From NCBI GenBank assembly GCA_964513235.1, contig CAZEMI010000239.1, positions 3,991-67,990 of the forward strand: 64,000 bases of DNA, written 5' to 3'. This DNA is from an uncultured Acidobacterium sp. (lineage in GTDB: Bacteria; Acidobacteriota; Vicinamibacteria; Vicinamibacterales; UBA2999). The position numbers and the translations under genes were made by a program. The notes under the pieces were generated by a model that saw only the letters and a list, made by a program, of their open reading frames with translations, had not been told where the DNA came from and made no database searches. Positions 1-64,000 of the stretch are shown here, piece by piece. How positions within the stretch are numbered: position 1 is the first letter of the stretch; each line of letters begins with the position of its first letter.

Positions 1-921
1 GGCGTCTGCGGCGGCGCGCGGAAACGCCTGGCGGCCACCCTCGAGCGTCCACGTCGACCTCCCGCGATCGCGCGAGCGAATGCTCACCACGCGCCCGTAG
101 GGCTTTTCGATCGCCGCCGCACCGAGCGCCTGATGGCACCCGCCGCCGTGTTCGTTGAGTATCTGTCGTTCGTAGTGCACCGCGGCCGTGGTGGACGCAC
201 ACAGAATCGGCGCCAGCAGGTCATCCAGATCGGCGCGCCGGTCAGGAATTTCCAGCGCCAGCGCACCTTGCGCCGGTGCCCACGGAAACTCGCGCATCGG
301 CAGCACCATCCAGCGGCAGTGATCGAGCCGGGCGCGCACGACGGCGGCCTCGTGATCGAAGGGCGCGCCGGATCCCAGCAGCCGATCGAGGGCCGCCTTC
401 GCCACCACCAGGCCGTGCTCCTCGCCCTGCACGAGCTTCCTGAGACGGGTCTCGATGTTGCCGCGGACCGGCACCGCTTCAACGCCGCGAACCGGCCACG
501 GCAGAAGTGCCGGCAGCGTCTCGCCGAGCAGCCAGGCGCGCCGCGGCGACGAGGACAGAATCCGGACCACCTCCGGCCGCGCCGTGATGGCGGCCTGGCG
601 CATCACGAGCACATCGTGGGCGTCGGCGCGCGGCAGCGCGCCGGCAATCCGGGTGCCCCCGGGCATTTCGGTGGGGAGATCCTTGAAGGAGTGCACGGCG
701 ATGTCGGCGTCGCCGTCGATCAGCGCGCGCGAAATGTCGGCCGTGAACGCGCCTTTATCAGGCAGCTGCCACAACGGCGAGGTTTGATCCTGGTCGCCGG
801 CCGACGTCCGCGTCAGGGCCTGCACGTCGAGGTCCGGATGGGCGGTACGCAGCGCCCGCTCGACCAGCGCCGCCTGCAAGCGCGCAAGCGCGCTGGCGCG
901 GCTCAGCAGCCTTACGCGCAC
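1..921 (-). CDS. hemC: Hydroxymethylbilane synthase (porphobilinogen deaminase), 3'-partial, runs off the window edge
   Basis: Not in the ORF track; translated by hand. GTG at 921 overlaps the 3' end of hemA. Reads VRVRLLSRASALARLQA...DKGAFT...VRGNIETRLRKL...PWAPAQGALALE...GGGCHQALG. These are HemC motifs, including the cofactor Cys at about residue 262. No stop before position 1. Confidence 0.9.
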   Translation of the reverse strand, partial: MRVRLLSRASALARLQAALVERALRTAHPDLDVQALTRTSAGDQDQTSPLWQLPDKGAFTADISRALIDGDADIAVHSFKDLPTEMPGGTRIAGALPRADAHDVLVMRQAAITARPEVVRILSSSPRRAWLLGETLPALLPWPVRGVEAVPVRGNIETRLRKLVQGEEHGLVVAKAALDRLLGSGAPFDHEAAVVRARLDHCRWMVLPMREFPWAPAQGALALEIPDRRADLDDLLAPILCASTTAAVHYERQILNEHGGGCHQALGAAAIEKPYGRVVSIRSRDRGRSTWTLEGGRQAFPRAAADA

Positions 922-1760
922 AGGTCGTGCCACCCGGACGGATTCAGCTTGGCGCGCGTGGTGAAGGCACGCGACAACTGCCGGATTTCCTCCTTCGCCG
1001 CCACGACACGGACATCGATCGCCTGTGCCGCCTGCTGCAAATCGGAAAACACGTCAGCCAAACTGATCAGGGGTGCCATCGACGGCAACGGATCGGCCTC
1101 GGCTTCGCCGCGCAGATCGATCACGACCTCGAGATTCGCGTACCGCGCGCTGAGGCGCACCACGTCGGCGGCGCGAATCGGCGCGGCGACCACGAGCGCC
1201 GTCGAGTCGTCGATCACCGCAGGGTGCGGGGAGTGGAGCGAACGATAGCTGAGCCCCGGCGCGGTGATCGAGCACTCGGTGCGCCGGCCCCACAGGTCCA
1301 GGACGCGATCCGGACCGGCCAGGAACGGGACGATCTCCCGGGCCAGGACGCCGGTGCCGATCAGGGCCACGCGCCCGCTCTCGCGGACGTAACGCCGTAC
1401 CGCGCTGCCGTAGGAGCGCGAGCCAAGTCCGACGAGGTGCCGCGCGCGAACGGTTCGCGCATCCGCCAGCAGCCGCGAGCACAGGTCGCGCAGCGGCGAC
1501 CGCTCACTGGGGAGAGCCTCGGCAAAGACCTTGAACTGATGGAGCACTTCGGTTTCGCCAACAATCGGTGAATGCAGGCCGCACACCACTTCGAGCAGGT
1601 GCGCGTAGGCGGCTTCGTCGTGCCAGGACCGGAGCCCGTGCGGAATGGCGGCCGGCTCATCGACAAACGCCACCTGCCGCACACACGTGCGCCAGACGAC
1701 GGCATCCGCCCCGAACGCTGCGGCGTTCGGCGGCTGCTGAACCACGCTGAGCCGGATCAC
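912..1760 (-). CDS. hemA: Glutamyl-tRNA reductase, short form (282 aa) lacking the usual C-terminal dimerisation domain
   Basis: Catalytic TCxR (RTCVR), GLHSPIVGETEVLHQFK (canonical GLDSxxxGExQILGQVK) and NADPH-site LIGTGVLA. Lies between hemH and hemC. Confidence 0.8.
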   Translation of the reverse strand: MIRLSVVQQPPNAAAFGADAVVWRTCVRQVAFVDEPAAIPHGLRSWHDEAAYAHLLEVVCGLHSPIVGETEVLHQFKVFAEALPSERSPLRDLCSRLLADARTVRARHLVGLGSRSYGSAVRRYVRESGRVALIGTGVLAREIVPFLAGPDRVLDLWGRRTECSITAPGLSYRSLHSPHPAVIDDSTALVVAAPIRAADVVRLSARYANLEVVIDLRGEAEADPLPSMAPLISLADVFSDLQQAAQAIDVRVVAAKEEIRQLSRAFTTRAKLNPSGWHDLCA

Positions 1761-1794
1761 AAACGTGATCTTACGAACCGCGGTCAGCGGATTG

Positions 1795-2781
1795 TCATGG
1801 TTTTGTCGCCGCCTGGGCCGTCACCAGGCCCGCCAGCGTCCGGATCCACAGGTCATCGTCATTCAGGCAGGGACAGAGGGCGTAAGCCGCCGGATCGCCT
1901 CCCCCACTGGCAAATTGGTGCTTTCCTTCGTTGCCCAGCTCGTCGAGCGTCTCGAGGCAGTCGGTGGCGAACCCCGGCGCCACGACCAGCGGCCGGCGTA
2001 TCCCCCGCGCGTGCAGGCTTTTGAGGATGTCCGCGGTGCTGGGCTCGAGCCATCGCTCCGGCCCGAAGCGGGACTGGTAGGACACCGTGTAGCGGCTGTC
2101 GGGCCACTCCATGGCGCGGACCAGCGCCTGCACGGTTCGATCGCAATGCTCACGGTACGGGTCGCCGCTGGTGACGTAGCGTGCCGGCAAGCCATGGAAC
2201 GACACCACGACATGGTCCGGTTCGTGCGCGGCGATGGCGGTGCGCAGCCGCCCGCACAAGGCCGCGATGTAGCCGGGATGATCGAAGAAGGGCGGCACGC
2301 AATTCAACGCGGGGACGAACACCCGCGCGCGGCGGCCCCGATCGGTGGCGGCCGCGAACGCGGCGTCATACACCGACGCCGTGGTGGCCGACGAGTATTG
2401 CGGAAACATCGGCACCACGATCACGCGCGTGATGAGGTCAGCGATGAGATCGTCGAACGCGCGATCGAACGACGGTCCTGCGTAGGCCATGCCGAGGACC
2501 ACGCGATAGCCATCGCCAAGCGCCGCCTGCAGCTTGGCGCGCTGCTTCTCGGATTCGACGAGCAACGGCGAGCCCTGCGGCGTCCAGATGCGCTGATACA
2601 ACCTGGCCGATCGCCGCGAGCGCAGCGGCAGAATCACGCCGCGCAGCAGCGGCTGCCACAGCCACGCCGGATAATCGACCACCCGGCGATCGGACAGGAA
2701 CTTCGCGAGGTAACGCTTGACCGCCGCCGGCGTCGGCGCCTCAGGCGTGCCGACTTGCGCCAGCACCACGCCGAGTTTCAC
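1795..2781 (-). CDS. hemH: Ferrochelatase
   Basis: GVVLAQVGTPEAP..AVKRYLAKFLSDRRV, PQYSSATT, SFHGLP, YQSRFGPERWLEP, GFATDCLETLDEL. Confidence 0.95.
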   Translation of the reverse strand: MKLGVVLAQVGTPEAPTPAAVKRYLAKFLSDRRVVDYPAWLWQPLLRGVILPLRSRRSARLYQRIWTPQGSPLLVESEKQRAKLQAALGDGYRVVLGMAYAGPSFDRAFDDLIADLITRVIVVPMFPQYSSATTASVYDAAFAAATDRGRRARVFVPALNCVPPFFDHPGYIAALCGRLRTAIAAHEPDHVVVSFHGLPARYVTSGDPYREHCDRTVQALVRAMEWPDSRYTVSYQSRFGPERWLEPSTADILKSLHARGIRRPLVVAPGFATDCLETLDELGNEGKHQFASGGGDPAAYALCPCLNDDDLWIRTLAGLVTAQAATKP

Positions 2782-2797
2782 CGCGCGGCGCTCACGC

Positions 2798-5158
2798 TCA
2801 AAAACGCCACGACGTGCCGAGGTGAATCAACCGCGGATGGCCCGGCAGAATGCCCCGGACACGGTCGATGATGAAGGTGCGATCGGTGAGGTTCTTCACG
2901 GCCACAAAAAGGCGTCCCGGTGTCCCCAGGATCGGAGTGGACGCGGTCATGTTCCAGTAAGTATACGCATCGATGCGGCCGCGCTGCCCGTCCGCGGTTG
3001 GCGCCGCGGTATTGAGGTCGTCACCGAACTGCGCCCCGACGTGTTGCGACTCGACGTTCACATCGAATCCGCTGGCGTGCCGATAGCCAAGGGTGAGCGT
3101 GTGCGACACCTCGGGCGCGTACGGCAGCCGGTTGCCGGAGACGCTCACGGTGGTGAAGCCGGAGACCCCGCTGGTGCGGAGGCCCTCGAATCGCGCGACC
3201 GGCAGCCAAGTCACCGCGGCGCGTGCATACGCGCCATGACGGGAGCCGCGCAGCGTGCGCCAGTCGGCCTGCGCGCCGGCCTCGATCCCCTGGTGCATGG
3301 TCTCGCCGCCGTTGGTCAACGCGGCGCCGACGCCGCCGGCGACGCTCGCCGGCACAATCTGGTTGGAGTAGTCGAGCCGGAACGCCGTCACGCTCCCTTG
3401 CACATGACCCCGTCTGGCGCGAAAGCCGCCTTCGTAATTCCAACCGCGCTCGGGATCGAGATCGATCGCGCCGCCGGTGGCGTTATTGATGACGTCTTCG
3501 GCGCGCGGCGGCGCGAACCCGCGATGGACGCCGCCAAACACGGTCACGTCCGGCGACGGCCCAAACGACACGCCGAGGCCCGGCACGATCTCCGTCAATT
3601 GCGTCGTACCGGAGACGTCGATCAGGCGATTGGTTCGCGAGTAGCTGATGTGCTCGACGCGCACGCCCGGTGTGACGGTCCAGCGGCCGCTCATCATGCG
3701 GTGCTGCACGAATGCAGAGAGCGCATCGGTGGTTCGCGCGTTGTCTTCGACGAGCACGCCCGCGCGCGCCACCGGCGTGGCGCCGTTCTCCTGGCGGCGA
3801 TCCTGCCGCTCGACGTGGACGCGCGCGCCGAAGTCGGTTTCCTGCGACAAGGCGCCGCCAGACATCAGCCGCCCGCGGGCCTCGATGCCGCCGTGCGAAA
3901 AGTCGCGCACCCGCCCTTCGTTGCCGCACGTCGAGTTGAGGTTGCTCATGCCGCCGCAGAGCGGATCGGACCCGTCGTTCGGCCGTTGGGCGGAGTTGCT
4001 CGATTGGCGCCACCAGTCGCGCGAGAACGTGGAGCCGTACGCCTGCACCGTGGCCGCGACGCGCGACCAAAGCAGCGCCCGATACGAGGCGCTGGCGCCA
4101 AACCGGCGGCCATCGAAATGATCGTTGGCAAATGGATTCTGCCTGGGGTTCGACTGATATTCCGATTCCCGCAGCCCGCTATACGTGACCTGCGAATCCT
4201 CGCCGTAATAGTTGCCCTTCGCGGTCAGGTAGTGAGTGCCGCCGAGATGCCAGGTGGCCTTGCCGACCACGTCGGTGAGCGCCGACTCGATGTGGTCGCG
4301 CGAGCCATCAGCTTGCTTTCGTACGGCGTGACCAAAGAAGCCGGCGTTGCGCCAGCGCCCGCCGGCCGCGGCACCGCCATTCACATAGTCGCGGTTGCCC
4401 GCGGTGAGATCCAGGGACAGCGCGGCGCGGCTTGGCGCTTCCGGTGTGATGTAGTTGACGACTCCGCCCAACGTCACCGGCCCATAGGCAATCTGGCTCG
4501 ACCCCTTCAACACTTCAATGCGATCGAACCGCTCGATCGGCGGATGGTAATAGCTGGCGTTGTCGCCATACGGTGCGTAGGTGACGGGGACGCCGTCTTC
4601 GAGCAACAGTACCTTGCTCGATCGCGTCGGGTTCAAGCCGCGAAAGCCGATGTTCGGGCGAAGGCCGACACCCTCCTCGTCGCGAACGGTCACGCCGAGC
4701 ACTTTGCGCAACGCCTCGCTGCTGGTAAAGACGCGCGAGCGATCGAGATCGGCGCGCGTCAGCACGTCGTAGGAGCCCGGCGTGCGCCTGAGCATTTCCT
4801 CGGAGCCGATCAGCTGCGGTCCGATCACCGTGACCGCTTCGGACAACTTGCCGGGATGCAGCACCAGGTCGACGCCGGCCGCGCCCGGAAATGGAATCGT
4901 GACTTGCGCCACGGCAAAGCCATCGAGGTTCGCGGCCACCGTGTAGCGGTCGCGCTCGAGACGATCGAAGTGAAACGCGCCCGTCGCATCGGTGGTGGCG
5001 GTGGCGACCTCGGCGCCCGTACTGCCGCGCACCACCACGGCGGCGCCGGGAACCGGAGCACCGGAGCTGTCGCGAACGGTGCCGATCAAGGCCTGTTGAG
5101 CGAGTGCCGCGGACGAGAACGCGGTTACGACAAGCACGACGAGCGAACGAAACCACAT
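2798..5158 (-). CDS. TonB-dependent receptor, FecA-like, with N-terminal carboxypeptidase-regulatory-like domain
   Basis: Signal peptide; GTVRDSSGAPVPGA domain; plug motifs RGLNPTRSSKVLLLEDGVP and RIEVLKGSSQIAYGP; terminal WRF. Confidence 0.9.
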   Translation of the reverse strand: MWFRSLVVLVVTAFSSAALAQQALIGTVRDSSGAPVPGAAVVVRGSTGAEVATATTDATGAFHFDRLERDRYTVAANLDGFAVAQVTIPFPGAAGVDLVLHPGKLSEAVTVIGPQLIGSEEMLRRTPGSYDVLTRADLDRSRVFTSSEALRKVLGVTVRDEEGVGLRPNIGFRGLNPTRSSKVLLLEDGVPVTYAPYGDNASYYHPPIERFDRIEVLKGSSQIAYGPVTLGGVVNYITPEAPSRAALSLDLTAGNRDYVNGGAAAGGRWRNAGFFGHAVRKQADGSRDHIESALTDVVGKATWHLGGTHYLTAKGNYYGEDSQVTYSGLRESEYQSNPRQNPFANDHFDGRRFGASASYRALLWSRVAATVQAYGSTFSRDWWRQSSNSAQRPNDGSDPLCGGMSNLNSTCGNEGRVRDFSHGGIEARGRLMSGGALSQETDFGARVHVERQDRRQENGATPVARAGVLVEDNARTTDALSAFVQHRMMSGRWTVTPGVRVEHISYSRTNRLIDVSGTTQLTEIVPGLGVSFGPSPDVTVFGGVHRGFAPPRAEDVINNATGGAIDLDPERGWNYEGGFRARRGHVQGSVTAFRLDYSNQIVPASVAGGVGAALTNGGETMHQGIEAGAQADWRTLRGSRHGAYARAAVTWLPVARFEGLRTSGVSGFTTVSVSGNRLPYAPEVSHTLTLGYRHASGFDVNVESQHVGAQFGDDLNTAAPTADGQRGRIDAYTYWNMTASTPILGTPGRLFVAVKNLTDRTFIIDRVRGILPGHPRLIHLGTSWRF

Positions 5159-5197
5159 GGCGATAACATCCTTCTGACGCTGTGTTGATGAACGAAC

Positions 5198-6043
5198 TCA
5201 GGCAGCGCGAGGCCGCTCGTAATCCTGCGCGGCGCGGCGGCGCTTGAGCCACGCGGCCAGGCGGCGGAGCGCCAGCGAGAGACCCGTGTAAACGAGGAAC
5301 GCACCGCCCAGAGAGGCGAGGCCGGCGATGGTTTGGCCGGTCATGCCATAGAACTCACCGGTGTGCGCGAAGCGCAGCCACGACCGCGCGCGGCGGCCGG
5401 CGCTCAGATGCGCAAACGCTTCATCTTTCGCGACGGCGGTGGCGGCGCGATCGAAGGTCAGCGTGCGCCGCTTCTGCGGCTGACCCGCGTAGCCTTGGTC
5501 CACGGTGATGACGATTGGCGCGTTCTCGCTGGTCGCGAGGCGCGTGGTGATCGTGCGCCACGATGGCACTTCCGCAATGGCCGCCGCCCACGAGGCATCG
5601 ACGCCGTTTAGGTAATAGGCTGGTGCCTGGCGTTCAGCGGCGCGCGCTGGCGCGGCCGCGGAGGGCGGAGGCGGCGTATCCCCCGCGAGTCGATACACCA
5701 GCTTGCTCGCCCACGGATACGAGATCGGCAACGCGCCGGCGACCACGACGGCCAGCGGCACGGCGGACCAGAACCCGATCGCGTTGTGCCAGTTGAAGTG
5801 GCGCGCTTTCGGCGCGAGACCACGGCGGAACCACAACACGTTCCTCAACTGCTGCCACGTCCACACGCGCGGGAACCAGAGGTAGAACCCGCTCACGACG
5901 AGGAACAGGAAGCCGAGGTTCGCGGCACCGATGATCATCTTGCGGCCGGCCCCTTCCAGGGCAATGTAGATCAGGACGACGAGGCCGGCGGCGGCGCCGA
6001 CGGCGAGGTGGATCCAGAAGATGGCGGAGCAGAAGGTCTTCAT
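5198..6043 (-). CDS. PepSY-associated TM helix protein (iron-regulated membrane protein), apparently lacking the first periplasmic loop
   Basis: IFWIHL, RHFNWHNAIGFW and WLRFAHTGE motifs. Start moved to ATG 6043 (MKTF) because the longer ORF start falls inside the upstream operator palindrome. Confidence 0.8.
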   Translation of the reverse strand: MKTFCSAIFWIHLAVGAAAGLVVLIYIALEGAGRKMIIGAANLGFLFLVVSGFYLWFPRVWTWQQLRNVLWFRRGLAPKARHFNWHNAIGFWSAVPLAVVVAGALPISYPWASKLVYRLAGDTPPPPSAAAPARAAERQAPAYYLNGVDASWAAAIAEVPSWRTITTRLATSENAPIVITVDQGYAGQPQKRRTLTFDRAATAVAKDEAFAHLSAGRRARSWLRFAHTGEFYGMTGQTIAGLASLGGAFLVYTGLSLALRRLAAWLKRRRAAQDYERPRAA

Positions 6044-6053
6044 TAGGTCAATC

Positions 6054-6070
6054 TTGAGACGATGTCTCAA
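6054..6070. promoter_or_regulatory. Palindromic operator, Fur-box-like (TTGAGAC-GAT-GTCTCAA)
   Basis: Perfect 7-3-7 inverted repeat 10 bp upstream of the PepSY/TonB/hem operon. Same TGAGA-N5-TCTCA core as the site upstream of FTR1. Confidence 0.55.
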
Positions 6071-6117
6071 CTTCCTCGGTAGCTTATTGCCGACTAAAAT
6101 GGTCGGTCAAGCACAAA

Positions 6118-6888
6118 ATGAGAATTGATCTCAATTCAGACCTGGGCGAGTCATTCGGACCGTGGCCGATGGGCCAGGACGCGGCGCTGATGACGAGCAT
6201 CACGTCGGCCAACGTGGCCTGCGGCTTCCACGCCGGCGACCCCGGCGCGATGCGGCACACCATTGCGCTGGCGAAAGATCAGGGCGTGGCGGTGGGCGCC
6301 CACCCGGGTTTCCCGGATCTGGTCGGCTTCGGCCGCCGCGAGATGAAGGCGACGCCGGCGGAAGTGGAAGACTTCGTGCTCTACCAGGTCTCCGCCCTCG
6401 CCGGCATGGCGCAGGCGCTGGGCGTGACGTTGCAGCACGTGAAGGCGCACGGCGCGCTCTACAACATGGCCTGCAAGGACCGGGCGCTCGCCGATGCAAT
6501 TGCGAAAGCGGTCGCCGCTTTCGATCGCTCACTCATCTTGTTTGGCTTACCGAATTCCGAATTACTGCGCGCTGGTGAAGCCGCGGGCCTGCCGGTGGCC
6601 GCGGAGGTGTTCGCCGATCGCGCCTACGAGCGCGATGGCTCGCTCACCTCCCGCGCGAAACCCGGCAGCGTGATTCACGACGCGAAGGCGGTGGTCGATC
6701 GCGCAGTGCGCATGGTCAAGGACCAGCAAGTGGTGGCGGTCGACGGCTCGGTGATTACGTTGAAAGCAGACACGATCTGTCTACACGGCGATACGCCTGG
6801 CGCCGCGGATCTCGCTCGCGAGATCCGGCGCGGGTTGGAGTCCGCAGGCATTCGGATTGCGGCGCTGAGGGACCAGGCCACCGATTGA
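6118..6888 (+). CDS. pxpA: 5-oxoprolinase subunit A (LamB/YcsF family)
   Basis: IDLNSDLGESFG, SANVACGFHAGDP, GAHPGFPDLVGFGRR, HVKAHGALYN, EVFADRAY, TICLHGDTPGA. Confidence 0.93.
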   Translation: MRIDLNSDLGESFGPWPMGQDAALMTSITSANVACGFHAGDPGAMRHTIALAKDQGVAVGAHPGFPDLVGFGRREMKATPAEVEDFVLYQVSALAGMAQALGVTLQHVKAHGALYNMACKDRALADAIAKAVAAFDRSLILFGLPNSELLRAGEAAGLPVAAEVFADRAYERDGSLTSRAKPGSVIHDAKAVVDRAVRMVKDQQVVAVDGSVITLKADTICLHGDTPGAADLAREIRRGLESAGIRIAALRDQATD

Positions 6889-6943
6889 CACCGATTAGTT
6901 TAGGCACCGAGTGATCGGCGTTCAATCTGTGTCTATCGGTGGC
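6877..6943. repeat. Inverted-repeat (REP-like) element, GCCACCGAT(T/A)GACAC family
   Basis: gccaccgattgacaccgatt (6877-6896) pairs with aatctgtgtctatcggtggc (6924-6943), 18/20 match. Spans two convergent stop codons. Related arm at 52454-52483. Confidence 0.75.
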
Positions 6944-7257
6944 TAGTCGGCCAGGAGGCCAAGCCAGCGTTCGGCCGCTTCTTTCGTGATCGGTCCCTTG
7001 GTTTGCGGCGAGGCCATTTCAAAGATCACCTGCGCAATGATCCCGTCCGAGCCGGGGCCAACGTATTCGATGAACTCCCCAACTTCCAGCAGGTCGCCGA
7101 TCTGTTCGAGCTCCGCCGCAGTCAACTGGTCTTCCATGTAACGCGACACGAACCGCGTGATGGCGCGAGCATCGGCCGTATAGGTATCGCCGCTGTCGAT
7201 CTTGGCCTGCAGTTCTTTGGCGCTCTCACTTCCTGAAATCGCACGTTCATTCGCCAT
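6943..7257 (-). CDS. Hypothetical acidic protein (104 aa)
   Basis: ORF MANERAISGSES...LGLLAD starting 4 nt after the permease stop; no recognisable motif. Confidence 0.55.
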   Translation of the reverse strand: MANERAISGSESAKELQAKIDSGDTYTADARAITRFVSRYMEDQLTAAELEQIGDLLEVGEFIEYVGPGSDGIIAQVIFEMASPQTKGPITKEAAERWLGLLAD

Positions 7258-7261
7258 GTCG

Positions 7262-8488
7262 TCACTCGTATCGCATCGCATCAACGGGCTGTAACGCCGC
7301 CGCTTTCATCGCGGGATACAAACCAAACACCAGACCGACAAGGAAAGAAACGACGAAGCCAAGCAACACAGCCGTCACGGAAATGTGCGTCGCCCATCCG
7401 GCGTACGCAGAAATTGCGATCGAGACGATAGCGCCTGTGGCAATTCCTGCGATCCCCCCGCCAACCGTCATCAACAACGTCTCGATCAGAAACTGCATCG
7501 TCACATCGCGTCGACGGGCGCCGGCGGTACGGCGCACGCCGATCTCCCGCGTCCGCTCCACCACCGAGGTCAGCATGATGTTCATGATCCCAATGCCGCC
7601 CACCAGCAGCGCCAGTGCCGCCACGCTGCCGACCACCACGCTGAAGGTTCGCTGCGTGCGATAGCGCTGCGCCAGCAGCTCGCGCGGCACCACGATGTGA
7701 AACTCGTCGGCCTCGCGCGTGTGCATCAGGATCCGGCGCAGCACTTCGCCCAGTTCGACGGAGCGCTCGGCATCCGCCACCTGGACCCAGATTTCCTCGA
7801 CCGGCTGATTCGGCGCCACCGCCAGCGTCTTGCCGGTCAACGACGGCAGCGGCACGAACGCGGCGCGGTTGACGTTGTGCCATGCCATGCTGGTGCCAGC
7901 CTGCGGATCGCCGCCCTGCTCCCGCAGCACGCCGATCACACGGTAGTGATCGTCGGCAATCTCGATCGTCTCGCCGAGCGGATCGCGATACCCGAACAAC
8001 TGCTGCGCCAGCAGCCCGCCCAGCACGCACACCCGCGCGCCGTCGTCGGTTTCCGTGAGCAACCGGCCGCGCCGTGCCGTCAATCGCAGTATGCGCTGAA
8101 AATCGGCCGGGGCCGCGAGCACCTGGTTCGGACTGACGTCTCCCCCGCGGCCGACGCGAACGTATCGAGACACCACCGGCGCGGCGAGCGTGGCGGTGGG
8201 GACCAGCGCGAGCACGCGATCGGCATCCGCGGCGGCGAGCGAGCGCTTCATCGTGCCGCGCGCATTCAACCCGCCGGTGCTCTGCGCCACGATGTTGTCG
8301 AGGCCGAGCGCATCCACCTGTGAGAGCGCTTCACGGGCGGCGCCTTCGCTCACCGACATCATCGCGATCACCGCGGCCACGCCGAGCACCACGCCGAGCA
8401 CGCTCAGCGCGGTGCGCAGCCGGTAGCGTCCGAGCGCTTCGGTGGCGATGCGGAGGTATTCGACGAGCTCAGCGAGGCTGAAGCGCAT
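7262..8488 (-). CDS. ABC transporter permease, MacB/FtsX type, without fused ATPase
   Basis: RLRTALSVLGVVLGVAAVIAM, LLVGGIGIMNIMLTSVVERTREIGVRR, AALQPVDAMRYE; start taken at ATG 8488. Confidence 0.88.
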   Translation of the reverse strand: MRFSLAELVEYLRIATEALGRYRLRTALSVLGVVLGVAAVIAMMSVSEGAAREALSQVDALGLDNIVAQSTGGLNARGTMKRSLAAADADRVLALVPTATLAAPVVSRYVRVGRGGDVSPNQVLAAPADFQRILRLTARRGRLLTETDDGARVCVLGGLLAQQLFGYRDPLGETIEIADDHYRVIGVLREQGGDPQAGTSMAWHNVNRAAFVPLPSLTGKTLAVAPNQPVEEIWVQVADAERSVELGEVLRRILMHTREADEFHIVVPRELLAQRYRTQRTFSVVVGSVAALALLVGGIGIMNIMLTSVVERTREIGVRRTAGARRRDVTMQFLIETLLMTVGGGIAGIATGAIVSIAISAYAGWATHISVTAVLLGFVVSFLVGLVFGLYPAMKAAALQPVDAMRYE

Positions 8489-9875
8489 TGCGGCGGGCCG
8501 GCGGGTCGTGCGCGCGCGCCGCCTCGGGCGCGGTGAGCGAGACGCGCTCGCCATCGTTGAGGCCGGCGACGATCTCGACCATGCGATCGTTGGACTCGCC
8601 CAGGTCGACCGGCCGGGTCTCGATGCCCGTGGCCGTGACGACGTGAGCGACGCGCGTGCCCTGGTTGTTGAAGATCGCGGTCACCGGCACCATCAGGACG
8701 TTGGTGCGCGTGCCGACAATGACGTCGGCGCGGATGCTCATCTCCGGGCGCAGCTCGGCGGTGGTCGGATCGAGCGTGATGATCAAATCGAACCGCTTGT
8801 CGTCGAACGGGCGCGTCGGCGAGGTGGCCGCGAGCGTGCCGACGCGCGTCACCCTGCCGGTGAGCTGCAGATCCGGAAACGCCTCGACGCGGATCTCGGC
8901 GGCTTGGCCGGCCTTCACGCGGTGCACTTCGGCCTCGCTCACCGACGCCTCGACGAGCATGCGGTTGACCTCGGGAATGGTGACGATGCCCTGCGTGGCA
9001 AAGACGCGATCGCCGATGCGGAGCTTCCGGCGCGGGTTGGCGTTGAGGTTTTCCTCGTAGACGACGAGCCCGGGTCCGCGGGCGCGAATGGTGCAGCCCG
9101 CCACCATGGTGGTCAGCAGGTTGAGCCGCAGCGCGGTTTCGTTGACGCGGGTGCGCGCGTTGCCGAGCTGCGCCGCCTTCTGCGCCAGCGCCAGCGCCGC
9201 GCGCTTCTGCTCGCGCGGATGCGACAGCTGCACGATCACGTCGGTGCGGCGGCGCGACAGGATCAGCTCTTCCTCCGCCTCCTCGAGCCCATCCTCGGTG
9301 CGCGCCAGCTCTTCGCGGGTGATGAAGCCCTTGTCGAGCAGCGGCCGCAGCTTCTCGTATTCCTGGCGCAGGCGCTCGGCCTTCTTCTGCGCGCGCTGCA
9401 GCGTCGATCGGGCTTCCTCGACACTCAGCGCACCCTCACCCTCGGTCACGGCTTTGACTTCGGCGCCGGCCTCGTCCCACTCGCCTTCCGCCACCTGCAG
9501 ATCCATTTGCGCCTGGCGATGCTCCTGGCGGACCCTCGCCAGCTCGATCTCGAGATCGGTGGTGTCGAGGCGGACCAGCACGTCGCCGGCCTGCACGCGC
9601 GACCCCTCGGGCGCGAGGTCGCGGATCTCGACGTCGCGGCCGGGCACCGGCGAACGATAGGTGATCGATTGAATGGGCTTGAGCGTGCCGCTCGAGGTGA
9701 GGCGCGCGGTCAGCTCGCCGCGGCTGACTTCCACGACCATCCCGTCATCGGCGCCGGCACGCACCCAGAACACCGCGGCGGTGAGGGCGAACACCGCCAC
9801 TGCGGCGGCGATCGCATATCGCGGCCGCGCGATCACACGCTGGGTCCAGTCACGGGTCATTGAGGATGGCGGCAC
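8469..9875 (-). CDS. Periplasmic adaptor (MacA/HlyD-family membrane fusion protein)
   Basis: N-terminal TM, lipoyl-like EGSRVQAGDVLVRLD, long coiled coil, LRPEMSIRADVIV; alternative start ATG 9860. Confidence 0.88.
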   Translation of the reverse strand: MPPSSMTRDWTQRVIARPRYAIAAAVAVFALTAAVFWVRAGADDGMVVEVSRGELTARLTSSGTLKPIQSITYRSPVPGRDVEIRDLAPEGSRVQAGDVLVRLDTTDLEIELARVRQEHRQAQMDLQVAEGEWDEAGAEVKAVTEGEGALSVEEARSTLQRAQKKAERLRQEYEKLRPLLDKGFITREELARTEDGLEEAEEELILSRRRTDVIVQLSHPREQKRAALALAQKAAQLGNARTRVNETALRLNLLTTMVAGCTIRARGPGLVVYEENLNANPRRKLRIGDRVFATQGIVTIPEVNRMLVEASVSEAEVHRVKAGQAAEIRVEAFPDLQLTGRVTRVGTLAATSPTRPFDDKRFDLIITLDPTTAELRPEMSIRADVIVGTRTNVLMVPVTAIFNNQGTRVAHVVTATGIETRPVDLGESNDRMVEIVAGLNDGERVSLTAPEAARAHDPPARRNALQPR

Positions 9876-9887
9876 AACTGTGCCGCC

Positions 9888-11429
9888 CTACTTCGTTAGA
9901 TTAGACGCTGGAACGGGTGTCGCCGTCGAGCCCGTGATGTCGGTGCGCGGGTTGAAAATGCCCAGGACGGCACGCAGCCGCAACTCGGCCACGGCCGAGT
10001 CGGCGAGCGCCTGGATGCGCCGGCTTTCCGACTGCAGCAACGACGCCTCGGCGGTGACCACGTCGAGGTTGTTCGACAACCCGGTTTCGTAGCGCAGCTG
10101 CGCGACTTCGACCTCGCGGGTGCTGATGTCGACGCTGGTTTCGGCAGCCACCACGCTGCGGATCAGGCGATCGCGCTCGCGCACGATCTGCTTCACGCTA
10201 TCGGCGATCTGCCGCTCCAGCGTCACGGTTTCGCGGCGACGCCGCTCGCGATCGATGATCGCCTGCTGGAATTCGACCTGCTGCGCGGTGCGATCCACGG
10301 GCGAGGAAATGGTGAAGAACGTGGCGAACCGGTAGCCGTCGAGGCCAAAACTGTCACGGAAACTGGGCGCGGTCTCGCGGCGCGTGAACGCGAAGTTGAC
10401 GTCGACTTGCGGCAGCAACTGGTTGCGCGAGAACCGAATCTGGTTCTCCGCATCCTCGGCGACGGCACGGCGGCTCTTGAGATCCAGCCGGTTCGCCAGC
10501 GCAATGCTCGTGGCCGTGGGTACATCGATCGGATCCGTGCTCGGGCGCGGCACCTGGGCGCCGACCTCGAACGGCGTCGTCTGCGAGCGCCCCAGCAGGA
10601 ACGTCAACTGATCGCGCGCGTCCTCGACCGCCGACTGCGCATCGAAGAACTGCATCTCCGATTGCGACACCAGCTGTTGGGACCGCAGCACGTCGAGCTG
10701 CGAGACCAGGCCGGCGTCGAGCTTCGCTTCGGAGGCGTCGCGCAGCCGGCGGGCGCGCAACAGGGTTTGCCGCGCCACCTCGACGAAGGTCTGCTGCGAC
10801 ACCACGCGGTAATACGCCGCCGCCACGTCGACGGCGACCTGCTGCTCCGCGAGCGACTGCTGTCGATCCGCTTCCTCACGCCGCAGTTCCGCGGAGGTCA
10901 GTCCCCGCCGCGACACGCTGCGGCCGAAGCCGCGCAGCAGCGGCTGCGACAAGGTCAACGTGGTGTCGGCGTTATAGAACAACAGGTCGCTGCCATCGCC
11001 GATGTCGCCGGGAATCTGCGCCGACGCGGTGCCGGTGGACAGCCGCAGCTCGGTGCCGGTCACGAGCTTCTGCGACACGTCAACGCGGTAGGTCTGCCCG
11101 CTGCCGTCGTTGCGGCCGAACGATCCGAAGATGTTCGGCGTGATCTTGGGACGGAAGGTGTTGCGCGCGAGCCGCAGGGCGAGGTCGGCCTGCGCGATCG
11201 TATCGCCTTGATTGACGAGGCGCTCGTTCTGCGCGAGCGCCTCCTGCACCGCATCCGTCAGCGTCAGTACGGGTGCACTTGTCTGTCCTTCGACTCGCAA
11301 CCCGGCGCCTGCGGCACCGGGTTGCTCGCTCAGGTTCTGCGACGCCGACGCGGAACTCGCGAAGAGCACGCCGCAGGCGACGCCTGCGGCGACATGAAGC
11401 GCGTAGTGCTTGAACACGTCATCCCTCAT
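9888..11429 (-). CDS. TolC-family outer membrane efflux protein
   Basis: LTLTDAVQEALAQN, LSQPLLRGFG, RYETGLSNNLDVVTAE heptad pattern. Confidence 0.88.
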   Translation of the reverse strand: MRDDVFKHYALHVAAGVACGVLFASSASASQNLSEQPGAAGAGLRVEGQTSAPVLTLTDAVQEALAQNERLVNQGDTIAQADLALRLARNTFRPKITPNIFGSFGRNDGSGQTYRVDVSQKLVTGTELRLSTGTASAQIPGDIGDGSDLLFYNADTTLTLSQPLLRGFGRSVSRRGLTSAELRREEADRQQSLAEQQVAVDVAAAYYRVVSQQTFVEVARQTLLRARRLRDASEAKLDAGLVSQLDVLRSQQLVSQSEMQFFDAQSAVEDARDQLTFLLGRSQTTPFEVGAQVPRPSTDPIDVPTATSIALANRLDLKSRRAVAEDAENQIRFSRNQLLPQVDVNFAFTRRETAPSFRDSFGLDGYRFATFFTISSPVDRTAQQVEFQQAIIDRERRRRETVTLERQIADSVKQIVRERDRLIRSVVAAETSVDISTREVEVAQLRYETGLSNNLDVVTAEASLLQSESRRIQALADSAVAELRLRAVLGIFNPRTDITGSTATPVPASNLTK

Positions 11430-12574
11430 CGTAAAGTGAGATTGATCGTTCCGGTCAACACCGCGCGGCTGCTGAGGCCCTGACCGCGAATTTCGACGGT
11501 GGAGTTGTGGGCCAGTGCACCCGTCACCGTGTTGCCGCTGACGGTTCCGGTAAAGGTAACCGACGCGACGGACGTGTACGAGAATCCCTCGAGGTTGCCG
11601 CTATCGCGGAATTCCTGCGTAAACCTCATCGTGCCGCCCGACCCGGTGACGCTGGCGCTATAGACGAACGGCGTGGGTGGAATCAAGCCAGCGCCGACGC
11701 CGCAGCTGTCGGCCGACACGCTCTGCGTCCCGTTCATGTCGAGGGTGCCGGTGATGCTGCCATTCGACGCGGTTTGGAGTCGAAGCGTGGCGTTGCCCGC
11801 GTTGCGGAGGCTCACCGTGCAGCTGAAGCCCGGCTCGCCCTCGAAGCTGACCGTGCTCGTGCCGGTCAGCGTGCCGTCCATTGGACCGGCGAACGACGAG
11901 CTGGTCGGCTGGGCCGTTGCGGTGGGCGTGGTCGGCGCCGAGGCGGTCGTGCCCGGAGACGTGGTCGAGGTCGTCGACGGCGAATCGTCGCCACCGCCGG
12001 CCGCCCGCGTCGCGATCAAGCCGCCGCCGGCCACCGCGCCGCCGATGATGCCGAGCGTGGTGCCCGACAAGCCACCAGCACCGCCGGCGCCGCCGGCCCC
12101 CGCGCCGCCACCCGCGCCGCCGCCACCGGCGCCAGAACCGCCGGCCGCGCCGCTCGCGCCCGCCACTTCCGCCGCGGTCATGACGTTGGACTGCACGATC
12201 GTGGCCACGGCCGTCTGACCCTGGAAGGTCGCGGTGGCCGAAATCTGCAGCGCGCCCGTGGCCGTGGGCGTGAGGCCGGCCGCGGTGGCCTGGCCAGCCG
12301 CGTTGGTCACGACCGTCAACGTTGATGCGCCGCCGAACGACGCGCCTTGCCCGCCAATGCTGAACGTGACCGCGACGCCTGACACTGGCAAGTTGTTGCG
12401 ATCTCTGACTTCGACGACCGGCGCCACCGCCGTTTTCTGTTGAATGATATTGACTGCGTCTTCGCCTTCAATCACGACGATCCTCAAACCGGCTGCCGTG
12501 CTTGGTTGCTGGGCCGCCGCCGTCGACGACACCAGTGCCAAGGCCGACACGACGGCCATCAATGCGTTGCACAT
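11426..12574 (-). CDS. Exported protein with Ig-like (Big_1-like) N-terminal domain, Gly/Ala-rich linker, hydrophobic Gly segment and beta-rich C-terminal domain
   Basis: RBS AAGGA before ATG 12574; signal peptide; IVVIEGEDAVN..PVVEVRDRNNLPVSGVAVTF..VTNAAGQATA; GGAGAGG tract; LGIIGGAVAGGGLIA. Confidence 0.65.
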   Translation of the reverse strand: MCNALMAVVSALALVSSTAAAQQPSTAAGLRIVVIEGEDAVNIIQQKTAVAPVVEVRDRNNLPVSGVAVTFSIGGQGASFGGASTLTVVTNAAGQATAAGLTPTATGALQISATATFQGQTAVATIVQSNVMTAAEVAGASGAAGGSGAGGGGAGGGAGAGGAGGAGGLSGTTLGIIGGAVAGGGLIATRAAGGGDDSPSTTSTTSPGTTASAPTTPTATAQPTSSSFAGPMDGTLTGTSTVSFEGEPGFSCTVSLRNAGNATLRLQTASNGSITGTLDMNGTQSVSADSCGVGAGLIPPTPFVYSASVTGSGGTMRFTQEFRDSGNLEGFSYTSVASVTFTGTVSGNTVTGALAHNSTVEIRGQGLSSRAVLTGTINLTLR

Positions 12575-12719
12575 AATTTCCTTGCTTTCCGCTCGGGGGG
12601 GTTCTCGCGGCCGAGCTAGTGAAGGGTACTGGAAGGAACGCCGAAGCGCCACCCCCAAAGCGGGGATGGGTACGAAGGTACCCTATGACGATTCTTGTAA
12701 TGTGGCCCTTAGCGAATGA

Positions 12720-14947
12720 TCACGCGCCGCAGCCAGCCCGGGGCAGCAACCCCTCGATCTGGCCGACGTAGTTCCTGGCGTTCTTCGATTCGTCGAGGTG
12801 CGGGTTGATCTGCAGCATCTTCAGGTAGCTGTTGCGCGCATCTTTCAGGTAGCCGCAGGCCTGCCGCGCGTTGAACAGATCGCGATTGACGTTGCCGAGC
12901 AGAAAGTGGGCGATCGGATCGTTCGGGGCGTGGCCGAGCGCGCGCTTGCAGTAGTCGCGCGCCTTGAGCGGATTGCCGACCTTCTGCTCCGAGAGACACA
13001 GGCCGAGAAAGCCGGCGCTGCGCAGGCTGTCGTAGGCGCCCTGGCGATCCGCATGCTTGCGGCTGCCGACGCCGAGCCCGATGAAGTGGAACGCGAGCTT
13101 CGATCCCAGCCCGGTCGAGAAATTCGTGAGGTCGAGGAACGTGCGGTAGTTGGTCCGCGCGTCGGCGTAGAGGCTGATCTGCACCGTGCGATCGGTGCTG
13201 GCCGCCGCCATCTGCCGCAGCGCATCGGCTTTCCAGAGGTGCGCCTGCGCGTTCGACGGCTTGAGCGAGATGGCCTGGTCGGCGGCCACGATCGCCTGGC
13301 CCCACGCCGCCTTGTCCCAATACGCGCGCGCCAGCATCGCATATGCGACATCGTCTTTGGGATCGAGGCGCTGCGCCTCGGTCAGCTCGCGAATGGCCTC
13401 GTCGGGATCGCCCTGTTCGATCAGCACGGCGGCGCATTCCACGCGCGCGTCGACATGCGTCGGATCGATCGCCGTGGCGCGGCGAAAGCTCGCCACCGCC
13501 TCGTCGTGCTTGAGCAGTAACTGGTTCACCTGGCCGAGGTGATACGCGGCGACGGCGTAATCCGGATCGATGTCGAGCGCCTTCTTGAACAACGCCGCGG
13601 CGCGATTCAGATCGCCCTCGCTCTGCTTGCGCTCTATCGGCACGAGGTTCATGAGGCTCAACGACGAGCGCCGGGTGAACAGCAGCTTCTCGCCCTGCTC
13701 GTTGAGCGCCTGCGCCGGCTTCTTGATCTGACGGACGTAGCGGATGCGGAAGCTCACCGCGGATTCCTGTCCCGGGGCAATCATCACTTCCTTGCGATCC
13801 GGCTCGTAGCCCTCGCGCACGCCCTGGAACTCGTGCAGGCCGGACGGCAGGCTCGGGATGACGAGCGGCTTGCCCTTCGACATGCGGCCGACGAGCTTCC
13901 CGTCGAGGTACACGTCGACGTCGTCCATGTTCGACTCGATCACCGCGGTGCCGAGCATCGACGGCGCCTCGTTGGTGCTGTCCGAGAGGCAGGCATTGGC
14001 GACGCCGAGCAGCATCTCGGGCTCGTAGTCGCCGCGCGCGGTGGGCGTCTGCGACAACTGGCGTTCGCGCGCGTAGCGGCGGACGTTGGTGCGGACGTAC
14101 TCGATCAATTCGTCGGCCGTGATGCGGCCGTCACACGGATCGACGTCCGCGTAGCCGCGGAACGCCTGCACCAGGTAGTAGGTGAAGAATCCGAACCCGG
14201 TCGACAGGTTGGGATCTTCAAAGCTCTGTTCGCGCTCGGTGGTGGCCGTGAGCGTGAGGAAGCTGCGCGGCAGCGCGCTGAACTGCTGCTCGAGCGCTTC
14301 GTTGGTGGTCTCGGCGTTGATCTTCCCCGAGTGGCACGCGTCGGTCAGCAACACCTTCCAGTTCGCGCCGACCTTGTTGGCCAGCACATCGCCAACGGTG
14401 GCCATGGCATAGGCGCTGGTCTCGAGCTGGTCGGGATCGACGTCCCACGGCGCCAGATACCCCTTGCCGTTCTGCACAAAACCGTGTCCGGCGAAATACA
14501 CCACCACCCGATCCATCGGCTGCGCCACCTTGGGGAGCCATTCCTCGAGGTGGTACTTGATGTTGGCCAGCGTCGCCTGCTCGCCCTTGAGGAACTTCAC
14601 GTTCTCGGCCGGGAACGCGCCGCCCTCGTGATTGATCAGCACGCGATACATCGCATCGGCGTCCGACTCGGGGAAGCGAAGCTGCTTCGACTCGTCGAGG
14701 TTCTTATACCGGGCGATGCCGACGATCAGCGCGTAACCCCGCGGCACGCCTTCGCGCACCGGGAGCGGCTTGTTACTCGGCGCCAGTACCAGGTCGCGGG
14801 GTGCCTGGGTTGGGGCCTGAGGTGCCTGGGGTGCCTGAGGCTTGTCCTGAGCGCGGGTCGCGGCATCGCCGCGACCAGAGTCGAAGGGTGCCTGCGCCGC
14901 GAGTGGCATCGACACCGCGGCCCAGATGGCGATCGCCAGCAGGCGCT

Positions 14948-14951
<4 letters not shown>
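12720..14951 (-). CDS. Secreted caspase-like peptidase (C14) with PEGA-like domain and TPR repeats
   Basis: Signal peptide; YALIVGIARY; intact dyad YFAGHG and TDACHSG; DVDVYLDGKLVG (PEGA-like); multiple TPR helices (ALDIDPDY, AIDPTH). Confidence 0.85.
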
Positions 14952-16879
<1,928 letters not shown>

Positions 16880-16976
16880 GGGAGAGACCTCTGGAAATTT
16901 AGACGAACAACGGTTGCAGGGAATCCAAGCTTGCCCGGGTGCAGAATTTCAGATGGTCAGAGTGTAACAGGCGGCC

Positions 16977-17020
16977 AAGAAAAGACTAAGGGCGGCAATC
17001 CCTATTCGGGACGGCCGCCC
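16977..17020 (-). terminator. Intrinsic terminator-like hairpin
   Basis: Minus strand reads gggcggc-cg-tccc-gaata-ggga-tt-gccgccc followed by ttagtcttttctt. Lies downstream of the DGQHR gene and upstream of the kinase. Confidence 0.6.
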
Positions 17021-17208
17021 AAAAGTTGCCGCCAACCTGGCTCCCCCCAGCTACTGCAGCACTAATGCCACAGTAAACAGACTGGCGACGCGGACCGACA
17101 ATCCAAAGTCCATGCCGACGGGCTTTGGGCCAGATTCAGCGAATTTCGCTTAATGGGGCTTCGCTGCGCCAACGAATTTGTCGGTCAGGATCACAGAAGT
17201 GTTGGGCC

Positions 17209-18348
17209 TCAGCCCGCGGCACCTTCGGGATACTGCAGGGCCAGCCGGAGTTCCTTGGTCAGGTTGTCGACCGTGGTGCCCTGCCGCTTCCACGCGCCGT
17301 CGGTTTCGAAGCGCAGCGCGCCGATGCGGCGGCCCCACGGCGAAATCACGCGGCCAATGGCGCGGTAGTCGGTGCGGTCGGCGTGATGCTGGTCGATCTT
17401 CTGGATCACATCGGGCGCCACGCGAATGAACGCGCGGAGCGCGGTGGCCGACTTGATGCTGTACTTGCGGCCGTTCCACGCCGATTCGAAGATCGTCGCG
17501 ATCTGCTTGAAGTAGTTGACGAAGAACTTCTTCGACTCTTCGCGGAACTGTTCGCTCTTGCGCGCGCCGCCGAGCGCGGCCTCGTCGGCGAACAGCTTCT
17601 TGAGCTCCTGGGCCAGCGGCGCCTGGCCGACGCGGCCCTTGCCCACGCCGAGCAGCTTGATCTCGCCGTAGAGCGGCGACTCTTCGCGATCGTTGATCGC
17701 GCGCACCACGTCGTGCGCCGCGGCCAGCGCCTCGTCTCGATACAGCTGGCGTCCCGAGAGCGACACCAGGTGCGACGCGTTGAGGCGCGTGTGCTTGGCG
17801 TTGATGGTCACGAACATCTGGACGATGTGATCTTCAGGCACGCGGTCGAAAATAATCGCCGGCACGGTGAAGGGCTCGTCGCCGAACCGGTCGATGTCGG
17901 CGTGCAGCGCGAGCAGCCGGTGCTGGCCGTCGATGGCGCGCAGGATGCCTTCACGCTCAGGCACCTTCAGGCGGCCGACCGACGAGCCGCTTTCCGAGGG
18001 TTCGAAGCTCAATTTCTCGTCGCACGAAATGATCACGGCGCCGGGAATCGACGGGAGATCGCGCGCCTGGCGACACTGCTCGTAGTACTGGACGAGCTCG
18101 TCGATTTTCTTGCGGATGATCTGCCGCTGATAGGCCTTGTCATTCGAGGCGATGCGCCGCTCGAGCAGGTCCCAGTTGATCTTGGACTGCGGGCCGCCCT
18201 TTTTCTTGCCGCGAACGCCTTGGGTCCCCTGGTCCTGGTAACTCAGCACTTCGAATCGGACGAGCTTGTCGATATCGCTGGCGGTAAGGGAGGCCTGATA
18301 GAATTGCACGCCGAACTGCTGCATCCGAATAGCGGCTACGCTGATCAT
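17209..18348 (-). CDS. DGQHR domain protein (DndB-like / ParB-related fold)
   Basis: AYQRQII, IPGAVII, RAIDGQHRLLAL, QMFVTINAKHTRLNASHL. Confidence 0.8.
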   Translation of the reverse strand: MISVAAIRMQQFGVQFYQASLTASDIDKLVRFEVLSYQDQGTQGVRGKKKGGPQSKINWDLLERRIASNDKAYQRQIIRKKIDELVQYYEQCRQARDLPSIPGAVIISCDEKLSFEPSESGSSVGRLKVPEREGILRAIDGQHRLLALHADIDRFGDEPFTVPAIIFDRVPEDHIVQMFVTINAKHTRLNASHLVSLSGRQLYRDEALAAAHDVVRAINDREESPLYGEIKLLGVGKGRVGQAPLAQELKKLFADEAALGGARKSEQFREESKKFFVNYFKQIATIFESAWNGRKYSIKSATALRAFIRVAPDVIQKIDQHHADRTDYRAIGRVISPWGRRIGALRFETDGAWKRQGTTVDNLTKELRLALQYPEGAAG

Positions 18349-18481
18349 AAGAGTCCAACCAAAGAGGTGGATTCTATCGTTTGCGCCCGCGCCCGCTCAA
18401 CGGTTTTTGCCCAGAATCGCGGGTCTTCATGGACAAGCACGGTGTCGCGAAACTCCGTAAAGATATGAATTTGAAGGGCTT

Positions 18482-21262
18482 ATGGCCATGAAGACGAAAT
18501 TGCGGGTGTCGGCTTTCTTTCTCGCGTTTGCCCTAATCCTAAGCTCAGCCGTTACGGAAGCCCAAAAACCGGCGCGGTCATCCGTCGGAGATGACACGGA
18601 ATTTGCGGCGTTTGTGAAGAAAGCGACGACCAAGCCGGAATTCCTGTCGCCGCTTGTCGATCACCTGCCCAAGAGAGCCGGCGTCCCGACGCCGAAAGAC
18701 GTCCTCGGCTACCACATCGGCACCGAGAAAAAACTGACCTACGTGGCCGACCAGCAGCGCTTCTTCCGCGCGCTCGAGAAGGCGCTGCCGGGCCGCTTCA
18801 AGACCGAGGTCACCGGCAAAACCGAAGAAGGCCGCGACATCATGGTCGTCTACGTATCATCCGAGGCGAACCTCAAGAACCTCGAGATCAACCGCCAGAA
18901 CATGCGCCAGCTTGCCGACCCGCGCGGCCTGACCGAGGCGCAGGCGCAGCGGCTGATCGCGAACACCAAGCCGCACTACCACATCACCGCCGGCCTCCAC
19001 AGCGGCGAGACCAATCCGCCGGAAGCCGTGATCGAGCTGGCGTATCGCCTCGCGGTCAGCGACGAGCCGTACATCACCGCCATTCGCAACAACGTCATCG
19101 TCAGCATCACCGGCGCCACCGATGTCGACGGCCGCGATCGCTACGTCGACTGGTACTACGCCTACAAGATCGACGAGCCATACGAGGGCGGCGAGAATTA
19201 CGGACAGCCCCCGTACTGGGGCAAGTACGTCTATCACGACAACAACCGCGACATTAACTACGGCGTGGACTCGCTGCGCGCGCACCTCGATTGGTATTTG
19301 AAGTGGGTGCCGCCGATCTGGCACGACGTGCACGAAGCACAAACGCTGCTCTACACGTTCAGCGGCCAGCCGCCGCAGAATGCCAACCTCGATCCGATTC
19401 TCTACACCGAGCTGCCGTTCTTCGCGTCTTACGAAGTGAACAAGCTGACCTCGTACGGCATGCCCGGCGTGTGGCATTTCGGCTTCGTCGACATGTGGTC
19501 GCCGGGGTATCTCGGCTTCGCCGCCGCCAATCACAACGGCATGCTGCGCATGTATGAAGTGTTCAACCAGGGCGGCGCCAACACGAAGAAAGCGCGGCTG
19601 CAGGGCGGACAGACGACGCGGCAGTGGTATCGGCCGAATCCGGCGCCGGTGGGGGAAGTCGACTGGTCGATCCGTAACTCGATCAATTACGCGCAGACCG
19701 GACTCCTCACCGCTCTCGAGCTGACCTCGACGTTCCCGACCATGGTGGTCGAGAACTTCTACAAGAAGTCGGCGAATGCCGTGAAGCGCGGGCAAGACCG
19801 GGCGCCGCACGCGTTCGTGATCCCCGCCGGGCAGAAGGATCAGACCCAGATCGATCGCGTGGCCAACCTGATTCGGCGCCAGGCCATCGAGGTCCACCGC
19901 GCCTCCGCGGAGATCACCGTCAAGGACGGTGGCTTCCCCGCCGGCTCCTACATCGTCAAGTTGAACCAGCCGTATGGTCCGCTGGCAAAGACGCTGCTCG
20001 AAAAGCAGACCTATCCCGACGCGGCGCTCAACACCTACGACGACAGCGCCTGGACGATGGGGATGGCGAATAACATCGAGGTGAAGACGATCGACGACAA
20101 GGCGATTCTCGAGGCGCCGGCCACGCTGCTCACCGCGGACGTCGTGACCGCGGGATCGGTCGCGGGCACCGGTCCGATCACGGTGGTGAAGCAGAACGGC
20201 TCGCTCAACGTGATCACGTTCCGCTATCGCTTGAAGGACCTGCCGATGAAGGGCGCGAAGGCGTCGTTCAAGATTGGCGACGTCGAGTTTCCCGCGGGAT
20301 CGCTGATCGTCGAGTCGGCGGGTGATCGCGTGCGAAAGGAAGTGCAGGCACTGGGCCTGGTCGCCACGGCGGTGGCGGCGGCGCCGAGCGTGGAGACGTC
20401 GAATATCGATCTACCCCGCCTCGCGATGTACACGACCTGGGCCAACACCGAGAAGGTGGGCTGGGTGCGGCTGGCGTTCGATCGGTGGGAGATCCCGTTC
20501 GATCTGATCCACAAGGATCACGTGCAGACCGGCGCCAACTTGCGCGCGAAGTACGACGTGATCGTGATGCCGCACCAGACGCAGAACGGCAAGTCGATTG
20601 TCTACGAGCAGCCGAAGCTCTCGAAGCCGCTGCCATATAGAAAGAACGACCGTTTCAAATCTTTGGGAATGTACGCGGAAACAGACGATGTGCGCGGCGG
20701 CATGGGCCTCGCCGGCGCGGCGGAGTTCCAGAAGTTCGTGGAGGAGGGCGGCGTGCTCTTGACGTTCGGCGTCGCGAGCGCCTTCCCGGCGGAGTTCGGC
20801 ATTGCCAAGGGCGTCGACGCCCAGAACCCGTCGCAGGGCTTCTACGCACCAGGACCGTACGTCCAGAGCGAAATCCTGCTGCCACATCACCCCGTGATGT
20901 ACGGCTACAACCAGAAGACGCTGCCGGTGCGCTTCAACGGTGGTCCGCTACTGCAGGCGGGGCCGCCGCCCGGCCTCGAGCAGTTTGCCGGATCGTCACC
21001 CGATCGCCCGCAGGTGATCGCGAGATTCACGGGCGGCACGGACGGCGTGCTGAGCGGGTTGATGCGGAACCCCGATCAGATTCGCAACCGGCCGATGATC
21101 GTCGACGCGCCGGCGGGCAAGGGACGCGTGATCCTGTTCGCGAACAACCCGATCTATCGCTGGCAGACGTTCGGCGAGCACGCCATGGTGTTCAACGCCT
21201 TGATGTTCTGGAATGACATGGGCGCGGCCGCCGCTCCAAAAACCTCGACGGCGGCCCAGTAG
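18482..21262 (+). CDS. Exported M14-family zinc carboxypeptidase-like protein
   Basis: Signal peptide; GKTEEGRDI, GLHSGE (HxxE), DNNRD, HDVHE; C-terminal GATase-like domain. Confidence 0.85.
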   Translation: MAMKTKLRVSAFFLAFALILSSAVTEAQKPARSSVGDDTEFAAFVKKATTKPEFLSPLVDHLPKRAGVPTPKDVLGYHIGTEKKLTYVADQQRFFRALEKALPGRFKTEVTGKTEEGRDIMVVYVSSEANLKNLEINRQNMRQLADPRGLTEAQAQRLIANTKPHYHITAGLHSGETNPPEAVIELAYRLAVSDEPYITAIRNNVIVSITGATDVDGRDRYVDWYYAYKIDEPYEGGENYGQPPYWGKYVYHDNNRDINYGVDSLRAHLDWYLKWVPPIWHDVHEAQTLLYTFSGQPPQNANLDPILYTELPFFASYEVNKLTSYGMPGVWHFGFVDMWSPGYLGFAAANHNGMLRMYEVFNQGGANTKKARLQGGQTTRQWYRPNPAPVGEVDWSIRNSINYAQTGLLTALELTSTFPTMVVENFYKKSANAVKRGQDRAPHAFVIPAGQKDQTQIDRVANLIRRQAIEVHRASAEITVKDGGFPAGSYIVKLNQPYGPLAKTLLEKQTYPDAALNTYDDSAWTMGMANNIEVKTIDDKAILEAPATLLTADVVTAGSVAGTGPITVVKQNGSLNVITFRYRLKDLPMKGAKASFKIGDVEFPAGSLIVESAGDRVRKEVQALGLVATAVAAAPSVETSNIDLPRLAMYTTWANTEKVGWVRLAFDRWEIPFDLIHKDHVQTGANLRAKYDVIVMPHQTQNGKSIVYEQPKLSKPLPYRKNDRFKSLGMYAETDDVRGGMGLAGAAEFQKFVEEGGVLLTFGVASAFPAEFGIAKGVDAQNPSQGFYAPGPYVQSEILLPHHPVMYGYNQKTLPVRFNGGPLLQAGPPPGLEQFAGSSPDRPQVIARFTGGTDGVLSGLMRNPDQIRNRPMIVDAPAGKGRVILFANNPIYRWQTFGEHAMVFNALMFWNDMGAAAAPKTSTAAQ

Positions 21263-21265
21263 ATG

Positions 21266-21377
21266 TCAGATCTCAGATCTCGGATTGCTGATCAATTGAC
21301 GATGGCAGAAGTTGGATCGGAAATCCTCTATCGACCATCTGCAATTGATCAGCAATCTCAAATCTGAGATCTGAGAT
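21266..21377. repeat. Palindromic element with heptamer (TCAGATC-like) arms, copy 1
   Basis: Perfect 16-bp inverted core gattgctgatcaattg (21283-21298) / caattgatcagcaatc (21342-21357), flanked by tctcaga/tctgaga repeats. Confidence 0.85.
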
Positions 21378-21924
21378 CGTCTGGTTTGGATGCCAAGAAT
21401 TGCCGCATCAAAGCCGCATTCCTTTCGTTGGCCTTCCACCAGATATCGGCGAGGGGGCCAATGAGCGGGATGCCGCCGAGGATCACGTCCACCAGGACGT
21501 TCGACAGCATCTTCGACACCAGCGACGGCGGCGGCGCGAACTGCAGCGTGCGCGCGATCAAGGTCAGCGACACGGCCGCGCCCGCGAAGTTGCCAAACAC
21601 CGGAATCAAATCGAGCACCGCATCGAGACCGACCCTGCCGACAATCGGCAGGGTAACGGCGCTGTCCATGATTCGCGCCAGCCGATCGATGTGAGCGCCG
21701 AAGAGCCGGTTGGCCTCGTCGATCGATATACCGCGCGCCTGGGCGAACTTCGCCAGGCGCGTGAACGCCACCGCCGCGGCGCCGCCCACGCTGCGATCGA
21801 CGATCGTCGCCATCTGCTCCGCGGTGCGCATGAACAGCCACCGCGTGACGAAGTACAGCGCCACACCAACGACGATGGCGATGATGAAGGCGACGAGGAG
21901 CCAGAACAGGACGAGCTCGAGCAT
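21358..21924 (-). CDS. DUF4112-family membrane protein
   Basis: RLARIMDSAVTLPIVGRVGLDAVLDLIPVFGNFAG..VDVILGGIPLIGPLADIWWKANERNAAL. Confidence 0.75.
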   Translation of the reverse strand: MLELVLFWLLVAFIIAIVVGVALYFVTRWLFMRTAEQMATIVDRSVGGAAAVAFTRLAKFAQARGISIDEANRLFGAHIDRLARIMDSAVTLPIVGRVGLDAVLDLIPVFGNFAGAAVSLTLIARTLQFAPPPSLVSKMLSNVLVDVILGGIPLIGPLADIWWKANERNAALMRQFLASKPDDLRSQI

Positions 21925-22039
21925 GACGATCTCAGATCGCAGATTGCAGATTGCTGATCAATTGATGATCTTAGATTGAATCATTCGATCTGCGATCGGC
22001 AATTGATCAGCAATCCGAGATCTGCGATCTGAAATCGTC
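21925..22039. repeat. Palindromic element with heptamer arms, copy 2
   Basis: Same 16-bp inverted core (21949-21964 / 22000-22015). Terminal gacgatctcagatcgcagat pairs with atctgcgatctgaaatcgtc (19/20). Confidence 0.85.
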
Positions 22040-22841
22040 AGGCGCGCGTAGCGGTGACCATCACGTCTGGATCCGCTACAGTCAGGCGCGTCGCCTGACC
22101 CTCGCGGGCGAAGGCGATCTTCACCGTCGGCACGCCAATCGGGAAGAACACCAGATTGCCGGTATGGATGAGGCCGCGGCGGGACGGTCCGGATGGACGA
22201 TCGATCCCCAACGCGTCCCGCTGCACGTCCACCGCGAAGTAGTCGCGGGGTCCCGGTCCGTAGACGTACTTCCCGACCAGGGCATCGCGATCTGCGGGCG
22301 CGATGGCAGTGGACCGCAGCGGGGTGTCGGCGTCGCCGATCGACTTCAGGTACTCGACCACCGGCACGGCGTCGGCGCCGCCGGCGCGGGCGTGCGACAT
22401 CAACGTGATGCCGTGGGGCCCAAGGGTCGTCTGGATCCCCGGTCGGCTGGCAACAAAGGCTTTCACCGCGTCGAGCTGTCCCAGCATCGCGGCGGAAAAG
22501 ATCGTCGGCCGCGCGCCGTGGCTCAACAGGAAGTCGGCAATCGGCTTATTGCCGACATGCGCGGCGGCGTCGATGCACGTTTCCCAGTCGCCGAATCCCC
22601 AGTCCATCGAGGCGCGCGCATAGGCGGGTTGCTTCTCGACGATCTCGCGCACCCGCGCCAGGTTGCCGTGCGAAACGCCGACCACTTCCTTGACGAGCGC
22701 CGGATCCTGCCCGGGATAAACGTCGGCAGATGACACCGCGGGCGGCGACGCGGGCTGACCCCAGGCGCGAGTGACCGCCGCGGAAATGCCAAGGGTGGAA
22801 AGGCCAGTGACCGAAAGAAATGAGCGACGCGAACGCGGCAT
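22038..22841 (-). CDS. Tat-exported ankyrin-like repeat protein
   Basis: GGAGG RBS 8 nt before ATG 22841; twin-arginine SRRSFL; ETCIDAAAHVGNKPIADFLLSHGA ankyrin-like repeat. Confidence 0.65.
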   Translation of the reverse strand: MPRSRRSFLSVTGLSTLGISAAVTRAWGQPASPPAVSSADVYPGQDPALVKEVVGVSHGNLARVREIVEKQPAYARASMDWGFGDWETCIDAAAHVGNKPIADFLLSHGARPTIFSAAMLGQLDAVKAFVASRPGIQTTLGPHGITLMSHARAGGADAVPVVEYLKSIGDADTPLRSTAIAPADRDALVGKYVYGPGPRDYFAVDVQRDALGIDRPSGPSRRGLIHTGNLVFFPIGVPTVKIAFAREGQATRLTVADPDVMVTATRA

Positions 22842-22954
22842 GGACATCACCTCCGCGGCGTTTATCGCAAGACGGCCGCGTTCAGGACAACCCAATTCGA
22901 GTTCAGGCTGTAACGCTCAGTGGTTCAGTCAGTTAGACGGAGGCGTCAGGACGC

Positions 22955-23042
22955 CCCTCGACTGCGCTCGTCCCTCGACTGCGCTCGGGACGACCTTGAG
23001 CTTGTCGAAAGGTCGGGGCAGCCCTGAGTATCATCGAAGGGC
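22955..23042. repeat. Cluster of REP-like elements (CCCTGAGC...TCGAAGGG family)
   Basis: ccctcgactgcgctcg twice, gaccttgagcttgtcgaaaggtc hairpin, and gccctgagtatcatcgaagggc overlapping the regulator stop. Confidence 0.75.
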
Positions 23043-23879
23043 GTGCTCGCGAACGGCGCGCTCGAATTCCTCGACGACCGCGGCTTCGAGCCCTCGGAGT
23101 TGCTCGTCCGACACGGGCAACCGGTTCGCCTTCAGGTGAGCCTGGTCTCGAAGACGGATGAAATGCGTGATGAACCGCAGCCCCGATTCGCCGCGCTGCA
23201 GTTGCCCGAGCAACACGTAATCGGCCTGGACATTTTCCGCGATTACTTTGAGGTTGCGAAGGTTGCGCGGTTGCCGGAGCACGGCCGCGTTGCCGACCAC
23301 CGCGAGGCGATCGGGATCCACCTTGGTGAGATGTTCGACGACCAGGTCCGAGAGGCCCGCGATGGGGCGATCGTATGCGGCCACACCGGTTTCGTTGTCG
23401 AACACCGAGACCGCGATCACGACGCGGTCTTGAAGGGACGGCGACGAGAACGCCTCATACATCATCCCGATCGACGCGGCGAGCATCGCGATCGTCAACG
23501 GAACGGTCACCCAGTTGTTGAACGTCTTTGCCGCAGGGGTGCTGTTGGCGGTGGCCGGCGGTGGCAGCGCCGACACCGGGGCAACAAACTTGAAGCCGCG
23601 CTTGGGGATGGTCTGCACGAAGCGCGGGTTCTCTCCGCTGTCGCCGAGCGCGCTGCGAATCTGCGACAGGCAATACGCGATGCCGCGATCGAAATCGACG
23701 TGCGTGTCCGATCCCCAGACCGCATCGCGCAGTTCCTCGCGGCTGACCACGTCCCCGGCCCTGGCGAGCAGCACCGCCAGGGCCTTGGCCGGCTGCGGCT
23801 CGAGCGCCACGGCACGGCCGTTCTTCCGCAGCTGGCCGCTGTCGCCGTCGAACTCGAAGACGCCGAACGTGTGCACCAC
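23031..23879 (-). CDS. OmpR/PhoB-type winged-helix regulator (CadC-like) with TM helix and TolB-N-like domain
   Basis: FGVFEFD..GQL.KNG..VALEPQP..LL.R.G.VVSREEL..VWG..IRSALGD....PRFVQTIPKRGFKF; IAVSVFDN. Confidence 0.85.
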   Translation of the reverse strand: MVHTFGVFEFDGDSGQLRKNGRAVALEPQPAKALAVLLARAGDVVSREELRDAVWGSDTHVDFDRGIAYCLSQIRSALGDSGENPRFVQTIPKRGFKFVAPVSALPPPATANSTPAAKTFNNWVTVPLTIAMLAASIGMMYEAFSSPSLQDRVVIAVSVFDNETGVAAYDRPIAGLSDLVVEHLTKVDPDRLAVVGNAAVLRQPRNLRNLKVIAENVQADYVLLGQLQRGESGLRFITHFIRLRDQAHLKANRLPVSDEQLRGLEAAVVEEFERAVREHALR

Positions 23880-23909
23880 GACCCCTTATACTCCACGCGT
23901 GGGGGACAC

Positions 23910-24335
23910 ATGAGCCAGATCAACATCGGCGGCGTGTTGAAAGGCGGGCTCGCGGCGGCGGTAATCATGACCATCAGCGAATTCATCCTCAACGTGCCGG
24001 TCGCCGGCGCGCAGATGGAGGCGGCGCTGGCGGCTCGCAACCTGCCGCCGGCCGACAGTGGCGCGCAGATCGCGGTGTTCGTGGCGTTGACCGTGCTCCT
24101 CGGATTCATCACGGTCTTCGTCTACGCGGCCATTCGCCCGCGCCTGGGGCCCGGCCCGAAGACCGCGATGGCCGCCGGCCTGATGGTATGGTCGTCGTCG
24201 TACCTCTACTCGGCCATCACCGCCGGTACCATCGGCTTGCACTCGATGGGCCTGGTCGTCCTGATCATCGTGTGGTCGCTGGTCGAAATGCTCGTGGCCT
24301 CCGCGGTCGGCGGCTACCTGTATAACGAATCCTGA
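23910..24335 (+). CDS. Four-TM membrane protein of unknown function (141 aa)
   Basis: True start ATG 23910 after GGGGGA; hydrophobic helices; YAAIRPRLGPGPKTA. Divergent from the wHTH regulator. Confidence 0.75.
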   Translation: MSQINIGGVLKGGLAAAVIMTISEFILNVPVAGAQMEAALAARNLPPADSGAQIAVFVALTVLLGFITVFVYAAIRPRLGPGPKTAMAAGLMVWSSSYLYSAITAGTIGLHSMGLVVLIIVWSLVEMLVASAVGGYLYNES

Positions 24336-24341
24336 TCACAG

Positions 24342-24566
24342 ACGTTGGCCACGGAGGCACTGAGCCACAAAGGACACCGGCGTCAGCGCGGTTCGCTCGC
24401 GGCGCTACGCGCCGCAGGTCGAATGATCAGTCGCGACAAAATGAGTCAACCAGTCGTGTCGCGAGGACTCATTTTTCGCGACCGATCATTCGACCGGCCG
24501 CCGGCCGGAGGCCGGCGTGAACGAACCGCGCTCTGCTCCGTGTCTCTGTGTCTGCGTGGCCAACGT
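24342..24566. repeat. 225-nt nested, branched inverted-repeat element (MITE/REPIN-like or structured RNA)
   Basis: Three concentric arm pairs plus two facing side hairpins, between convergent genes. Confidence 0.8.
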
Positions 24567-24571
24567 TCGTG

Positions 24572-25894
24572 TCACTTGATCACCAACAGCCGGTAGTTCG
24601 CCGGATGCAGGAACTGAATGCCTACATCAGTCAGAATCGCGTCATCCTCAATCGGAATGCGAAGCTTCGCGCCTCCCCATTCGGGGATCGGCGTGTAGGC
24701 GAAGTATTCGAACGAGAACATGTGGTGGTCGTGCATCGTGAACGTGGTCTGCAAGGGTTGCCACGTGGTGAGCGATGGGCCGATGTCGTGGCCGGTGTTC
24801 CCCACCGGATGGAAGCCGTAGACCACGTCGGTCTTGTCATCCTTGTTCGGACGATTGAACTCGATGACGCCGAAGCCGGCGGCGCGCAGCGCGGCGTCCA
24901 TCGCCTTCATCGTGTCGTCGGCGCGCACGCCGACCTTGATCGCCTTCTTCAGGACATCCCGCACCGACAGCGCCCTGTCGAAGGCGTTCTGGATGCTCTT
25001 CGGCGCCGCGGTCTCACCGGACTTGAGCACGTAGGCGACGCGTTTCACGTCGGTGCCGAAGTTCATGAGCTGGACGCCCCAGTCGATCATCATCACGTCG
25101 CCCGGCTGGATGATGCGCGCATTTGAGGTCGCGGCAATGCCGGTGGGACCGGTGATGTAGACCGAGGGCATGTCGAATTCGGAGCCCAGCGCGCGGTCGA
25201 GCAGGCGATCCTGCATCCACCACGCCACGTCTTCGAGCGTGGTCTTGCCCGGCGTGATCACGTCGTTCGAGAGCGCGCGTTCGGTGAGTTGAATGGCGAT
25301 GTTCGCGGCCTCGCCAAACGCCACAATCTCAGCGGCGACGCGGTGCGAGCGGAAATCCGCGACGAGCTTCTCGGCGGAGACGAAGCGGGCGGCGTAGGTC
25401 TCGCCGAGCGTTGTCTTCAGGTGTGCGAGCATCGTCACCGACAGCCCATCAGCGGGTCCGATCTCGTCGGACATGTTGAGCCCGATCCGCTTGGGGTCTC
25501 GCTCGGTGACGTGCGCGGCCAGCGTGGCGGCAGGACCGATGATGTCGTAGGCGCCCGACTCGTTGAGCAGGTAGCCGCTGGGCCCGAGCGCGGCGCGCTC
25601 GATGCGGTCGCCGCCGCGATCGGTGAACACGTAATAGCCGATGCCCGACACGTAGCCGCGGCCAAGGTCGTTCCACAGCGGGTCGTAGTGGTTTTCCTTC
25701 ACCGCCACGATCCACATGTCGATGCCGTTGGCGCGCATCGCGCGCGGCAGCACCTGCTCGAACTTGTCGAGGCGGATCTGCCGCTGAATCTCCCAGCGGC
25801 GGCGGGCTTCCTGTGCCACCGCCGGCGCCACCATGCACGCCGTCAGTGCGAACGCGACCAAAGTTTTCATAAGCCTCCGCGCGATCTGCGTCAT
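24572..25894 (-). CDS. Exported M24 metallopeptidase (Xaa-Pro peptidase-like)
   Basis: Signal peptide; IQPGDVMMIDWGV..TDVKR, FHPVG, FSFE, IEDD metal ligands. Confidence 0.85.
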   Translation of the reverse strand: MTQIARRLMKTLVAFALTACMVAPAVAQEARRRWEIQRQIRLDKFEQVLPRAMRANGIDMWIVAVKENHYDPLWNDLGRGYVSGIGYYVFTDRGGDRIERAALGPSGYLLNESGAYDIIGPAATLAAHVTERDPKRIGLNMSDEIGPADGLSVTMLAHLKTTLGETYAARFVSAEKLVADFRSHRVAAEIVAFGEAANIAIQLTERALSNDVITPGKTTLEDVAWWMQDRLLDRALGSEFDMPSVYITGPTGIAATSNARIIQPGDVMMIDWGVQLMNFGTDVKRVAYVLKSGETAAPKSIQNAFDRALSVRDVLKKAIKVGVRADDTMKAMDAALRAAGFGVIEFNRPNKDDKTDVVYGFHPVGNTGHDIGPSLTTWQPLQTTFTMHDHHMFSFEYFAYTPIPEWGGAKLRIPIEDDAILTDVGIQFLHPANYRLLVIK

Positions 25895-25958
25895 CGTGGC
25901 CCTTTTTACAAACGGTTACACGAATTCGGGCGTTTTCGAGGACGATTGACGGCTGTCA

Positions 25959-28199
25959 ATGTATACGCGATTCGCTTCCTTGGTCACGGCCGTGGCTCTG
26001 GTCACGCCCGTGGCGGCCGCCGCGCAGGGCGCGGACAACGGCAACGGCATCAATTACGACACGGCGCGCCTGGAGCGCCGGCTGAACGCCGCGCAGGCGC
26101 AGGGCCGGATCGAGCTCGATGGGCGCCTGGACGAGCCGTCGTGGGCGGCGGCGCCGCTGGCCACGAATTTCGTGCAGAACGATCCCAACGAGGGACTGCC
26201 GGCGACGTTCGACACCGAGGTCAAGCTGCTCTACGACGATCGCGCCCTTTACATCGGCGTGTTCGCGAAGGATCCCGAACCGGGCGAAATCATCGTCAAC
26301 GAGCTCCGCAAGGACTTCAACACTGGATCGGCCGACGGCTTCGAGGTGGTGATCGACACCTTCCGTGATGAGCGCAACGGGTATCAGTTTGCGATCAACC
26401 CGTCCGGCGCGAAACGCGACTCGCAGATGTCGAACGAAGGCCGCGACCAGAACTCGAACTGGGACGGCATCTGGGACGTGGCGACGCGGATCGGCGAGGA
26501 CGGCTGGTACGCGGAGATCGAGATCCCGTTCAAGACCCTGAAGTTCGGTCCCGAAGCGATGCAGACGTGGGGCATCAACTTTCAGCGCCGCCTGCGCCGC
26601 AGGAACGAGAACAGCTACTGGTCGCCGCTACGCCGCATCCACTCGCTGTCGCGCGTGTCGATGGCGGGCACGTATGAAGGGCTGCAGGGGTTGCGGCCGG
26701 GCGCGAACGTCCGCGTCAAGCCGTACGCGCTGGCAAATTTCAACCAGTTACCGAACGCGTCGCTCGATCGCGACTACGACGCGGGCCTCGACGTGAAGTA
26801 CGGCGTGACGTCGGGGCTGACGTGGGATTTCACCGTCAACACCGACTTCTCGCAGGTCGAAGCCGACGAGCAGCAGATCAATCTCACGCGCTTCAGCCTG
26901 TTCTTCCCTGAGAAGCGCGATTTCTTCCTCGAGAACTCCGGCGTGTTCCAGTTCGGTTCGGGCAACACGGGCGGCGGTGGCGGCGGCGGTGGCGGCGGGC
27001 GCCAGAACGCGTCGCAGGACATGATCTTTTTCTTCAGCCGGCAGATCGGCCTGTCGCCGGCGGGGAATGCGATTCCGCTGCTCGCGGGATCGCGCATCAC
27101 CGGCCGCGTCGGCGGCTGGTCGGTGGGCGCGCTCAACATCCAGCAGCGCGAACAGGACGCCAACCCGTCGACCAACTTCACGGCGCTCCGGTTGCGGCGC
27201 GACATCCTCGCCAACTCGGACCTCGGCGTGATGTTCCTCAACAAGGATCCCAGGGGCGCGGATCACAACCGCGGCTTTGGCGCCGACGCCAACTTCCGTT
27301 TCTTCCGCGATCTCACCGCCAACGTCGCGCTGGCGAAGAGTGATTCGCCGGTGGCGCGCATCCCCGGCGAGGGCGACGACTGGTATTCGAAGAGCAGTCT
27401 CGCCTATCGCAGCAACAAGTGGGACCTGCGCGGCATGTACCAGACGATTGGCGGCCGGTTCAACAGCGAGATGGGCTTCGTGCCGCGCACCGGTGTCGAC
27501 AACTCGGAGTTCTACCTGGGAGGCCGGTTCCGCCCGCGCAAGGTCCAGCGCTGGGTGCGCGAGACGTTCCCGCACCTCCAGTTCGAGAACTTCACGCGCA
27601 GAAACGGCGGCGGGCTCGAATCACGCTACATGGACTGGCACTGGCCGGTCACGTTTCAGAACAGCACGTTCGTCGAGATCGGCGTCAACCCGAACATCGA
27701 GGTGATCGACGAGCGGTTCACGATCAACAGCCGCCGGAACATCTTCGTCGACCCGGGCCGCTACGAATTCAACGAGAACTTCATCCTGGCCAACACCAAT
27801 TCGGCGGCGCCGTTCTCGATGAACCTGCGTTACGGCAACGGCGAGTTCTACGACGGCTATCGCCGCAACTACACCATCGGCGGCACCTATCGGATGAACC
27901 AGCACCTCAACGTCTCGTTGAGCGATCAGATCAACGACATCGAGCTGGGATCGGGATCGTACGTGACGCATCTGCTCACCGGCCGCGTCAACGTCTACTT
28001 CACGACCAAGATGTTCGTGAACGCGCTCGTGCAATACAACACCGACACCAACCAGTGGAGCTCGAACGTCCGCCTCGACATCATCCACCGGCCACTGAGC
28101 GACATCTACCTGGTCTACAACGAGCGGCACGATTCGCGCAGCGGCGCGCTGATCTCGCGCGCGGTGATCGCGAAGATGACCTACTTACTCGCCTTCTAA
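25959..28199 (+). CDS. CBM9-like + DUF5916 outer-membrane protein
   Basis: IELDGRLDEPSW, DGWYAEIEIPFKTL, DFTVNTDFSQVEAD..INLTRFSLFFPEKRDFFLE; terminal YLLAF. Confidence 0.82.
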   Translation: MYTRFASLVTAVALVTPVAAAAQGADNGNGINYDTARLERRLNAAQAQGRIELDGRLDEPSWAAAPLATNFVQNDPNEGLPATFDTEVKLLYDDRALYIGVFAKDPEPGEIIVNELRKDFNTGSADGFEVVIDTFRDERNGYQFAINPSGAKRDSQMSNEGRDQNSNWDGIWDVATRIGEDGWYAEIEIPFKTLKFGPEAMQTWGINFQRRLRRRNENSYWSPLRRIHSLSRVSMAGTYEGLQGLRPGANVRVKPYALANFNQLPNASLDRDYDAGLDVKYGVTSGLTWDFTVNTDFSQVEADEQQINLTRFSLFFPEKRDFFLENSGVFQFGSGNTGGGGGGGGGGRQNASQDMIFFFSRQIGLSPAGNAIPLLAGSRITGRVGGWSVGALNIQQREQDANPSTNFTALRLRRDILANSDLGVMFLNKDPRGADHNRGFGADANFRFFRDLTANVALAKSDSPVARIPGEGDDWYSKSSLAYRSNKWDLRGMYQTIGGRFNSEMGFVPRTGVDNSEFYLGGRFRPRKVQRWVRETFPHLQFENFTRRNGGGLESRYMDWHWPVTFQNSTFVEIGVNPNIEVIDERFTINSRRNIFVDPGRYEFNENFILANTNSAAPFSMNLRYGNGEFYDGYRRNYTIGGTYRMNQHLNVSLSDQINDIELGSGSYVTHLLTGRVNVYFTTKMFVNALVQYNTDTNQWSSNVRLDIIHRPLSDIYLVYNERHDSRSGALISRAVIAKMTYLLAF

Positions 28200-28210
28200 C
28201 GCCGCGCTCG

Positions 28211-28301
28211 CCGACGGGAGGCAATTCTTGTCGGGAGGCAATTCCCGACGGGAAACATCTCCCGACGGGGAAACACTTCCCGACGGGAAACATTTCCCGA
28301 C
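28211..28301. repeat. Tandem array of 17-18 nt imperfect palindromic units (CCGACGGGAAACATxTC)
   Basis: Units start at 28211, 28228 (variant), 28245, 28262, 28280 and 28297; no unique spacers; between convergent stops. Confidence 0.8.
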
Positions 28302-29455
28302 TATTTCAGAACGGGGCTCAGGATTCTAAAAGGCCCGGATAACCGTACTTCCCGCATCTTTCCATCCTTCCACCGCACGATCGCGTACAGCAGCGCGCAT
28401 AGCAGCACCGTCCCGAGCCACGAAAACTCGAGCGGCATCGAGCGACGCAGCGGCAGGGCGATGGCGCCATACGCCATCTCGACGTGAATCCAGTAGACGA
28501 ACAGCGACGACCGGCCGAGCGTCGTGATCACGCGGCCGGGCACATCGGGCGCGGTGAAGAGCGCGGCCCAGCGCCGCCGCACGAACACGTGGCAGCGATC
28601 GATCGCCCATGCCGTCGGCACGAGCGCCGTGTTCAGTCCCAGGCGCATGAAAAAGAACGTCGGCGAGCTGGTCCAGAAACTGGCATTCGGATAGATCGCC
28701 GGCTGGAACGACAGCGCATAGGCGACGGCGATGCCGGCGATCCCGGCGATGAGCAGGCCGAGTTGCAACCGCCGCTCCGCGCGATCGGTGTGCGCCGCAT
28801 GGACGAGCTCCCCGGTGATGGCGCCGCCGAGCAGGAAGCCGGCCCACGGGAACCACGCGAAGTTGCTGCGGCCGGCCAGCGGGCGAACGTAGGCTTCCAT
28901 GGCATCCGGCAGCGCCGCGAGCCATCCCGCCTCTCTCACGAGCGGCGTGCTCATCGCCAACGCCGCCGTCGCCAGCGAAAACAGCGCGATGCGAGCAGCC
29001 CGATGCGACGACAGGCTCCACAGGATCGCCGCGGCGAGCATCGCGAGGCCCATGATGTTGAGGATGTCGACCTTGAGGAGGTTGACCAGCGGTCCCCATC
29101 CAAGCAACTGCGCCTGCAGCCTGAAGAGGAATGCCAGCGCGAAGATCTGCAGCCCGCGCACACACGCCATGCGCGCCGCGGCCCGATGTCCCACCGCGGT
29201 GGCGCGGGCCGACGCCGCCATCGACAGCGTCAGGCCGGCGAGGAACAGGAACAACGGCGCCGCGAGCCCGGCGATGATCACCGTGTAGCCGTAGAGATCG
29301 CGCTGGCGATCCTCGACGCGGGTCCATGCGTCGGTGACGTGCGCGGCGACCATCACGGTGACGGCGATGCCGCGCAGCCAGTCGAGATACGGCTTGCGCT
29401 TCGTCCTGGGCGTGGTCGAAAGGCTCGCCCTGAGCGGAGTCGAAGGGCTGGCCAC
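28301..29455 (-). CDS. DUF1624 / heparan-alpha-glucosaminide N-acetyltransferase-like membrane acyltransferase
   Basis: YLDWLRGIAVTVMVAAH, APLFLFLAG, NFAWFPWAGF, LGRSSLFVYWIH. Confidence 0.75.
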   Translation of the reverse strand: MASPSTPLRASLSTTPRTKRKPYLDWLRGIAVTVMVAAHVTDAWTRVEDRQRDLYGYTVIIAGLAAPLFLFLAGLTLSMAASARATAVGHRAAARMACVRGLQIFALAFLFRLQAQLLGWGPLVNLLKVDILNIMGLAMLAAAILWSLSSHRAARIALFSLATAALAMSTPLVREAGWLAALPDAMEAYVRPLAGRSNFAWFPWAGFLLGGAITGELVHAAHTDRAERRLQLGLLIAGIAGIAVAYALSFQPAIYPNASFWTSSPTFFFMRLGLNTALVPTAWAIDRCHVFVRRRWAALFTAPDVPGRVITTLGRSSLFVYWIHVEMAYGAIALPLRRSMPLEFSWLGTVLLCALLYAIVRWKDGKMREVRLSGPFRILSPVLK

Positions 29456-29484
29456 AGGGCTAGCCCTGAGCGGAGTCGACGGGT
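29427..29484. repeat. Two direct copies of a REP-like element GCCCTGAGCGGAGTCGA(A/C)GGG
   Basis: Copies at 29427-29448 and 29463-29484, inside the 5' end of the DUF1624 gene and the 3' end of osmC. Confidence 0.8.
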
Positions 29485-29891
29485 GCAGGGTCGACCTCGA
29501 ACGACGTGTCGAGGGCGATGTCGGCGCCGAGCGAATGCCACACCGAGCAGTACTTGTCGCGCGAGAGTTGAATCGCGCGCTCCACCGCGTGACTGGGAAT
29601 TTCGCCCGTGACCGAGAAGTGCAGGGTGAAATGCGTGAAGCGGCGCGGCGGCTCCTCGGCGCGCTCGCCGGTGATCCGCGCCTCGAGCGCGGTGAGCCGG
29701 TGGCGTCCCTTGATCACGATGTCGGCCACATCGATCGCCATGCAGCCGGCCAGCGCCATCGCCACCGCTTGCAGCGGCGACGGCCCGGCCTGGCTGTCAC
29801 TGTCGAAGATGATGTGGTTCTGACCGGTCGTGGCGCGAAATCGAAGATCGCCCTGCCACGTCAGCGTTGCGGTAATTGGCGGCTTCGTCAT
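29460..29891 (-). CDS. OsmC/YhfA-family protein
   Basis: GPSPLQAVAMALAGCMAIDV and SRDKYCSV Cys motifs; start ATG 29891 (MTKPP). Confidence 0.85.
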   Translation of the reverse strand: MTKPPITATLTWQGDLRFRATTGQNHIIFDSDSQAGPSPLQAVAMALAGCMAIDVADIVIKGRHRLTALEARITGERAEEPPRRFTHFTLHFSVTGEIPSHAVERAIQLSRDKYCSVWHSLGADIALDTSFEVDPAPVDSAQG

Positions 29892-29995
29892 GTTGAATTG
29901 GGGACAGACCCCGCTTTTCAACATTTGTCACATCTTCGGTGAATGCCCTATCCGTGAGAAATGTTGAAAAGCGGGGTCTGTCCCCTAATCAACAT
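29890..29995. repeat. 42-bp inverted repeat doublet with GGGGACAGACCCC core (REP/BIME-like)
   Basis: 29890-29931 vs reverse complement of 29954-29995 differ at 3 positions; 22-nt spacer. Confidence 0.85.
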
Positions 29996-30780
29996 TATGC
30001 CGCCTTGCCGGGGACGGCGGAGCGGGCGGGTGTGCGGTTCGAGCCGGTCAGCATCGCGAACAGCAGCCATCCAAGGGGCACTGCGACGAGCATGTAGGTC
30101 AGGTACTGGCCGTAGACGCCGTCCGGCCCGTACGGTTCGGTGGCCCAGTGCAAGGCTTCGCTGCCGGGGAACAGGTTGGCTTCGGTCAATTCGTGGAAGC
30201 CGTAGATCAGCAGCTGCCCGACAAACACCAACAGGAAGATCGCGGTGACCTGGAAGAATAACGCGAGGTTGACGCGGTGGCCGTAGCGCGACCACAGCAT
30301 CGCCACGCCGGCGGCCGCCAGCGTGCCGCCGATGGCGCCGCCCAGAATCGACATCGCCTGCACCTGCGTCAGCAGCGTGCCCATCAGCAGCGCCGTCTCC
30401 ATGCCCTCGCGCGAAATCATCAGCAGCGTGAACAAGAACACGCCGACCCAGGCCGCGGTGCCGGTCTTCTCGGTCGACTCGCGCAGGTGGCCTTCAATCT
30501 CGCTCTTGATCTTCTTGGCGGTGCGCCACATGTGCACCGTCAGCGTCGCCACAGACACCGCCGCGACGATGGCGAGGATGCCCTCCCAGAGCGCCTGGTT
30601 CGACGCCTGCTGGAACAGGTACGCGGCGCCGACGCTGAGCAGCACCGACACGCCGATGCCCCAATGCACGGCGGGAATCAGTTCGCGCCGGCCGCTCTTG
30701 CGAAGATAGGCGAGGCTGATGGCGATGATGAGGAACGCCTCGAGCCCCTCACGCAGCGTAATCACGAATGCTTGCAACAT
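29995..30780 (-). CDS. FTR1/EfeU-family iron permease
   Basis: Two REGLE/REGME motifs (LREGLEAFL, SREGMETAL). Confidence 0.9.
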   Translation of the reverse strand: MLQAFVITLREGLEAFLIIAISLAYLRKSGRRELIPAVHWGIGVSVLLSVGAAYLFQQASNQALWEGILAIVAAVSVATLTVHMWRTAKKIKSEIEGHLRESTEKTGTAAWVGVFLFTLLMISREGMETALLMGTLLTQVQAMSILGGAIGGTLAAAGVAMLWSRYGHRVNLALFFQVTAIFLLVFVGQLLIYGFHELTEANLFPGSEALHWATEPYGPDGVYGQYLTYMLVAVPLGWLLFAMLTGSNRTPARSAVPGKAA

Positions 30781-30805
30781 GCGAAATGCCTGGATGTCTA
30801 GGAAA

Positions 30806-30820
30806 TGAGAATCAGTCTCA
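30806..30820. promoter_or_regulatory. Fur-box-like site TGAGAATCAGTCTCA
   Basis: 7-1-7 near-palindrome 25 bp upstream of the FTR1 start. Confidence 0.6.
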
Positions 30821-30887
30821 CTTCGGAAGTCCCAGCATATGCGACCGATTCGGTCCGGGCAAGTAATTGCTTTGTCACCGACAACCT

Positions 30888-30918
30888 GCTAAATATTTAG
30901 CGTGCTAAATTATTAGCA
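30888..30918. promoter_or_regulatory. Tandem palindromic operators GCTAA-N4-TTAGC (candidate BlaI/MecI-type sites)
   Basis: gctaaatatttagc (perfect 14-bp palindrome, 30888-30901) and tgctaaattattagca (30903-30918), immediately upstream of the operon containing the BlaI-like gene. Confidence 0.6.
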
Positions 30919-30925
30919 TGTGCCC

Positions 30926-31672
30926 ATGAAAACGCTCGCGCTCGTCATTCTGCCGCTGTCCGCGCTCACCGGCATCCATCAGCCGAACCCGGAGCTCCCG
31001 CGCGCCGAGGTCGTGATCCGCCGCATCTCCGTCCTGGACCCCACCGCGGCGATGTGGCTGCATGACCGCGACGTCATCATCCGCAACGGGAAATTTGCCG
31101 CGGTGCAACCGGCCGGCCGGCCGGTGCCGGCGGCGAAGTTCACCATCAACGGCAACGGCAAATTCGCCATTCCTGGACTCTTCGATCAGCGCGTGCATCT
31201 CGAAAAGTTGGACCGCGCCGGCGCCGGTCTATTCGTGGCGTCTGGCATTACGTCCGTCTGGGACACCGGGACCGACGCCGCCAAGATCGCGCGGTGGCGG
31301 CGCGACCTCAGCTACGGAAAATTCATGGGCCCGCGCATTGTTCGATCCGATGCCGCAGCGCCGGCGCCGCAGCGCGAGCGGAGCGCCGTGGCACTCCACG
31401 AGGAGCTCGCCGCCCGCGTGCGGGCGGGCCAGACGCCGGCGGCAGCGCTGCGGAGCGCGACCATCGAGGCGGCGACCTTTCATGACCGCGGCCAGGACCT
31501 CGGTTCGATCGAACAGGGGAAAATAGCCGATCTGATCGTGCTCGGCGGCGATCCTCTTGCCGACATCGCTCACACGCGTACGATCGATGCGGTGGTCTTC
31601 CGTGGCGAGGTCCTGACACGCGCCCACCTCAACCAACTGCTGTCGCACGCCGGTCGGCCCGGAGCACGATGA
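30926..31672 (+). CDS. Exported, internally shortened amidohydrolase-like protein (probably inactive)
   Basis: N-terminal GKFAIPGLFDQRVH (canonical PGLxDxHxH) and C-terminal LGSIEQGKIADLIVL present; most of the TIM barrel absent; 248 aa. Confidence 0.65.
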   Translation: MKTLALVILPLSALTGIHQPNPELPRAEVVIRRISVLDPTAAMWLHDRDVIIRNGKFAAVQPAGRPVPAAKFTINGNGKFAIPGLFDQRVHLEKLDRAGAGLFVASGITSVWDTGTDAAKIARWRRDLSYGKFMGPRIVRSDAAAPAPQRERSAVALHEELAARVRAGQTPAAALRSATIEAATFHDRGQDLGSIEQGKIADLIVLGGDPLADIAHTRTIDAVVFRGEVLTRAHLNQLLSHAGRPGAR

Positions 31673-32046
31673 ACACGAGCGAAACGCTGTCGCGCCGGGA
31701 ACGAGAGATTCTCGACATTCTTTACGCGAAGGGATCGGCCACCGCGGCCGAGGTTCGCGAAGCGATGGCCGAGGCGCCCAGCTACTCGGCGGTGCGCGCG
31801 CTGCTGCGCATCCTCGAGGAAAAAGGCCACGCCAGTCACGAGGCCCAGGGGACACGATACGTCTATGTGCCGTCGGTGCCGCGCGAACGCGCGCGCAACT
31901 CCGCCCTGACGCGCATCGTCAAAACGTTTTTCGACGGATCCGCCGCGCAGGCCGCCGCCGCGCTCGTGGATTCGGGGTCGTTGTCGGATCAGGAGCTCGA
32001 GCGGCTGTCGGCGCTGATCGAGCGCGCACGGAAAGAGGGACGGTGA
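31669..32046 (+). CDS. BlaI/MecI/CopY-family repressor
   Basis: LSRREREILDILY, SYSAVRALLRILEEKGH, VKTFFDGSAAQAAAAL. Confidence 0.92.
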   Translation: MNTSETLSRREREILDILYAKGSATAAEVREAMAEAPSYSAVRALLRILEEKGHASHEAQGTRYVYVPSVPRERARNSALTRIVKTFFDGSAAQAAAALVDSGSLSDQELERLSALIERARKEGR

Positions 32047-33446
32047 TGGAAGTCGACTTGATCGCTCGCACGTCCGCCGTCCTGCTCGCCGCCGCCGCGC
32101 TCGCCGCGTCGCTGCGTGGCGCCGCGCCCTCAACGCGCCACCTGGTTTGGCATCTCGCGATCATCATCGTCCTGCTCGCGCCTGTGCTCGCCCCGCTCGC
32201 TTCGAGGGTTCCATTGGTTCCAAACGTTCCAGCGGTTCCAAAGGTTGAGTTCTCAAAAGCGGTTTCAACGGTTCCAACTTCGCTACTCGAGAACTCGGAA
32301 CACCCAGAGAACCCTGCCCTTGGAACCCTTGGAACAATTGGAACCCTTGGAACCGGCGCCGTTCTGTTCTGGTTCCTGTTCTGTTGGCTCCTAAGCGGCC
32401 TGTCTGTTTGGCGCGGGTCGAAAGCCGCACCGAAGGAATGGTCTTCGGAGGCGGAGAGGCTTGCCCATCGCATCGGGCTGACGACCCCCGTCGCCGTGCG
32501 CCAATCCATGCGCGAGGTGACCCCGCATGTGGCCGGTCTGTTCACCTCGGTCGTGATGCTGCCGCCGTCGGCCGCCGAATGGAGCACCGAGTCGCGGCAG
32601 GCGGCGCTGGTCCACGAATTGATGCACATCCGCCGCGGCGATCGCCGGACGCAGGCGATCGCGCAGCTGGCAGGCGCGATCTACTGGTTCAACCCGCTGA
32701 TCTGGTATGCGGCGGCCGCCCTCGCGCGCGAGCGGGAGCGCGCCTGCGACGATGAGGTGTTGAGGCTTGGCGCGAGGCCGTCGGCGTACGCGAGCTTGCT
32801 GCTCGACCTGGCGCGATCGCCGTCGGCGTGGACGCCCGCCACCGCGTTGAGCATGGCGCGGCCATCGGCGATCGAGGGCCGCCTGCTGGCGATCCTTGGC
32901 CACGCCGCGAGAACGCCTCGCCGATCCACGCGCTGGATCGTGACGGCCATGCTCGCCGTGCTGGCCACGGTCATTCTCGGTGCGCAACCGGCGGCGCCGG
33001 CGCCACAGGCGGTGGCGACACCGAAAGCGCCGGAGCTGATGGCAGACAGCGCCGAACAGCCTTCGTCTTCGATCACGGGCGCGCTGGTGGAAGCCCTGAA
33101 CGATACCAGCCAGCAGGTCCGCGAACAGGCGGCCATGGGCCTCGCGCTCACGCCAGGCGGCGACGTGATCGATCCGTTGCTGAGGGCGCTCAAAGACGAG
33201 GACCCACAGGTTCGTGAAAAAGCCGCGATCGGATTGTCCTTCCGGCGCGATGCGCGCATCGTGCCGCCGCTGCTGGCCGCCATCGAGGATCGCGATGCGC
33301 AGGTGCGTGAGAAGGCGGCCATCGCCCTGGGCGCGAGCGGCGACGAGCGCGCCATTGGCGCGCTGCGGAAGGCGATGCGCGATCCTGATTCGCAGGTGCG
33401 CGAAAAGGCCGTGGCGGGCCTCGTGCTGCTCGGACTGCGCCAATGA
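32043..33446 (+). CDS. M56 (BlaR1-type) metallopeptidase with C-terminal HEAT repeats
   Basis: LVHELMHIRRGD (HExxH), YWFNPL, ERERACDDEVL; repeated DxDPQVREKAA HEAT units. Confidence 0.88.
   Translation: MMEVDLIARTSAVLLAAAALAASLRGAAPSTRHLVWHLAIIIVLLAPVLAPLASRVPLVPNVPAVPKVEFSKAVSTVPTSLLENSEHPENPALGTLGTIGTLGTGAVLFWFLFCWLLSGLSVWRGSKAAPKEWSSEAERLAHRIGLTTPVAVRQSMREVTPHVAGLFTSVVMLPPSAAEWSTESRQAALVHELMHIRRGDRRTQAIAQLAGAIYWFNPLIWYAAAALARERERACDDEVLRLGARPSAYASLLLDLARSPSAWTPATALSMARPSAIEGRLLAILGHAARTPRRSTRWIVTAMLAVLATVILGAQPAAPAPQAVATPKAPELMADSAEQPSSSITGALVEALNDTSQQVREQAAMGLALTPGGDVIDPLLRALKDEDPQVREKAAIGLSFRRDARIVPPLLAAIEDRDAQVREKAAIALGASGDERAIGALRKAMRDPDSQVREKAVAGLVLLGLRQ
32207..32354. repeat. Translated palindromic element of 9-bp repeats (GGTTCCAxx ... 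TTGGAACCC) inside the M56 gene
   Basis: 5' arm encodes VPLVPNVPAVPKV, 3' arm GTLGTIGTLGT; inner gagttctc/gagaactc pair; AT-richer than flanks. Confidence 0.75.
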
Positions 33447-34858
33447 TCTTTGCCGCCGGCGCGCTCGCCACGCAGATCGCACTCGCGCCCTGCGCCATCG
33501 ACGGCGTGCCCGGCCAGGCGCACTGTGGCACCTACCAGGTGTGGAAAAACCGCGACTCGAGGCAGGGACGCCAGATCGACCTGGCGGTCCTCGTGCTGCC
33601 GGCGCTCGAACCGAACAAGAAGGCCGACCCATTTTTCATGCTCCAGGGCGGGCCCGGCGATGCGCCGTCGTTCAACGCGCGCTTCTATGGCCGCGTTTTT
33701 CACGACATTCGCAGGACTCGGGACCTCGTGCTCGTGGATTTGCGCGGGACCGGCAAGTCCGGCGCGTTGACGTGCCCCGAGCTGGCGAAACCGGATACTG
33801 ACGGCAACTTCGATGCGAACCTGTTGAGCGTGCCGGCGGTGCGCGCCTGCCGCGCGCGGCTGGAGAAGATCGCCGATCTGCGTTGGTATACGACGGAGAT
33901 CGCCGTCGACGATCTCGAAGACGTCCGCCAGGCCCTCGGCTATGGGCCGATCAACGTCTATGGCACGTCGTACGGCTCGCGCGTCGCGCAGGTCTACCTG
34001 CGCAAGTATCCGAAGAGCCTCCGCGCCGTGGCGATGAAAGGGATCGTGCCCGCGTCGATGGCGATGCCCGAGACGCACGCGCGCGCTGGCGAGGATGCGT
34101 GGACAGCGCTGGTGGCGCGTTGCCAGGGCGACGCGAACTGCCGCCGGACATTTCCGACGCTCGACGCCGACTTCCGCCAATTGCTCGCGCGCCTCGACAA
34201 AGAGGCGCCGGTCCTGACCCGGTCCGCGGGAGGAAGCCGGCCGGCAGCGACCATCCAAGTCACGCGTGGTTTGTTCGCGGAAGCGTTTCGCAACGTCCTC
34301 TACACGCCCGAAGGCGCGGCGCAGGCGCCGCTGCGGGTGACGCAATTGCTGGCCGGCGACGATCGCCGTCTCGCGGAAACGGCGCTGGCCGGCCGCACGG
34401 TGTTAGGAGGCGAACGCCTGGCGGCCGGGTTCTTCCTGTCGGTCACCTGCACCGAGGACATTCCGTTTTTGTCGAAGGATGCCGACGCCAAGGCCACCGG
34501 GACGTTCGGGGGCGCCTATCGACTGCAACAGCAGCGAGCCGCGTGCCAGGAGTGGCCGCGCGGCGCGGTGTCGACCGCGCATCGGCAACCCACCACCTCC
34601 GCCGTGCCCGCGTTGTTGATCTCCGGCGAGCTCGACCCGGTGACGCCGCCCTCTGGCGCCGACGAGGTGGTGCGTCATTGGTCGCGCGGCCGTCACGTGG
34701 TGATTCGCAACAACGGTCATCCGATCGGCAACGCCGAAAAATGCATCGGCGAAATGATTGGCGAGTTCCTCGATCGTGGCTCCGCCGATGGCCTGGCGAT
34801 CGGTTGCGCCGCCAACAACCCCGCGCCGCCGTTTCTCCTTTCCGGACCACAGCCGTGA
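33443..34858 (+). CDS. Exported alpha/beta-hydrolase (S33/TAP-like peptidase)
   Basis: LQGGPG, DLRGTGKS, YGTSYGS nucleophile, GELDPVTP, NGH. Confidence 0.85.
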   Translation: MIFAAGALATQIALAPCAIDGVPGQAHCGTYQVWKNRDSRQGRQIDLAVLVLPALEPNKKADPFFMLQGGPGDAPSFNARFYGRVFHDIRRTRDLVLVDLRGTGKSGALTCPELAKPDTDGNFDANLLSVPAVRACRARLEKIADLRWYTTEIAVDDLEDVRQALGYGPINVYGTSYGSRVAQVYLRKYPKSLRAVAMKGIVPASMAMPETHARAGEDAWTALVARCQGDANCRRTFPTLDADFRQLLARLDKEAPVLTRSAGGSRPAATIQVTRGLFAEAFRNVLYTPEGAAQAPLRVTQLLAGDDRRLAETALAGRTVLGGERLAAGFFLSVTCTEDIPFLSKDADAKATGTFGGAYRLQQQRAACQEWPRGAVSTAHRQPTTSAVPALLISGELDPVTPPSGADEVVRHWSRGRHVVIRNNGHPIGNAEKCIGEMIGEFLDRGSADGLAIGCAANNPAPPFLLSGPQP

Positions 34859-34863
34859 CCGCG

Positions 34864-37269
34864 ATGCTGGCCGACTTTACCCACGGGCTTCGTGTGCTCA
34901 TTCGCACGCCGCTATTCACCACCTGCACGATCGCGGCGCTGGCCATCGGGATCGGATCGACCACGGCGCTCTTCAGCGTGGTGCATGCGATGCTGCTGAA
35001 GCCGCTGCCGTACGCGGACGCGGATCGGCTGCTCGTGATCTGGGAACACAACCGGCCGCGCAATCGCCCCCGCAACGTGGTCAACATCGTCAACTTCATG
35101 GGCTGGCGCGATCGCAGCAAGTTGTTCGACGGCATGGCAGCGCTCCAGCAGAACCGCGTCACGTTGACCGGCAGCGCCGAGCCGATGGAGCTGTCGACGC
35201 TCGTCGTCACGGCCAACATGTTCGACGTGCTCGGCGCTTCGCCGATGATCGGGCGCAGGTTCCTGGCAGGGGAAGATCAGAGCACGTCGGCGCGCACGAT
35301 CCTCCTGTCGCACGGACTCTGGGTGCGCCAGTTCGGCGGCACCGCGAGCGTGCTGGGCACGCCCGTCACCGTGAACGGCGAGCCTGTGGTGGTGATCGGC
35401 GTCATGCCGCCCGGGTTTGAGATTCTCGGCCAGCAGGCCGACGCCATCACCGCGTTCCGCTTCGGTCCACAAACGGGCACGGGCGGCCGCGGCCTGGTGG
35501 CGATCGGCCGCATGAAGCCTGGTGTCACTCGCGACCAGGCGCAGGCCGAGCTCGAGGGCGTGATGACCGGGTTGCGCAACGAGCGGCCTGACTTCAACAC
35601 CGGGTGGACCGTCAACGCGGTGCCGCTCCGCGAGCAGCTGGTCGGCGACATCCGGCCGGCCTTACTGGCGCTCTTTGGCGCCGTCGGCGCGGTCTTGCTG
35701 ATCGCCTGCGGCAACATCGGCAGCCTGATGCTGACGCGCGCGGCGGGCCGCCGCCGCGAGCTCGCCATTCGCGCGGCGGTGGGCGCCGGCACTGGCCGCC
35801 TGCTGACGCAGCTGGTCTGCGAAGCGTTCGTGCTGGCGATGGCCGGCGGCGTGCTCGGCGTGATCCTGGCGCGGTGGCTGCTGAGCGGCCTGACCTCGTG
35901 GGTGTCGACCCGCGTGCCGCTGCCCCTCCTCGGACAAGTGCAAATCGATCCCACCGTGTTGATCTTCGCGGCGGCGATCACCATCCTGACCACGCTGGTG
36001 TGCGGGCTGGCCCCGGCGATTGGGGCCACCGGCGGCTCGCTCGTGTCGGCATTGAGAGACGGCGCGCCCACCACGGCCGGCAGCGTGCGCGGCCGGCTGA
36101 TCCGGCAGGGATTTGTGATTGCCGAGATCGCGCTGGCACTCACGGTGTTATGCGGCGCGGGCGTGCTCGGCCGCAGCCTGATGCAACTGCAAGGCGTGAA
36201 TCCCGGGTTCCAACCGGAATCCGCGTTGTCGTTGCGGGTCACGCTGCCGCAACGGAGTTACCCGGATTCGGACGCGCAACACACGTTTCACGTGCGGACC
36301 ATCGACGGATTGAAGGCGCTGCCGGGCACTCGAGCGGTGGGCGGCACGTCGTTCCTGCCGCTCGCGGGTATTGGACCGGCAACGTCGTTCTGGCGGGCCG
36401 ATCAACCGCAGCCCGCGCCTGACGATCGCCCCGTGGCCGATGCCCGGCCGGTGACCGCCGGCTATTTCACCGCCATGGGCATTCCGCTGCTCGCCGGCCG
36501 TGACGTCAACGACAACGACACGTCCGATCGTCCACCGGTGGCCGTGATCAACGAATCCTTCGCGCGGCAGATCTATCCGGGCGACAACCCGATCGGCCGG
36601 CAGTTCATCCTCAATCTCGGCAACGAGCAGCCGCACGAGATCATCGGCGTGGTCGGCGACGTGAAGCTGGTCAGCCTTGACGGAGAGATTCGCCCGACCG
36701 CGTACCTGTCCTCGCGCCAGTATGCCTTCGGGATCATGACCTACGTGGTTCGGACCGACACCGACCCCTCGACGATCGCGCCGGCCGCGGTGCGCGTGAT
36801 TCGCGAGATCGATCCGCTGCTGCCGGTGTCGGCGGTGCGGCCGCTCGACGAGGTGTTCGCCGAATCGATCGCGCGGCCGCGATTGACGGCCTCGGCGATG
36901 AGCATCTTCGCGGGCGCGGCGCTGCTGCTCGCGGCGCTCGGGGTCTACGGCATCGTCGCGTATTCGGTGGCGCAGCGCTCGCGCGAGTTCGGCATTCGCG
37001 TCGCGCTCGGCGCCAAGCCGGCCCAGATCATCACCATGGTTGTCGGCCAGAACCTGCGCATTGTCGTGATTGGCGTCATCCTCGGGATCGTCGTGGCGAT
37101 TCCGGCCACTCGCATGCTGCGCGGGTTGCTGTTCAACGTGCCGCCCAACGATCCAGCGACCTTCATCGCGATCGGCGTGATGTTGTCGGTCGTAGCGATG
37201 GTGGCCTCGTATCTGCCCGCCAGGCGCGGTACACAGATCGATCCCGTGGTGACGTTGAAATCGGAGTAG
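34864..37269 (+). CDS. ADOP-family duplicated ABC permease
   Basis: Two MacB-PCD/FtsX halves; LLIACGNIG..RRRELAIRAAVGAG; GVYGIVAYSVAQRSREFGIRVALGA; IDPVVTLKSE; start ATG 34864. Confidence 0.9.
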   Translation: MLADFTHGLRVLIRTPLFTTCTIAALAIGIGSTTALFSVVHAMLLKPLPYADADRLLVIWEHNRPRNRPRNVVNIVNFMGWRDRSKLFDGMAALQQNRVTLTGSAEPMELSTLVVTANMFDVLGASPMIGRRFLAGEDQSTSARTILLSHGLWVRQFGGTASVLGTPVTVNGEPVVVIGVMPPGFEILGQQADAITAFRFGPQTGTGGRGLVAIGRMKPGVTRDQAQAELEGVMTGLRNERPDFNTGWTVNAVPLREQLVGDIRPALLALFGAVGAVLLIACGNIGSLMLTRAAGRRRELAIRAAVGAGTGRLLTQLVCEAFVLAMAGGVLGVILARWLLSGLTSWVSTRVPLPLLGQVQIDPTVLIFAAAITILTTLVCGLAPAIGATGGSLVSALRDGAPTTAGSVRGRLIRQGFVIAEIALALTVLCGAGVLGRSLMQLQGVNPGFQPESALSLRVTLPQRSYPDSDAQHTFHVRTIDGLKALPGTRAVGGTSFLPLAGIGPATSFWRADQPQPAPDDRPVADARPVTAGYFTAMGIPLLAGRDVNDNDTSDRPPVAVINESFARQIYPGDNPIGRQFILNLGNEQPHEIIGVVGDVKLVSLDGEIRPTAYLSSRQYAFGIMTYVVRTDTDPSTIAPAAVRVIREIDPLLPVSAVRPLDEVFAESIARPRLTASAMSIFAGAALLLAALGVYGIVAYSVAQRSREFGIRVALGAKPAQIITMVVGQNLRIVVIGVILGIVVAIPATRMLRGLLFNVPPNDPATFIAIGVMLSVVAMVASYLPARRGTQIDPVVTLKSE

Positions 37270-37276
37270 CCGGCAA

Positions 37277-37873
37277 TCAGTCGGCCTGAACGACCGTGCG
37301 CACGCTGCGGTGCCCGCGGGCGAGTTCCGCGGGCAGCAGCTTGCTGAAGTACAACTTGGACTCGTCGTTGTCGGTGGGGTGCGCCTCGTGCTTGACCACG
37401 TTGAAGTGGAGCTGCGCCAGCACGGCACGCATGTCGTAGTAGCGATTCTTCGCCTTGACGACCACTTCTTCGAACCCCGCCGACATCGCCCACACTTCTG
37501 ATTCCTCGGTGAGCGCGCGGAAGTGGCCCTGGCCGCGCCAGTCGCGCCGCGTGCCGCCGATCCATTGATAGAGAATGCGCCGGCCGTCGAACTTGACGGG
37601 ACCGTTGATGCGGCTGACCAGGTCGCGCAGCTTGGGGATCGATTCCTGCGCGCGGATCTCGTGCACGATCTTGTAGGACACCGGCACGAGCGCGCCGCTC
37701 GGATCGTCAGGCAGCGGCGCTTCGGCCATCAGGATCAGAAATTCGCGATCGCCTAACCGGTCGATGATCTCGGACGCCGTCTTGCGGCGCGGGAACTCGC
37801 CAAAGTATTCCTCGAGGTATTGGATTTCCCACGCCCCGGGCTCGAGGGCGTACTGCTTGATCAGGTATTCCAC
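37277..37873 (-). CDS. GNAT-fold protein of unknown specificity (198 aa)
   Basis: Start re-called at GTG 37873 (VEYLIKQY); acetyl-CoA motif A-like WIGGTRRDWRGQGHFRAL; KAKNRYYDMRAVL..F. Confidence 0.7.
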   Translation of the reverse strand: MEYLIKQYALEPGAWEIQYLEEYFGEFPRRKTASEIIDRLGDREFLILMAEAPLPDDPSGALVPVSYKIVHEIRAQESIPKLRDLVSRINGPVKFDGRRILYQWIGGTRRDWRGQGHFRALTEESEVWAMSAGFEEVVVKAKNRYYDMRAVLAQLHFNVVKHEAHPTDNDESKLYFSKLLPAELARGHRSVRTVVQAD

Positions 37874-37883
37874 CAGACCGTCG

Positions 37884-37889
37884 ATTATA
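37884..37889 (-). promoter_or_regulatory. Consensus -10 hexamer TATAAT overlapping the sigma-factor stop codon
   Basis: Minus strand TATAAT, 10 nt before GTG 37873. Confidence 0.5.
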
Positions 37890-39147
37890 CGAGAAGGGAT
37901 AGGCGCGCCGTGAGCCAGCGGTGTTCGGGCGACGAGCGCGCCAGCCCAAGGGCGGCGCGATAGCACGCCGCCGCGCGCTCGAGATCGCCGGCCTCCCGCC
38001 ATAATTCGGCTTGGATGGCGGGCAGCAGCGGATAGCGCTCCAGCGCCGGCGCGTTCGCGACCCCGTCGAGCGCGGCGAGGCCCGACAGCGGGCCGTCGAT
38101 GCGCGACACCGCGACGGCGCGATTGACCGCTACCACCGGCGAGCGCGTCAGCGCGAGCAGCGCGTCGTAGAGTTCGACGATCTGGGGCCAGTCGGTGGCG
38201 TCCCATGACGGGGCGGCCGCGTGGCAGGCGGCAATGCCCGCCTCGAGATGCCGCGCCGTCACGGTCTCCCCCGCCGCGGCGCGATCGAGCGCGTGCAGGC
38301 CTTCGGCAATCAGCGCGCGATCCCACGTGCCGCGATCCTGATCTCGCAGCAGGAACAGCGTGCCTTCCGAATCGACGCGCGCCGGAAATCGAGCGGCGTG
38401 CAACAACATCAGCGCCACGAGCGCCCATACGCGCGGGCACACCGTGGCCGGATGCGCCGCCAGCATGCGCGCCAGCCTGATTGCCTCGAACGCCACCTCA
38501 TCGCGCACGAGTTGATCGCCGGCGGTGGCGGCGTAGCCTTCGTTGAACATGAGATAGAGCGCGTCGATGACGGAGTCGAGCCGCTCACCAAGCTCGTGCG
38601 GCGCGGGCATCCCGAAGCTGACTTCGTCGTCGCGCAGCTGGCGCCTGGCGCGCACCAGCCGTTGCGCGATCGTGCTTTCCTGCGAGAGAAACGCGCGCGC
38701 GATCTCGCCGACGCTGAAGCCCCCGGCCAGTTTCAACGCGAGCGCGACGCGGGCATCGGCCGGTAACGCGGGATGACACGTGAGAAACAACAAGCCCAGC
38801 TGGTCGTCGTCAAGCGCGGGCAGTTCGTCTCGCAGCAACGGATCGGCGGAGGGTAATTCAATGGTTGCGGACTCGCGCGCGAGGGCCGGCTCCTTGTCCG
38901 CCACCATCCTGCCGTGACGCAATCGATCGAGCGCGCGGTTACGCGCCACCTGGAAGAGCCACGCTTCGGGGCTGTCGGGAACGCCGCGAAACGGCCACTG
39001 CTGCATCGCCGTCAGTAGCGCGTCCTGCACCGCGTCTTCGGCGACGGTCAGGTGGCGTGAGCCCAGGGTCCTGGTGAGCGTCGCGACCATCTGCCCCGCC
39101 TGCCGGCGGAACAGATGATCCACAAGTGCAATAGCCTCGGTGGTCAC
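37885..39147 (-). CDS. ECF sigma factor with C-terminal TPR/DUF6596 extension (ECF42-type)
   Basis: AEDAVQDA..AWLFQVARNRALDRLR, LLFLTCHPAL, IAQRLVRARRQL, YLMFNEGY, SPVVAVNRAVA; paired with YciI/DGPF gene. Confidence 0.88.
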   Translation of the reverse strand: MTTEAIALVDHLFRRQAGQMVATLTRTLGSRHLTVAEDAVQDALLTAMQQWPFRGVPDSPEAWLFQVARNRALDRLRHGRMVADKEPALARESATIELPSADPLLRDELPALDDDQLGLLFLTCHPALPADARVALALKLAGGFSVGEIARAFLSQESTIAQRLVRARRQLRDDEVSFGMPAPHELGERLDSVIDALYLMFNEGYAATAGDQLVRDEVAFEAIRLARMLAAHPATVCPRVWALVALMLLHAARFPARVDSEGTLFLLRDQDRGTWDRALIAEGLHALDRAAAGETVTARHLEAGIAACHAAAPSWDATDWPQIVELYDALLALTRSPVVAVNRAVAVSRIDGPLSGLAALDGVANAPALERYPLLPAIQAELWREAGDLERAAACYRAALGLARSSPEHRWLTARLSLLV

Positions 39148-39166
39148 GGTCCCGGACCCTTTACAA

Positions 39167-39511
39167 TTACGTGGGATCAACCTCGCGGATCTCGATCGAG
39201 CCGAAATCGAGGTGCGGGCAGTCCTTGCTCAGCTCGACCACTTCTTCGTAACTGTTCGCCTCGACGATGAACAGGCCGCCGATCACCTCGCGCGCTTCGG
39301 CGTAGGGGCCGTCGGTGACCTTTGTGCTCCCCGACCCGCCGCGCATCACGCGGCCCTGGCCGTCGGTGAGCTTGTGGCCCTCAACCTTGCGGCCGTTCTG
39401 CTGGATCTTCTGCCGCCATGTGACGTAGCGCTGGATGATGGCCTGGATCTGGTCGGGGCTGATGTCGGCCGGGAAGCCGGCGTCGTGCAAGAGCATGATG
39501 AACTTGGGCAT
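39167..39511 (-). CDS. YciI/DGPF-family protein
   Basis: AAGGAG RBS; VTDGPYAEAREVIGGLFIVEA, GSIEIREV. Confidence 0.9.
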   Translation of the reverse strand: MPKFIMLLHDAGFPADISPDQIQAIIQRYVTWRQKIQQNGRKVEGHKLTDGQGRVMRGGSGSTKVTDGPYAEAREVIGGLFIVEANSYEEVVELSKDCPHLDFGSIEIREVDPT

Positions 39512-39656
39512 AAGGCACTCCTTGTCGGGATCCGGGATCCGGGATCCGCTAGTTGCCCAATTGACGATCAACCGTCCGCAAAATCGACAACACGGTTTCA
39601 GGGAAGCGCGTCATTGTAACCAACCCTTTGCCGGCCCATCCCGTCTGATACTTCGA

Positions 39657-40067
39657 ATGTCTAGGTATCCCGCGGATTTCCTCCACGGCACGCTCGACAC
39701 CCTCATCCTCAAGACCCTCACCGGCGGTCCCATGCACGGCTACGCCATCGGCAAGTGGATCGAGGACGCCACCGATTCCACGATCGAGCTGGAAGAAGGG
39801 TCGCTCTATCCCGCGCTGTATCGGCTCGAAAAGCGCGGGCTGCTCGATGCCGAGTGGGGCACGTCCGAGCTCGGGCGGCGCGCCAAGTTTTATCGCCTGA
39901 CGCGCGCCGGCCGGCAGCAACTCGCCAGCCACGCCGCGGCCTGGGCGGAGTTCTCCGCGGCGGTCAATCGCGTGCTGTTGTCGGCCTTCGCTCGCGCGGG
40001 TTCTGGCGAGCTACGGCGAGATCTCGCCGTAGCGCCCTCCGGGCGCGGAGGCGGGCGAGGAGTGTAA
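39657..40067 (+). CDS. PadR-family regulator (acidobacterial ADOP-associated type)
   Basis: GTLDTLILKTL..GPMHGYAI, EEGSLYPALYRLEKRG, RRAKFYRLT; 3' end extended through a palindrome. Confidence 0.9.
   Translation: MSRYPADFLHGTLDTLILKTLTGGPMHGYAIGKWIEDATDSTIELEEGSLYPALYRLEKRGLLDAEWGTSELGRRAKFYRLTRAGRQQLASHAAAWAEFSAAVNRVLLSAFARAGSGELRRDLAVAPSGRGGGRGV
39984..40052. repeat. REP-like element with a perfect 24-bp central palindrome, inside the PadR 3' end
   Basis: gctacggcgagatctcgccgtagc (40010-40033) enclosed by gccttcgc / gcggaggc. Confidence 0.75.
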
Positions 40068-40069
40068 CG

Positions 40070-42727
40070 ATGGCTATTCGCAGGCGGTTGCGATCGCTCC
40101 TGTGGCGCGTGCCGATCGAGCAGGAAGTGCAGGAGGAGCTCGATCATCACATCGCGCTCAGAACGCAGGAGCTCGTCGACACAGGCGTCGATCCCGCCGA
40201 GGCGCGTGCGCAGGCACGGCGCCGGATCGAGAAGGCACGCCTCGAAGCCGAGCTCACGCGCCTGGGCCGCGAGCGCAACACCACCTGGGCGCGCCGTGAA
40301 GCGCTCGACGAGCTTCGCCAGGATCTCGCCTTCGCGCTGCGGCAGTGCCGCACCAAGCCGGGATTCACGATGGCGGCCGTGCTTACCCTGGCGCTTGGCC
40401 TTGGCGCCACCACCGCGATCTTCAGCGTGGTGCACGCCGTGGTGCTCACACCGTACGCGTACCCGGACCCCGATCGCGTAGTGCTCACGTTCTCGCTGCT
40501 GCGCGGCAACCGCGGCAGCTGGTCGGTGGGGAATTTCCACTACTTCGATCAGCGGTTGACGACCACGTCGCATTTCGCCGCCGCCGCGGGGACCAGCCTC
40601 AACCTCGCCGGCGCCGGCGACCCCGAGCGCGTGGTCGGCAGGCGCGTCACGCATGACTTCTTCCCACTCTTCGGCATCGCGCCGGCGCTTGGGCGCACCT
40701 TCACGGCCGACGAGGATCAACCGGGCCGCACCAACGTGGTGGTGCTCAGCCATCGGCTGTGGCAGCGGCGATTCAACGCCGATCCTAGCCTCCTCGGGCG
40801 CGCCATCCGGATCAATGGCGAGCAGTACGACGCGATCGGCGTGATGCCTCCGGATTTCGATCGGATCGGCGATGCCGCCGAGGCGTGGATTCCCGCCGGC
40901 TTCACGCCCGCGCAGCTCGCCATGTTCGACGAGTTCTACCTCGACGTGTACGCGCGGCACAGACCGGAATTCTCGCTCGCGCAGGTCAACGACGAGTTCG
41001 TGCGAGTCGGGCGGCAACTGTCGGTCGATCAGGCATTCATGAACGCCGAGCGCAGTGCCGGCGTGGAACGGCTGAGCACGTTCTATATCGGCGATTACCG
41101 GCTGCGCTTGTTGATCCTGCTCGGCGCGGTTGGCCTCGTGCTGCTCATCGCCTGCGGCAACGTCGCCAACCTCCAGCTCGCCCGGCTCGCGGCCCGCTCG
41201 CGCGAGCTCGCCATTCGCGCCGCCATCGGTGCCGGGCGCGGCCGCATCGTCCGGCAGGTGTTGACCGAGAGCCTCGTGCTGGCCGGCCTCGGCGGCGCGG
41301 CCGGTGTCGTGGTGGCTTATTGGGCCCTGCCGATGCTCGTCGCGATGGCGCCGGACGGCGTGCCGCGACTGACGACGGCACGCCTGAACGGCAGCGTGCT
41401 CGCGGCCGCCGGCCTCCTGGTGGTGCTGAGCGCGATCATCGTCGGGCTGCTCCCGGCGTGGCAGGCGACGCGGCGCCGGTTGTTGACCGACGACCTGGGC
41501 GACGGTAAAGGCGCGTTGAGCGGGACGCTCAAACCATGGATGCGCCAACTGTTGATCGGCGCGCAAGCGGCGATCGTGATGATCGTCCTGTCTGGTGCGG
41601 CGTTACTGGTACGCAGCGCCATCAATCTCCAACAGGAGCCCATGGGCTTCGACATCAACGGCGTGCTGAGCGCGCGGATCGCGTTGCCGGCGGCGCAATA
41701 CGGTCCGCCAGAGACCTCGCGCGCGGCCTACCGCCAGGTGCTCGAGCGCGTCGCGGCGTCACCAGGTGTCCGTTTCGCCGCGCTGGATTCACAGGCGCCG
41801 CTGGTGACCCGCGGCGGCTCGAACGGGCTGCTGCCGGAAGGACGACAGCAGGGCGGCGATCTCATCCAGTCCGACTCGCACTTCGTGACGCCCGACTACT
41901 TCAAGGTGTTGAACATCACGCTCACAGCGGGACGCACGTTCACGGACGCCGACATCCGCCAGGCGCCGCTGGTGATGGTGATCAACGAAACGCTCGCGCG
42001 CGCGGCCTACGGCGATGCCGATCCGATCGGCAAACGGATGATCTGCTGTGAAGGCTCGCCCGACGATCCGATGTGGAAGACCGTGATCGGCGTGGTCGGC
42101 GACGTCAAAGGCCGCGGGCCGGCGCAACCGCCGCGTCCGGAGTTCTACCTGCCGCTCATGCAGGTACCCGATCTGGCCTGGACGTGGTTCGGCCGCACGC
42201 TCACCATCCTCACGCGCGGCGACGATCCCGCGTCGATGACCACGGCGATTCGAGAGTCGGTGCGATCGCTCGACCGCAGCCTGCCCGTGTTCGCGATCCG
42301 CACGATGGACGAGGGCCTCGACCGAGTCATGGCGCAGGCGCGCTTCAACACGATGTTGATGACGCTGCTGGCCGCCACGGGCCTGCTGCTGGCGGCGCTG
42401 GGGATCTACAGCGTGATCGCATGGCTGGTGGTGCAGCGCACGCGCGAGATCGGCGTGCGCATGGCGCTGGGCGCCTCGACGCGTGACGTGATCAGGATGA
42501 TGAGCGTGCACGGGCTGAAACCGGTGATCGCCGGACTCGCGGTTGGCGTCGCCGGCGCGCTGGCGACGACGCGGTTGCTGCAGAACCAGTTGTTCGAAGT
42601 CGGCCCGCGCGATCCGATCACGCTGGTCGCCACGGCCGCGGTGCTGCTCGTCGTGGGCGGCGCCGCGGCGGCGATTCCGGCGTGGCGCGCCACCGCCATC
42701 GATCCGTCGGCGGCACTACGGGATTAA
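40070..42727 (+). CDS. ADOP-family duplicated ABC permease with N-terminal prefix domain
   Basis: EQEVQEELDHHIALR prefix; LRQDLAFALRQ; two FtsX halves; IDPSAALRD; start ATG 40070 after GAGGAG. Confidence 0.9.
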   Translation: MAIRRRLRSLLWRVPIEQEVQEELDHHIALRTQELVDTGVDPAEARAQARRRIEKARLEAELTRLGRERNTTWARREALDELRQDLAFALRQCRTKPGFTMAAVLTLALGLGATTAIFSVVHAVVLTPYAYPDPDRVVLTFSLLRGNRGSWSVGNFHYFDQRLTTTSHFAAAAGTSLNLAGAGDPERVVGRRVTHDFFPLFGIAPALGRTFTADEDQPGRTNVVVLSHRLWQRRFNADPSLLGRAIRINGEQYDAIGVMPPDFDRIGDAAEAWIPAGFTPAQLAMFDEFYLDVYARHRPEFSLAQVNDEFVRVGRQLSVDQAFMNAERSAGVERLSTFYIGDYRLRLLILLGAVGLVLLIACGNVANLQLARLAARSRELAIRAAIGAGRGRIVRQVLTESLVLAGLGGAAGVVVAYWALPMLVAMAPDGVPRLTTARLNGSVLAAAGLLVVLSAIIVGLLPAWQATRRRLLTDDLGDGKGALSGTLKPWMRQLLIGAQAAIVMIVLSGAALLVRSAINLQQEPMGFDINGVLSARIALPAAQYGPPETSRAAYRQVLERVAASPGVRFAALDSQAPLVTRGGSNGLLPEGRQQGGDLIQSDSHFVTPDYFKVLNITLTAGRTFTDADIRQAPLVMVINETLARAAYGDADPIGKRMICCEGSPDDPMWKTVIGVVGDVKGRGPAQPPRPEFYLPLMQVPDLAWTWFGRTLTILTRGDDPASMTTAIRESVRSLDRSLPVFAIRTMDEGLDRVMAQARFNTMLMTLLAATGLLLAALGIYSVIAWLVVQRTREIGVRMALGASTRDVIRMMSVHGLKPVIAGLAVGVAGALATTRLLQNQLFEVGPRDPITLVATAAVLLVVGGAAAAIPAWRATAIDPSAALRD

Positions 42728-43981
42728 CACCGGGCGCGCGGCCGATTCCCACTGGGCGTCCCAGCGTTGCGGCGGATTCTGCCGCAGCCACGCGCGGGAT
42801 TTCGCCAGCGGACCGTCAGGCGCGATTGATCGGGTGGCGACGCTGACGAGGAGACTCGCGAGGTCGCCTGGATCGCGGAACGTGACGCCTTCGTGTCCCG
42901 TCTCCATCACTTCACCGAGCACCTGCGAGTAGTCGTAAGTGGCGGCCGGCACGCCCGCGCCGCGCAGATCGGCCAGCTTCATCGGCAAGTCGAGTCCCGA
43001 CGAGGACTGGTGCAGGCAGAGGCCGAGGTCGGCCATGCCGACGAGCGTCGGATAATCGGCTGGCTCCAGCCACGCCGTCTTCACGGCAATCGCCGTGAAG
43101 TTGCGGCGAGCCGCGCGCTGCTCGAACGTGTCACGCAGTGGGCCGCGGCCGGTGAGAAAGACCGCGAGGTCCGCCCCGCCCGTCGCTTCGCCGGGGTTCG
43201 CGCCGGCGGCGGCGGCCGATCGCGCACGCGTCAGCGTCCGCTCCGCGCGCTCAAGCGCTTCGAGCAGCAGATCGAAATCCTCGTCCGGCGTCCAGCTGGT
43301 GGGGCACACCACGATGGGCGGACGTGTGGCGCCGAGGTGATACTCGGCGGCGAGCCTGTTCCACAGCGCCGCCGCCACCTCCGGCGATGGCGGCGCGAAC
43401 GACGCCGCGGGCCGGTCGTACACGACCACCGGCTTCACACGATATTCGCGCGCCAGCCAGTCCCCCATCGCCTGCGACACCGCCAAGTGTCCGTCGGCGC
43501 GCTTCGCCCACCGCCGCTCGCTTCGCGCCAAAGACTTCACCGCGCGATGGCCCTCACCCACCGTCACCGCGGCAATGGTGTGCGAGAGGTTGTGCCAGTC
43601 GATCACGACGCGCGCGCCGCGCAGGCGCGCGGCGAGCCAGGCCATCGAGAGCGCCGGCACCGCCGGCGGGTTTTGCACGAGGATCACCTCGGGCTTGGGA
43701 ATGCGCATCAGCGTCGAGAAGAGGCGCGCCGCTTGCCCGGCGGCGCGCAGTGCCGATCCCCAGACGAACCGGCGGACGCCGCCTGTCGCGCGGCCGGCGA
43801 ACGCCCGGTCGCGCAGGCGATGACAATGAATCCGTGCGTTCCCCGACACGGCCGGCACCGTCGGCGCCCCTTCGAGCCCGATGAGATCCACCTCGCTGCC
43901 CGCGGCGGCGAGCGACACCGCGTGGTACTGCATGCGCGGGCTGCGGCCCAGATCTCCGATTACGATAACGGCGGTTCTCAT
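42716..43981 (-). CDS. ALG1-like beta-1,4-mannosyltransferase (GT33-like), no N-terminal TM anchor
   Basis: GDLGRSPRMQYHAVSLA, VQNPP, VIDWHN, VYDRP, TSWTPDEDFDLLL, TGRGPLR, WLEPADYP..ADLGLCLHQSSSGLDLPMK. All match eukaryotic ALG1 signature blocks as recalled, in the same order. Confidence 0.85.
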   Translation of the reverse strand: MRTAVIVIGDLGRSPRMQYHAVSLAAAGSEVDLIGLEGAPTVPAVSGNARIHCHRLRDRAFAGRATGGVRRFVWGSALRAAGQAARLFSTLMRIPKPEVILVQNPPAVPALSMAWLAARLRGARVVIDWHNLSHTIAAVTVGEGHRAVKSLARSERRWAKRADGHLAVSQAMGDWLAREYRVKPVVVYDRPAASFAPPSPEVAAALWNRLAAEYHLGATRPPIVVCPTSWTPDEDFDLLLEALERAERTLTRARSAAAAGANPGEATGGADLAVFLTGRGPLRDTFEQRAARRNFTAIAVKTAWLEPADYPTLVGMADLGLCLHQSSSGLDLPMKLADLRGAGVPAATYDYSQVLGEVMETGHEGVTFRDPGDLASLLVSVATRSIAPDGPLAKSRAWLRQNPPQRWDAQWESAARPVLIP

Positions 43982-44970
43982 TGAGCTTGTACCTGCTACT
44001 CGGCGTTAGCGGTGCCGCGCTGGCCCTGTTCCTGACCCCGCTGATTGGACGGGGTTCGACCGTGCTTGGACTGGTAGACGCCCCGGGGGGCAGGAAGGTT
44101 CATGCGCAATCGGTGCCTCGCCTGGGCGGCGTGGCGGTCGTGCTGGCCGCCGCGCTCGCGCTGGCGATCGTACCCGCATTGCTGCCGGGGTCCCGCGATC
44201 CCGAGATCTGGGTGGCGATGAGGCCCTTTGTGGTCGGCGGCCTCCTCATCTTCCTCGCCGGCCTCGTCGATGATATCCGCGGGCTTGGACCGGCGCCGAA
44301 GCTGCTCGTCGAGGTTCTCGCGGCCGCGGTCATGATCGCCTCGGGATTGTTGATCGAACGCGTCACGATTCTCGGCAGCACCTGGACGCTCGGATGGATC
44401 GCCTACCCGGTGACGGCGGCCTGGCTGGTCGGCGTCACCAACGCGTTCAACCTGATCGATGGCGTGGACGGGCTGGCGCCGGGCATTGCGGCGGTCGCCG
44501 GCGCGGCCTGCGGCGCCCTCCTCATCGTCCGCGGCCACACGGCCGAAGCCATGCTGCTGGCGGCGTTTGTCGGCGCGATGCTCGGGTTCCTGGTCTACAA
44601 CTTCGAGCCCGCGTCGATCTTCCTCGGCGACAGCGGCAGCCTGGTCGCCGGTTTCCTGCTCGCGGCGACGGCCATCGCCGGCTGGCAGAAGGGTGCGACG
44701 GCGCTCGCGTCGGCGGTACCCTTGCTGATCTTCGCGCTGCCGCTCGCCGACGCCGCGTCGGCACTGATGCGCCGCGCGCTGGCGCGGCCGACCCATGGCC
44801 GATCGCTCGGCGCCGTGATGCGGCAGGTGGTTGAACCGGATCGCGAGCACATCCATCATCGGCTGCTCGGTCTCGGGTGGTCGGTCCGCCGCACCGTGCT
44901 CATCCTCTACGGCGTGACCGCCGTGCTGTCGATCCTGGCGCTGGCGACCGCGCAAGTAGACGCCAGATGA
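43981..44970 (+). CDS. WecA/TagO-type polyprenyl-phosphate GlcNAc-1-phosphate transferase (PNPT family, includes ALG7/MraY)
   Basis: DAPGGRKVH..VPRLGG, GLVDD, NAFNLIDGVDGLA, IFLGDSGS, PDREHIHHRL; TTG start at 43981 or 43987. Confidence 0.88.
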   Translation: MSLYLLLGVSGAALALFLTPLIGRGSTVLGLVDAPGGRKVHAQSVPRLGGVAVVLAAALALAIVPALLPGSRDPEIWVAMRPFVVGGLLIFLAGLVDDIRGLGPAPKLLVEVLAAAVMIASGLLIERVTILGSTWTLGWIAYPVTAAWLVGVTNAFNLIDGVDGLAPGIAAVAGAACGALLIVRGHTAEAMLLAAFVGAMLGFLVYNFEPASIFLGDSGSLVAGFLLAATAIAGWQKGATALASAVPLLIFALPLADAASALMRRALARPTHGRSLGAVMRQVVEPDREHIHHRLLGLGWSVRRTVLILYGVTAVLSILALATAQVDAR

Positions 44971-46145
44971 AGGCCACAAATGGCACGGAACCGCATTCCA
45001 GCAAGCGCGTGCTGCTGGTGCAGCCGTCGATGCAGCCGCCGGGCGGCGGCCACGGCGTGGCCGCATGGGTGCTGCAGGCGCTGGCGCCGGAACATCGCGT
45101 CACCGTGCTGTCGTGGCGGCCGGTCGAGATCGATCCGATCAACCGCTTCTTCGGCACGCACCTGAAGCCCGCCGATTTCGACACGCTCGTGGTGCCGTGG
45201 CACTGGCGCGTCATCCCCGATCATCTGCCGGTGCCGGCGGCGCTGGTCAGGCTGTCGCTGATGATGCGCTACACGCGCCGGGTCAGCCGCGGGTTCGAGG
45301 TGGTGTTCGGCATGTTCAACGAGACCGATTACGGCCGCAAGGGTATTCAATACGTTCACTATCCGACCTATCTGCGCCCGCGTCCGGCGGTGGACCTGCG
45401 GTGGTATCACGCCGCGCGGTGGCCGCTGCGGCTTTACTATGCCGCCGCCGATCGTCTCGCGCACTTCTCACACGATCGCCTGAAACAGAACCTGACGCTG
45501 GTGAACTCCGACTGGACGGGCCGGCACGTCCAGGGGTTTCTCGGCGTTCCGACGCGGACGTTGTACCCGCCGGTTGCCGATCCGGCGCCGGGCGCGCCGT
45601 GGGCGGAGCGCCGCCACGGCTTTCTCGCCATCGGCCGCCTCTCTCCGGAAAAGGAGTTCGAGCGCGTGATGACGATCCTGGCGCGGGTCCGCGACCGGGT
45701 CCCGGCCGTCACGCTGACGATCATCGGCACGTGGGACCACCAGGCGCGCCGCTATCGCGATCGGCTCTTCGATCGGGCGCGGTCGCTGGGACCGTGGATT
45801 ACATTCCGGCAGAACATCAGCCGCGACGAGATCCGCGCCCTGATGGCCACGCATCGCTATGGCATCCATGGCATGCGCGAGGAACATTTCGGGATGGCGC
45901 CCGCGGAGCTCGCGCGGGCCGGCTGCATCGTGTGGGTGCCGCGCGGCGGCGGGCAGATGGAAGTCGTCGGCGGTGAGCCCGCGTTGATGTACGACTCGGA
46001 GGATGACGCGGTCGAGAAGATCGCGAGAACGCTCGCGTCGCCGGCCGAACAGGATCGGCTGCGTCAGGTCCTCACCGCGAGCGAGCGGTTTTCGACCGCC
46101 AACTTCGTCAGGCAGGTCCGCGACATCGTCGAGGAGTTCAGGTGA
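44967..46145 (+). CDS. GT4 glycosyltransferase with ALG11-like motifs
   Basis: PPGGGHGVAAW, YVHYPT, VNSDWT, LYPP, IGRLSPEK, GIHGMREEHFGMAPAE; ATG 44967 overlaps the wecA stop (ATGA). Confidence 0.8.
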   Translation: MKATNGTEPHSSKRVLLVQPSMQPPGGGHGVAAWVLQALAPEHRVTVLSWRPVEIDPINRFFGTHLKPADFDTLVVPWHWRVIPDHLPVPAALVRLSLMMRYTRRVSRGFEVVFGMFNETDYGRKGIQYVHYPTYLRPRPAVDLRWYHAARWPLRLYYAAADRLAHFSHDRLKQNLTLVNSDWTGRHVQGFLGVPTRTLYPPVADPAPGAPWAERRHGFLAIGRLSPEKEFERVMTILARVRDRVPAVTLTIIGTWDHQARRYRDRLFDRARSLGPWITFRQNISRDEIRALMATHRYGIHGMREEHFGMAPAELARAGCIVWVPRGGGQMEVVGGEPALMYDSEDDAVEKIARTLASPAEQDRLRQVLTASERFSTANFVRQVRDIVEEFR

Positions 46146-47913
46146 GCTGTCGGAATCCGGGATCGCGCATCAGCTCGTCGTAGGTGCCGAGGCCGGCAAT
46201 GCCGCCGTCGCGCAAGTAGATCAACTGATCGCAGCCCTTCACCGTCGACAACCGGTGTGCGATCGCAATTACGGTGCGCAAGCCGTGAACGTTGGCGATG
46301 GCCTCGGTCACTTCGCGTTCGGTCTGGTTGTCGAGCGCCGCGGTGGCTTCATCGAAGACCAGCACCTGCGGATCGTGATAGAGCGCGCGCGCAATCGCCA
46401 CGCGTTGCCGTTGCCCACCCGACAGGCGAATGCCGTTTTCGCCAATCACCGTCTCCAACCTGTTGGGCAGCGCGGCGACGACCTCGTCGAGCCTGGCCTG
46501 CGACACCGCGTTGGCCAGCCGCTGTTCATCGATCGCGCTGTCGGGAATGCCGAACGCGATATTGCGGCTCAGCGAATCGTCGAGCAGATACACGTCCTGC
46601 GGGACGTAGCCAATCTGGCGCTGCCACGCCCGCTCCCGGCCGTCGAGCGGCTGGCCGTCGATCAGCACGCGGCCGCTCGTCGGCGCGAGCAGGCCCAGCA
46701 GCAGGTCGACCAGGGTGCTCTTGCCGGCGCCGGTGGGGCCGACGATGCCGATCGATTGCCCGCGCGCAATCGTGAACGAGATGTGATCGAGCGCGGGGGC
46801 CGGCGCGTCCTCGTAGCGAAACGACACATCCTCGCACGCCAGGGTGGCCTGCAGCATCGGCGGCACGGGTTCGTAGGTCCGCGTCGCGGGCGGCTTCAGC
46901 CGCCGCATGTCCTCGTCCATGCCGCGGATCCACGGGTGCGCCTCGCGCATGTAGCCGACGTTCAGCATGATCCGGTTGGCCGACGGCACGACGCGGAATC
47001 CCGTATACGCGAACAGCGCCAGCACCGACACGATGTAGGCGCTCGGCACGGCCGCGCGCATCACCAGAAAGACGACGATCAACATGCTGAGGATGAGCGT
47101 GGCTTCGACGCCCAGCCGCGCCACCGCCGCCGCCGTCGCGCGCCGCTGCTTGGTGGCGCCGAGCTCGCGCTTCACGTCGCGGAAACGCTCCTCGAAGAAT
47201 GGCTGCCGGCCCGTGACTGTCACGTCCTTGATGGCGCCGAGGCTCTGCTGCAGCAGATGGAGCTGCTGCTGATAGAGCGTGCGCTCGGTGGCGCCGATGC
47301 GCTCCCACGAACGGCGCGTCAGGACGATCGGCACGAGCACCACGCCAAGCACCACCGCCACGGTGACGACCGTGACCAGCGGCGCCGACACGATCAGGAC
47401 GATGGCGAGGGCGGTGATGGTGGCGGCTTCGGCAAGGATGTTCACCGCCGATCCGGCGCCGAGCTCGAACGCGATATCAGAGGTCCGCGACACCGGTTCG
47501 ATCAACGACGCCGAGCGCCGCTTGACGTGGAATAAATAGTCGGCGGCGAGATACCGGGCGAGCAGCCGTTCGCCGGCGATCGCCGAGGACCCGTAGACGG
47601 TCCTCATCCGCACCCATTCGGCCCACGACAGGAACGCCGCACGCAGGACGTAGAACGCGGCGACCGCGAGCGCGAGCAAGGCCACCATCGCGCGGGGCTG
47701 GTATCGCGACGGCATCAGGGTCCACAAGTCCGACACCACCGGCGCGGTCCGCACCAGTTCGGGATCGACGACCAGCCGCAACAACCCGAACACCGCCAAC
47801 GCGCCCGCGGCTTCGATCAGCGCGGCCATCCCGGCGATCGGCACGAGCAAGAGCCACCGCCAGCGCCATCGCGCCGGCAGCCATCCGATCACGGATCGTA
47901 GGTCGCGCAACAA
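46138..47913 (-). CDS. PglK/WlaB-like ABC exporter (TMD + NBD), candidate lipid-linked glycan flippase
   Basis: RYLAADYLFHVKRRSASL (PglK-type coupling region), GPTGAGKST, LSGGQRQR, VFDEATAALD, IAHRL. Confidence 0.85.
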   Translation of the reverse strand: MLRDLRSVIGWLPARWRWRWLLLVPIAGMAALIEAAGALAVFGLLRLVVDPELVRTAPVVSDLWTLMPSRYQPRAMVALLALAVAAFYVLRAAFLSWAEWVRMRTVYGSSAIAGERLLARYLAADYLFHVKRRSASLIEPVSRTSDIAFELGAGSAVNILAEAATITALAIVLIVSAPLVTVVTVAVVLGVVLVPIVLTRRSWERIGATERTLYQQQLHLLQQSLGAIKDVTVTGRQPFFEERFRDVKRELGATKQRRATAAAVARLGVEATLILSMLIVVFLVMRAAVPSAYIVSVLALFAYTGFRVVPSANRIMLNVGYMREAHPWIRGMDEDMRRLKPPATRTYEPVPPMLQATLACEDVSFRYEDAPAPALDHISFTIARGQSIGIVGPTGAGKSTLVDLLLGLLAPTSGRVLIDGQPLDGRERAWQRQIGYVPQDVYLLDDSLSRNIAFGIPDSAIDEQRLANAVSQARLDEVVAALPNRLETVIGENGIRLSGGQRQRVAIARALYHDPQVLVFDEATAALDNQTEREVTEAIANVHGLRTVIAIAHRLSTVKGCDQLIYLRDGGIAGLGTYDELMRDPGFRQLT

Positions 47914-48033
47914 GGGGAACCTGCTTACTATTTACGCTTCATGTAAAAAGGAACCTGCTTCCCTTTTACGTGGTTCGTAAGAGCAATGCAGATTCTGCCA
48001 CTTTGTGGCGAAATTGTTCAGCTACACTGCCGT

Positions 48034-49368
48034 ATGCAAGACCTCACGACGGGTTCCCTCACAGGTCATCTCCTCAAAACGACCAGCTTCATGCTGGTCA
48101 GCATGATCTTCCAGACGTTGTACGTGCTGGTGGATCTGTTCTGGGTGGGGCGCCTGGGAACCGACGCGATCGCCGCCGTCGGCCTGAGCGCCAACCTGTC
48201 GTTCATCGTCATTGCCATCACGCAAGTGCTGGCGGTTGGGGCGACGACGCTCGTGTCGCATGCGGCGGGCACGAAGGATCAGGAGCGGGCGATCTTCCTG
48301 TTCAACCAGTCGCAGGTGCTGTCGATGGTCGTGGGGATCCTGTTTCTCGGAATCGCGATGGCGCTGCGGCATCAGTACGCGGCCGGCCAGAGCGCCACCG
48401 AGGGCATGCGCATCGCCACCGAGGAGTACTTACTCTGGTTCATTCCGGCGATGGCGCTCCAATTCGCGATGGTGGCCATGGGCGCGGCGCTGCGCGGCAC
48501 CGGCAACTTCAAGCCGGGTATGTATGTGCAGACCGGCACCGTGATCATCAACATGGTGCTCGCGCCGTTCCTGATTTTCGGCTGGGGACCGTTTCCGCGG
48601 ATGGGCGTGAGCGGCGCGGCGGTGGCAACGCTGCTCGCGATCGTCGTCGGCGTGGTCTGGATCTCGTTCTACTTCATCGATGCGAAAGCGTACTTGCGCT
48701 TCCATGCCGGCAGCTGGCGCCCGCAGCTGCGCGTGTGGTGGCAGATGCTGAGGATCGGGCTGCCGGCCGGCGCCGAGTTCGCCTTGATGGGCATCTACAT
48801 GGCCGTGGTCTACGCGATCACCCGGCCGTTCGGGGCCGCTGCCCAGGGCGGATTCACGATTGGCCTGCGCATCGTGCAGTCGGCGTTTCTGCCGGTGGTG
48901 GCACTGGGCTTCGCGGTGGCCCCGGTGGCCGGCCAGAACTTCGCGGCGCGCAAGGGCGAGCGCGTCCGCGCCGCGTTCAAGGCCGCCGCGGGCATGGCGG
49001 CGGGCGCGATGCTGGTGGCCGGGATCGTGATTTTCTTCGCCGCGGTTCCGTTGATGCGCATCTTCACCAGCGATCCCGACGTCATCTCGGTGGGCGTGGA
49101 ATACCTGCGTATCGTGGTGCTGAATTTCGTGGCCTCGGGCATCACGTTCGTGTCGTCGAGCATGTTCCAGGCGATGGGCAACACCATGCCGTCGCTGGTC
49201 ACGTCGGCGCTGCGGCTCTTCGTGAGCATTATTCCCGCGATATTGCTGTCGCGAGTGGCCGGGTTCCACCTGACGTGGATCTGGTACATCAGCGCGGTGG
49301 CGGTGTTCCTGCAGATGAGCGTGAACCTCTTCCTGCTGCAGCGCGAATTCCGACTGAAGCTGGCGTAG
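48034..49368 (+). CDS. MATE-family efflux transporter
   Basis: DLTTGS, LYVLVDLFWVGRLGTDAIAAVG, LRGTGN..PG, GVSGAAVAT, QAMGNT; start re-called at ATG 48034. Confidence 0.9.
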   Translation: MQDLTTGSLTGHLLKTTSFMLVSMIFQTLYVLVDLFWVGRLGTDAIAAVGLSANLSFIVIAITQVLAVGATTLVSHAAGTKDQERAIFLFNQSQVLSMVVGILFLGIAMALRHQYAAGQSATEGMRIATEEYLLWFIPAMALQFAMVAMGAALRGTGNFKPGMYVQTGTVIINMVLAPFLIFGWGPFPRMGVSGAAVATLLAIVVGVVWISFYFIDAKAYLRFHAGSWRPQLRVWWQMLRIGLPAGAEFALMGIYMAVVYAITRPFGAAAQGGFTIGLRIVQSAFLPVVALGFAVAPVAGQNFAARKGERVRAAFKAAAGMAAGAMLVAGIVIFFAAVPLMRIFTSDPDVISVGVEYLRIVVLNFVASGITFVSSSMFQAMGNTMPSLVTSALRLFVSIIPAILLSRVAGFHLTWIWYISAVAVFLQMSVNLFLLQREFRLKLA

Positions 49369-49424
49369 GGATGACACGGATATTCCGTGTAATCGGATCA
49401 AATCCCCTATAATCCAAGAGCTGC

Positions 49425-50981
49425 ATGAAGCTCGCCGTCCCGAGAGAATGCCGCCCCGGCGAACGCCGCGTGGCGGTGACCCCTGAAAACGTTTCGCGAT
49501 TGATCAAGATGGGCTTCGCGGTTGCCGTCGAGCACGACGCCGGCGCCGCGGCCTCCTTTGGCAACGACGACTACCTGGCGGCGGGGGCGGAGGTCATCAC
49601 CGGGCCGCGGGAGATCTGGCAGGCCGGCGACATCGTGCTGAAGGTGCAGCCGCCGGCGATGCACCCGGTGCTCAACGTCCACGAAGCGGATTTGATCCGC
49701 GAGCGCGGCACGTTGATTTCGTTCCTCTACCCCGGCAAGAACAAGGAGATCGTCGAGCGGCTGGCGGCGCGCCAGGCCACGGCGATCGCGGTGGATCAGA
49801 TTCCGCGCATCACCCGCGCGCAGAAGATGGACGCGCTGTCGTCGATGGCCAACATCGCCGGCTATCGCGCGGTGGTCGAGGCCGCCAGTTTCTACGGGCG
49901 TTTTTTCACCGGCCAGATGACGGCGGCCGGAAAGGTGCCGGCGGCGAAGGTGCTGGTGATCGGCGCCGGCGTGGCCGGGCTGGCCGCCATCGGCGCGGCG
50001 CGCGGCATGGGCGCCATCGTGCGCGCGTTCGACACGCGCCCGACGGTCAAGGAACAAGTCAAGAGCATGGGCGCGGAGTTCATCGAGCTCAACGTTCATG
50101 AAGACGGTGAGGGCGCCGGCGGCTACGCGAAGGAGATGAGCCCGGCGTTCATCAAGGCGGAGATGGACATGTTCGCCGCGCAGGCGAAGGATGTCGACAT
50201 CATCATCACCACGGCGCTGATTCCCAACCGCCCGGCACCAATTCTGATCACCGAAGAGATGGTCAAGTCGATGAAGAAGGGATCGGTGATCGTCGACCTG
50301 GCCGCGGAGAACGGCGGCAACTGCGCGTTGACCGAACCCGGCCACGTCGTCGAACGCCACGGCGTGCACATTCTCGGCTACACCGATCTGCCCAGCCGCC
50401 TGGCGCCGACGGCGAGCCTGCTGTTTGGCAACAACCTGACGCACCTGCTGGCCGATCTCGGCGGCGCGAGCCATTTCCACCTCGACCTGGCGGATGAAGT
50501 GGTCCGGGGCGCGCTGGTGCTGCGCGAAGGCGAGCTGCTCTGGCCGCCGCCGGCGAGGCCGCCGCTGGTGTTGCCGCCGGACCCGAAAGTGGTTGCGGTC
50601 AAGACACCGGCCGCCCTGGCGCCCCCGCCAAAGAAGACCAGCATCGCGGGTCCGATCTTTGCAGTCGTCGCGGCCGCGGCGTTGGTGGGTCTCGGTCTCG
50701 TCGCGCCGCCTGCATTCCTCTCGCACCTGACGGTGTTCGCGCTGGCGTGCATCGTGGGGTGGCAGGTGGTGTGGAACGTCACACCCGCTTTGCACACGCC
50801 GCTGATGAGCGTGACCAACGCGATCAGCGGCATCATCGTCATCGGCGGCATGCTGCAGGTGAGCGGCCCGCCCTCCTCCCCGATCGTCATGCTTGGCGCC
50901 GCCGCGATTCTGCTGGCGACGATCAACATCGCCGGCGGCTTCCTCGTCACGCAGCGCATGCTGCGGATGTTCAGGCGCTAG
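49425..50981 (+). CDS. pntA: NAD(P) transhydrogenase alpha subunit (fused alpha)
   Basis: VPRE...[55 protein letters not shown]. Confidence 0.96.
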
Positions 50982-51049
50982 GCCATCGATGAAAACACCA
51001 GGGCCACAGAAGGCGCAGATGTCACTGCTCAATCGCCAAGCGGTGCCGA

Positions 51050-52453
51050 GTGCCTGAGACGCTCGTCACCGTCGCGTATCTGGCCGCCGGATTACTTTTT
51101 ATTTTCAGCCTCGGCGGGCTGTCGGCGCAGGAGTCGGCGCCCCGCGGCAACCTGTTCGGCATGGCCGGCATGCTGATCGCCGTGCTGGTCACGGCCGTTG
51201 GTCCGCGTGTCGACAGCTACATGGTGATGACGGTCGCGCTGGTGATCGGCGGCGCGATCGGCGCCATGCTGGCGGCACGCGTCGGGATGACCTCGATGCC
51301 GCAGCTGGTGGCGATCCTCCACAGCTTCGTCGGCGCGGCGGCGGTGCTCGTCGGCATTGCCACGACGCTCGACCACAGCCAGCTGTTTACCGGCATCGAA
51401 CGGCGCATCCACGACACCGAGATCTTCGTCGGCATCTTCGTCGGCGCCATTACGTTCACCGGGTCGGTGGTGGCCTTCGGCAAGCTGCAGGGCGTGATCG
51501 GCAGCAAGCCGCTCCTGTTGCCGGGCCGCCACGTGATGAACCTGGTGATGCTACTGGCGTGCCTCTATCTCGGCGACGTCTTCGTCACCTACGGCGACTA
51601 CTTCCCCGTGCTCTGGCCGTTACTGGTCGTGACGGCGATCGCCTCGCTGATGGGCATCCACCTGGTGATGGCCATCGGCGGCGCCGACATGCCGGTGGTG
51701 GTCTCGATGTTGAACAGCTACTCGGGGTGGGCCGCGGCGGCGGCGGGCTTCATGCTCGAGAACGACCTGCTGATCATTACCGGCGCGCTGGTCGGTTCGA
51801 GCGGCGCGATCCTCAGCTACATCATGTGCGCCGCGATGAACCGATCGTTCCTGAGCGTGATTCTCGGTGGCTTCGGCGCCGAGGAAGGTGCGGCTCCGGC
51901 GGGCGGATCGGCGCAACCGGCCGGCGAAGTCAAGTCGGTGACGGCGGAAGAGACCGCGGATCTCCTGCGCGATGCCAAGAGCGTGATCGTGGTGCCGGGC
52001 TATGGCATGGCGGTGGCGCAGGCGCAGTACCCGCTGTATGAAGTCACCAAGCTGCTGCGCGACAAGGGCGCGAACGTGCGGTTCGCGATCCATCCCGTGG
52101 CCGGCCGCCTCCCCGGTCACATGAACGTGCTGCTGGCGGAAGCCAAGGTGCCGTACGACATCGTGCTGGAGATGGAAGAGATCAACCAGGAGTTTCCCAC
52201 CACGGACCTGGTGCTCGTGATCGGCGCCAACGACATCGTCAATCCGGGCGCCCTCGACGATCCGTCGAGCCCGATCTACGGCATGCCGATCCTCGAAGTG
52301 TGGAAGGCGAAGACCGCCATCGTGATGAAGCGCGGCATGGCCAGCGGCTATGCCGGGGTCGACAACCCGCTGTTCTACAAGGACAACACGCGGATGCTGT
52401 TCGGCGACGCGAAGAAGATGATCGACGCGGTACTGACCGCGCTGAACAGCTAG
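51050..52453 (+). CDS. pntB: NAD(P) transhydrogenase beta subunit
   Basis: [64 protein letters not shown]. Confidence 0.96.
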
Positions 52454-52483
52454 GCCACCGATTCACACCGATTCGACACCGAT
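52454..52483 (+). repeat. Single arm of the GCCACCGAT-(T/C)ACACCGAT repeat family
   Basis: gccaccgattcacaccgattcgacaccgat directly after the pntB stop; similar to 6877-6896; weaker relative at 50982-51020. Confidence 0.6.
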
Positions 52484-52529
52484 CCACGCGCCTCGCCAGG
52501 GCGCCTTACTTTGTAAATAAAAGTTCTTT

Positions 52530-54041
52530 GTGTATGCTGGGCGGGTGCATTACCTGCTTCGCCGGACGCGACGCGTCAAACTGATCCTCCCGGCCCTCAC
52601 CGAAGCCACCAGCCCCTACTGGCGACCCGTCAAATATTCGCTGTTTCCGCCGCTCGGCCTGGCCACGCTCGCCGCGTATCTCGATCACGACGCCGAGGTC
52701 GCGCTCCAGGACGAGCACGTCGAGCCGCTCGACCTCGACGACGACCCGGACCTGGTAGTGATCCAGGTCTACATCACCAATGCGTATCGCGCCTACCGCA
52801 TCGCGGACCACTACCGGCGCAAGGGCGCGCACGTGGCGCTCGGCGGCCTGCACGTCACCTCCCTGCCCGATGAGGCCGCGCCCCACGCCGACACGATCTT
52901 TCTCGGCCCAGGCGAAGACACGTTCCCCCAATTCCTTCGCGACCTCGCCGGCGGCGTGCCGAAACGTCGTTATGTGTCGCAACTGAGAACGCTCGATCAC
53001 CTGCCGCCCATTCGCCGCGACCTGATCCGGCGCCACCGCTACCTCGTGCCCAATTCGATCGTCGTGTCTCGCGGCTGTCCGCACCACTGCACGTTCTGCT
53101 ACAAGGACGCCTTCTTCGAGGGCGGGCGCTCGTTCTACACGCAGCGCGTGGATGCGGCGCTCGCGGAGATCAACCGGCTGCCGGGACGCCACCTGTATTT
53201 CCTCGACGATCACCTGCTCGGCAACCGCAGGTTCGCCCGCGAGTTGTTCACCGGCATGACCGGGATGAACCGGGTGTTCCAGGGCGCGGCCACCGTGGAT
53301 TCGATCCTGCGCGACGACACGATCGAATACGCCGCCGCCGCGGGCCTGCGCAGCCTGTTCGTGGGATTCGAGACGCTGTCGCCGCGCGGCCTGGCCGGCG
53401 CCGGCAAGCGACAGAACCTCGGCCGCCCATTCGACTCGCCGATTGGCGCGGTGCGCCAGTCGGCTCGCTCAGGGCAGGCGACCCACTATCGGGAGGCCAT
53501 CCGCCGGCTCGACGATCTCGGCATCATGATCAACGGCAGCTTCGTCTTCGGCCTCGATGGCGACGATCCCGACGTGTTTCGGCGCACCGTCGATTGGGCC
53601 GTGGCGAGCGGCATCACGACCGCGACCTTTCACGTGCTCACGCCCTATCCGGGCACGCAGCTGTACGCCGAGATGACCGGGCAAGGGCGAATCGTGACCG
53701 GCAACTGGGATCTCTACGACACGCGGCACGTGGTCTATCGGCCGCTTGGGCTGTCCGCGGAGGAGCTCACGCGCGGCTACGACTGGTCGTACCGCGCCTT
53801 CTATGAGTGGGGCGCCATCGTCAAGGGGGCATTCGCGCATCGATCGGCGAAGCATTCCCTGAAGCACTTCGCGTACAGCGCCGGCTGGAAGAAGTTCGAG
53901 CCCGCGTGGGACGTCGTCATTCGCCTCAAGCAACTGGCGCAGATGCGGCCGTTGCTCGAGGCGATCCTCGCACCCGTGCGACACGCTCCGCAAATCGCGG
54001 CAGCCCCGGTTGCGCTAGAATCGCGGCACCTCTCCCGTTGA
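52530..54041 (+). CDS. B12-binding radical SAM protein
   Basis: PPLGLATLA, LGGLHVT (B12 domain), SRGCPHHCTFC (CxxxCxxC), FVGFET, GSFVFGLDGD, LTPYPGT; likely start GTG 52545. Confidence 0.92.
   Translation: MYAGRVHYLLRRTRRVKLILPALTEATSPYWRPVKYSLFPPLGLATLAAYLDHDAEVALQDEHVEPLDLDDDPDLVVIQVYITNAYRAYRIADHYRRKGAHVALGGLHVTSLPDEAAPHADTIFLGPGEDTFPQFLRDLAGGVPKRRYVSQLRTLDHLPPIRRDLIRRHRYLVPNSIVVSRGCPHHCTFCYKDAFFEGGRSFYTQRVDAALAEINRLPGRHLYFLDDHLLGNRRFARELFTGMTGMNRVFQGAATVDSILRDDTIEYAAAAGLRSLFVGFETLSPRGLAGAGKRQNLGRPFDSPIGAVRQSARSGQATHYREAIRRLDDLGIMINGSFVFGLDGDDPDVFRRTVDWAVASGITTATFHVLTPYPGTQLYAEMTGQGRIVTGNWDLYDTRHVVYRPLGLSAEELTRGYDWSYRAFYEWGAIVKGAFAHRSAKHSLKHFAYSAGWKKFEPAWDVVIRLKQLAQMRPLLEAILAPVRHAPQIAAAPVALESRHLSR
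53425..53475. repeat. REP-like palindrome inserted in frame in the radical SAM gene
   Basis: gccc-a-ttcgactc...gctcagggc is the reverse complement of the 29427 element, with a 12-bp inner hairpin gccgattggcgc/gcgccagtcggc. Confidence 0.75.
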
Positions 54042-54053
54042 GAGTGACGAACC

Positions 54054-54443
54054 ATGAAGTCGCCAAACGGCCGCTGCACGGTCACGAAGATCGACTACAA
54101 CGAAACTCGCATGGGTGGTCCGCTGATCGGGCGGATTCACGTCGATGGCGGCCGCGCGAAAACCGGGGAGCGCGAATTCGGAGAGGCGATGGCGTTTAGT
54201 CCCGACTCGCGTTACCTGGCCATCGGCGAACTCGTCGGCGTGACCAGGGACCATGCCGGGCCGCACAGCCAGGTCGTGGTTTTCGACCTCGAGCTGGGGA
54301 AGGAATACGTCGTTCATGACGAATACGGCGGATTGATCCACGGCGTGTCCTGGGATGTGCAAGGCTGCCTGTCGGTGACCGCGTGGCGGTACCCGGACGG
54401 TGAATCGGAACACCGCGACGTTTGGGGGCCGAGCCTGCCATGA
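54054..54443 (+). CDS. Small beta-rich hypothetical protein (partial propeller-like)
   Basis: AFSPDSRYLAIGE..VVVFDL; stop overlaps the next ATG. Confidence 0.55.
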   Translation: MKSPNGRCTVTKIDYNETRMGGPLIGRIHVDGGRAKTGEREFGEAMAFSPDSRYLAIGELVGVTRDHAGPHSQVVVFDLELGKEYVVHDEYGGLIHGVSWDVQGCLSVTAWRYPDGESEHRDVWGPSLP

Positions 54444-55012
54444 TCGATCAGATCGCGGCGGTGATCGTGAGCGAGAACAAATGGCTGCCGCTGGCCATGT
54501 CCGCGGCGGTCGGGTCGGTGGCCGTGTTGCTCGCCCGGCAGCGCGGCTCGGATCTGCCCACGACTCGCCTCGTGATGGCGGCGATGAATCTCTTCGCCGG
54601 CGTCATGCTCGCGACGATGGGAGCCGGGCACGTGCTGGCGGTGACCACGAAGCTGCTGCTCGGGACGCTGGAAGGATCACCGCTCGTCCTGTATCCAATC
54701 GGCGCCGCGGTCCTCGTGCCGTCGTGGCTCGTCATCGCTCACACCCGCGCGATCATGGTCAGAGCGGATTCCGGCAGGACAACCATCGGCCTCAACGCCT
54801 GGCTCGCCGTCACGCTCATGGCGCTGGGGCTGCACAACTTGCCGCTCGCGGCGCCCTCGTTGTTAAATATCGGCTATCGCCTGCACTCGCGCCGGGCGAT
54901 CGGCATGGCGATCGTCAGCGTGGCGGTGGTGTTCAACGTGGCGCTGTTCATCGGCGCGTTGGTGTTCATGGCCAGCGGACAGACGTTCGAACAGTTCAGT
55001 GAAATCGAATAG
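54440..55012 (+). CDS. Integral membrane protein of unknown function
   Basis: Five to six hydrophobic helices; start ATG 54440. Confidence 0.65.
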   Translation: MIDQIAAVIVSENKWLPLAMSAAVGSVAVLLARQRGSDLPTTRLVMAAMNLFAGVMLATMGAGHVLAVTTKLLLGTLEGSPLVLYPIGAAVLVPSWLVIAHTRAIMVRADSGRTTIGLNAWLAVTLMALGLHNLPLAAPSLLNIGYRLHSRRAIGMAIVSVAVVFNVALFIGALVFMASGQTFEQFSEIE

Positions 55013-55021
55013 GCACTGCCT

Positions 55022-55519
55022 ATGACGGTCGATCCTGATCCCGCCGCGCTCGTCTCGTCGTTCGCCGACGCGGCACTGCGTGTCGAGACGTTGGGTCGGC
55101 TGCAACAGCTCGGCGTCGCGGCGCTGCCGGCGGTCCGGGAAGGGCTGAAGCACCCCGACTGGCACATCCGGCACTGGTGCGCCATCTACCTCGATCGCGG
55201 CGCCGATCCCGAGACGCTCCGCGACCTGGTGCCCTTGCTGACGGATCCGGAACCTAAAGTGCGCGTGTGGGCGATCCATTCGATCTCGTGCGAGCACTGC
55301 AAGGATGACGAGTGCCCGGTCGACGTGGTGCCTCTGCTAATCGAGCGTGCCGAGCGGGATAGCGTGCCGCGCGTTCGGAAGATGGCAATCGCGATGCTGG
55401 CCAGCCTGCCCGACGATCCCCGGATCGCCCCGGTCCTGCAACGCGCGCTCGTGGTCGAGTCGGATGCGAAAATTCGCCTGCACGCCAGGCTCGGTCTCGA
55501 GAAGTATTCAACCGCGTAA
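55022..55519 (+). CDS. HEAT-repeat protein with a CxxCx4C motif
   Basis: LKHPDWHIRHW, LTDPEPKVRVWA, DSVPRVRKMA; SCEHCKDDEC. Confidence 0.7.
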   Translation: MTVDPDPAALVSSFADAALRVETLGRLQQLGVAALPAVREGLKHPDWHIRHWCAIYLDRGADPETLRDLVPLLTDPEPKVRVWAIHSISCEHCKDDECPVDVVPLLIERAERDSVPRVRKMAIAMLASLPDDPRIAPVLQRALVVESDAKIRLHARLGLEKYSTA

Positions 55520-55560
55520 GCCGCGCGTCGGGCGGTCGCGCAGGGTAACATGACGCATTC

Positions 55561-56385
55561 ATGAGCTCCGTTTTCGCCGACGCCACGCTGGCGCGGCGCC
55601 TCGAAACCACCGAGGGTCAGGGCAACGCCGCGTTTGTCGACGCGCAGGCGCGGCACGAGCCGTACTCCGGCGCCATCCGCACCGGGATTGCCGGCACGCA
55701 GGTCATGTTCGCCGGCGTCGGTTCGCCGATCACCCAAACGTTCGGCCTCGGCATCCATCAGCGTCCCGGCGACCGTGACCTCGATGCGATCGAGCGTTTT
55801 TTCACGTCACGGGGGTCCGCGGTCTTTCACGAAGTGAGCCCGCACGCCGGCGTCGAGGTGCTGGCGATGCTCGCGGGGCGCGGCTACAAGCCGGTTGAGA
55901 TCTCGAACGTCATGTTTCGGGAGATCAAGGGTGCGCAGGGTGCACAGGGTGCGCAAGGTGCGCAAGGTGCACAGGGTGCCCTTCGGGTCAGGCGCGTCCA
56001 TCTCGACGAGGCCGAGTGGTATGGCAGCATTGCGGCACGCGGGTGGAGCCAGGAAGCGCCGGAAGTCTTGCCATTCATCCACGGCTTCGCCCGATCCAGC
56101 GTGGAATGCGCCACGTGTTTCGTCGCCGAGCACGATGGCCAGGCCATTGCCACCGCCGCGCTGTTCATGCATGGCGGCGTCGCATTGTTGGCGGGCGCGA
56201 GCACGGTACCCGAAGGCCGCCGCAAGGGCGCGCAACTCGCGCTGCTCGACACTCGTCTCAGTACCGCGGCATCACACGGGTGCGACCTGGCGATGATGGT
56301 CGCCGCGCCGGGCAGCGCCTCGCAGCGCAACGCCGAGCGGAATGGTTTTCGCGTCGCTTACACACGCACCAAATGGCAATTATGA
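55561..56385 (+). CDS. GNAT-family acetyltransferase
   Basis: ALLAGASTVPEGRRKGAQLALL..RL..A...GCDLA....PGSASQRNAERNGF. Confidence 0.85.
   Translation: MSSVFADATLARRLETTEGQGNAAFVDAQARHEPYSGAIRTGIAGTQVMFAGVGSPITQTFGLGIHQRPGDRDLDAIERFFTSRGSAVFHEVSPHAGVEVLAMLAGRGYKPVEISNVMFREIKGAQGAQGAQGAQGAQGALRVRRVHLDEAEWYGSIAARGWSQEAPEVLPFIHGFARSSVECATCFVAEHDGQAIATAALFMHGGVALLAGASTVPEGRRKGAQLALLDTRLSTAASHGCDLAMMVAAPGSASQRNAERNGFRVAYTRTKWQL
55930..55980 (+). repeat. 9-bp tandem repeat GGTGC(G/A)CA(G/A) x5.7, encoding (GAQ)5GA
   Basis: ggtgcgcag ggtgcacag ggtgcgcaa ggtgcgcaa ggtgcacag ggtgcc. Confidence 0.85.
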
Positions 56386-56438
56386 AGACATGGGCCGGGG
56401 GTGGCACTTCTTGCCGGGGTCGACGTCACGTGCCGGGA

Positions 56439-57611
56439 ATGGCACTACGGGCCGGGTTAATCGTTGCGCTGATCTTCGCGAACTCGCCGAGCGCGTTGGC
56501 GCAGTCGACGCGCGTCGAGACCATCGCCGAAGAACAGGCCGAGAAGGCCAGGCAGCTGGGCGCCGAGGGCCCGGGCGGGGCCGAACAGGTGATCCGACGG
56601 GTCCTGCTCTCGCCGCTGCTGTCGGGCGGCGACGGCGCCTATCCCTGGTTCGGCAGCGTCTACAGCGGCACGGGCATGGCGATCGGCGCCGGCTACCTGA
56701 AACGCCTCGAGAAGGCGGCCTCGATCAACGTGCAGACCGGCATCTCGCTCAACAACTCGATGATGCTGCGCGGCAACGTCGTGGCGCCGGAATTGTGGCG
56801 CGGTATGTTGCAAGTCGACGCCAGTGCGCAGTGGATGGACGCGCGCGGCGTGTCGTTCTACGGTCTCGGCCAGCACTCGTCGAAACAGACGCGGCAACGC
56901 TACGACTACACACCGATGGAAGCCGGCGCCAACGCCACGCTCAAGCCGATGCGGTTCCTGTCGGTGAGCGGCAGCTATTCGTTCCTCGCCCTCGATACCA
57001 ATCGCGATCTGCAGTTTTTCACCGAGGCCGAAATGCCGGGCATCGATCGCGAGCTGGCCTACCACGTGACGCGGGCGACGGTGGCCCTCGACTGGCGCAC
57101 CTCGCCAGGCTACAGCACCCGGGGCGGCTACTATCGCGCGACGATCGAACGCAACCGCGAGACCGGCGGTGAGCCGTTCTCGTTCCGGTCGCAGGAATAC
57201 GAGCTGGTGCAGCTGCTGCCGCTCATGCGCGAACAGTTCGTGCTGGCCGCGCGCGCCCTGATAACGGTCACCACGCCCGATGCCGGCCACGACGTGCCGG
57301 TGATGCTGGCGCCGTTTCTCGGCAGCGGCAGCACGTTGCGCGGGTTCGCGAATCGCCGGTTGTCGGATCGCAATCGCGTGCTGTTCAGCGGTGAATATCG
57401 CTGGCGGCCGTCACGCTATCTCGACATGGCCCTGTTCATGGATGCCGGCCAGGTGGCCGCCGATCGCCGTGATTTTCGCGCCGGCGAGTTCGAAACCGCG
57501 TGGGGACTGGGCGCGCGGTTCCATGGACCGAACTTCAACGCCTTGAGGATCGAGGCGGCACGGGGCCGTGAAGGCCTCCGCCTGATCTTCGCCGGATCGC
57601 AGGCCTTCTGA
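56439..57611 (+). CDS. Omp85 (BamA/TamA-superfamily) beta-barrel without POTRA domains
   Basis: Signal peptide; amphipathic strands; LGSGSTLRGF loop-6 motif; LFSGEYRW, LFMDAGQV, WGLGARF; terminal Phe; alternative start ATG 56382. Confidence 0.75.
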   Translation: MALRAGLIVALIFANSPSALAQSTRVETIAEEQAEKARQLGAEGPGGAEQVIRRVLLSPLLSGGDGAYPWFGSVYSGTGMAIGAGYLKRLEKAASINVQTGISLNNSMMLRGNVVAPELWRGMLQVDASAQWMDARGVSFYGLGQHSSKQTRQRYDYTPMEAGANATLKPMRFLSVSGSYSFLALDTNRDLQFFTEAEMPGIDRELAYHVTRATVALDWRTSPGYSTRGGYYRATIERNRETGGEPFSFRSQEYELVQLLPLMREQFVLAARALITVTTPDAGHDVPVMLAPFLGSGSTLRGFANRRLSDRNRVLFSGEYRWRPSRYLDMALFMDAGQVAADRRDFRAGEFETAWGLGARFHGPNFNALRIEAARGREGLRLIFAGSQAF

Positions 57612-59248
57612 TGACACGACCTCACTCCCTCATCGCGCTGCTGCTGGTCGCCGCGTCGGCGCTCTCGCTCGGCGCCCAGACGCGGCGCTTTTATCCCGAC
57701 GATCCGATCTGGCGCGAGCCGATGACGCAGGATGTCACGTCCGCGGCGCGCTATGAGCCGGACCTCGCCTATCAAACGATCGAGAACCTGTTCCTGAAGC
57801 CCGGCGATCCGGTGCTCGGCCAGCGAGCGAAAAACATCAATACGGTCGATGAAGTTCCCGACGGTCCGTACTTCGTCAATCGCGCCGGGCGCATGCCGCT
57901 GACGCCGGCGCTGGTGGCGCGGGCCGCCAACACCAGCAACGGACCCGCGCCCGGCAAGTGGACCGTGGTGTCGGCGAAAAGCGACGGCGTCACGCCTGGC
58001 TTCACCATCCGCGACGCCGCGAACCAGCTGTGGTTCGTCAAGTTCGATCCGCCCGGCTGGCGCGGCATGGCCACCGGCAGCGAGATCGTCGCGGCGAAGC
58101 TGTTCTGGTCGGCCGGCTACCACACCGCCGAGTACCACATCGGCCAACTGGTGCCGGTCAACCTCGTGATCGGCAAGGACACGCGCATCACGCCGCCGGG
58201 CGAAATGGCGCGGGCCATGAACCAGGGCGACATCGCGTGGCTGCTGTCGCGCGCCGATCGGGATCCCGACGGCTCGTATCGCGTCATTCTCAGCAAGGCC
58301 ACGCCCGGCCGCCCGGTGGGCCGCATTCGCTTCCACGGCACGCGCGCCGACGACCCCAACGACGTCGTCCCGCACGAACATCGCCGCGAACTTCGGGGCT
58401 ACTTTGTGTTTGCCGCGTGGCTCAATCACGTCGACGCCAAGGGCATCAACTCGCTGTCGTCGCTGGTCACCGAGAACGGCCGCAGCTTCATCCGCCACTA
58501 CCTGCTCGATTTCGGATCCGCGCTCGGCAGCGCCGCCGTCGGCCCACGCGAAGGCTGGGAAGGCTATGAAGCACTGGTCGAACAACCGGGCGAGATTGGC
58601 AGACGCGCACTCTCCTTCGGGTTCAAGGTGCCGGTGTGGCGCACGCAGGATTATTTCGAATCGCCGGCGATCGGCCGCCTGCCGCGTGATCACGCCAAGT
58701 GGGACCCCGAAACATGGTGGCCGCACATCACCAACGCCGCGTTCCGCCACATGCGGCCCGACGATCAATTCTGGGCGGCGGCGAAGCTGGCCGCGATCAC
58801 CGAGGACATGATCCGTGCCGCGGTCGCGGAAGGAAAGTTCGGCGATGCGAAGTCTGAAGAATTTCTCGCCAAGGCGATCATCGATCGCCGGCTGCGCATC
58901 CTGCAGACCTTCCTGCCCAAGGTGAACCCGATTGTCGATCCGGCCCTCGATGCGAAGGGCCGCCTGACGTTCCGCAATGCGGCGTCGGATGCCGCGGTGG
59001 TGGACCGGGCTCCGGGCTATCGGGCCCTTTGGTACACCTTCGATAACGCCTCCGACCGGGCCACCCTGGTGGCGACCACCGAGGAAACCCAGAGCCCGAT
59101 GCTGATGCCGGCGATGCCAGCGTCCGATTACATAAAGGTGGACCTCGTGGCGGTTGGCGGGCCGGAAGCCTGGGCCAAGCCGGTTTCCGCGTATTTCCGC
59201 AGAAATTCGGGAAATTGGATACTGGTTGGGTTCGAACGCCAACCGTGA
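57611..59248 (+). CDS. Exported atypical kinase-like protein (HipA/PI3-4K/CotH-like motifs)
   Basis: Signal peptide; DGVTPG loop, FVKFD, EIVAAKLFWSAGY, NHVDAKGIN, LLDFGS; ATG overlaps the Omp85 stop. Confidence 0.65.
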   Translation: MTRPHSLIALLLVAASALSLGAQTRRFYPDDPIWREPMTQDVTSAARYEPDLAYQTIENLFLKPGDPVLGQRAKNINTVDEVPDGPYFVNRAGRMPLTPALVARAANTSNGPAPGKWTVVSAKSDGVTPGFTIRDAANQLWFVKFDPPGWRGMATGSEIVAAKLFWSAGYHTAEYHIGQLVPVNLVIGKDTRITPPGEMARAMNQGDIAWLLSRADRDPDGSYRVILSKATPGRPVGRIRFHGTRADDPNDVVPHEHRRELRGYFVFAAWLNHVDAKGINSLSSLVTENGRSFIRHYLLDFGSALGSAAVGPREGWEGYEALVEQPGEIGRRALSFGFKVPVWRTQDYFESPAIGRLPRDHAKWDPETWWPHITNAAFRHMRPDDQFWAAAKLAAITEDMIRAAVAEGKFGDAKSEEFLAKAIIDRRLRILQTFLPKVNPIVDPALDAKGRLTFRNAASDAAVVDRAPGYRALWYTFDNASDRATLVATTEETQSPMLMPAMPASDYIKVDLVAVGGPEAWAKPVSAYFRRNSGNWILVGFERQP

Positions 59249-59294
59249 GATACTGTGAGCCGTTTTTCTCGTATTTCAACCTAAGAGAGTTTTA

Positions 59295-60131
59295 ATGCAC
59301 GTTTTGCGTTTGACCGTGTGTTCCCTGGTGTTTTGCGCCCTGACGGTTCCGGCGTGGGCGCAGGAACCATTGCCAACCGAGAATCCAGGGGATACCACCG
59401 GGGCCGCAACCGCGCCGGACGCTGGACAGATCGTGTTGCCCCCGACGGCCAGGCCCGTCGAGCTGCCGATGGCGACGGCCATCGAAACCACCAACGTCTT
59501 CAAGCTTTCGGCCGGTGACTTCAAGAATTTCTTCAGCTTCGACACTGCGAAGGTGATGAGCTACGTCTCGCTGGTCGCGATTGCCACCGCACCGTGGGAT
59601 CGCGAGGGCGTCAACAACGGGTTCAACATCCCGACGTCGCTGTTCGAATCGGGCAACCTGCTGGGTCAATTCGCATTTCAGGCCACCGCGGGGTTTGCCA
59701 CCTACGGCATCAGCAAGACCATCGGCAACAAGAAATCGGCGACGGTCGGCCGCGATATCGTGCGCGCGCAGGTGCTGTCGCAAGCGCTCGTGCAGACGGT
59801 GAAGCACACGGTGCGCCGCCAGCGTCCCGACGGCAGTAACAGAGCCTCTTTCCCTTCAGGCCACTCAGCCAGCGCCTTCGCCACGGCCACCGTGCTGCAG
59901 CGTCACTACGGCTGGAAGATCGGCGTGCCGGCGTATGCGCTCGGCGGTTATATCTCCCTCGCGCGCATGGCATGGAACCGCCATCACGCCACTGACGTCG
60001 TTATGGGTGCAGGCTTCGGCATCGCGTCGGCACGCACCGTGACAATGTCGATGGCGAAGAGCAAGTTCAGTGTCGGGGTGCGGCCGGAAGTGGGCGGCGC
60101 CTCGGTAAACTTCACGAAGATCGTCAAGTAA
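59295..60131 (+). CDS. PAP2-family phosphatase
   Basis: K-x6-RP (KHTVRRQRP), FPSGH, R-x5-H-x3-D (RMAWNRHHATD); signal peptide-like N-terminus. Confidence 0.88.
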   Translation: MHVLRLTVCSLVFCALTVPAWAQEPLPTENPGDTTGAATAPDAGQIVLPPTARPVELPMATAIETTNVFKLSAGDFKNFFSFDTAKVMSYVSLVAIATAPWDREGVNNGFNIPTSLFESGNLLGQFAFQATAGFATYGISKTIGNKKSATVGRDIVRAQVLSQALVQTVKHTVRRQRPDGSNRASFPSGHSASAFATATVLQRHYGWKIGVPAYALGGYISLARMAWNRHHATDVVMGAGFGIASARTVTMSMAKSKFSVGVRPEVGGASVNFTKIVK

Positions 60132-60153
60132 ACAGCCCGTCTTTGGCGGGTGA

Positions 60154-60182
60154 TCCACCTTCGCGCTTCGCGCTTCGGTGGA
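60154..60182. repeat. Small REP-like hairpin tccacc-ttcgcgcttcgcgcttc-ggtgga
   Basis: 6-bp arms around a gcttcgc repeat; resembles the gccttcgc arm at 39984. Confidence 0.5.
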
Positions 60183-60201
60183 CAAGATGCGGAGGTCCCC
60201 C

Positions 60202-61047
60202 ATGACCAGGATAGGCGGCGCCCTCGTCGTCCTGTTACTGACCTCGTTCGTACCCGTTCCCACCTACGCGCAGGCCGTTGCGGCTGCGCCCGCTCCCGCT
60301 CCACACCTCACCGTGGAGCAGACGAAACACTTCCTCAAGAACGCCAGAATCACCCGCACGCGCAGCACCAGCAAGGGCGTCACCGCGCCCAAGCGCCTCA
60401 CGCTGAGCGACGGCGTGATTACGCACGACGCGGTGTTCCAGTCCGTCGACGAGCGACAGACGGTGGCCAGCCTGGGCGGCGGCGGCCGCCAGGCGACGAC
60501 CGAGTTCAACTTCGTCGACTCGTATCGATACAACCTCGGCGCCTACGCGCTGGCCGAGCTGCTCGGCCTCGACCACATGATGCCCGTGCACGTCGAGCGG
60601 CGCTGGTCGGGCGCGAGCGGATCGATGAGCTGGTTCGTGGACACGTTGATGGACGAAAGCGATCGGCTCAAGAAAAAGATTCAGCCCCCGAACGCGGCCG
60701 ACTGGAACAACCAGATGTACCGCATGCGCATCTTTTCGGCGCTGGTGCGGGACACCGATCGCAACCTGACCAACGTGCTGATCACACCGGAATGGAAAGT
60801 GATCATGATCGACTTCAGCCGTGGCTTTCGATTGCAGGCGCAGCTGATGCACGAGAAAGATCTTGCGAAGATGGATCGCGCGCTGCTGCCTCGCCTCGAG
60901 GCGCTGACGAAAGAGGGCGTGAAGAAGGCCGTCGGCGACTGGCTCACCAGCGGGGAGATCGACGCCATGATGAAGCGGCGCGATCTGCTGGTCGGGCACT
61001 TCAAGAAGCTGATCGCCGAATTGGGCGAGGAAAAAGTTCTCTATTGA
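60202..61047 (+). CDS. Exported PI3/4-kinase-like protein
   Basis: GGAGG RBS 6 nt before ATG 60202; signal peptide; KGVTAP loop, AYALAELLGL, DTDRNLTNVLI, IDFSRGF. Confidence 0.68.
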   Translation: MTRIGGALVVLLLTSFVPVPTYAQAVAAAPAPAPHLTVEQTKHFLKNARITRTRSTSKGVTAPKRLTLSDGVITHDAVFQSVDERQTVASLGGGGRQATTEFNFVDSYRYNLGAYALAELLGLDHMMPVHVERRWSGASGSMSWFVDTLMDESDRLKKKIQPPNAADWNNQMYRMRIFSALVRDTDRNLTNVLITPEWKVIMIDFSRGFRLQAQLMHEKDLAKMDRALLPRLEALTKEGVKKAVGDWLTSGEIDAMMKRRDLLVGHFKKLIAELGEEKVLY

Positions 61048-61127
61048 TCGTCCAATCACCAGCGCGGCCGTAATCGTCGCTCCCACCACCTCTCTACAAA
61101 TCTGCAGGCCCGAAATATACTCCGCCC

Positions 61128-64000
61128 ATGAAGAGATCTCTGTACCTACTCACGCTGTGCGTGTTGTGCCTGCCGTCGTTGCACGGGCAGGAACGGCAGG
61201 CCCAGGACGACACGGCCAAACCCGCCGAAGGCTTCACGCTCAAGACGGCGGAGACTATCGAATTCACCACCGACGAAGTGACGTGGATGCAGGTGGACGT
61301 GTCACCCGATGGCCGGACCATCCTGTTCGACCTGCTCGGCGATCTCTACACGATGCCGATCACGGGCGGCGAGGCGACGCGGATCATGGGCGGGCTGTCG
61401 TTCGAGAGCCAGCCGGCGTGGTCGCCGGACGGCAAGACCATCGCCTTCCTGACCGATCGCACCGGCGTCGAGAACCTGTGGATCGCCGACGCCGACGGCA
61501 CCAACCCGCGCGCGGTGAGCAAGGACGGCCGCACCAACGATCGGCCGCAGATCATGGTGTCGCCGGCGTGGACGCCGGACGGCAACTTCATCGTGGTCTC
61601 GAAGTCGCGGCCGCCGGACCCCGGCACGTTCTGGCTGTTCATGTATCACCGCGACGGTGGCACGGGCGTCCGCGTGGGCGCGCCGCCGCCGCCGCCGCCC
61701 AGCCCGGATGCGCAGGGGCCGCCGCCGGCGCCGCCGATCAACCGAATGGGCGCGGTGGTGTCGCCCGATGGCCGATTCATCTACTACACGCAGCGCACCG
61801 GCACGTTCACCTACAACGCGCGCTTCCCGCTATGGCAGATCTACCGTCACGATACCGAGACCGGCGACGTGACGCAGATCACCAACGCGCAAGGCAGCGC
61901 CATCCGCCCGGCGCTTTCTCCCGATGGCAAATGGATGGTCTTCGGCACGCGGCACAAATCGCAGACCGGCCTCCGCGTCCGCAATCTCGAGACCGGCGCG
62001 GAACGGTGGCTTGCCTACCCGGTGACGCGCGACGACCAGGAGTCGCGCGCCAGCCGCGACACGCTGCCGCGCTACGACTTCATGCCCGACGGCACATCGC
62101 TGATCGTGCCGGTGAACGGCAAGCTGCAGCGCATCGACTTTGCCACCGGCCAGGCCACGCCGATTCCCTTCACCGCGAAGGTGGCAGCCGAGATTGCGCC
62201 GCGCGTCTACACGCCGGTGCGCGTGGAAGACGGCGCCACCATGCGAGCGCGGTTGATCCGCTGGCCGTCGCTGTCGCCGGATGGGCGCACGCTCGTGTTC
62301 TCGGCCATGAATCGTCTGTACATTCAAGACTACCCGAACGGGAGTCCTCGTCTTCTGACGGGTGCGCAGGGTGCCGCTGAAGGGGAGTTCATGCCGGCGT
62401 GGTCGTCGGATGGTCAGTCCATTGTGTATGCGACCTGGACGACAACGGGAGGCCACATCAAGCGGATCAGCGTGAATGGCGGTCAGCCGCAAACGTTGAC
62501 GCGGAACGAAGGCTACTATCTCGACCCCGCGTATTCGCCCGATGGATCGCGCATCGTGTTCATGGCGGGCGCGGCGTCGGACCAGCTGTATTCGATCCTG
62601 ATGGACACACCGCCCGAGGACGAGATCGATCGCGATGAGCATGCGCCGCGCGAGATCACCGGCGTGAACCCGCCGAACACGCTCGAGATCCGGTGGATGC
62701 CGGCCGCCGGCGGCGCCGGCACGCTGGTGGCATCGGCACAGGGCGGGCGCGGGCCGCACTTCGCGCGCAACGATGCGGGCCGCATCTACTTCACGACCAA
62801 CCGCGGCCTGCAGTCGATCACCATCGACGGCCACGATCGCCGCACCCTGGTGCGCATCACCGGGATCGCGCCGGGCGGCGCGCCGAATCCACCCGCCGCC
62901 GGCACCATCCGCCTCTCACCGGACGGCACGCGGGCATTTGTCAACCTCCAGGAGCGGCACTACCTGGTCACGATGCCGCGCGCCGGCCGCGAGACGGTGA
63001 ATATCCGCATCGAACGACGCGGCGACAGTGCGGTCCCGGTGAAGAACATGTCGCTCGAGGGCGGCGATTACCTGGATTGGAGTGCGGACGGCAAGGCCGT
63101 TACCTGGGCGTGGGGCTCGCAGTTCTTCCGCCAGGACATCACGGCCACCGATCCCCGGAAGACCGACGTGGTGGTCGAGATGCCGCGCACCAAGCCGAAG
63201 GGCTCGCTGTTGCTGACCGGTGCGCGCATCATCACGATGAAGGGCAACGAGGTCATTCCGCAGGGCGATGTGCTCGTCACCGACAATCGCATTGCGGCTA
63301 TCGGCAGGCGCGGATCGCTCGCGGTGCCCGCGGGCACGCGCACCATCAGCGTCGCCGGCAAGACCATCATGCCGGGCCTGGTGGACGCGCACTCGCACAT
63401 GTGGGCGCCGCGCGGCCTGCATCAAACCGAGGTGTGGCAGTACCTCGCCAACCTCGCGTATGGCGTGACCACGACGCGCGATCCGCAAACCTCAACGCCC
63501 GACGTGTTCGCGTATGCCGACATGGTGGACAGCGGCATGATGCCAGGCCCGCGCATCTACGCCACCGGCCCGGGCGTCTTTTCCGGATCGGGCATCGACA
63601 GCCGCGAGGCCGCCTTCCGATTCGTCAAGCGCTACAAAGAGGCCTATCGCACCAACACCCTCAAGCAATACGTTGCCGGCGATCGCATCGTCCGGCAATG
63701 GATCATCGAGGCGTGCCAGGAGTACGGCATCACCCCGACCATCGAAGGCTCGCTCGACTTGAAGTTGAACCTGACGCAGATGGCCGACGGCTATTCCGGC
63801 CAGGAGCACAGCTTCCCGATTGCGCCGCTCTACAAGGACGTGACGATGTTCGTGGCGAAGACGAAGACCTTCTATACGCCGACGATTCTCGTGGCCTATG
63901 GCGCACCGTGGAGCGAGAACTACTGGTTCGAGACGGAGACACCGGCGAACGACCCCAAGCTGCGCAAGTGGGTGCCGTGGGAGCTGCTCGACGGCATGGT
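61128..64000 (+). CDS. Exported amidohydrolase with N-terminal TolB/PD40 beta-propeller repeats, 3'-partial
   Basis: Not in the ORF track because it has no stop in the window; translated by hand. MKRSLYLL..., VDVSPDGRTILFDLLGDLY, PAWSPDGK repeats, GKTIMPGLVDAHSH, YGVTTTRDP; frame stays open to 64000. Confidence 0.88.
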   Translation, partial: MKRSLYLLTLCVLCLPSLHGQERQAQDDTAKPAEGFTLKTAETIEFTTDEVTWMQVDVSPDGRTILFDLLGDLYTMPITGGEATRIMGGLSFESQPAWSPDGKTIAFLTDRTGVENLWIADADGTNPRAVSKDGRTNDRPQIMVSPAWTPDGNFIVVSKSRPPDPGTFWLFMYHRDGGTGVRVGAPPPPPPSPDAQGPPPAPPINRMGAVVSPDGRFIYYTQRTGTFTYNARFPLWQIYRHDTETGDVTQITNAQGSAIRPALSPDGKWMVFGTRHKSQTGLRVRNLETGAERWLAYPVTRDDQESRASRDTLPRYDFMPDGTSLIVPVNGKLQRIDFATGQATPIPFTAKVAAEIAPRVYTPVRVEDGATMRARLIRWPSLSPDGRTLVFSAMNRLYIQDYPNGSPRLLTGAQGAAEGEFMPAWSSDGQSIVYATWTTTGGHIKRISVNGGQPQTLTRNEGYYLDPAYSPDGSRIVFMAGAASDQLYSILMDTPPEDEIDRDEHAPREITGVNPPNTLEIRWMPAAGGAGTLVASAQGGRGPHFARNDAGRIYFTTNRGLQSITIDGHDRRTLVRITGIAPGGAPNPPAAGTIRLSPDGTRAFVNLQERHYLVTMPRAGRETVNIRIERRGDSAVPVKNMSLEGGDYLDWSADGKAVTWAWGSQFFRQDITATDPRKTDVVVEMPRTKPKGSLLLTGARIITMKGNEVIPQGDVLVTDNRIAAIGRRGSLAVPAGTRTISVAGKTIMPGLVDAHSHMWAPRGLHQTEVWQYLANLAYGVTTTRDPQTSTPDVFAYADMVDSGMMPGPRIYATGPGVFSGSGIDSREAAFRFVKRYKEAYRTNTLKQYVAGDRIVRQWIIEACQEYGITPTIEGSLDLKLNLTQMADGYSGQEHSFPIAPLYKDVTMFVAKTKTFYTPTILVAYGAPWSENYWFETETPANDPKLRKWVPWELLDGM

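Follow-up and report, generated by a model that had tools for sequence, protein, structure and literature searches.

To our knowledge, selfish palindromes residing in frame within genes are textbook matter only for Rickettsia. The Rickettsia palindromic elements (RPEs; Ogata et al. 2000, 2002) are ~150 bp long and have a conserved peptide, according to PMC10969869. Here, a segment inserted in frame into a radical SAM gene of a free-living soil acidobacterium is identified as belonging to a family of miniature palindromic repeats that are non-coding and restricted to the genus. Like RPEs (PMC10969869), these repeats form a dispersed palindromic family without a transposase of its own, and many copies lie in frame in housekeeping genes of different kinds, where translation yields additional peptide segments that the protein fold can accommodate; unlike the ~150-bp RPEs with their conserved peptide, the element measures ~55 nt, and only its two short boxes are conserved, whereas its palindrome varies. 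It also differs from RPEs in occurring in both orientations and several frames. The element is therefore RPE-like by kind, being dispersed and in frame in several genes, but not by size or by a conserved peptide. Similarly small are the small dispersed repeats (SDRs) of heterocystous cyanobacteria, reportedly described by Elhai and colleagues in 2008 as ~20–30 nt long, devoid of a transposase and sometimes nested; the present element resembles them in being very small, lacking a transposase and filling the same sites in some relatives only, and differs in sequence and phylum, its short form reading TTCGAC-N2-3-GCTCAGGG. With REP/REPIN sequences (PMC3116915) it shares the form of a short extragenic hairpin repeat expanded within a lineage, but its stems are variable instead of conserved, coding positions are tolerated and an association with a Y1 gene is lacking.

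The host gene (52530..54041, + strand) lies in the 64,000-nt stretch of DNA analyzed here (the window) and, based on its ORF, Pfam and Foldseek, encodes a 503-aa class B radical SAM enzyme, in which an N-terminal B12-binding domain (PF02310, residues 39–135) is followed by a radical SAM core (PF04055, residues 177–357) with a CxxxCxxC motif, CPHHCTFC. AprD4 (6fd2), MgmA (9ccb) and TsrM (6wte) are its top Foldseek matches, and no NCBIfam equivalog was hit at its cut-off. Ortholog alignment, the DNA of filled and empty alleles and AF2 modeling delimit the inserted segment at 53427..53486 (+), 60 nt or 20 codons running from CCA to CAC, PFDSPIGAVRQSARSGQATH, in frame with the ORF, where orthologs carry a single Asp codon (GAY); the net gain is 57 nt or 19 aa. 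Peptide and DNA are as an earlier note on this locus had given them, with limits that are now exact. The left box (53427..53437, +), CCA-TTCGACTC, comprises the outer-stem CCC, here CCA, and the conserved left half, and is supported by the position weights of the family, invariant alignment columns and synonymous-site conservation among orthologs. It is followed by the inner palindrome (53438..53464, +), whose 12-nt arms (53438–53449 and 53453–53464) enclose a 3-nt loop, and by the right box (53465..53480, +), TCGCTCAGGGCAGGCG, in which alignment, position weights and synonymous sites distinguish the conserved right half, the outer-stem GGG and a GCAGGC tail. The arms are 92% complementary and fold as DNA with −21.6 kcal/mol (z = −2.8); a second copy of this inner hairpin, as a possible donor, was sought in the genome and none was found. 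This copy can be read through because no sense frame of the boxes has a stop codon. In the AF2 model, residues 287–312 of the host protein (P0001) have a pLDDT <50 and no secondary structure, and the 19 residues gained are predicted to form a disordered loop that connects a short helix with the radical SAM barrel helix following it, at a place where the enzyme apparently tolerates it.

The kinship with a short element at 29427, proposed in the earlier note, holds: TTCGACTC (53430–53437) and TCGCTCAGGGC (53465–53475), each contributing one half, together make up gccctgagcggagtcgaagggc (29427–29448) in reverse complement, and related variants lie at 22955–23042. The central hairpin, regarded there as extra to the 22-nt element, is indeed present; it is no one-off variant, however, but belongs to the commoner form of the family. 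Family members read CCC-TTCGACTC, an inner palindrome of variable sequence, then TCGCTCAGGGCAGGC; they combine a 3-bp outer stem (CCC/GGG) with the conserved, asymmetric boxes TTCGACTC and TCGCTCA, then GGGCAGGC, and the palindrome between the boxes spans 9–14 bp and differs from copy to copy. The genome contains ~120 such “long” copies and ~85 hairpin-less “short” copies, the gap between TTCGAC and GCTCAG being bimodal with either 2–3 nt (82 copies) or 24–37 nt, and the inner hairpin reaches 7 bp or more in 116 copies. With the strict pattern TTCGACTC-N20-36-TCGCTCAGG, the genome gives 120 matches vs 0 for the reversed control. Within the window, a long copy with a 12–13-bp inner hairpin (11289..11333, +, TTCGAC to GCTCAG) lies antisense near the called 5′ end of a minus-strand gene, and another (14847..14885, −) runs in sense within gene 12720–14951 (−), 66 nt from the 5′ end called for it. 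The short copy at 29427..29448 (−) reads gccc-TTCGAC-TCC-GCTCAG-ggc on the minus strand and is followed by a partial second copy at 29460–29480, and sequence search and gene calls place an intergenic cluster of short variants, CTCGACTGCGCTCG (twice), CCTTGAGCTTGTCGAAAGG and CCCTGAGTATCATCGAAGGGC, at 22955..23042. Position weights and three filled/empty comparisons revealed neither a target-site duplication nor a conserved flank nor terminal inverted repeats beyond CCC/GGG, and the element was rejected as a MITE because only CCC/GGG pairs at its ends, without target-site duplication. All three insertion sites examined show (T/G)CGAC, and no strict target motif was found among the copies, with GAC weakly enriched upstream (21% vs 13% background). 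A literature search by typical insert peptides and element sequences found no relevant paper.

The variable palindrome remains a palindrome. Across 30 copies, 91% of inner-hairpin cells are paired vs 57% after shuffling, all 13 pairs have changed on both sides and only ~4 cells are G-U. Copies at unrelated loci differ by symmetric double changes, and a compensatory CCG..CGG to CGG..CCG change, or its reverse, separates the insert hairpins of radical SAM orthologs. Quasi-palindrome correction of the Ripley type, an intramolecular template switching, produces symmetric double substitutions without G-T intermediates; the changes seen here between copies and between orthologs are of this kind, but correction is a mutational process and not an element family, and would account for the upkeep of the hairpin, not for its dispersal. 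Among the radical SAM orthologs, third-position divergence is 10.7% for the boxes, compared with 34% for the hairpin and 36% for the remainder of the gene. The synonymous sites of the boxes are conserved, whereas the hairpin evolves neutrally but remains paired. Because the boxes are kept at the nucleotide level within a coding region, they are probably the recognition site of a trans-acting factor, and it would be as DNA rather than as RNA that the palindrome is kept paired, one conceivable means being quasi-palindrome correction through template switching. Almost no two copies in the genome under study (G000) share an inner hairpin, which means either that no recent burst took place there or that the hairpins change fast.

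An ortholog set of 120 homologs (78–100% identity) substantiates the proposed insertion of roughly 19–20 aa: 98 have a single Asp and read KRQNLGR-D-YREVIRRL, 21 carry a 17–19-aa insert and one (P0024/L171) a deletion scar. None of the 98 empty alleles has a scar (all read GR-[D/N]-Y), and at least 21 independent assemblies (ENA, JGI, NCBI, Logan) contain the insert; in a profile search of metagenome contigs with insert-bearing proteins, none of the matches listed (at least 80 loci) had it. A single simple excision converts neither allele into the other; removal of the 60 nt leaves GR-Y and not GRDY. On the ortholog tree the insert is scattered, with 18 state changes, of which well-supported branches require 12 or more; a single clade of insert-bearers is rejected by the AU test (p = 5e-7), and the junction types of the inserts disagree with the sister pairs of the gene tree.

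Beyond this gene, long copies number 0 to 135 among 24 congeners and 0 to 7 across 16 further genera of the order; 200 genomes of the phylum contain almost none, apart from a burst in G172 (17 copies, at least seven identical). Among 20 readable HolB loci an insertion is found in G000 only. The EtfB site is filled by the long form in G000, G003 and G006 and by the short form in G010, holds relics in G014, G008 and G018, and is empty in G011, the closest relative (97% aa identity to G000). The EtfB elements of G000 and its distant congener G003 are identical at 44 of 45 positions, compared with just 64% identity at third positions across the gene. The high identity ends within ~9 nt of the element and the G000 flanks resemble G011; therefore, any conversion tract would be about the size of the element. 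The earlier suggestion of an element active in this lineage stands as far as the copy range, the HolB insertion and the mixed EtfB states are concerned, but the radical SAM insertion itself is old, since divergence in its hairpin matches the neutral rate.

The coding compatibility that had been postulated is not peculiar to the radical SAM gene. Including it, a genome scan by coding potential finds ~12 long copies in frame within genes, in both orientations, among them EtfB, HolB, a ThrC-like gene and a kinase. The ~11 further copies, in unrelated genes, use two sense frames and the antisense strand, and the peptide varies with frame and orientation; insertion was confirmed against orthologs in three of three hosts checked (radical SAM, HolB and EtfB). 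As the gene caller over-extends 5′ ends, “genic” copies within ~150 nt of a start were excluded from the in-frame count. Copies internal to genes make up ~11%, while 89% of the genome is coding. We estimate a probability of about 0.8 that a genus-restricted, mobile, coding-compatible palindromic repeat is the best overall explanation. Judged from sequence comparisons, the family very probably is or recently was mobile, with insertions surviving mainly outside genes and, inside them, only in frame and in loops; that it is selfish in nature, we infer.

A driver was sought among Y1 transposases and GIY-YIG nucleases. Small GIY-YIG genes sit behind tRNA genes or tRNA 3′ fragments, and two of the four in G000 have an element copy nearby. 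Of 12 relatives' loci with a C222-like gene (the C222 gene itself, C222:22131–22454, encodes a 108-aa protein), 11 contain some element copy (in G003 on both sides), and in 9 a hairpin sharing the boxes adjoins the tRNA CCA end, 130–250 nt before the gene starts. An element was found nearby at ~5 of 14 other small GIY-YIG loci and at 1 of 7 UvrC control loci. No correlation was found between GIY-YIG presence and element copy number: G011 has 90 copies without a C222-like gene, several low-copy genomes possess the gene, and no element adjoins the small GIY-YIG genes of the burst genome G172. The published SRM pattern, HGTCWY-N0-2-YYVSBRH-N0-5-WNVSBRG-N0-2-RNCYNB, goes with SsnA-type GIY-YIG ssDNA nucleases (Chenal et al. 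2025, PMC11893778). Our family resembles these NTS/SRM repeats in its oriented, conserved, non-palindromic flank next to a hairpin of variable loop and stem and in its hundreds of copies, and perhaps, at some loci, in the bracketing of a small single-domain GIY-YIG gene by copies (PMC11893778). Unlike in NTS/SRM-Ssn, none of the 201 elements matches the SRM pattern (its 48 genome matches overlap none of them, and the insert is unmatched on either strand), and copy number is independent of the gene; the PDB sequence matches of the local nuclease are the UPF0213 proteins 1zg2 and 1ywl. By analogy, a small single-domain GIY-YIG nuclease is a tentative candidate for the driver, with tRNA-end cassettes bounded by a variant of the element; its role would be modeled on NTS/SRM-Ssn and REP-RAYT.

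The scattered presence at one codon may reflect re-insertion of the element alone into (T/G)CGAC, or an old insertion followed by allelic exchange and loss. The latter, in its strongest form, posits one ancient insertion, now immobile, whose scatter arose through recombination of filled and empty alleles among soil lineages plus deletion, with EtfB explained likewise, and it is a serious contender at somewhat less than even odds. All radical SAM inserts are homologous, with the same boxes, a GGCGC-N3-GCGCC core and the same right junction; their hairpins diverge as synonymous sites do, insert and gene distances agree weakly (Mantel r = 0.36, p = 0.02), and a residue downstream of the insert varies with its presence (YxxA in filled, YxxV in empty alleles). 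A local dip of identity around the insert in WIN/L165 and L166/L085 fits mosaic alleles, and the scar in P0024/L171 fits deletion. Yet at least 12 exchanges would be required in 120 sequences, the EtfB conversion tract would have to be about element-sized, scars are missing from all 98 empty alleles, and the synonymous-site conservation of the boxes still wants a separate explanation. Re-insertion could, in turn, amount to homing, a doubtful proposition by which a nuclease, with GIY-YIG as the candidate, copies the ~55-nt unit alone into the same codon of orthologs. Such a nuclease would recognize the TTCGACTC and TCGCTCAGGG boxes on a folded single strand and target the same (T/G)CGAC codon of orthologous genes in different species; the tRNA-end cassette would act as the autonomous master, from which the hundreds of solo hairpins, the translated ones among them, would descend as non-autonomous offspring.

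A REP/REPIN-type element moved by a RAYT (Y1 HUH transposase), the connection sought in the earlier note, is very improbable. The genome does encode four Y1_Tnp (PF01797) proteins, and seamless excision, attributed to REP/IS200-IS605 systems, would agree with the clean empty sites; however, no element lies within 2.5 kb of any of the four genes, the element lacks a GTAG-type 5′ tetranucleotide, and each Y1 gene is flanked on both sides by its own distinct repeat (GGGAACCTGCTTCCC; GCTAAGTTGGGG...; GGGGACAGACCCCCA; tandem GACCGGCCGCGTGAACGCCC), as in REP/REPIN-RAYT systems (PMC3116915), which largely refutes the link. Less readily dismissed, though still improbable, is a functional structure in place of selfish DNA, either an RNA hairpin (regulatory, pausing or stabilizing) or an adaptive protein loop. 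The nucleotide-level constraint on the boxes inside a coding region, the 32 long copies located directly 5′ of a gene in the same orientation and the long retention of the insert in many lineages would agree with it. Rfam, on the other hand, gave no match, either with the gathering threshold for the window or with E ≤ 1 for 53380–53520; Watson-Crick pairing almost without G-U, in copies of both orientations relative to genes, is what one expects of a palindrome in DNA, not of folded RNA; the hairpin-encoded residues are neutral and the loop is modeled as disordered; and the insert is absent from most orthologs, while the same element occurs in unrelated proteins. Short palindromes are frequent in GC-rich genomes and MAG assemblies can be chimeric, but the likelihood of an ordinary lineage-specific indel resembling the repeat by chance, or of an assembly artifact, is negligible: all 17 specified bases and the 12-bp hairpin match the family, and the family counts and the independent assemblies refute both.

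With the mobile, coding-compatible repeat as the preferred reading, an element much smaller than an RPE behaves alike in a free-living soil phylum. Hundreds of metagenomic orthologs in which the same codon is filled, empty, shortened or decayed provide a natural experiment, made tractable by conserved boxes set against a drifting hairpin, an element that is near-identical in distant congeners at one site, the virtual exclusion of RAYT and the element variant at the tRNA-end GIY-YIG cassette. For annotation, the family explains spurious peptides of the types PFDS...ARSGQ, PSTR...SLRAG and ALSE...VEG, and accounts for length polymorphisms in conserved Acidobacteriota enzymes. What moves the smallest bacterial repeats becomes a testable question involving one 108-aa protein and one 55-nt oligonucleotide, and if the homing reading were true, this would be transposition of a new class, driven by a nuclease, tolerant of coding sequence and nearly seamless in both gain and loss.

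Within the gene at 52530..54041 (+), an ORF of 503 aa, 60 nucleotides at 53427-53486 interrupt an otherwise conserved protein segment. The product combines a B12-binding domain (PF02310) with a radical SAM core (PF04055) and carries a CPHHCTFC motif. NCBIfam searches with this protein yielded no equivalog at cut-off, with weak best matches to HpnJ, HpnR and BchE; the closest solved folds to its AlphaFold model, AprD4, MgmA and TsrM, mark it as a class B radical SAM enzyme. The neighborhood is conserved across metagenomes (L165-L173; window 51050-57611), with the transhydrogenase gene PntB upstream and two small ORFs (129 and 190 aa, neither with a Pfam match), a HEAT-repeat protein and an Omp85 barrel downstream. 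Despite this conservation, the radical SAM gene was found in just 7 of the 16 congeners searched. The insert is read in frame (CCA TTC GAC TCG CCG ATT GGC GCG GTG CGC CAG TCG GCT CGC TCA GGG CAG GCG ACC CAC) and translates as PFDSPIGAVRQSARSGQATH. Its center is an inverted repeat (53438-53449 / 53453-53464) with 12-nt arms, one G-T pair and a 3-nt loop, with a DNA folding energy of -21.6 kcal/mol (z = -2.8), and the hairpin is flanked by the reverse-complemented halves of the 22-nt element at 29427-29448, just as the earlier note had described.

Orthologs lacking the palindrome also lack a segment of the same length, in line with the insertion proposed in that note. The 120 best-matching homologs show 78-100% identity, and those with names are Vicinamibacterales; of these 120, 98 read KRQNLGR-D-YREVIRRL, 21 carry 17-19 additional residues at the insert point and one (P0024) retains a scar, GHAAGQAAL. 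In one-per-species genomes the insert is present at 2 of 79 readable loci, and none of the 80 JGI metagenome loci listed carries it. Distant orthologs from other Acidobacteriota and from records labelled Chloroflexota and Bacteroidota read GRDY, GRSY or GKDY, so the empty state is the ancestral one. An AlphaFold2 model built with a 38-sequence alignment (mean pLDDT 76.5) places residues 287-312 between helices 280-285 and 311-324, in the numbering of homolog P0001, whose start is five residues later. As pLDDT falls below 50 and secondary structure is absent there, the insert is modelled as a disordered loop between two helices.

The same two boxes recur throughout the genome of the window (G000; 5.96 Mb, 65% GC, 311 contigs). 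The spacing from TTCGAC to GCTCAG is bimodal, at 2-3 nt (82 copies) and 24-37 nt (about 150), and reversed or swapped box controls displayed no such peaks. A strict pattern, TTCGACTC-N20-36-TCGCTCAGG, occurs 120 times versus 0 for its reversal. According to position weights, the element runs from CCC at its left end to GGCAGGC at its right end, and conservation stops there. In the long class, 116 copies contain an inner hairpin 7 bp or longer, whose palindrome is unlike in nearly every copy. In 30 copies of equal length, 91% of inner palindrome cells are paired compared with 57% after shuffling, changes on both sides occur at all 13 inner pairs and G-U pairs are near-absent; symmetric double substitutions distinguish copies from unrelated loci, and in relatives some inner hairpins are nested, being inverted short elements. 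Such a pattern is the signature of a DNA palindrome paired on both strands rather than of an RNA fold, and Rfam gave no match for the element. Short copies often belong to a larger composite, CGACCC-TTCGAC-NN-GCTCAGGGTCATCCCGAGCG-N-AGTCGAAGGG, as at C61:1950-2010 and window 22955-23042. Since CGACCC immediately precedes 24 of 85 short copies, the short form is not one homogeneous family.

Placement was analyzed by a coding-potential test on the two sides of each copy, using our own codon-usage gene calls (4698 genes, 89% coding). Of the long copies, 32 stand directly 5' of a gene and share its orientation, 26 have no coding sequence on either side, and smaller numbers fall in the remaining intergenic arrangements. 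One frame codes across both sides in 14 copies, two of which were discarded as chance matches missing the extended boxes. The 12 in-frame hosts thus counted are the radical SAM gene, an E2 acyltransferase linker, EtfB, a Ser/Thr kinase, HolB, a lytic transglycosylase and an S9 peptidase, together with antisense cases in a threonine-synthase-like gene, a sodium:solute symporter, a GH15 enzyme, a VOC protein and an anti-sigma factor. Read off the sequence, the boxes contain no stop in any sense frame, nor in two of the three antisense frames. Although 89% of the genome is coding, about 11% of copies fall inside genes, which marks a strong depletion of intragenic insertions; those that survive are in frame. 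Extension of downstream ORFs through the 5' copies (e.g., window 14847-14885 (-) and 11289-11333 (+)) favors frame 0 (TTC GAC TCG), 32 versus 14 and 2. Either many of these 5' copies are read as N-terminal extensions of proteins, or a certain position or frame is preferred close to gene starts.

The history of the radical SAM insert was followed in DNA sequences from ten alleles with the insert (filled) and three without it (empty). The boxes are nearly invariant among filled alleles, most of which keep the hairpin, with a compensatory change (CCG...CGG to CGG...CCG) among them; it has decayed in loci L168 and L169. Filled alleles diverge at third positions by 10.7% within the boxes, by 34% within the hairpin and by 36% over the remainder of the gene, so the insert dates back as far as the gene divergences, with boxes constrained at the nucleotide level and hairpin-encoded residues free. 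When mapped on a protein tree of the 120 homologs, insert columns excluded, the filled state requires 18 changes, and well-supported branches force at least 12 of these; this is near random placement (shuffled mean 20.6), and an AU test rejects a single filled clade (delta lnL 859, p = 5e-7). Two junction types, NL-GR-PFDSP... and NL-PFDSR... with PF in place of GR, split gene sisters (the window and L165 at 94% DNA identity; L170 and L172), and insert and gene distances agree weakly (Mantel r = 0.36). Residues after the site read YxxA in nearly all filled alleles and YxxV in empty ones. Empty alleles read GGC CGC GAC TAT; no single excision turns a filled allele into an empty one, and a simple excision model was rejected.

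Gain and loss at one site are also seen in other hosts. The HolB element is found in G000 alone among 20 readable loci; two loci fell outside the search pattern, including that of the closest relative, G011, where the shorter match length suggests an empty site. Between ...NC and CGxC, the HolB loop of G003, G006 and G008 (L200, L201 and L212) contains a different, GAACC-rich repeat (NLREEPPSGTAARTFVENL and similar); unrelated small repeats thus settle in this loop repeatedly. At the EtfB site, no element is present in G011 (97% aa identity to G000), G019, G007 and readable outgroups; the long form with an identical inner hairpin occupies it in G000, G003 and G006, the short form in G010 (DPSTGSGQAGG), and relics in G014, G008 and G018. 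The G000 and G003 elements differ at 1 of 45 positions, although third positions of the two genes show 64% identity; so close a match between the elements is unexpected under co-divergence (p about 0.003, our own binomial estimate), and the G000 flanks are G011-like to within about 9 nt of the element. The sequence preceding the element is (A/C)TCGAC in EtfB and HolB, with CGCGAC at the end of the radical SAM target; these three cases hint that the target may resemble the left box of the element itself. Genome-wide, upstream GAC is weakly enriched (21% versus 13%).

Copy numbers by the strict pattern range from 0 to 135 in 24 genomes of the same genus (G006 135, G000 120, G003 99, G011 90, G018 52) and from 0 to 7 in 16 other genera of the order, and the pattern is essentially absent from 200 genomes across the phylum. 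From this distribution, the family grows and shrinks on a species-level time scale. The exception is G172, of another family in the phylum, with 17 copies, at least seven of them identical long forms (TTCGACTCCGTTTGGCCCAAAAGCCGGCCAAACGTCGCTCAGG) at different loci (e.g., C1:130329-130371, C1:319285-319327 and C4:267180-267222). Their identity indicates that the burst in this distant lineage is recent, and G172 would be a suitable genome in which to seek the driver.

Two candidate drivers were considered. The RAYT transposase suggested in the earlier note is excluded: none of the four Y1 (RAYT-like) genes of G000, all outside the window (C286:4485-4826, C21:23411-23734, C240:2430-2756 and C265:23257-23529), has an element copy in its vicinity, and every one of them is enclosed between copies of a distinct repeat of its own (GGGAACCTGCTTCCC; GCTAAGTTGGGG...; GGGGACAGACCCCCA; tandem GACCGGCCGCGTGAACGCCC). 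The genome hence holds four separate REP-RAYT-type systems. Ssn proteins, small GIY-YIG ssDNA nucleases with oriented hairpin repeats on their flanks (PMC11893778), offer another model. G000 encodes four small GIY-YIG genes outside the window (C222:22131-22820, C58:17363-17819, C61:1850-2215 and C84:9068-9400), two behind tRNA-Glu and tRNA-Ser and two behind tRNA 3' fragments; like those at relatives' loci (L174-L185), they are about 100 aa and UPF0213-like. Many relatives' copies contain stop codons.

Element copies lie just upstream of two of these four genes. At C222-like loci of relatives, some copy is present in 11 of 12, and in 9 of 12 a variant (cca-TTCGACTCxCC-hairpin-GGxTCGCTCATGGCxAGCCAT) directly adjoins the CCA end of the tRNA, 130-250 nt upstream of the GIY-YIG gene and in the same orientation, compared with a nearby copy at 1 of 7 UvrC control loci. 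In G003, a "ggtacca + hairpin" unit on both sides of the gene resembles a small cassette. We nevertheless consider a small GIY-YIG nuclease a rather doubtful driver, because most other paralogs lack an element copy, gene presence does not track copy number (G011, G172), the protein matches UPF0213 structures, and the published SRM pattern of Ssn hairpin repeats matches none of the elements.

Collectively, ortholog and family evidence bear out the in-frame palindromic insert first noticed in the radical SAM enzyme. The interpretation as a coding-compatible palindromic repeat active in this lineage is supported, apart from its RAYT lead. We found no description of the element in Rfam or the searchable literature. 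It is a coding-tolerant palindromic repeat of the same kind as the Rickettsia palindromic elements, relative to which it is new in its anatomy of two short boxes around a free palindrome, its size of about 55 nt, its free-living acidobacterial host, its same-site gain and loss across species and its possible nuclease partner.

What the first reader, a model, noticed from the sequence alone, without database searches (positions are those of the whole stretch)
56382..61047. POTRA-less Omp85 barrel + two exported atypical kinases + PAP2 phosphatase: candidate extracytoplasmic phosphorylation module
Seen: the Omp85-type barrel gene is translationally coupled (TGATG) to a 545-aa signal-peptide protein with kinase-like motifs (GVTPG loop, VKFD lysine, E-x5-W-x-AG helix, HVDAKGIN catalytic loop, DFG). 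A PAP2 phosphatase and a second signal-peptide protein with PI3/4K-like DRNxxN and IDF motifs follow. Established: exported kinases are rare in bacteria (CotH and Legionella effectors are examples), and the periplasm is generally thought to lack ATP. Inference: a writer/eraser set acting on envelope lipids, glycans or proteins, or a two-partner-like route that exports the kinase through its own barrel.
Basis: partly seen in the sequence, partly recalled or inferred. Interest (0 to 1): 0.75.

Follow-up and report, generated by a model that had tools for sequence, protein, structure and literature searches.

The report
Outer-membrane barrel with exported kinase-like partners
A soil acidobacterium encodes an outer-membrane barrel joined to an exported kinase-like enzyme, plus an exported phosphatase and a second exported kinase-like protein. 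In related bacteria the same parts sit next to, or are fused with, ATP/ADP-type nucleotide carriers, which suggests ATP-driven phosphorylation outside the cytoplasm.

Summary
Four same-strand genes (56439-61047) encode signal-peptide proteins:
- a POTRA-less Omp85 barrel;
- K1 (545 aa), overlapping the barrel by TGATG;
- a soluble PAP2 phosphatase;
- K2 (about 281 aa).

K1 and K2 match no Pfam family above threshold. Their AlphaFold models match only kinase folds (CtkA, Fam20C/Fam20A, PI4K, Rio). K1 carries a complete kinase motif set, kept in 73 of 81 relatives.

Linkage differs by gene:
- Barrel-K1 is an obligate pair: 76 of 78 loci, K1 identity 92 to 42%.
- PAP2 recurs in 25 of 78 loci.
- K2 recurs in 12 of 78 loci.

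New evidence: in sister lineages, TLC/NTT (ATP/ADP-translocase family) carrier genes lie beside barrel-K1. In 12 loci the carrier is fused in frame to the barrel. Distant K2 relatives independently sit beside NTT-HEAT genes and an exported PPP-like phosphatase. This gives a candidate nucleotide supply, which answers the "no periplasmic ATP" objection. The window itself has no NTT gene within 64 kb.

Function is inferred, not shown. The module is widespread (more than 3,000 K1 clusters at 50% identity) and I found no description of it. Verdict: real, novel and of high interest.

The parts
56439..57611 (+). POTRA-less (noNterm-type) Omp85 outer-membrane barrel. The ORF is open from 56382; the likely start is ATG 56439. 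Features: signal peptide to ALA|Q (56439-56501); conserved N-terminal helix TRVETIAEEQAEKARQL (56508-56558); L6 motif TLRGF (57333-57347); FMDAG (57435-57449); C-terminal Phe.
   Evidence: Pfam Omp85 2.8e-10 and NCBIfam Omp85_fam 1.4e-14. No POTRA family in 23 of 23 family members. A profile matches only the barrel parts of TamA/BamA in the PDB. Motifs located.
57609..57613 (+). TGATG stop/start overlap between the barrel and K1.
   Evidence: Read directly. Overlaps or gaps of 160 nt or less between barrel and K1 in 76 of 78 related loci.
57611..59248 (+). K1, an exported protein-kinase-like enzyme of an undescribed family. Features: signal peptide (57611-57676); conserved FYPDDP segment (57689-57706); Gly-loop GVTPGF (57986-58003); beta3 VKFD (58037-58048); alphaC SEIVAAKLFWSAGY (58079-58120); family signature RADDPNDVVPHEHRRELRG (58343-58399); catalytic loop NHVDAKGIN (58424-58450); DFGSALGS (58508-58531); C-terminal beta-sandwich, about aa 441-543 (58931-59239).
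   Evidence: No Pfam, NCBIfam or PDB sequence hit. AlphaFold2 model pLDDT 85.2, pTM 0.88. Foldseek top hits are CtkA at 1.3e-4 and Fam20C at 3.3e-4, followed by PI4KII-alpha, VPS34, Rio2 and APH. Motif conservation. 3,114 clusters at 50% identity.
59295..60131 (+). Exported, soluble PAP2-type phosphatase. Features: signal peptide to AWA|Q; motifs KHTVRRQRP (59802-59828), PSGH (59853-59864), ARMAWNRHHATD (59961-59996).
   Evidence: Pfam PAP2 1.7e-11; weak LpxE hit at 1.3e-4. No transmembrane-like segment after the signal peptide. Downstream of K1 in 25 of 78 loci.
60187..61047 (+). K2, a second exported kinase-like protein, not detectably related to K1 by sequence. The ORF is open from GTG 60178; homologue lengths favour a start at 60187 or 60202. 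Features: signal peptide to TYA|Q (ends about 60270); SKGVTAP loop (60370-60390); catalytic-loop-like DTDRNLTN (60751-60774); MIDFSR (60805-60822).
   Evidence: Weak NCBIfam hits to Kdo kinase (1.2e-4) and the SCO1664 family (4.6e-4). AlphaFold2 model pLDDT 67. Foldseek hits Fam20A at 1.4e-4 (TM 0.48), then Fam20C, PRPK, Rio, PI4KIII-beta and CtkA. hhalign against K1 is not significant but aligns catalytic loop to DFG. Synteny.
55561..56385 (+). Context only: a cytoplasmic GNAT acetyltransferase directly upstream. It is conserved next to the barrel only in close relatives.
   Evidence: Pfam Acetyltransf_1 2.8e-5. Present only in loci whose K1 is about 60% or more identical.
61128..64000 (+). 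Context only: an exported TolB-like beta-propeller protein with an amidohydrolase-like C-terminal part, running off the window end. It has its own promoter-like site at 61093-61121.
   Evidence: Translation; Pfam PD40 3e-36; promoter-like match; synteny only in close relatives.

Best explanation
The cluster is an envelope phosphotransfer module built around an obligate pair.

Shown:
- All four products carry Sec-type signal sequences.
- K1 and K2 have kinase folds, and K1 keeps every canonical ATP/Mg catalytic residue.
- The PAP2 protein has an intact active site and no membrane helices.
- Barrel and K1 are always adjacent.
- NTT/TLC carriers are recurrently adjacent to, or fused with, the barrel in sister lineages, and adjacent to distant K2 relatives.

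Inferred:
- K1 is held at the periplasmic face of the outer membrane by its barrel. In signal-peptide-type K1 proteins, the conserved FxPDDP segment would pair with the barrel's conserved N-terminal helix. In other lineages K1 is a lipoprotein, and its barrel lacks that helix.
- K1 transfers phosphate from a nucleotide to an envelope substrate, which could be a protein, lipid or glycan.
- The exported phosphatase (PAP2 here, a PPP-like metallophosphatase elsewhere) reverses the mark or consumes the nucleotide.
- K2 is a second writer with another specificity.
- The nucleotide would reach the periplasm through an NTT-type ATP/ADP exchanger. That carrier is encoded elsewhere in this genome, if it is present at all.
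For: - Folds: K1; K2.
- Catalytic motifs complete in 73 of 81 barrel-linked K1 proteins.
- Export signals in 111 of 116 representatives, about 25-30 with a lipobox-like Cys, by a heuristic.
- Barrel-K1 adjacency in 76 of 78 loci, with frequent stop/start overlap, and tandem duplicated pairs in L061 and L062.
- PAP2 downstream in 25 of 78 loci, spanning two K1 clades. The window PAP2 is soluble.
- TLC genes beside barrel-K1 in about 21 loci from at least four lineages. Pfam TLC scores 53.6 bits against a cutoff of 21.
- In-frame TLC-Omp85 fusion ORFs of about 822-830 aa in 12 loci. These are also called independently by NCBI and recovered in ENA and Logan assemblies.
- Locus L053 reads K2 - NTT-HEAT-cNMP - barrel - K1.
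- Distant K2 relatives sit beside NTT-HEAT in 17 of 41 loci. One lineage has a conserved K2(x2) - exported PPP-like Metallophos - NTT-HEAT cluster.
- The barrel's N-terminal helix co-varies with the K1 N-terminal type: 20 of 20 signal-peptide-type against 0 of 3 lipoprotein-type.
Against: - No biochemical evidence for kinase activity, nucleotide binding, localisation or substrate.
- The window has no TLC/NTT gene in 64 kb, and most barrel-K1 loci (about 60 of 84) show none within 6 kb.
- The most conserved K1 residues are non-canonical: R245, D248, D251, H255, R258, R259, R262, H296 and G306, each conserved in at least 96% of sequences. The chemistry could therefore be atypical, for example AMPylation or another nucleotide-dependent transfer.
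- All characterised NTTs are importers or exchangers of parasites and plastids. The function and direction of NTT and NTT-HEAT proteins in free-living bacteria are unknown (PMC5381601).
- The K2 model has only moderate confidence (pLDDT 67), and it was built from a shallow alignment.
- The helix/lipoprotein co-variation rests on only three lipoprotein-type loci.
Confidence: 0.45

Rival explanations
1. Two-partner-like secretion. The Omp85 barrel is a dedicated translocator that moves K1 (and, where K1 is a lipoprotein, flips it) to the cell surface or the medium. There K1 acts as a secreted kinase or effector on other cells or on the matrix, as CtkA and Fam20C act outside their producing compartment.
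For: - Obligate adjacency and translational coupling of a barrel gene and an exported partner resemble TpsB/TpsA operons.
- The closest structural matches to K1 are secreted kinases.
- Some K1 proteins have lipoboxes.
- Genes flanking Leptospira noNterm Omp85 encode lipoproteins, and a transport role has been discussed for those barrels (PMC11358297).
Against: - No POTRA domain in 23 of 23 barrels, and no TPS domain or beta-helix in K1.
- The gene order is barrel then cargo.
- The barrel keeps the BamA/TamA-type L6 RGF and FxDxG lid-lock motifs, which PMC11358297 argues against a transport role.
- Linkage and fusion with an inner-membrane nucleotide carrier is not explained by export of K1 to a place without nucleotides.
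Confidence: 0.2
2. Nucleotide scavenging. The parts form an uptake and salvage route for external nucleotides. The barrel would be the outer-membrane entry, K1 and K2 periplasmic nucleotide-binding or processing proteins, PAP2 or Metallophos the periplasmic nucleotidases, and the NTT the inner-membrane nucleotide importer.
For: - Every characterised NTT imports or exchanges nucleotides (PMC5381601).
- From general knowledge, periplasmic class A acid phosphatases (including Shigella apyrase) and metallophosphoesterases such as UshA hydrolyse nucleotides. Periplasmic apyrase is also mentioned in PMC5613738, listed.
- The association of NTT, phosphatase and nucleotide-binding folds recurs.
Against: - A binding protein would not need the full catalytic set of Lys, Glu, HxDx(K/R)xxN and DFG that 73 of 81 K1 proteins keep.
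- Omp85 barrels are not known to act as solute channels.
- Dephosphorylating nucleotides defeats uptake by an NTT.
- The Metallophos protein in L156 has PPP-type (protein phosphatase/ApaH-like) GDxxDRG and GNHE motifs.
Confidence: 0.15
3. Non-catalytic accessory. K1 is a pseudo-enzyme or scaffold that assists a specialised BamA/TamA-like insertase in outer-membrane biogenesis. The PAP2 and K2 genes are unrelated neighbours.
For: - The barrel resembles BamA/TamA barrels most closely.
- K1's most conserved residues are non-canonical.
- K2 linkage is limited to one lineage plus L053.
- Some K1 paralogues have degenerate catalytic residues: L050, L080 at 239-1846, and L084.
Against: - Canonical catalytic residues are retained in 90% of barrel-linked K1 proteins over a 92-42% identity range.
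- PAP2 recurs in two clades.
- NTT genes link independently to both K1 and K2.
Confidence: 0.1

Closest known systems
noNterm (POTRA-less) Omp85 proteins (Heinz & Lithgow 2014, PMC4104836; Leptospira LIC12252/12254/12258, PMC11358297)
   Same: A 16-strand Omp85-type barrel with no POTRA domain. It has the L6 (L/M)RG(F/Y) and FxDxG motifs and an adjacent gene for an exported or lipoprotein partner. Function is unknown.
   Different: The partner here is a kinase-like enzyme, not an adhesin-like lipoprotein. This barrel subfamily has its own conserved N-terminal helix (TRxExIAxxQAEKA). In 12 loci it is fused to an NTT carrier. No Pfam family other than Omp85 matched any of the 23 barrels at E 0.01 or better, so none shows the DUF5982 region that marks the Leptospira type, assuming that region has a Pfam model.
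Two-partner secretion (type Vb: TpsB/TpsA, e.g. FhaC/FHA)
   Same: An Omp85-superfamily barrel gene tightly linked to the gene of a Sec-exported partner.
   Different: No POTRA domains, no TPS domain or beta-helix in the partner, and reversed gene order (barrel first). The barrel carries BamA-like lid motifs.
Secreted or atypical kinases of the protein-kinase-like superfamily: H. pylori CtkA (HipA-like), Fam20C/Fam20A, PI4KII, and CotH as a functional analogue
   Same: A bilobal kinase fold, with best Foldseek matches to CtkA and Fam20. The protein is exported from the cytoplasm. K1 has a complete Gly-loop, Lys, Glu, HxDxKxxN and DFG set.
   Different: No significant sequence similarity. There are no Pfam HipA_C, Fam20C or CotH hits for the window proteins, and only sub-threshold HipA_2 hits in 6 of 46 relatives. 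K1 has extra N-terminal and C-terminal beta-sandwich domains and its own RxDDPNDxxxHxxRRxxR signature. It has an obligate Omp85 partner.
NTT/TLC nucleotide transporters and NTT-HEAT(-cNBD) fusions of free-living bacteria (Major et al. 2017, PMC5381601)
   Same: The carriers linked to K1 and K2 loci match Pfam TLC above threshold. They include the described NTT-HEAT and NTT-HEAT-cNBD architectures.
   Different: The 2017 survey assigned these fusions no function, and the passages I read from it do not mention these partners. The NTT-Omp85 in-frame fusion and the linkage to exported kinase-like proteins and phosphatases are not among the architectures it lists. None is present in this window.
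PAP2-PIK-like module (SEAE1) of Segetibacter (bioRxiv 10.64898/2026.09.18.752743)
   Same: A PAP2 phosphatase gene clustered with a PI-kinase-like protein and a Sec-exported protein of unknown function.
   Different: SEAE1 is predicted to be intracellular, and that cluster is restricted to one genus with other partners (SmpB, AccD). Here both kinase-like proteins and the PAP2 carry signal peptides and are tied to an Omp85 barrel.

Membership tests
Omp85 superfamily (barrel) | Omp85 barrel domain (Pfam PF01103) | tested here: met
   2.8e-10, 40.7 bits against a cutoff of 24. 20 of 23 family members hit.
Omp85 superfamily (barrel) | L6 (V/L)RG(Y/F) motif, FxDxG motif and a C-terminal aromatic residue | tested here: met
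   TLRGF, FMDAG and a terminal F, conserved in alignment A4.
BamA/TamA/TpsB classes of Omp85 | One or more periplasmic POTRA domains | tested here: not met
   No POTRA family hit in 23 of 23 members. Only about 45 residues, a predicted helix, lie between the signal peptide and the first strand.
Two-partner secretion (type Vb) | Partner protein with an N-terminal TPS domain and beta-helix | tested here: not met
   K1 has no Pfam hit. Its model is a kinase fold plus a beta-sandwich.
Two-partner secretion (type Vb) | Barrel-dependent export of the partner across the outer membrane | not testable with these tools
   This needs fractionation or surface-shaving experiments.
Protein-kinase-like superfamily (K1) | Bilobal kinase fold | tested here: met
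   Model pLDDT 85.2. All seven Foldseek hits at E 0.001 or better are kinases: CtkA at 1.3e-4 and Fam20C at 3.3e-4. TM-scores are low (0.28-0.49) because the query has several domains.
Protein-kinase-like superfamily (K1) | Gly-rich loop, beta3 Lys, alphaC Glu, HxDxxxxN catalytic loop and DFG Asp | tested here: met
   GVTPGF, K144, E158, H273, D275, K277, N280 and D300-F-G. The same set occurs in 73 of 81 locus homologues.
Protein-kinase-like superfamily (K1) | Nucleotide-dependent phosphotransfer activity | not testable with these tools
   This needs biochemistry.
HipA/CtkA family | Match to the HipA_C or HipA_2 profiles | tested here: not met
   The window K1 has no hit. 6 of 46 relatives give sub-threshold HipA_2 hits, best 0.0017.
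Fam20/FJ and CotH secreted kinases | Match to the family sequence profile | tested here: not met
   No Pfam hit for K1 or K2 at E up to 1. The similarity is at fold level only.
PI3/PI4-kinase-like (K2) | DRHxxN catalytic loop, a downstream (I/L)D(F/H) metal-binding Asp, and a kinase fold | tested here: inconclusive
   DRNLTN and IDF are present and conserved in a 41%-identical relative. The fold matches Fam20A, PI4KIII-beta and Rio, but model confidence is moderate at pLDDT 67. No PI3_PI4_kinase Pfam hit, and no clear beta3 Lys.
PAP2 phosphatases | The KX6RP, PSGH and SRX5HX3D motifs | tested here: met
   KHTVRRQRP, PSGH and ARMAWNRHHATD, with Ser replaced by Ala in the third motif. Pfam PAP2 1.7e-11.
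Integral-membrane lipid phosphatases (PgpB/LpxE/LpxF type) | Multiple transmembrane helices | tested here: not met
   Only the signal peptide is hydrophobic. The highest 19-residue hydropathy elsewhere is 1.3. The LpxE hit scores 21.7 bits against a cutoff of 177.
NTT/TLC carrier as part of the module | A TLC-family gene adjacent to the locus | tested here: not met
   There is none in the 64-kb window. The feature is met in about 21 sister K1 loci and 17 distant K2 loci.

The most novel reading that the evidence does not exclude
Many free-living diderm bacteria run ATP-dependent phosphorylation in the periplasm or at the outer membrane. In this reading, NTT-type carriers (function unknown in free-living bacteria since 2017) export ATP in exchange for ADP. 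Exported kinase-like enzymes use that ATP: K1 docked on a dedicated POTRA-less Omp85 barrel, and K2. Exported phosphatases (PAP2 or PPP-like) reset the mark. The NTT-Omp85 fusion would then be a polyprotein that delivers both halves in equal amounts.
Probability: 0.3. Interest if true: 0.92.

Novelty: categorically new. Interest (0 to 1): 0.82.

Why it matters
The periplasm is generally taken to lack ATP, and processes there are thought to be energised only indirectly. This module pairs exported enzymes that keep a full ATP/Mg kinase site with exported phosphatases. In sister lineages it also includes ATP/ADP-translocase-family carriers that are physically fused to the outer-membrane partner. 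That gives a concrete, testable route to nucleotide-driven chemistry outside the cytoplasm.

It also suggests functions for three groups that currently have none:
- POTRA-less Omp85 barrels;
- NTT and NTT-HEAT carriers of free-living bacteria;
- a kinase-like family with more than 3,000 clusters at 50% identity and no Pfam model.

The genes are abundant in soil Acidobacteriota (Vicinamibacterales). One distant member is named as Gemmatimonadota, and others come from unassigned metagenomic contigs.

Tried and rejected
- Sequence-only searches of K1, a K1 profile, K2 and PAP2 against PDB chains gave nothing useful. Only the structure models revealed the fold.
- K1 and K2 are not detectably homologous by profile comparison (hhalign E 0.12). 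The only aligned stretch is catalytic loop to DFG.
- The diverse alignment A1 was too divergent for the locus scan; A2 worked.
- I considered a defence-system reading. PADLOC gave no hit for any of the four proteins.
- I tested whether the HEAT-repeat ORF at 55022-55519 is a remnant of an NTT-HEAT gene. It is shared only with L002 and partly L001, so it is treated as incidental.
- The long C-terminal extensions of some K1 proteins (P0273, P0317, P0292) match no Pfam family and none of the module proteins.
- P0368 and P0337 look like barrel-K1 fusions. These single metagenomic ORFs could be frameshift artefacts, given the TGATG overlap, so they are not used as evidence.
- Other recurrent neighbours are families I know to be very abundant in Acidobacteria. 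These are TonB-dependent-receptor-like OMPs, Hanks kinases, MacB/FtsX, two-component systems and an amidase. They were not counted as part of the module.
- Literature searches for an Omp85 plus kinase-like association, periplasmic kinase or ATP, and NTT-HEAT function found no description of this system.
- Two translations were first made in the wrong frame and discarded. One alignment attempt failed on a frameshifted locus.

Full report
**What is in the window**

On the + strand, four genes follow one another with gaps of -1, 46 and about 55-70 nt. No terminator-like site scores above background between them.

1. An Omp85-type barrel. The frame is open from 56382, but the best start is ATG 56439, which gives a classical signal peptide (MALRAGLIVALIFANSPSALA|Q). 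The stop is at 57611.
2. K1, 545 aa (57611-59248). Its ATG overlaps the barrel stop as TGATG.
3. A PAP2 protein (59295-60131).
4. K2 (ORF from 60178). Homologues of 279-281 aa place the start at 60187 or 60202.

Upstream lies a cytoplasmic GNAT gene. Downstream lies an exported TolB-propeller protein with an amidohydrolase-like C-terminal part and its own promoter-like site. Names attached to near-identical database proteins place the organism in Vicinamibacterales, Acidobacteriota.

**The barrel**

- Pfam finds only the Omp85 barrel domain.
- A 23-member alignment of K1-linked barrels shows no POTRA family in any member.
- A profile of that alignment matches only the barrel portions of TamA and BamA structures.
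- Between the signal peptide and the first strand there are about 45 residues, with a conserved helix-like motif (TRxExIAxxQAEKAxxL).
- The L6 motif TLRGF, the FMDAG motif and the C-terminal Phe are all present.
- It therefore belongs to the 'noNterm' class of Omp85 proteins, whose function is unknown (PMC4104836, PMC11358297).

**K1**

- There is no Pfam, NCBIfam or PDB sequence match, even with a family profile. The only signal is sub-threshold HipA_2 hits in 6 of 46 relatives.
- The family is very large: 3,114 clusters at 50% identity with E of 0.001 or better.
- An AlphaFold2 model from a 131-sequence alignment spanning 38-91% identity is confident (pLDDT 85.2, pTM 0.88).
- Foldseek against the PDB returns only kinases among its significant hits. 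These are H. pylori CtkA (1.3e-4, probability 1.0) and Fam20C (3.3e-4). They are followed by Fam20, PI4KII-alpha, VPS34, Rio2 and APH. TM-scores are low because the query has additional domains.
- Among 81 K1 genes from genomic loci, 73 keep the whole set.
- Across 150 more divergent representatives, the canonical residues are kept in 77-97% of sequences. A family-specific signature (R245, D248, D251, H255, R258, R259, R262, H296, G306) is kept in 96-100%. The chemistry may therefore be atypical.
- By a hydropathy and lipobox heuristic, 111 of 116 full-length representatives have an N-terminal export signal, and about 25-30 of these look like lipoproteins.

**PAP2 and K2**

- PAP2 has all three catalytic motifs, and no hydrophobic segment beyond its signal peptide. 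It is a soluble exported phosphatase, not a PgpB/LpxE-type membrane enzyme.
- K2 has only weak profile hits to Kdo kinase and the SCO1664 family.
- Its model could only be built from a shallow alignment of 75-94% identity, and it is of moderate confidence (pLDDT 67).
- Even so, all its best Foldseek matches are kinases: Fam20A (1.4e-4, TM 0.48), Fam20C, PRPK, Rio, PI4KIII-beta and CtkA.
- DTDRNLTN and MIDFSR are conserved in a 41%-identical relative.
- K1 and K2 are not detectably related by sequence. The only hhalign stretch is catalytic loop to DFG.

**Linkage of the four genes**

I took 79 genomic loci encoding K1 relatives (92-42% identity) and five more found through metagenomic representatives.

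- A barrel gene ends within 160 nt upstream, on the same strand, for 76 of 78 K1 genes that have at least 1 kb of upstream DNA. The other two also have a barrel: one HSP is truncated and one has a 465-nt gap.
- Stop/start overlaps recur, and L061 and L062 carry duplicated barrel-K1 pairs.
- PAP2 lies within 3.5 kb downstream in 25 of 78 loci. These fall in two K1 clades: the window type, and a clade 50-56% identical.
- K2 is present in 12 of 78 loci. Eleven are close relatives (K1 identity about 60% or higher). The twelfth is L053.
- The core is therefore the barrel-K1 pair. PAP2 is a frequent companion, and K2 is a lineage-specific one.

**The unexpected link to nucleotide carriers**

*Carriers beside barrel-K1*
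- A low-GC metagenomic locus (L080) reads DAGK(-), PAP2(-), Omp85, Omp85, K1 lipoprotein, TLC/MFS, TLC-HEAT, cNMP-binding.
- Another locus (L082) reads Omp85, K1 lipoprotein, an unknown gene, then TLC-HEAT-cNMP.
- A tblastn search then showed a TLC-like gene immediately upstream of the barrel in about 15 acidobacterial loci, often with a second TLC-HEAT gene further upstream.
- These proteins pass the Pfam TLC threshold (53.6 bits against 21). They hit the NTP/NDP exchanger superfamily model only weakly.

*Carrier fused to the barrel*
- In 12 loci from different studies, the TLC gene runs in frame into the barrel with no stop codon. The join is a signal-peptide-like segment ending AxA|QETRE.
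- The same 822-830-aa ORFs are called by NCBI, as 'BamA/TamA family outer membrane protein', and recur in ENA and Logan assemblies.

*Carriers beside K2*
- L053 reads K2 - NTT-HEAT-cNMP - barrel - K1.
- A metagenome scan with K2 showed that relatives of about 60% identity or more keep the window synteny. Relatives at 47-57% identity lack barrel and K1, yet 17 of 41 sit next to an NTT(-HEAT) gene.
- One lineage has a conserved cluster: K2 (one or two copies, with signal peptides), then an exported PPP-like metallophosphatase (GDLLDRG and GNHE motifs; Pfam Metallophos 1.6e-13), then NTT-HEAT (TLC 8.5e-23).

*What this adds up to*
- Two unrelated families of exported kinase-like proteins are each linked to nucleotide carriers and to an exported phosphatase.
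- NTT-HEAT(-cNBD) proteins are known to be widespread in free-living bacteria with no assigned function (PMC5381601). I found no later characterisation.
- The window itself has no TLC gene in 64 kb, and most barrel-K1 loci show none within 6 kb.

**Mechanism**

Most likely (confidence 0.45): K1 is a nucleotide-dependent transferase working at the periplasmic side of the outer membrane together with its barrel. PAP2 acts as eraser or nucleotide-consuming partner, and K2 as a second writer. The nucleotide supply comes from NTT-type exchangers.

One hint supports docking. All 20 signal-peptide-type K1 proteins, which carry an FxPDDP segment, pair with barrels that have the N-terminal helix. The three lipoprotein-type K1 proteins pair with barrels that lack it. 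With only three lipoprotein-type loci, this is suggestive at best.

Rivals:
- A TPS-like exporter of a secreted kinase (0.2). The defining POTRA and TPS features are absent.
- A nucleotide-scavenging route (0.15). This does not explain why the catalytic residues are conserved.
- A non-catalytic BAM-like accessory (0.1).

All functional statements are inference. No activity, localisation or substrate is shown.

**Comparison and novelty**

- The parts belong to known superfamilies (Omp85, protein-kinase-like, PAP2).
- K1 fails sequence membership of the HipA, Fam20 and CotH families.
- The barrel fails the POTRA criterion of the BamA, TamA and TpsB classes.
- Literature searches found no description of an Omp85/kinase-like pair, of NTT-Omp85 fusions, or of NTT linkage to exported kinases.
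- The nearest published analogue is a PAP2-PIK-like module in Segetibacter. It involves an intracellular kinase and different partners.
- I therefore rate the system as categorically new, with its function still unproven.

Noticed in passing
L024:3418-5901, and likewise L025, L026, L029, L030, L032, L033, L034, L039, L040, L045 and L068: In-frame fusion ORFs of about 822-830 aa join a TLC/NTT-like inner-membrane carrier to an Omp85 outer-membrane barrel. The join is an internal signal-peptide-like segment ending AxA|Q. NCBI annotates them as 'BamA/TamA family outer membrane protein'. This looks like a polyprotein whose halves belong to different membranes.
   Followed up: partly
L156:5989-12757; similar in L130, L131, L134, L136, L140, L145, L152, L154, L155, L157 and L160: A conserved cluster holds one or two exported K2-type kinase-like genes, an exported PPP-like metallophosphatase (GDLLDRG and GNHE motifs) and an NTT-HEAT carrier. 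No barrel or K1 is present.
   Followed up: partly
window 55022-55519 (+): A stand-alone 165-aa HEAT_2 repeat protein (Pfam 5.4e-20) lies two genes upstream of the barrel. It is shared only with L002 and partly L001, so it is probably incidental. It is still notable given the NTT-HEAT link elsewhere.
   Followed up: yes
window 55928-55979 (+), inside the GNAT gene 55561-56385: A 9-bp tandem repeat of 5.8 copies encodes (GAQ)n in the middle of the acetyltransferase. It may be a length-variable linker. The GNAT stop overlaps the upstream in-frame ATG (56382) of the barrel ORF.
   Followed up: no
L080:239-1846 (also L050 and L084): Some K1 paralogues have degenerate catalytic residues (for example ERKSMNSNDFD, against GGKEHDKNDFG at the same alignment positions in canonical K1). 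In L080 the paralogue lies upstream of the barrel-K1 unit and has no barrel directly beside it. These are possible pseudokinase partners of an active K1.
   Followed up: no
P0273 (1158 aa), P0317 and P0333 (969 aa), P0292 (742 aa); L084:8001-10910: These K1 proteins carry 200-600-aa C-terminal extensions. The extensions are related to one another but match no Pfam family.
   Followed up: partly
L072, L074, L075 and L076 downstream of K1; L024, L025, L026, L032, L038, L044, L053, L054, L058, L059, L060, L062 and L068 downstream of K1: One K1 clade is followed by an OmpR-type response regulator and a histidine kinase. Another is followed by a CarboxypepD_reg/TonB-dependent-receptor-like outer-membrane protein. 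Both families are common in Acidobacteria, so the meaning is unclear.
   Followed up: partly
L001, L004, L005, L006, L013, L016, L035, L052 and L074 (record titles): These contigs carry genes 46-92% identical to the window's, yet their MAG labels read Acidimicrobiia, Alphaproteobacteria, Cyanobacteriota, Bifidobacteriaceae or Microthrixaceae. This is most likely mis-binning or mislabelling, not a real phyletic spread.
   Followed up: no
window 49425-54041 (+): The upstream genes are ordinary: an ORF pair that looks like NAD(P) transhydrogenase PntA/PntB by its sequence (49425-50981 and 51050-52453; not run through a family search) and a B12-binding radical SAM protein (52530-54041; Pfam). A 196-aa membrane protein (54422-55012) and a 129-aa ORF (54054-54443) match no family.
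   Followed up: partly
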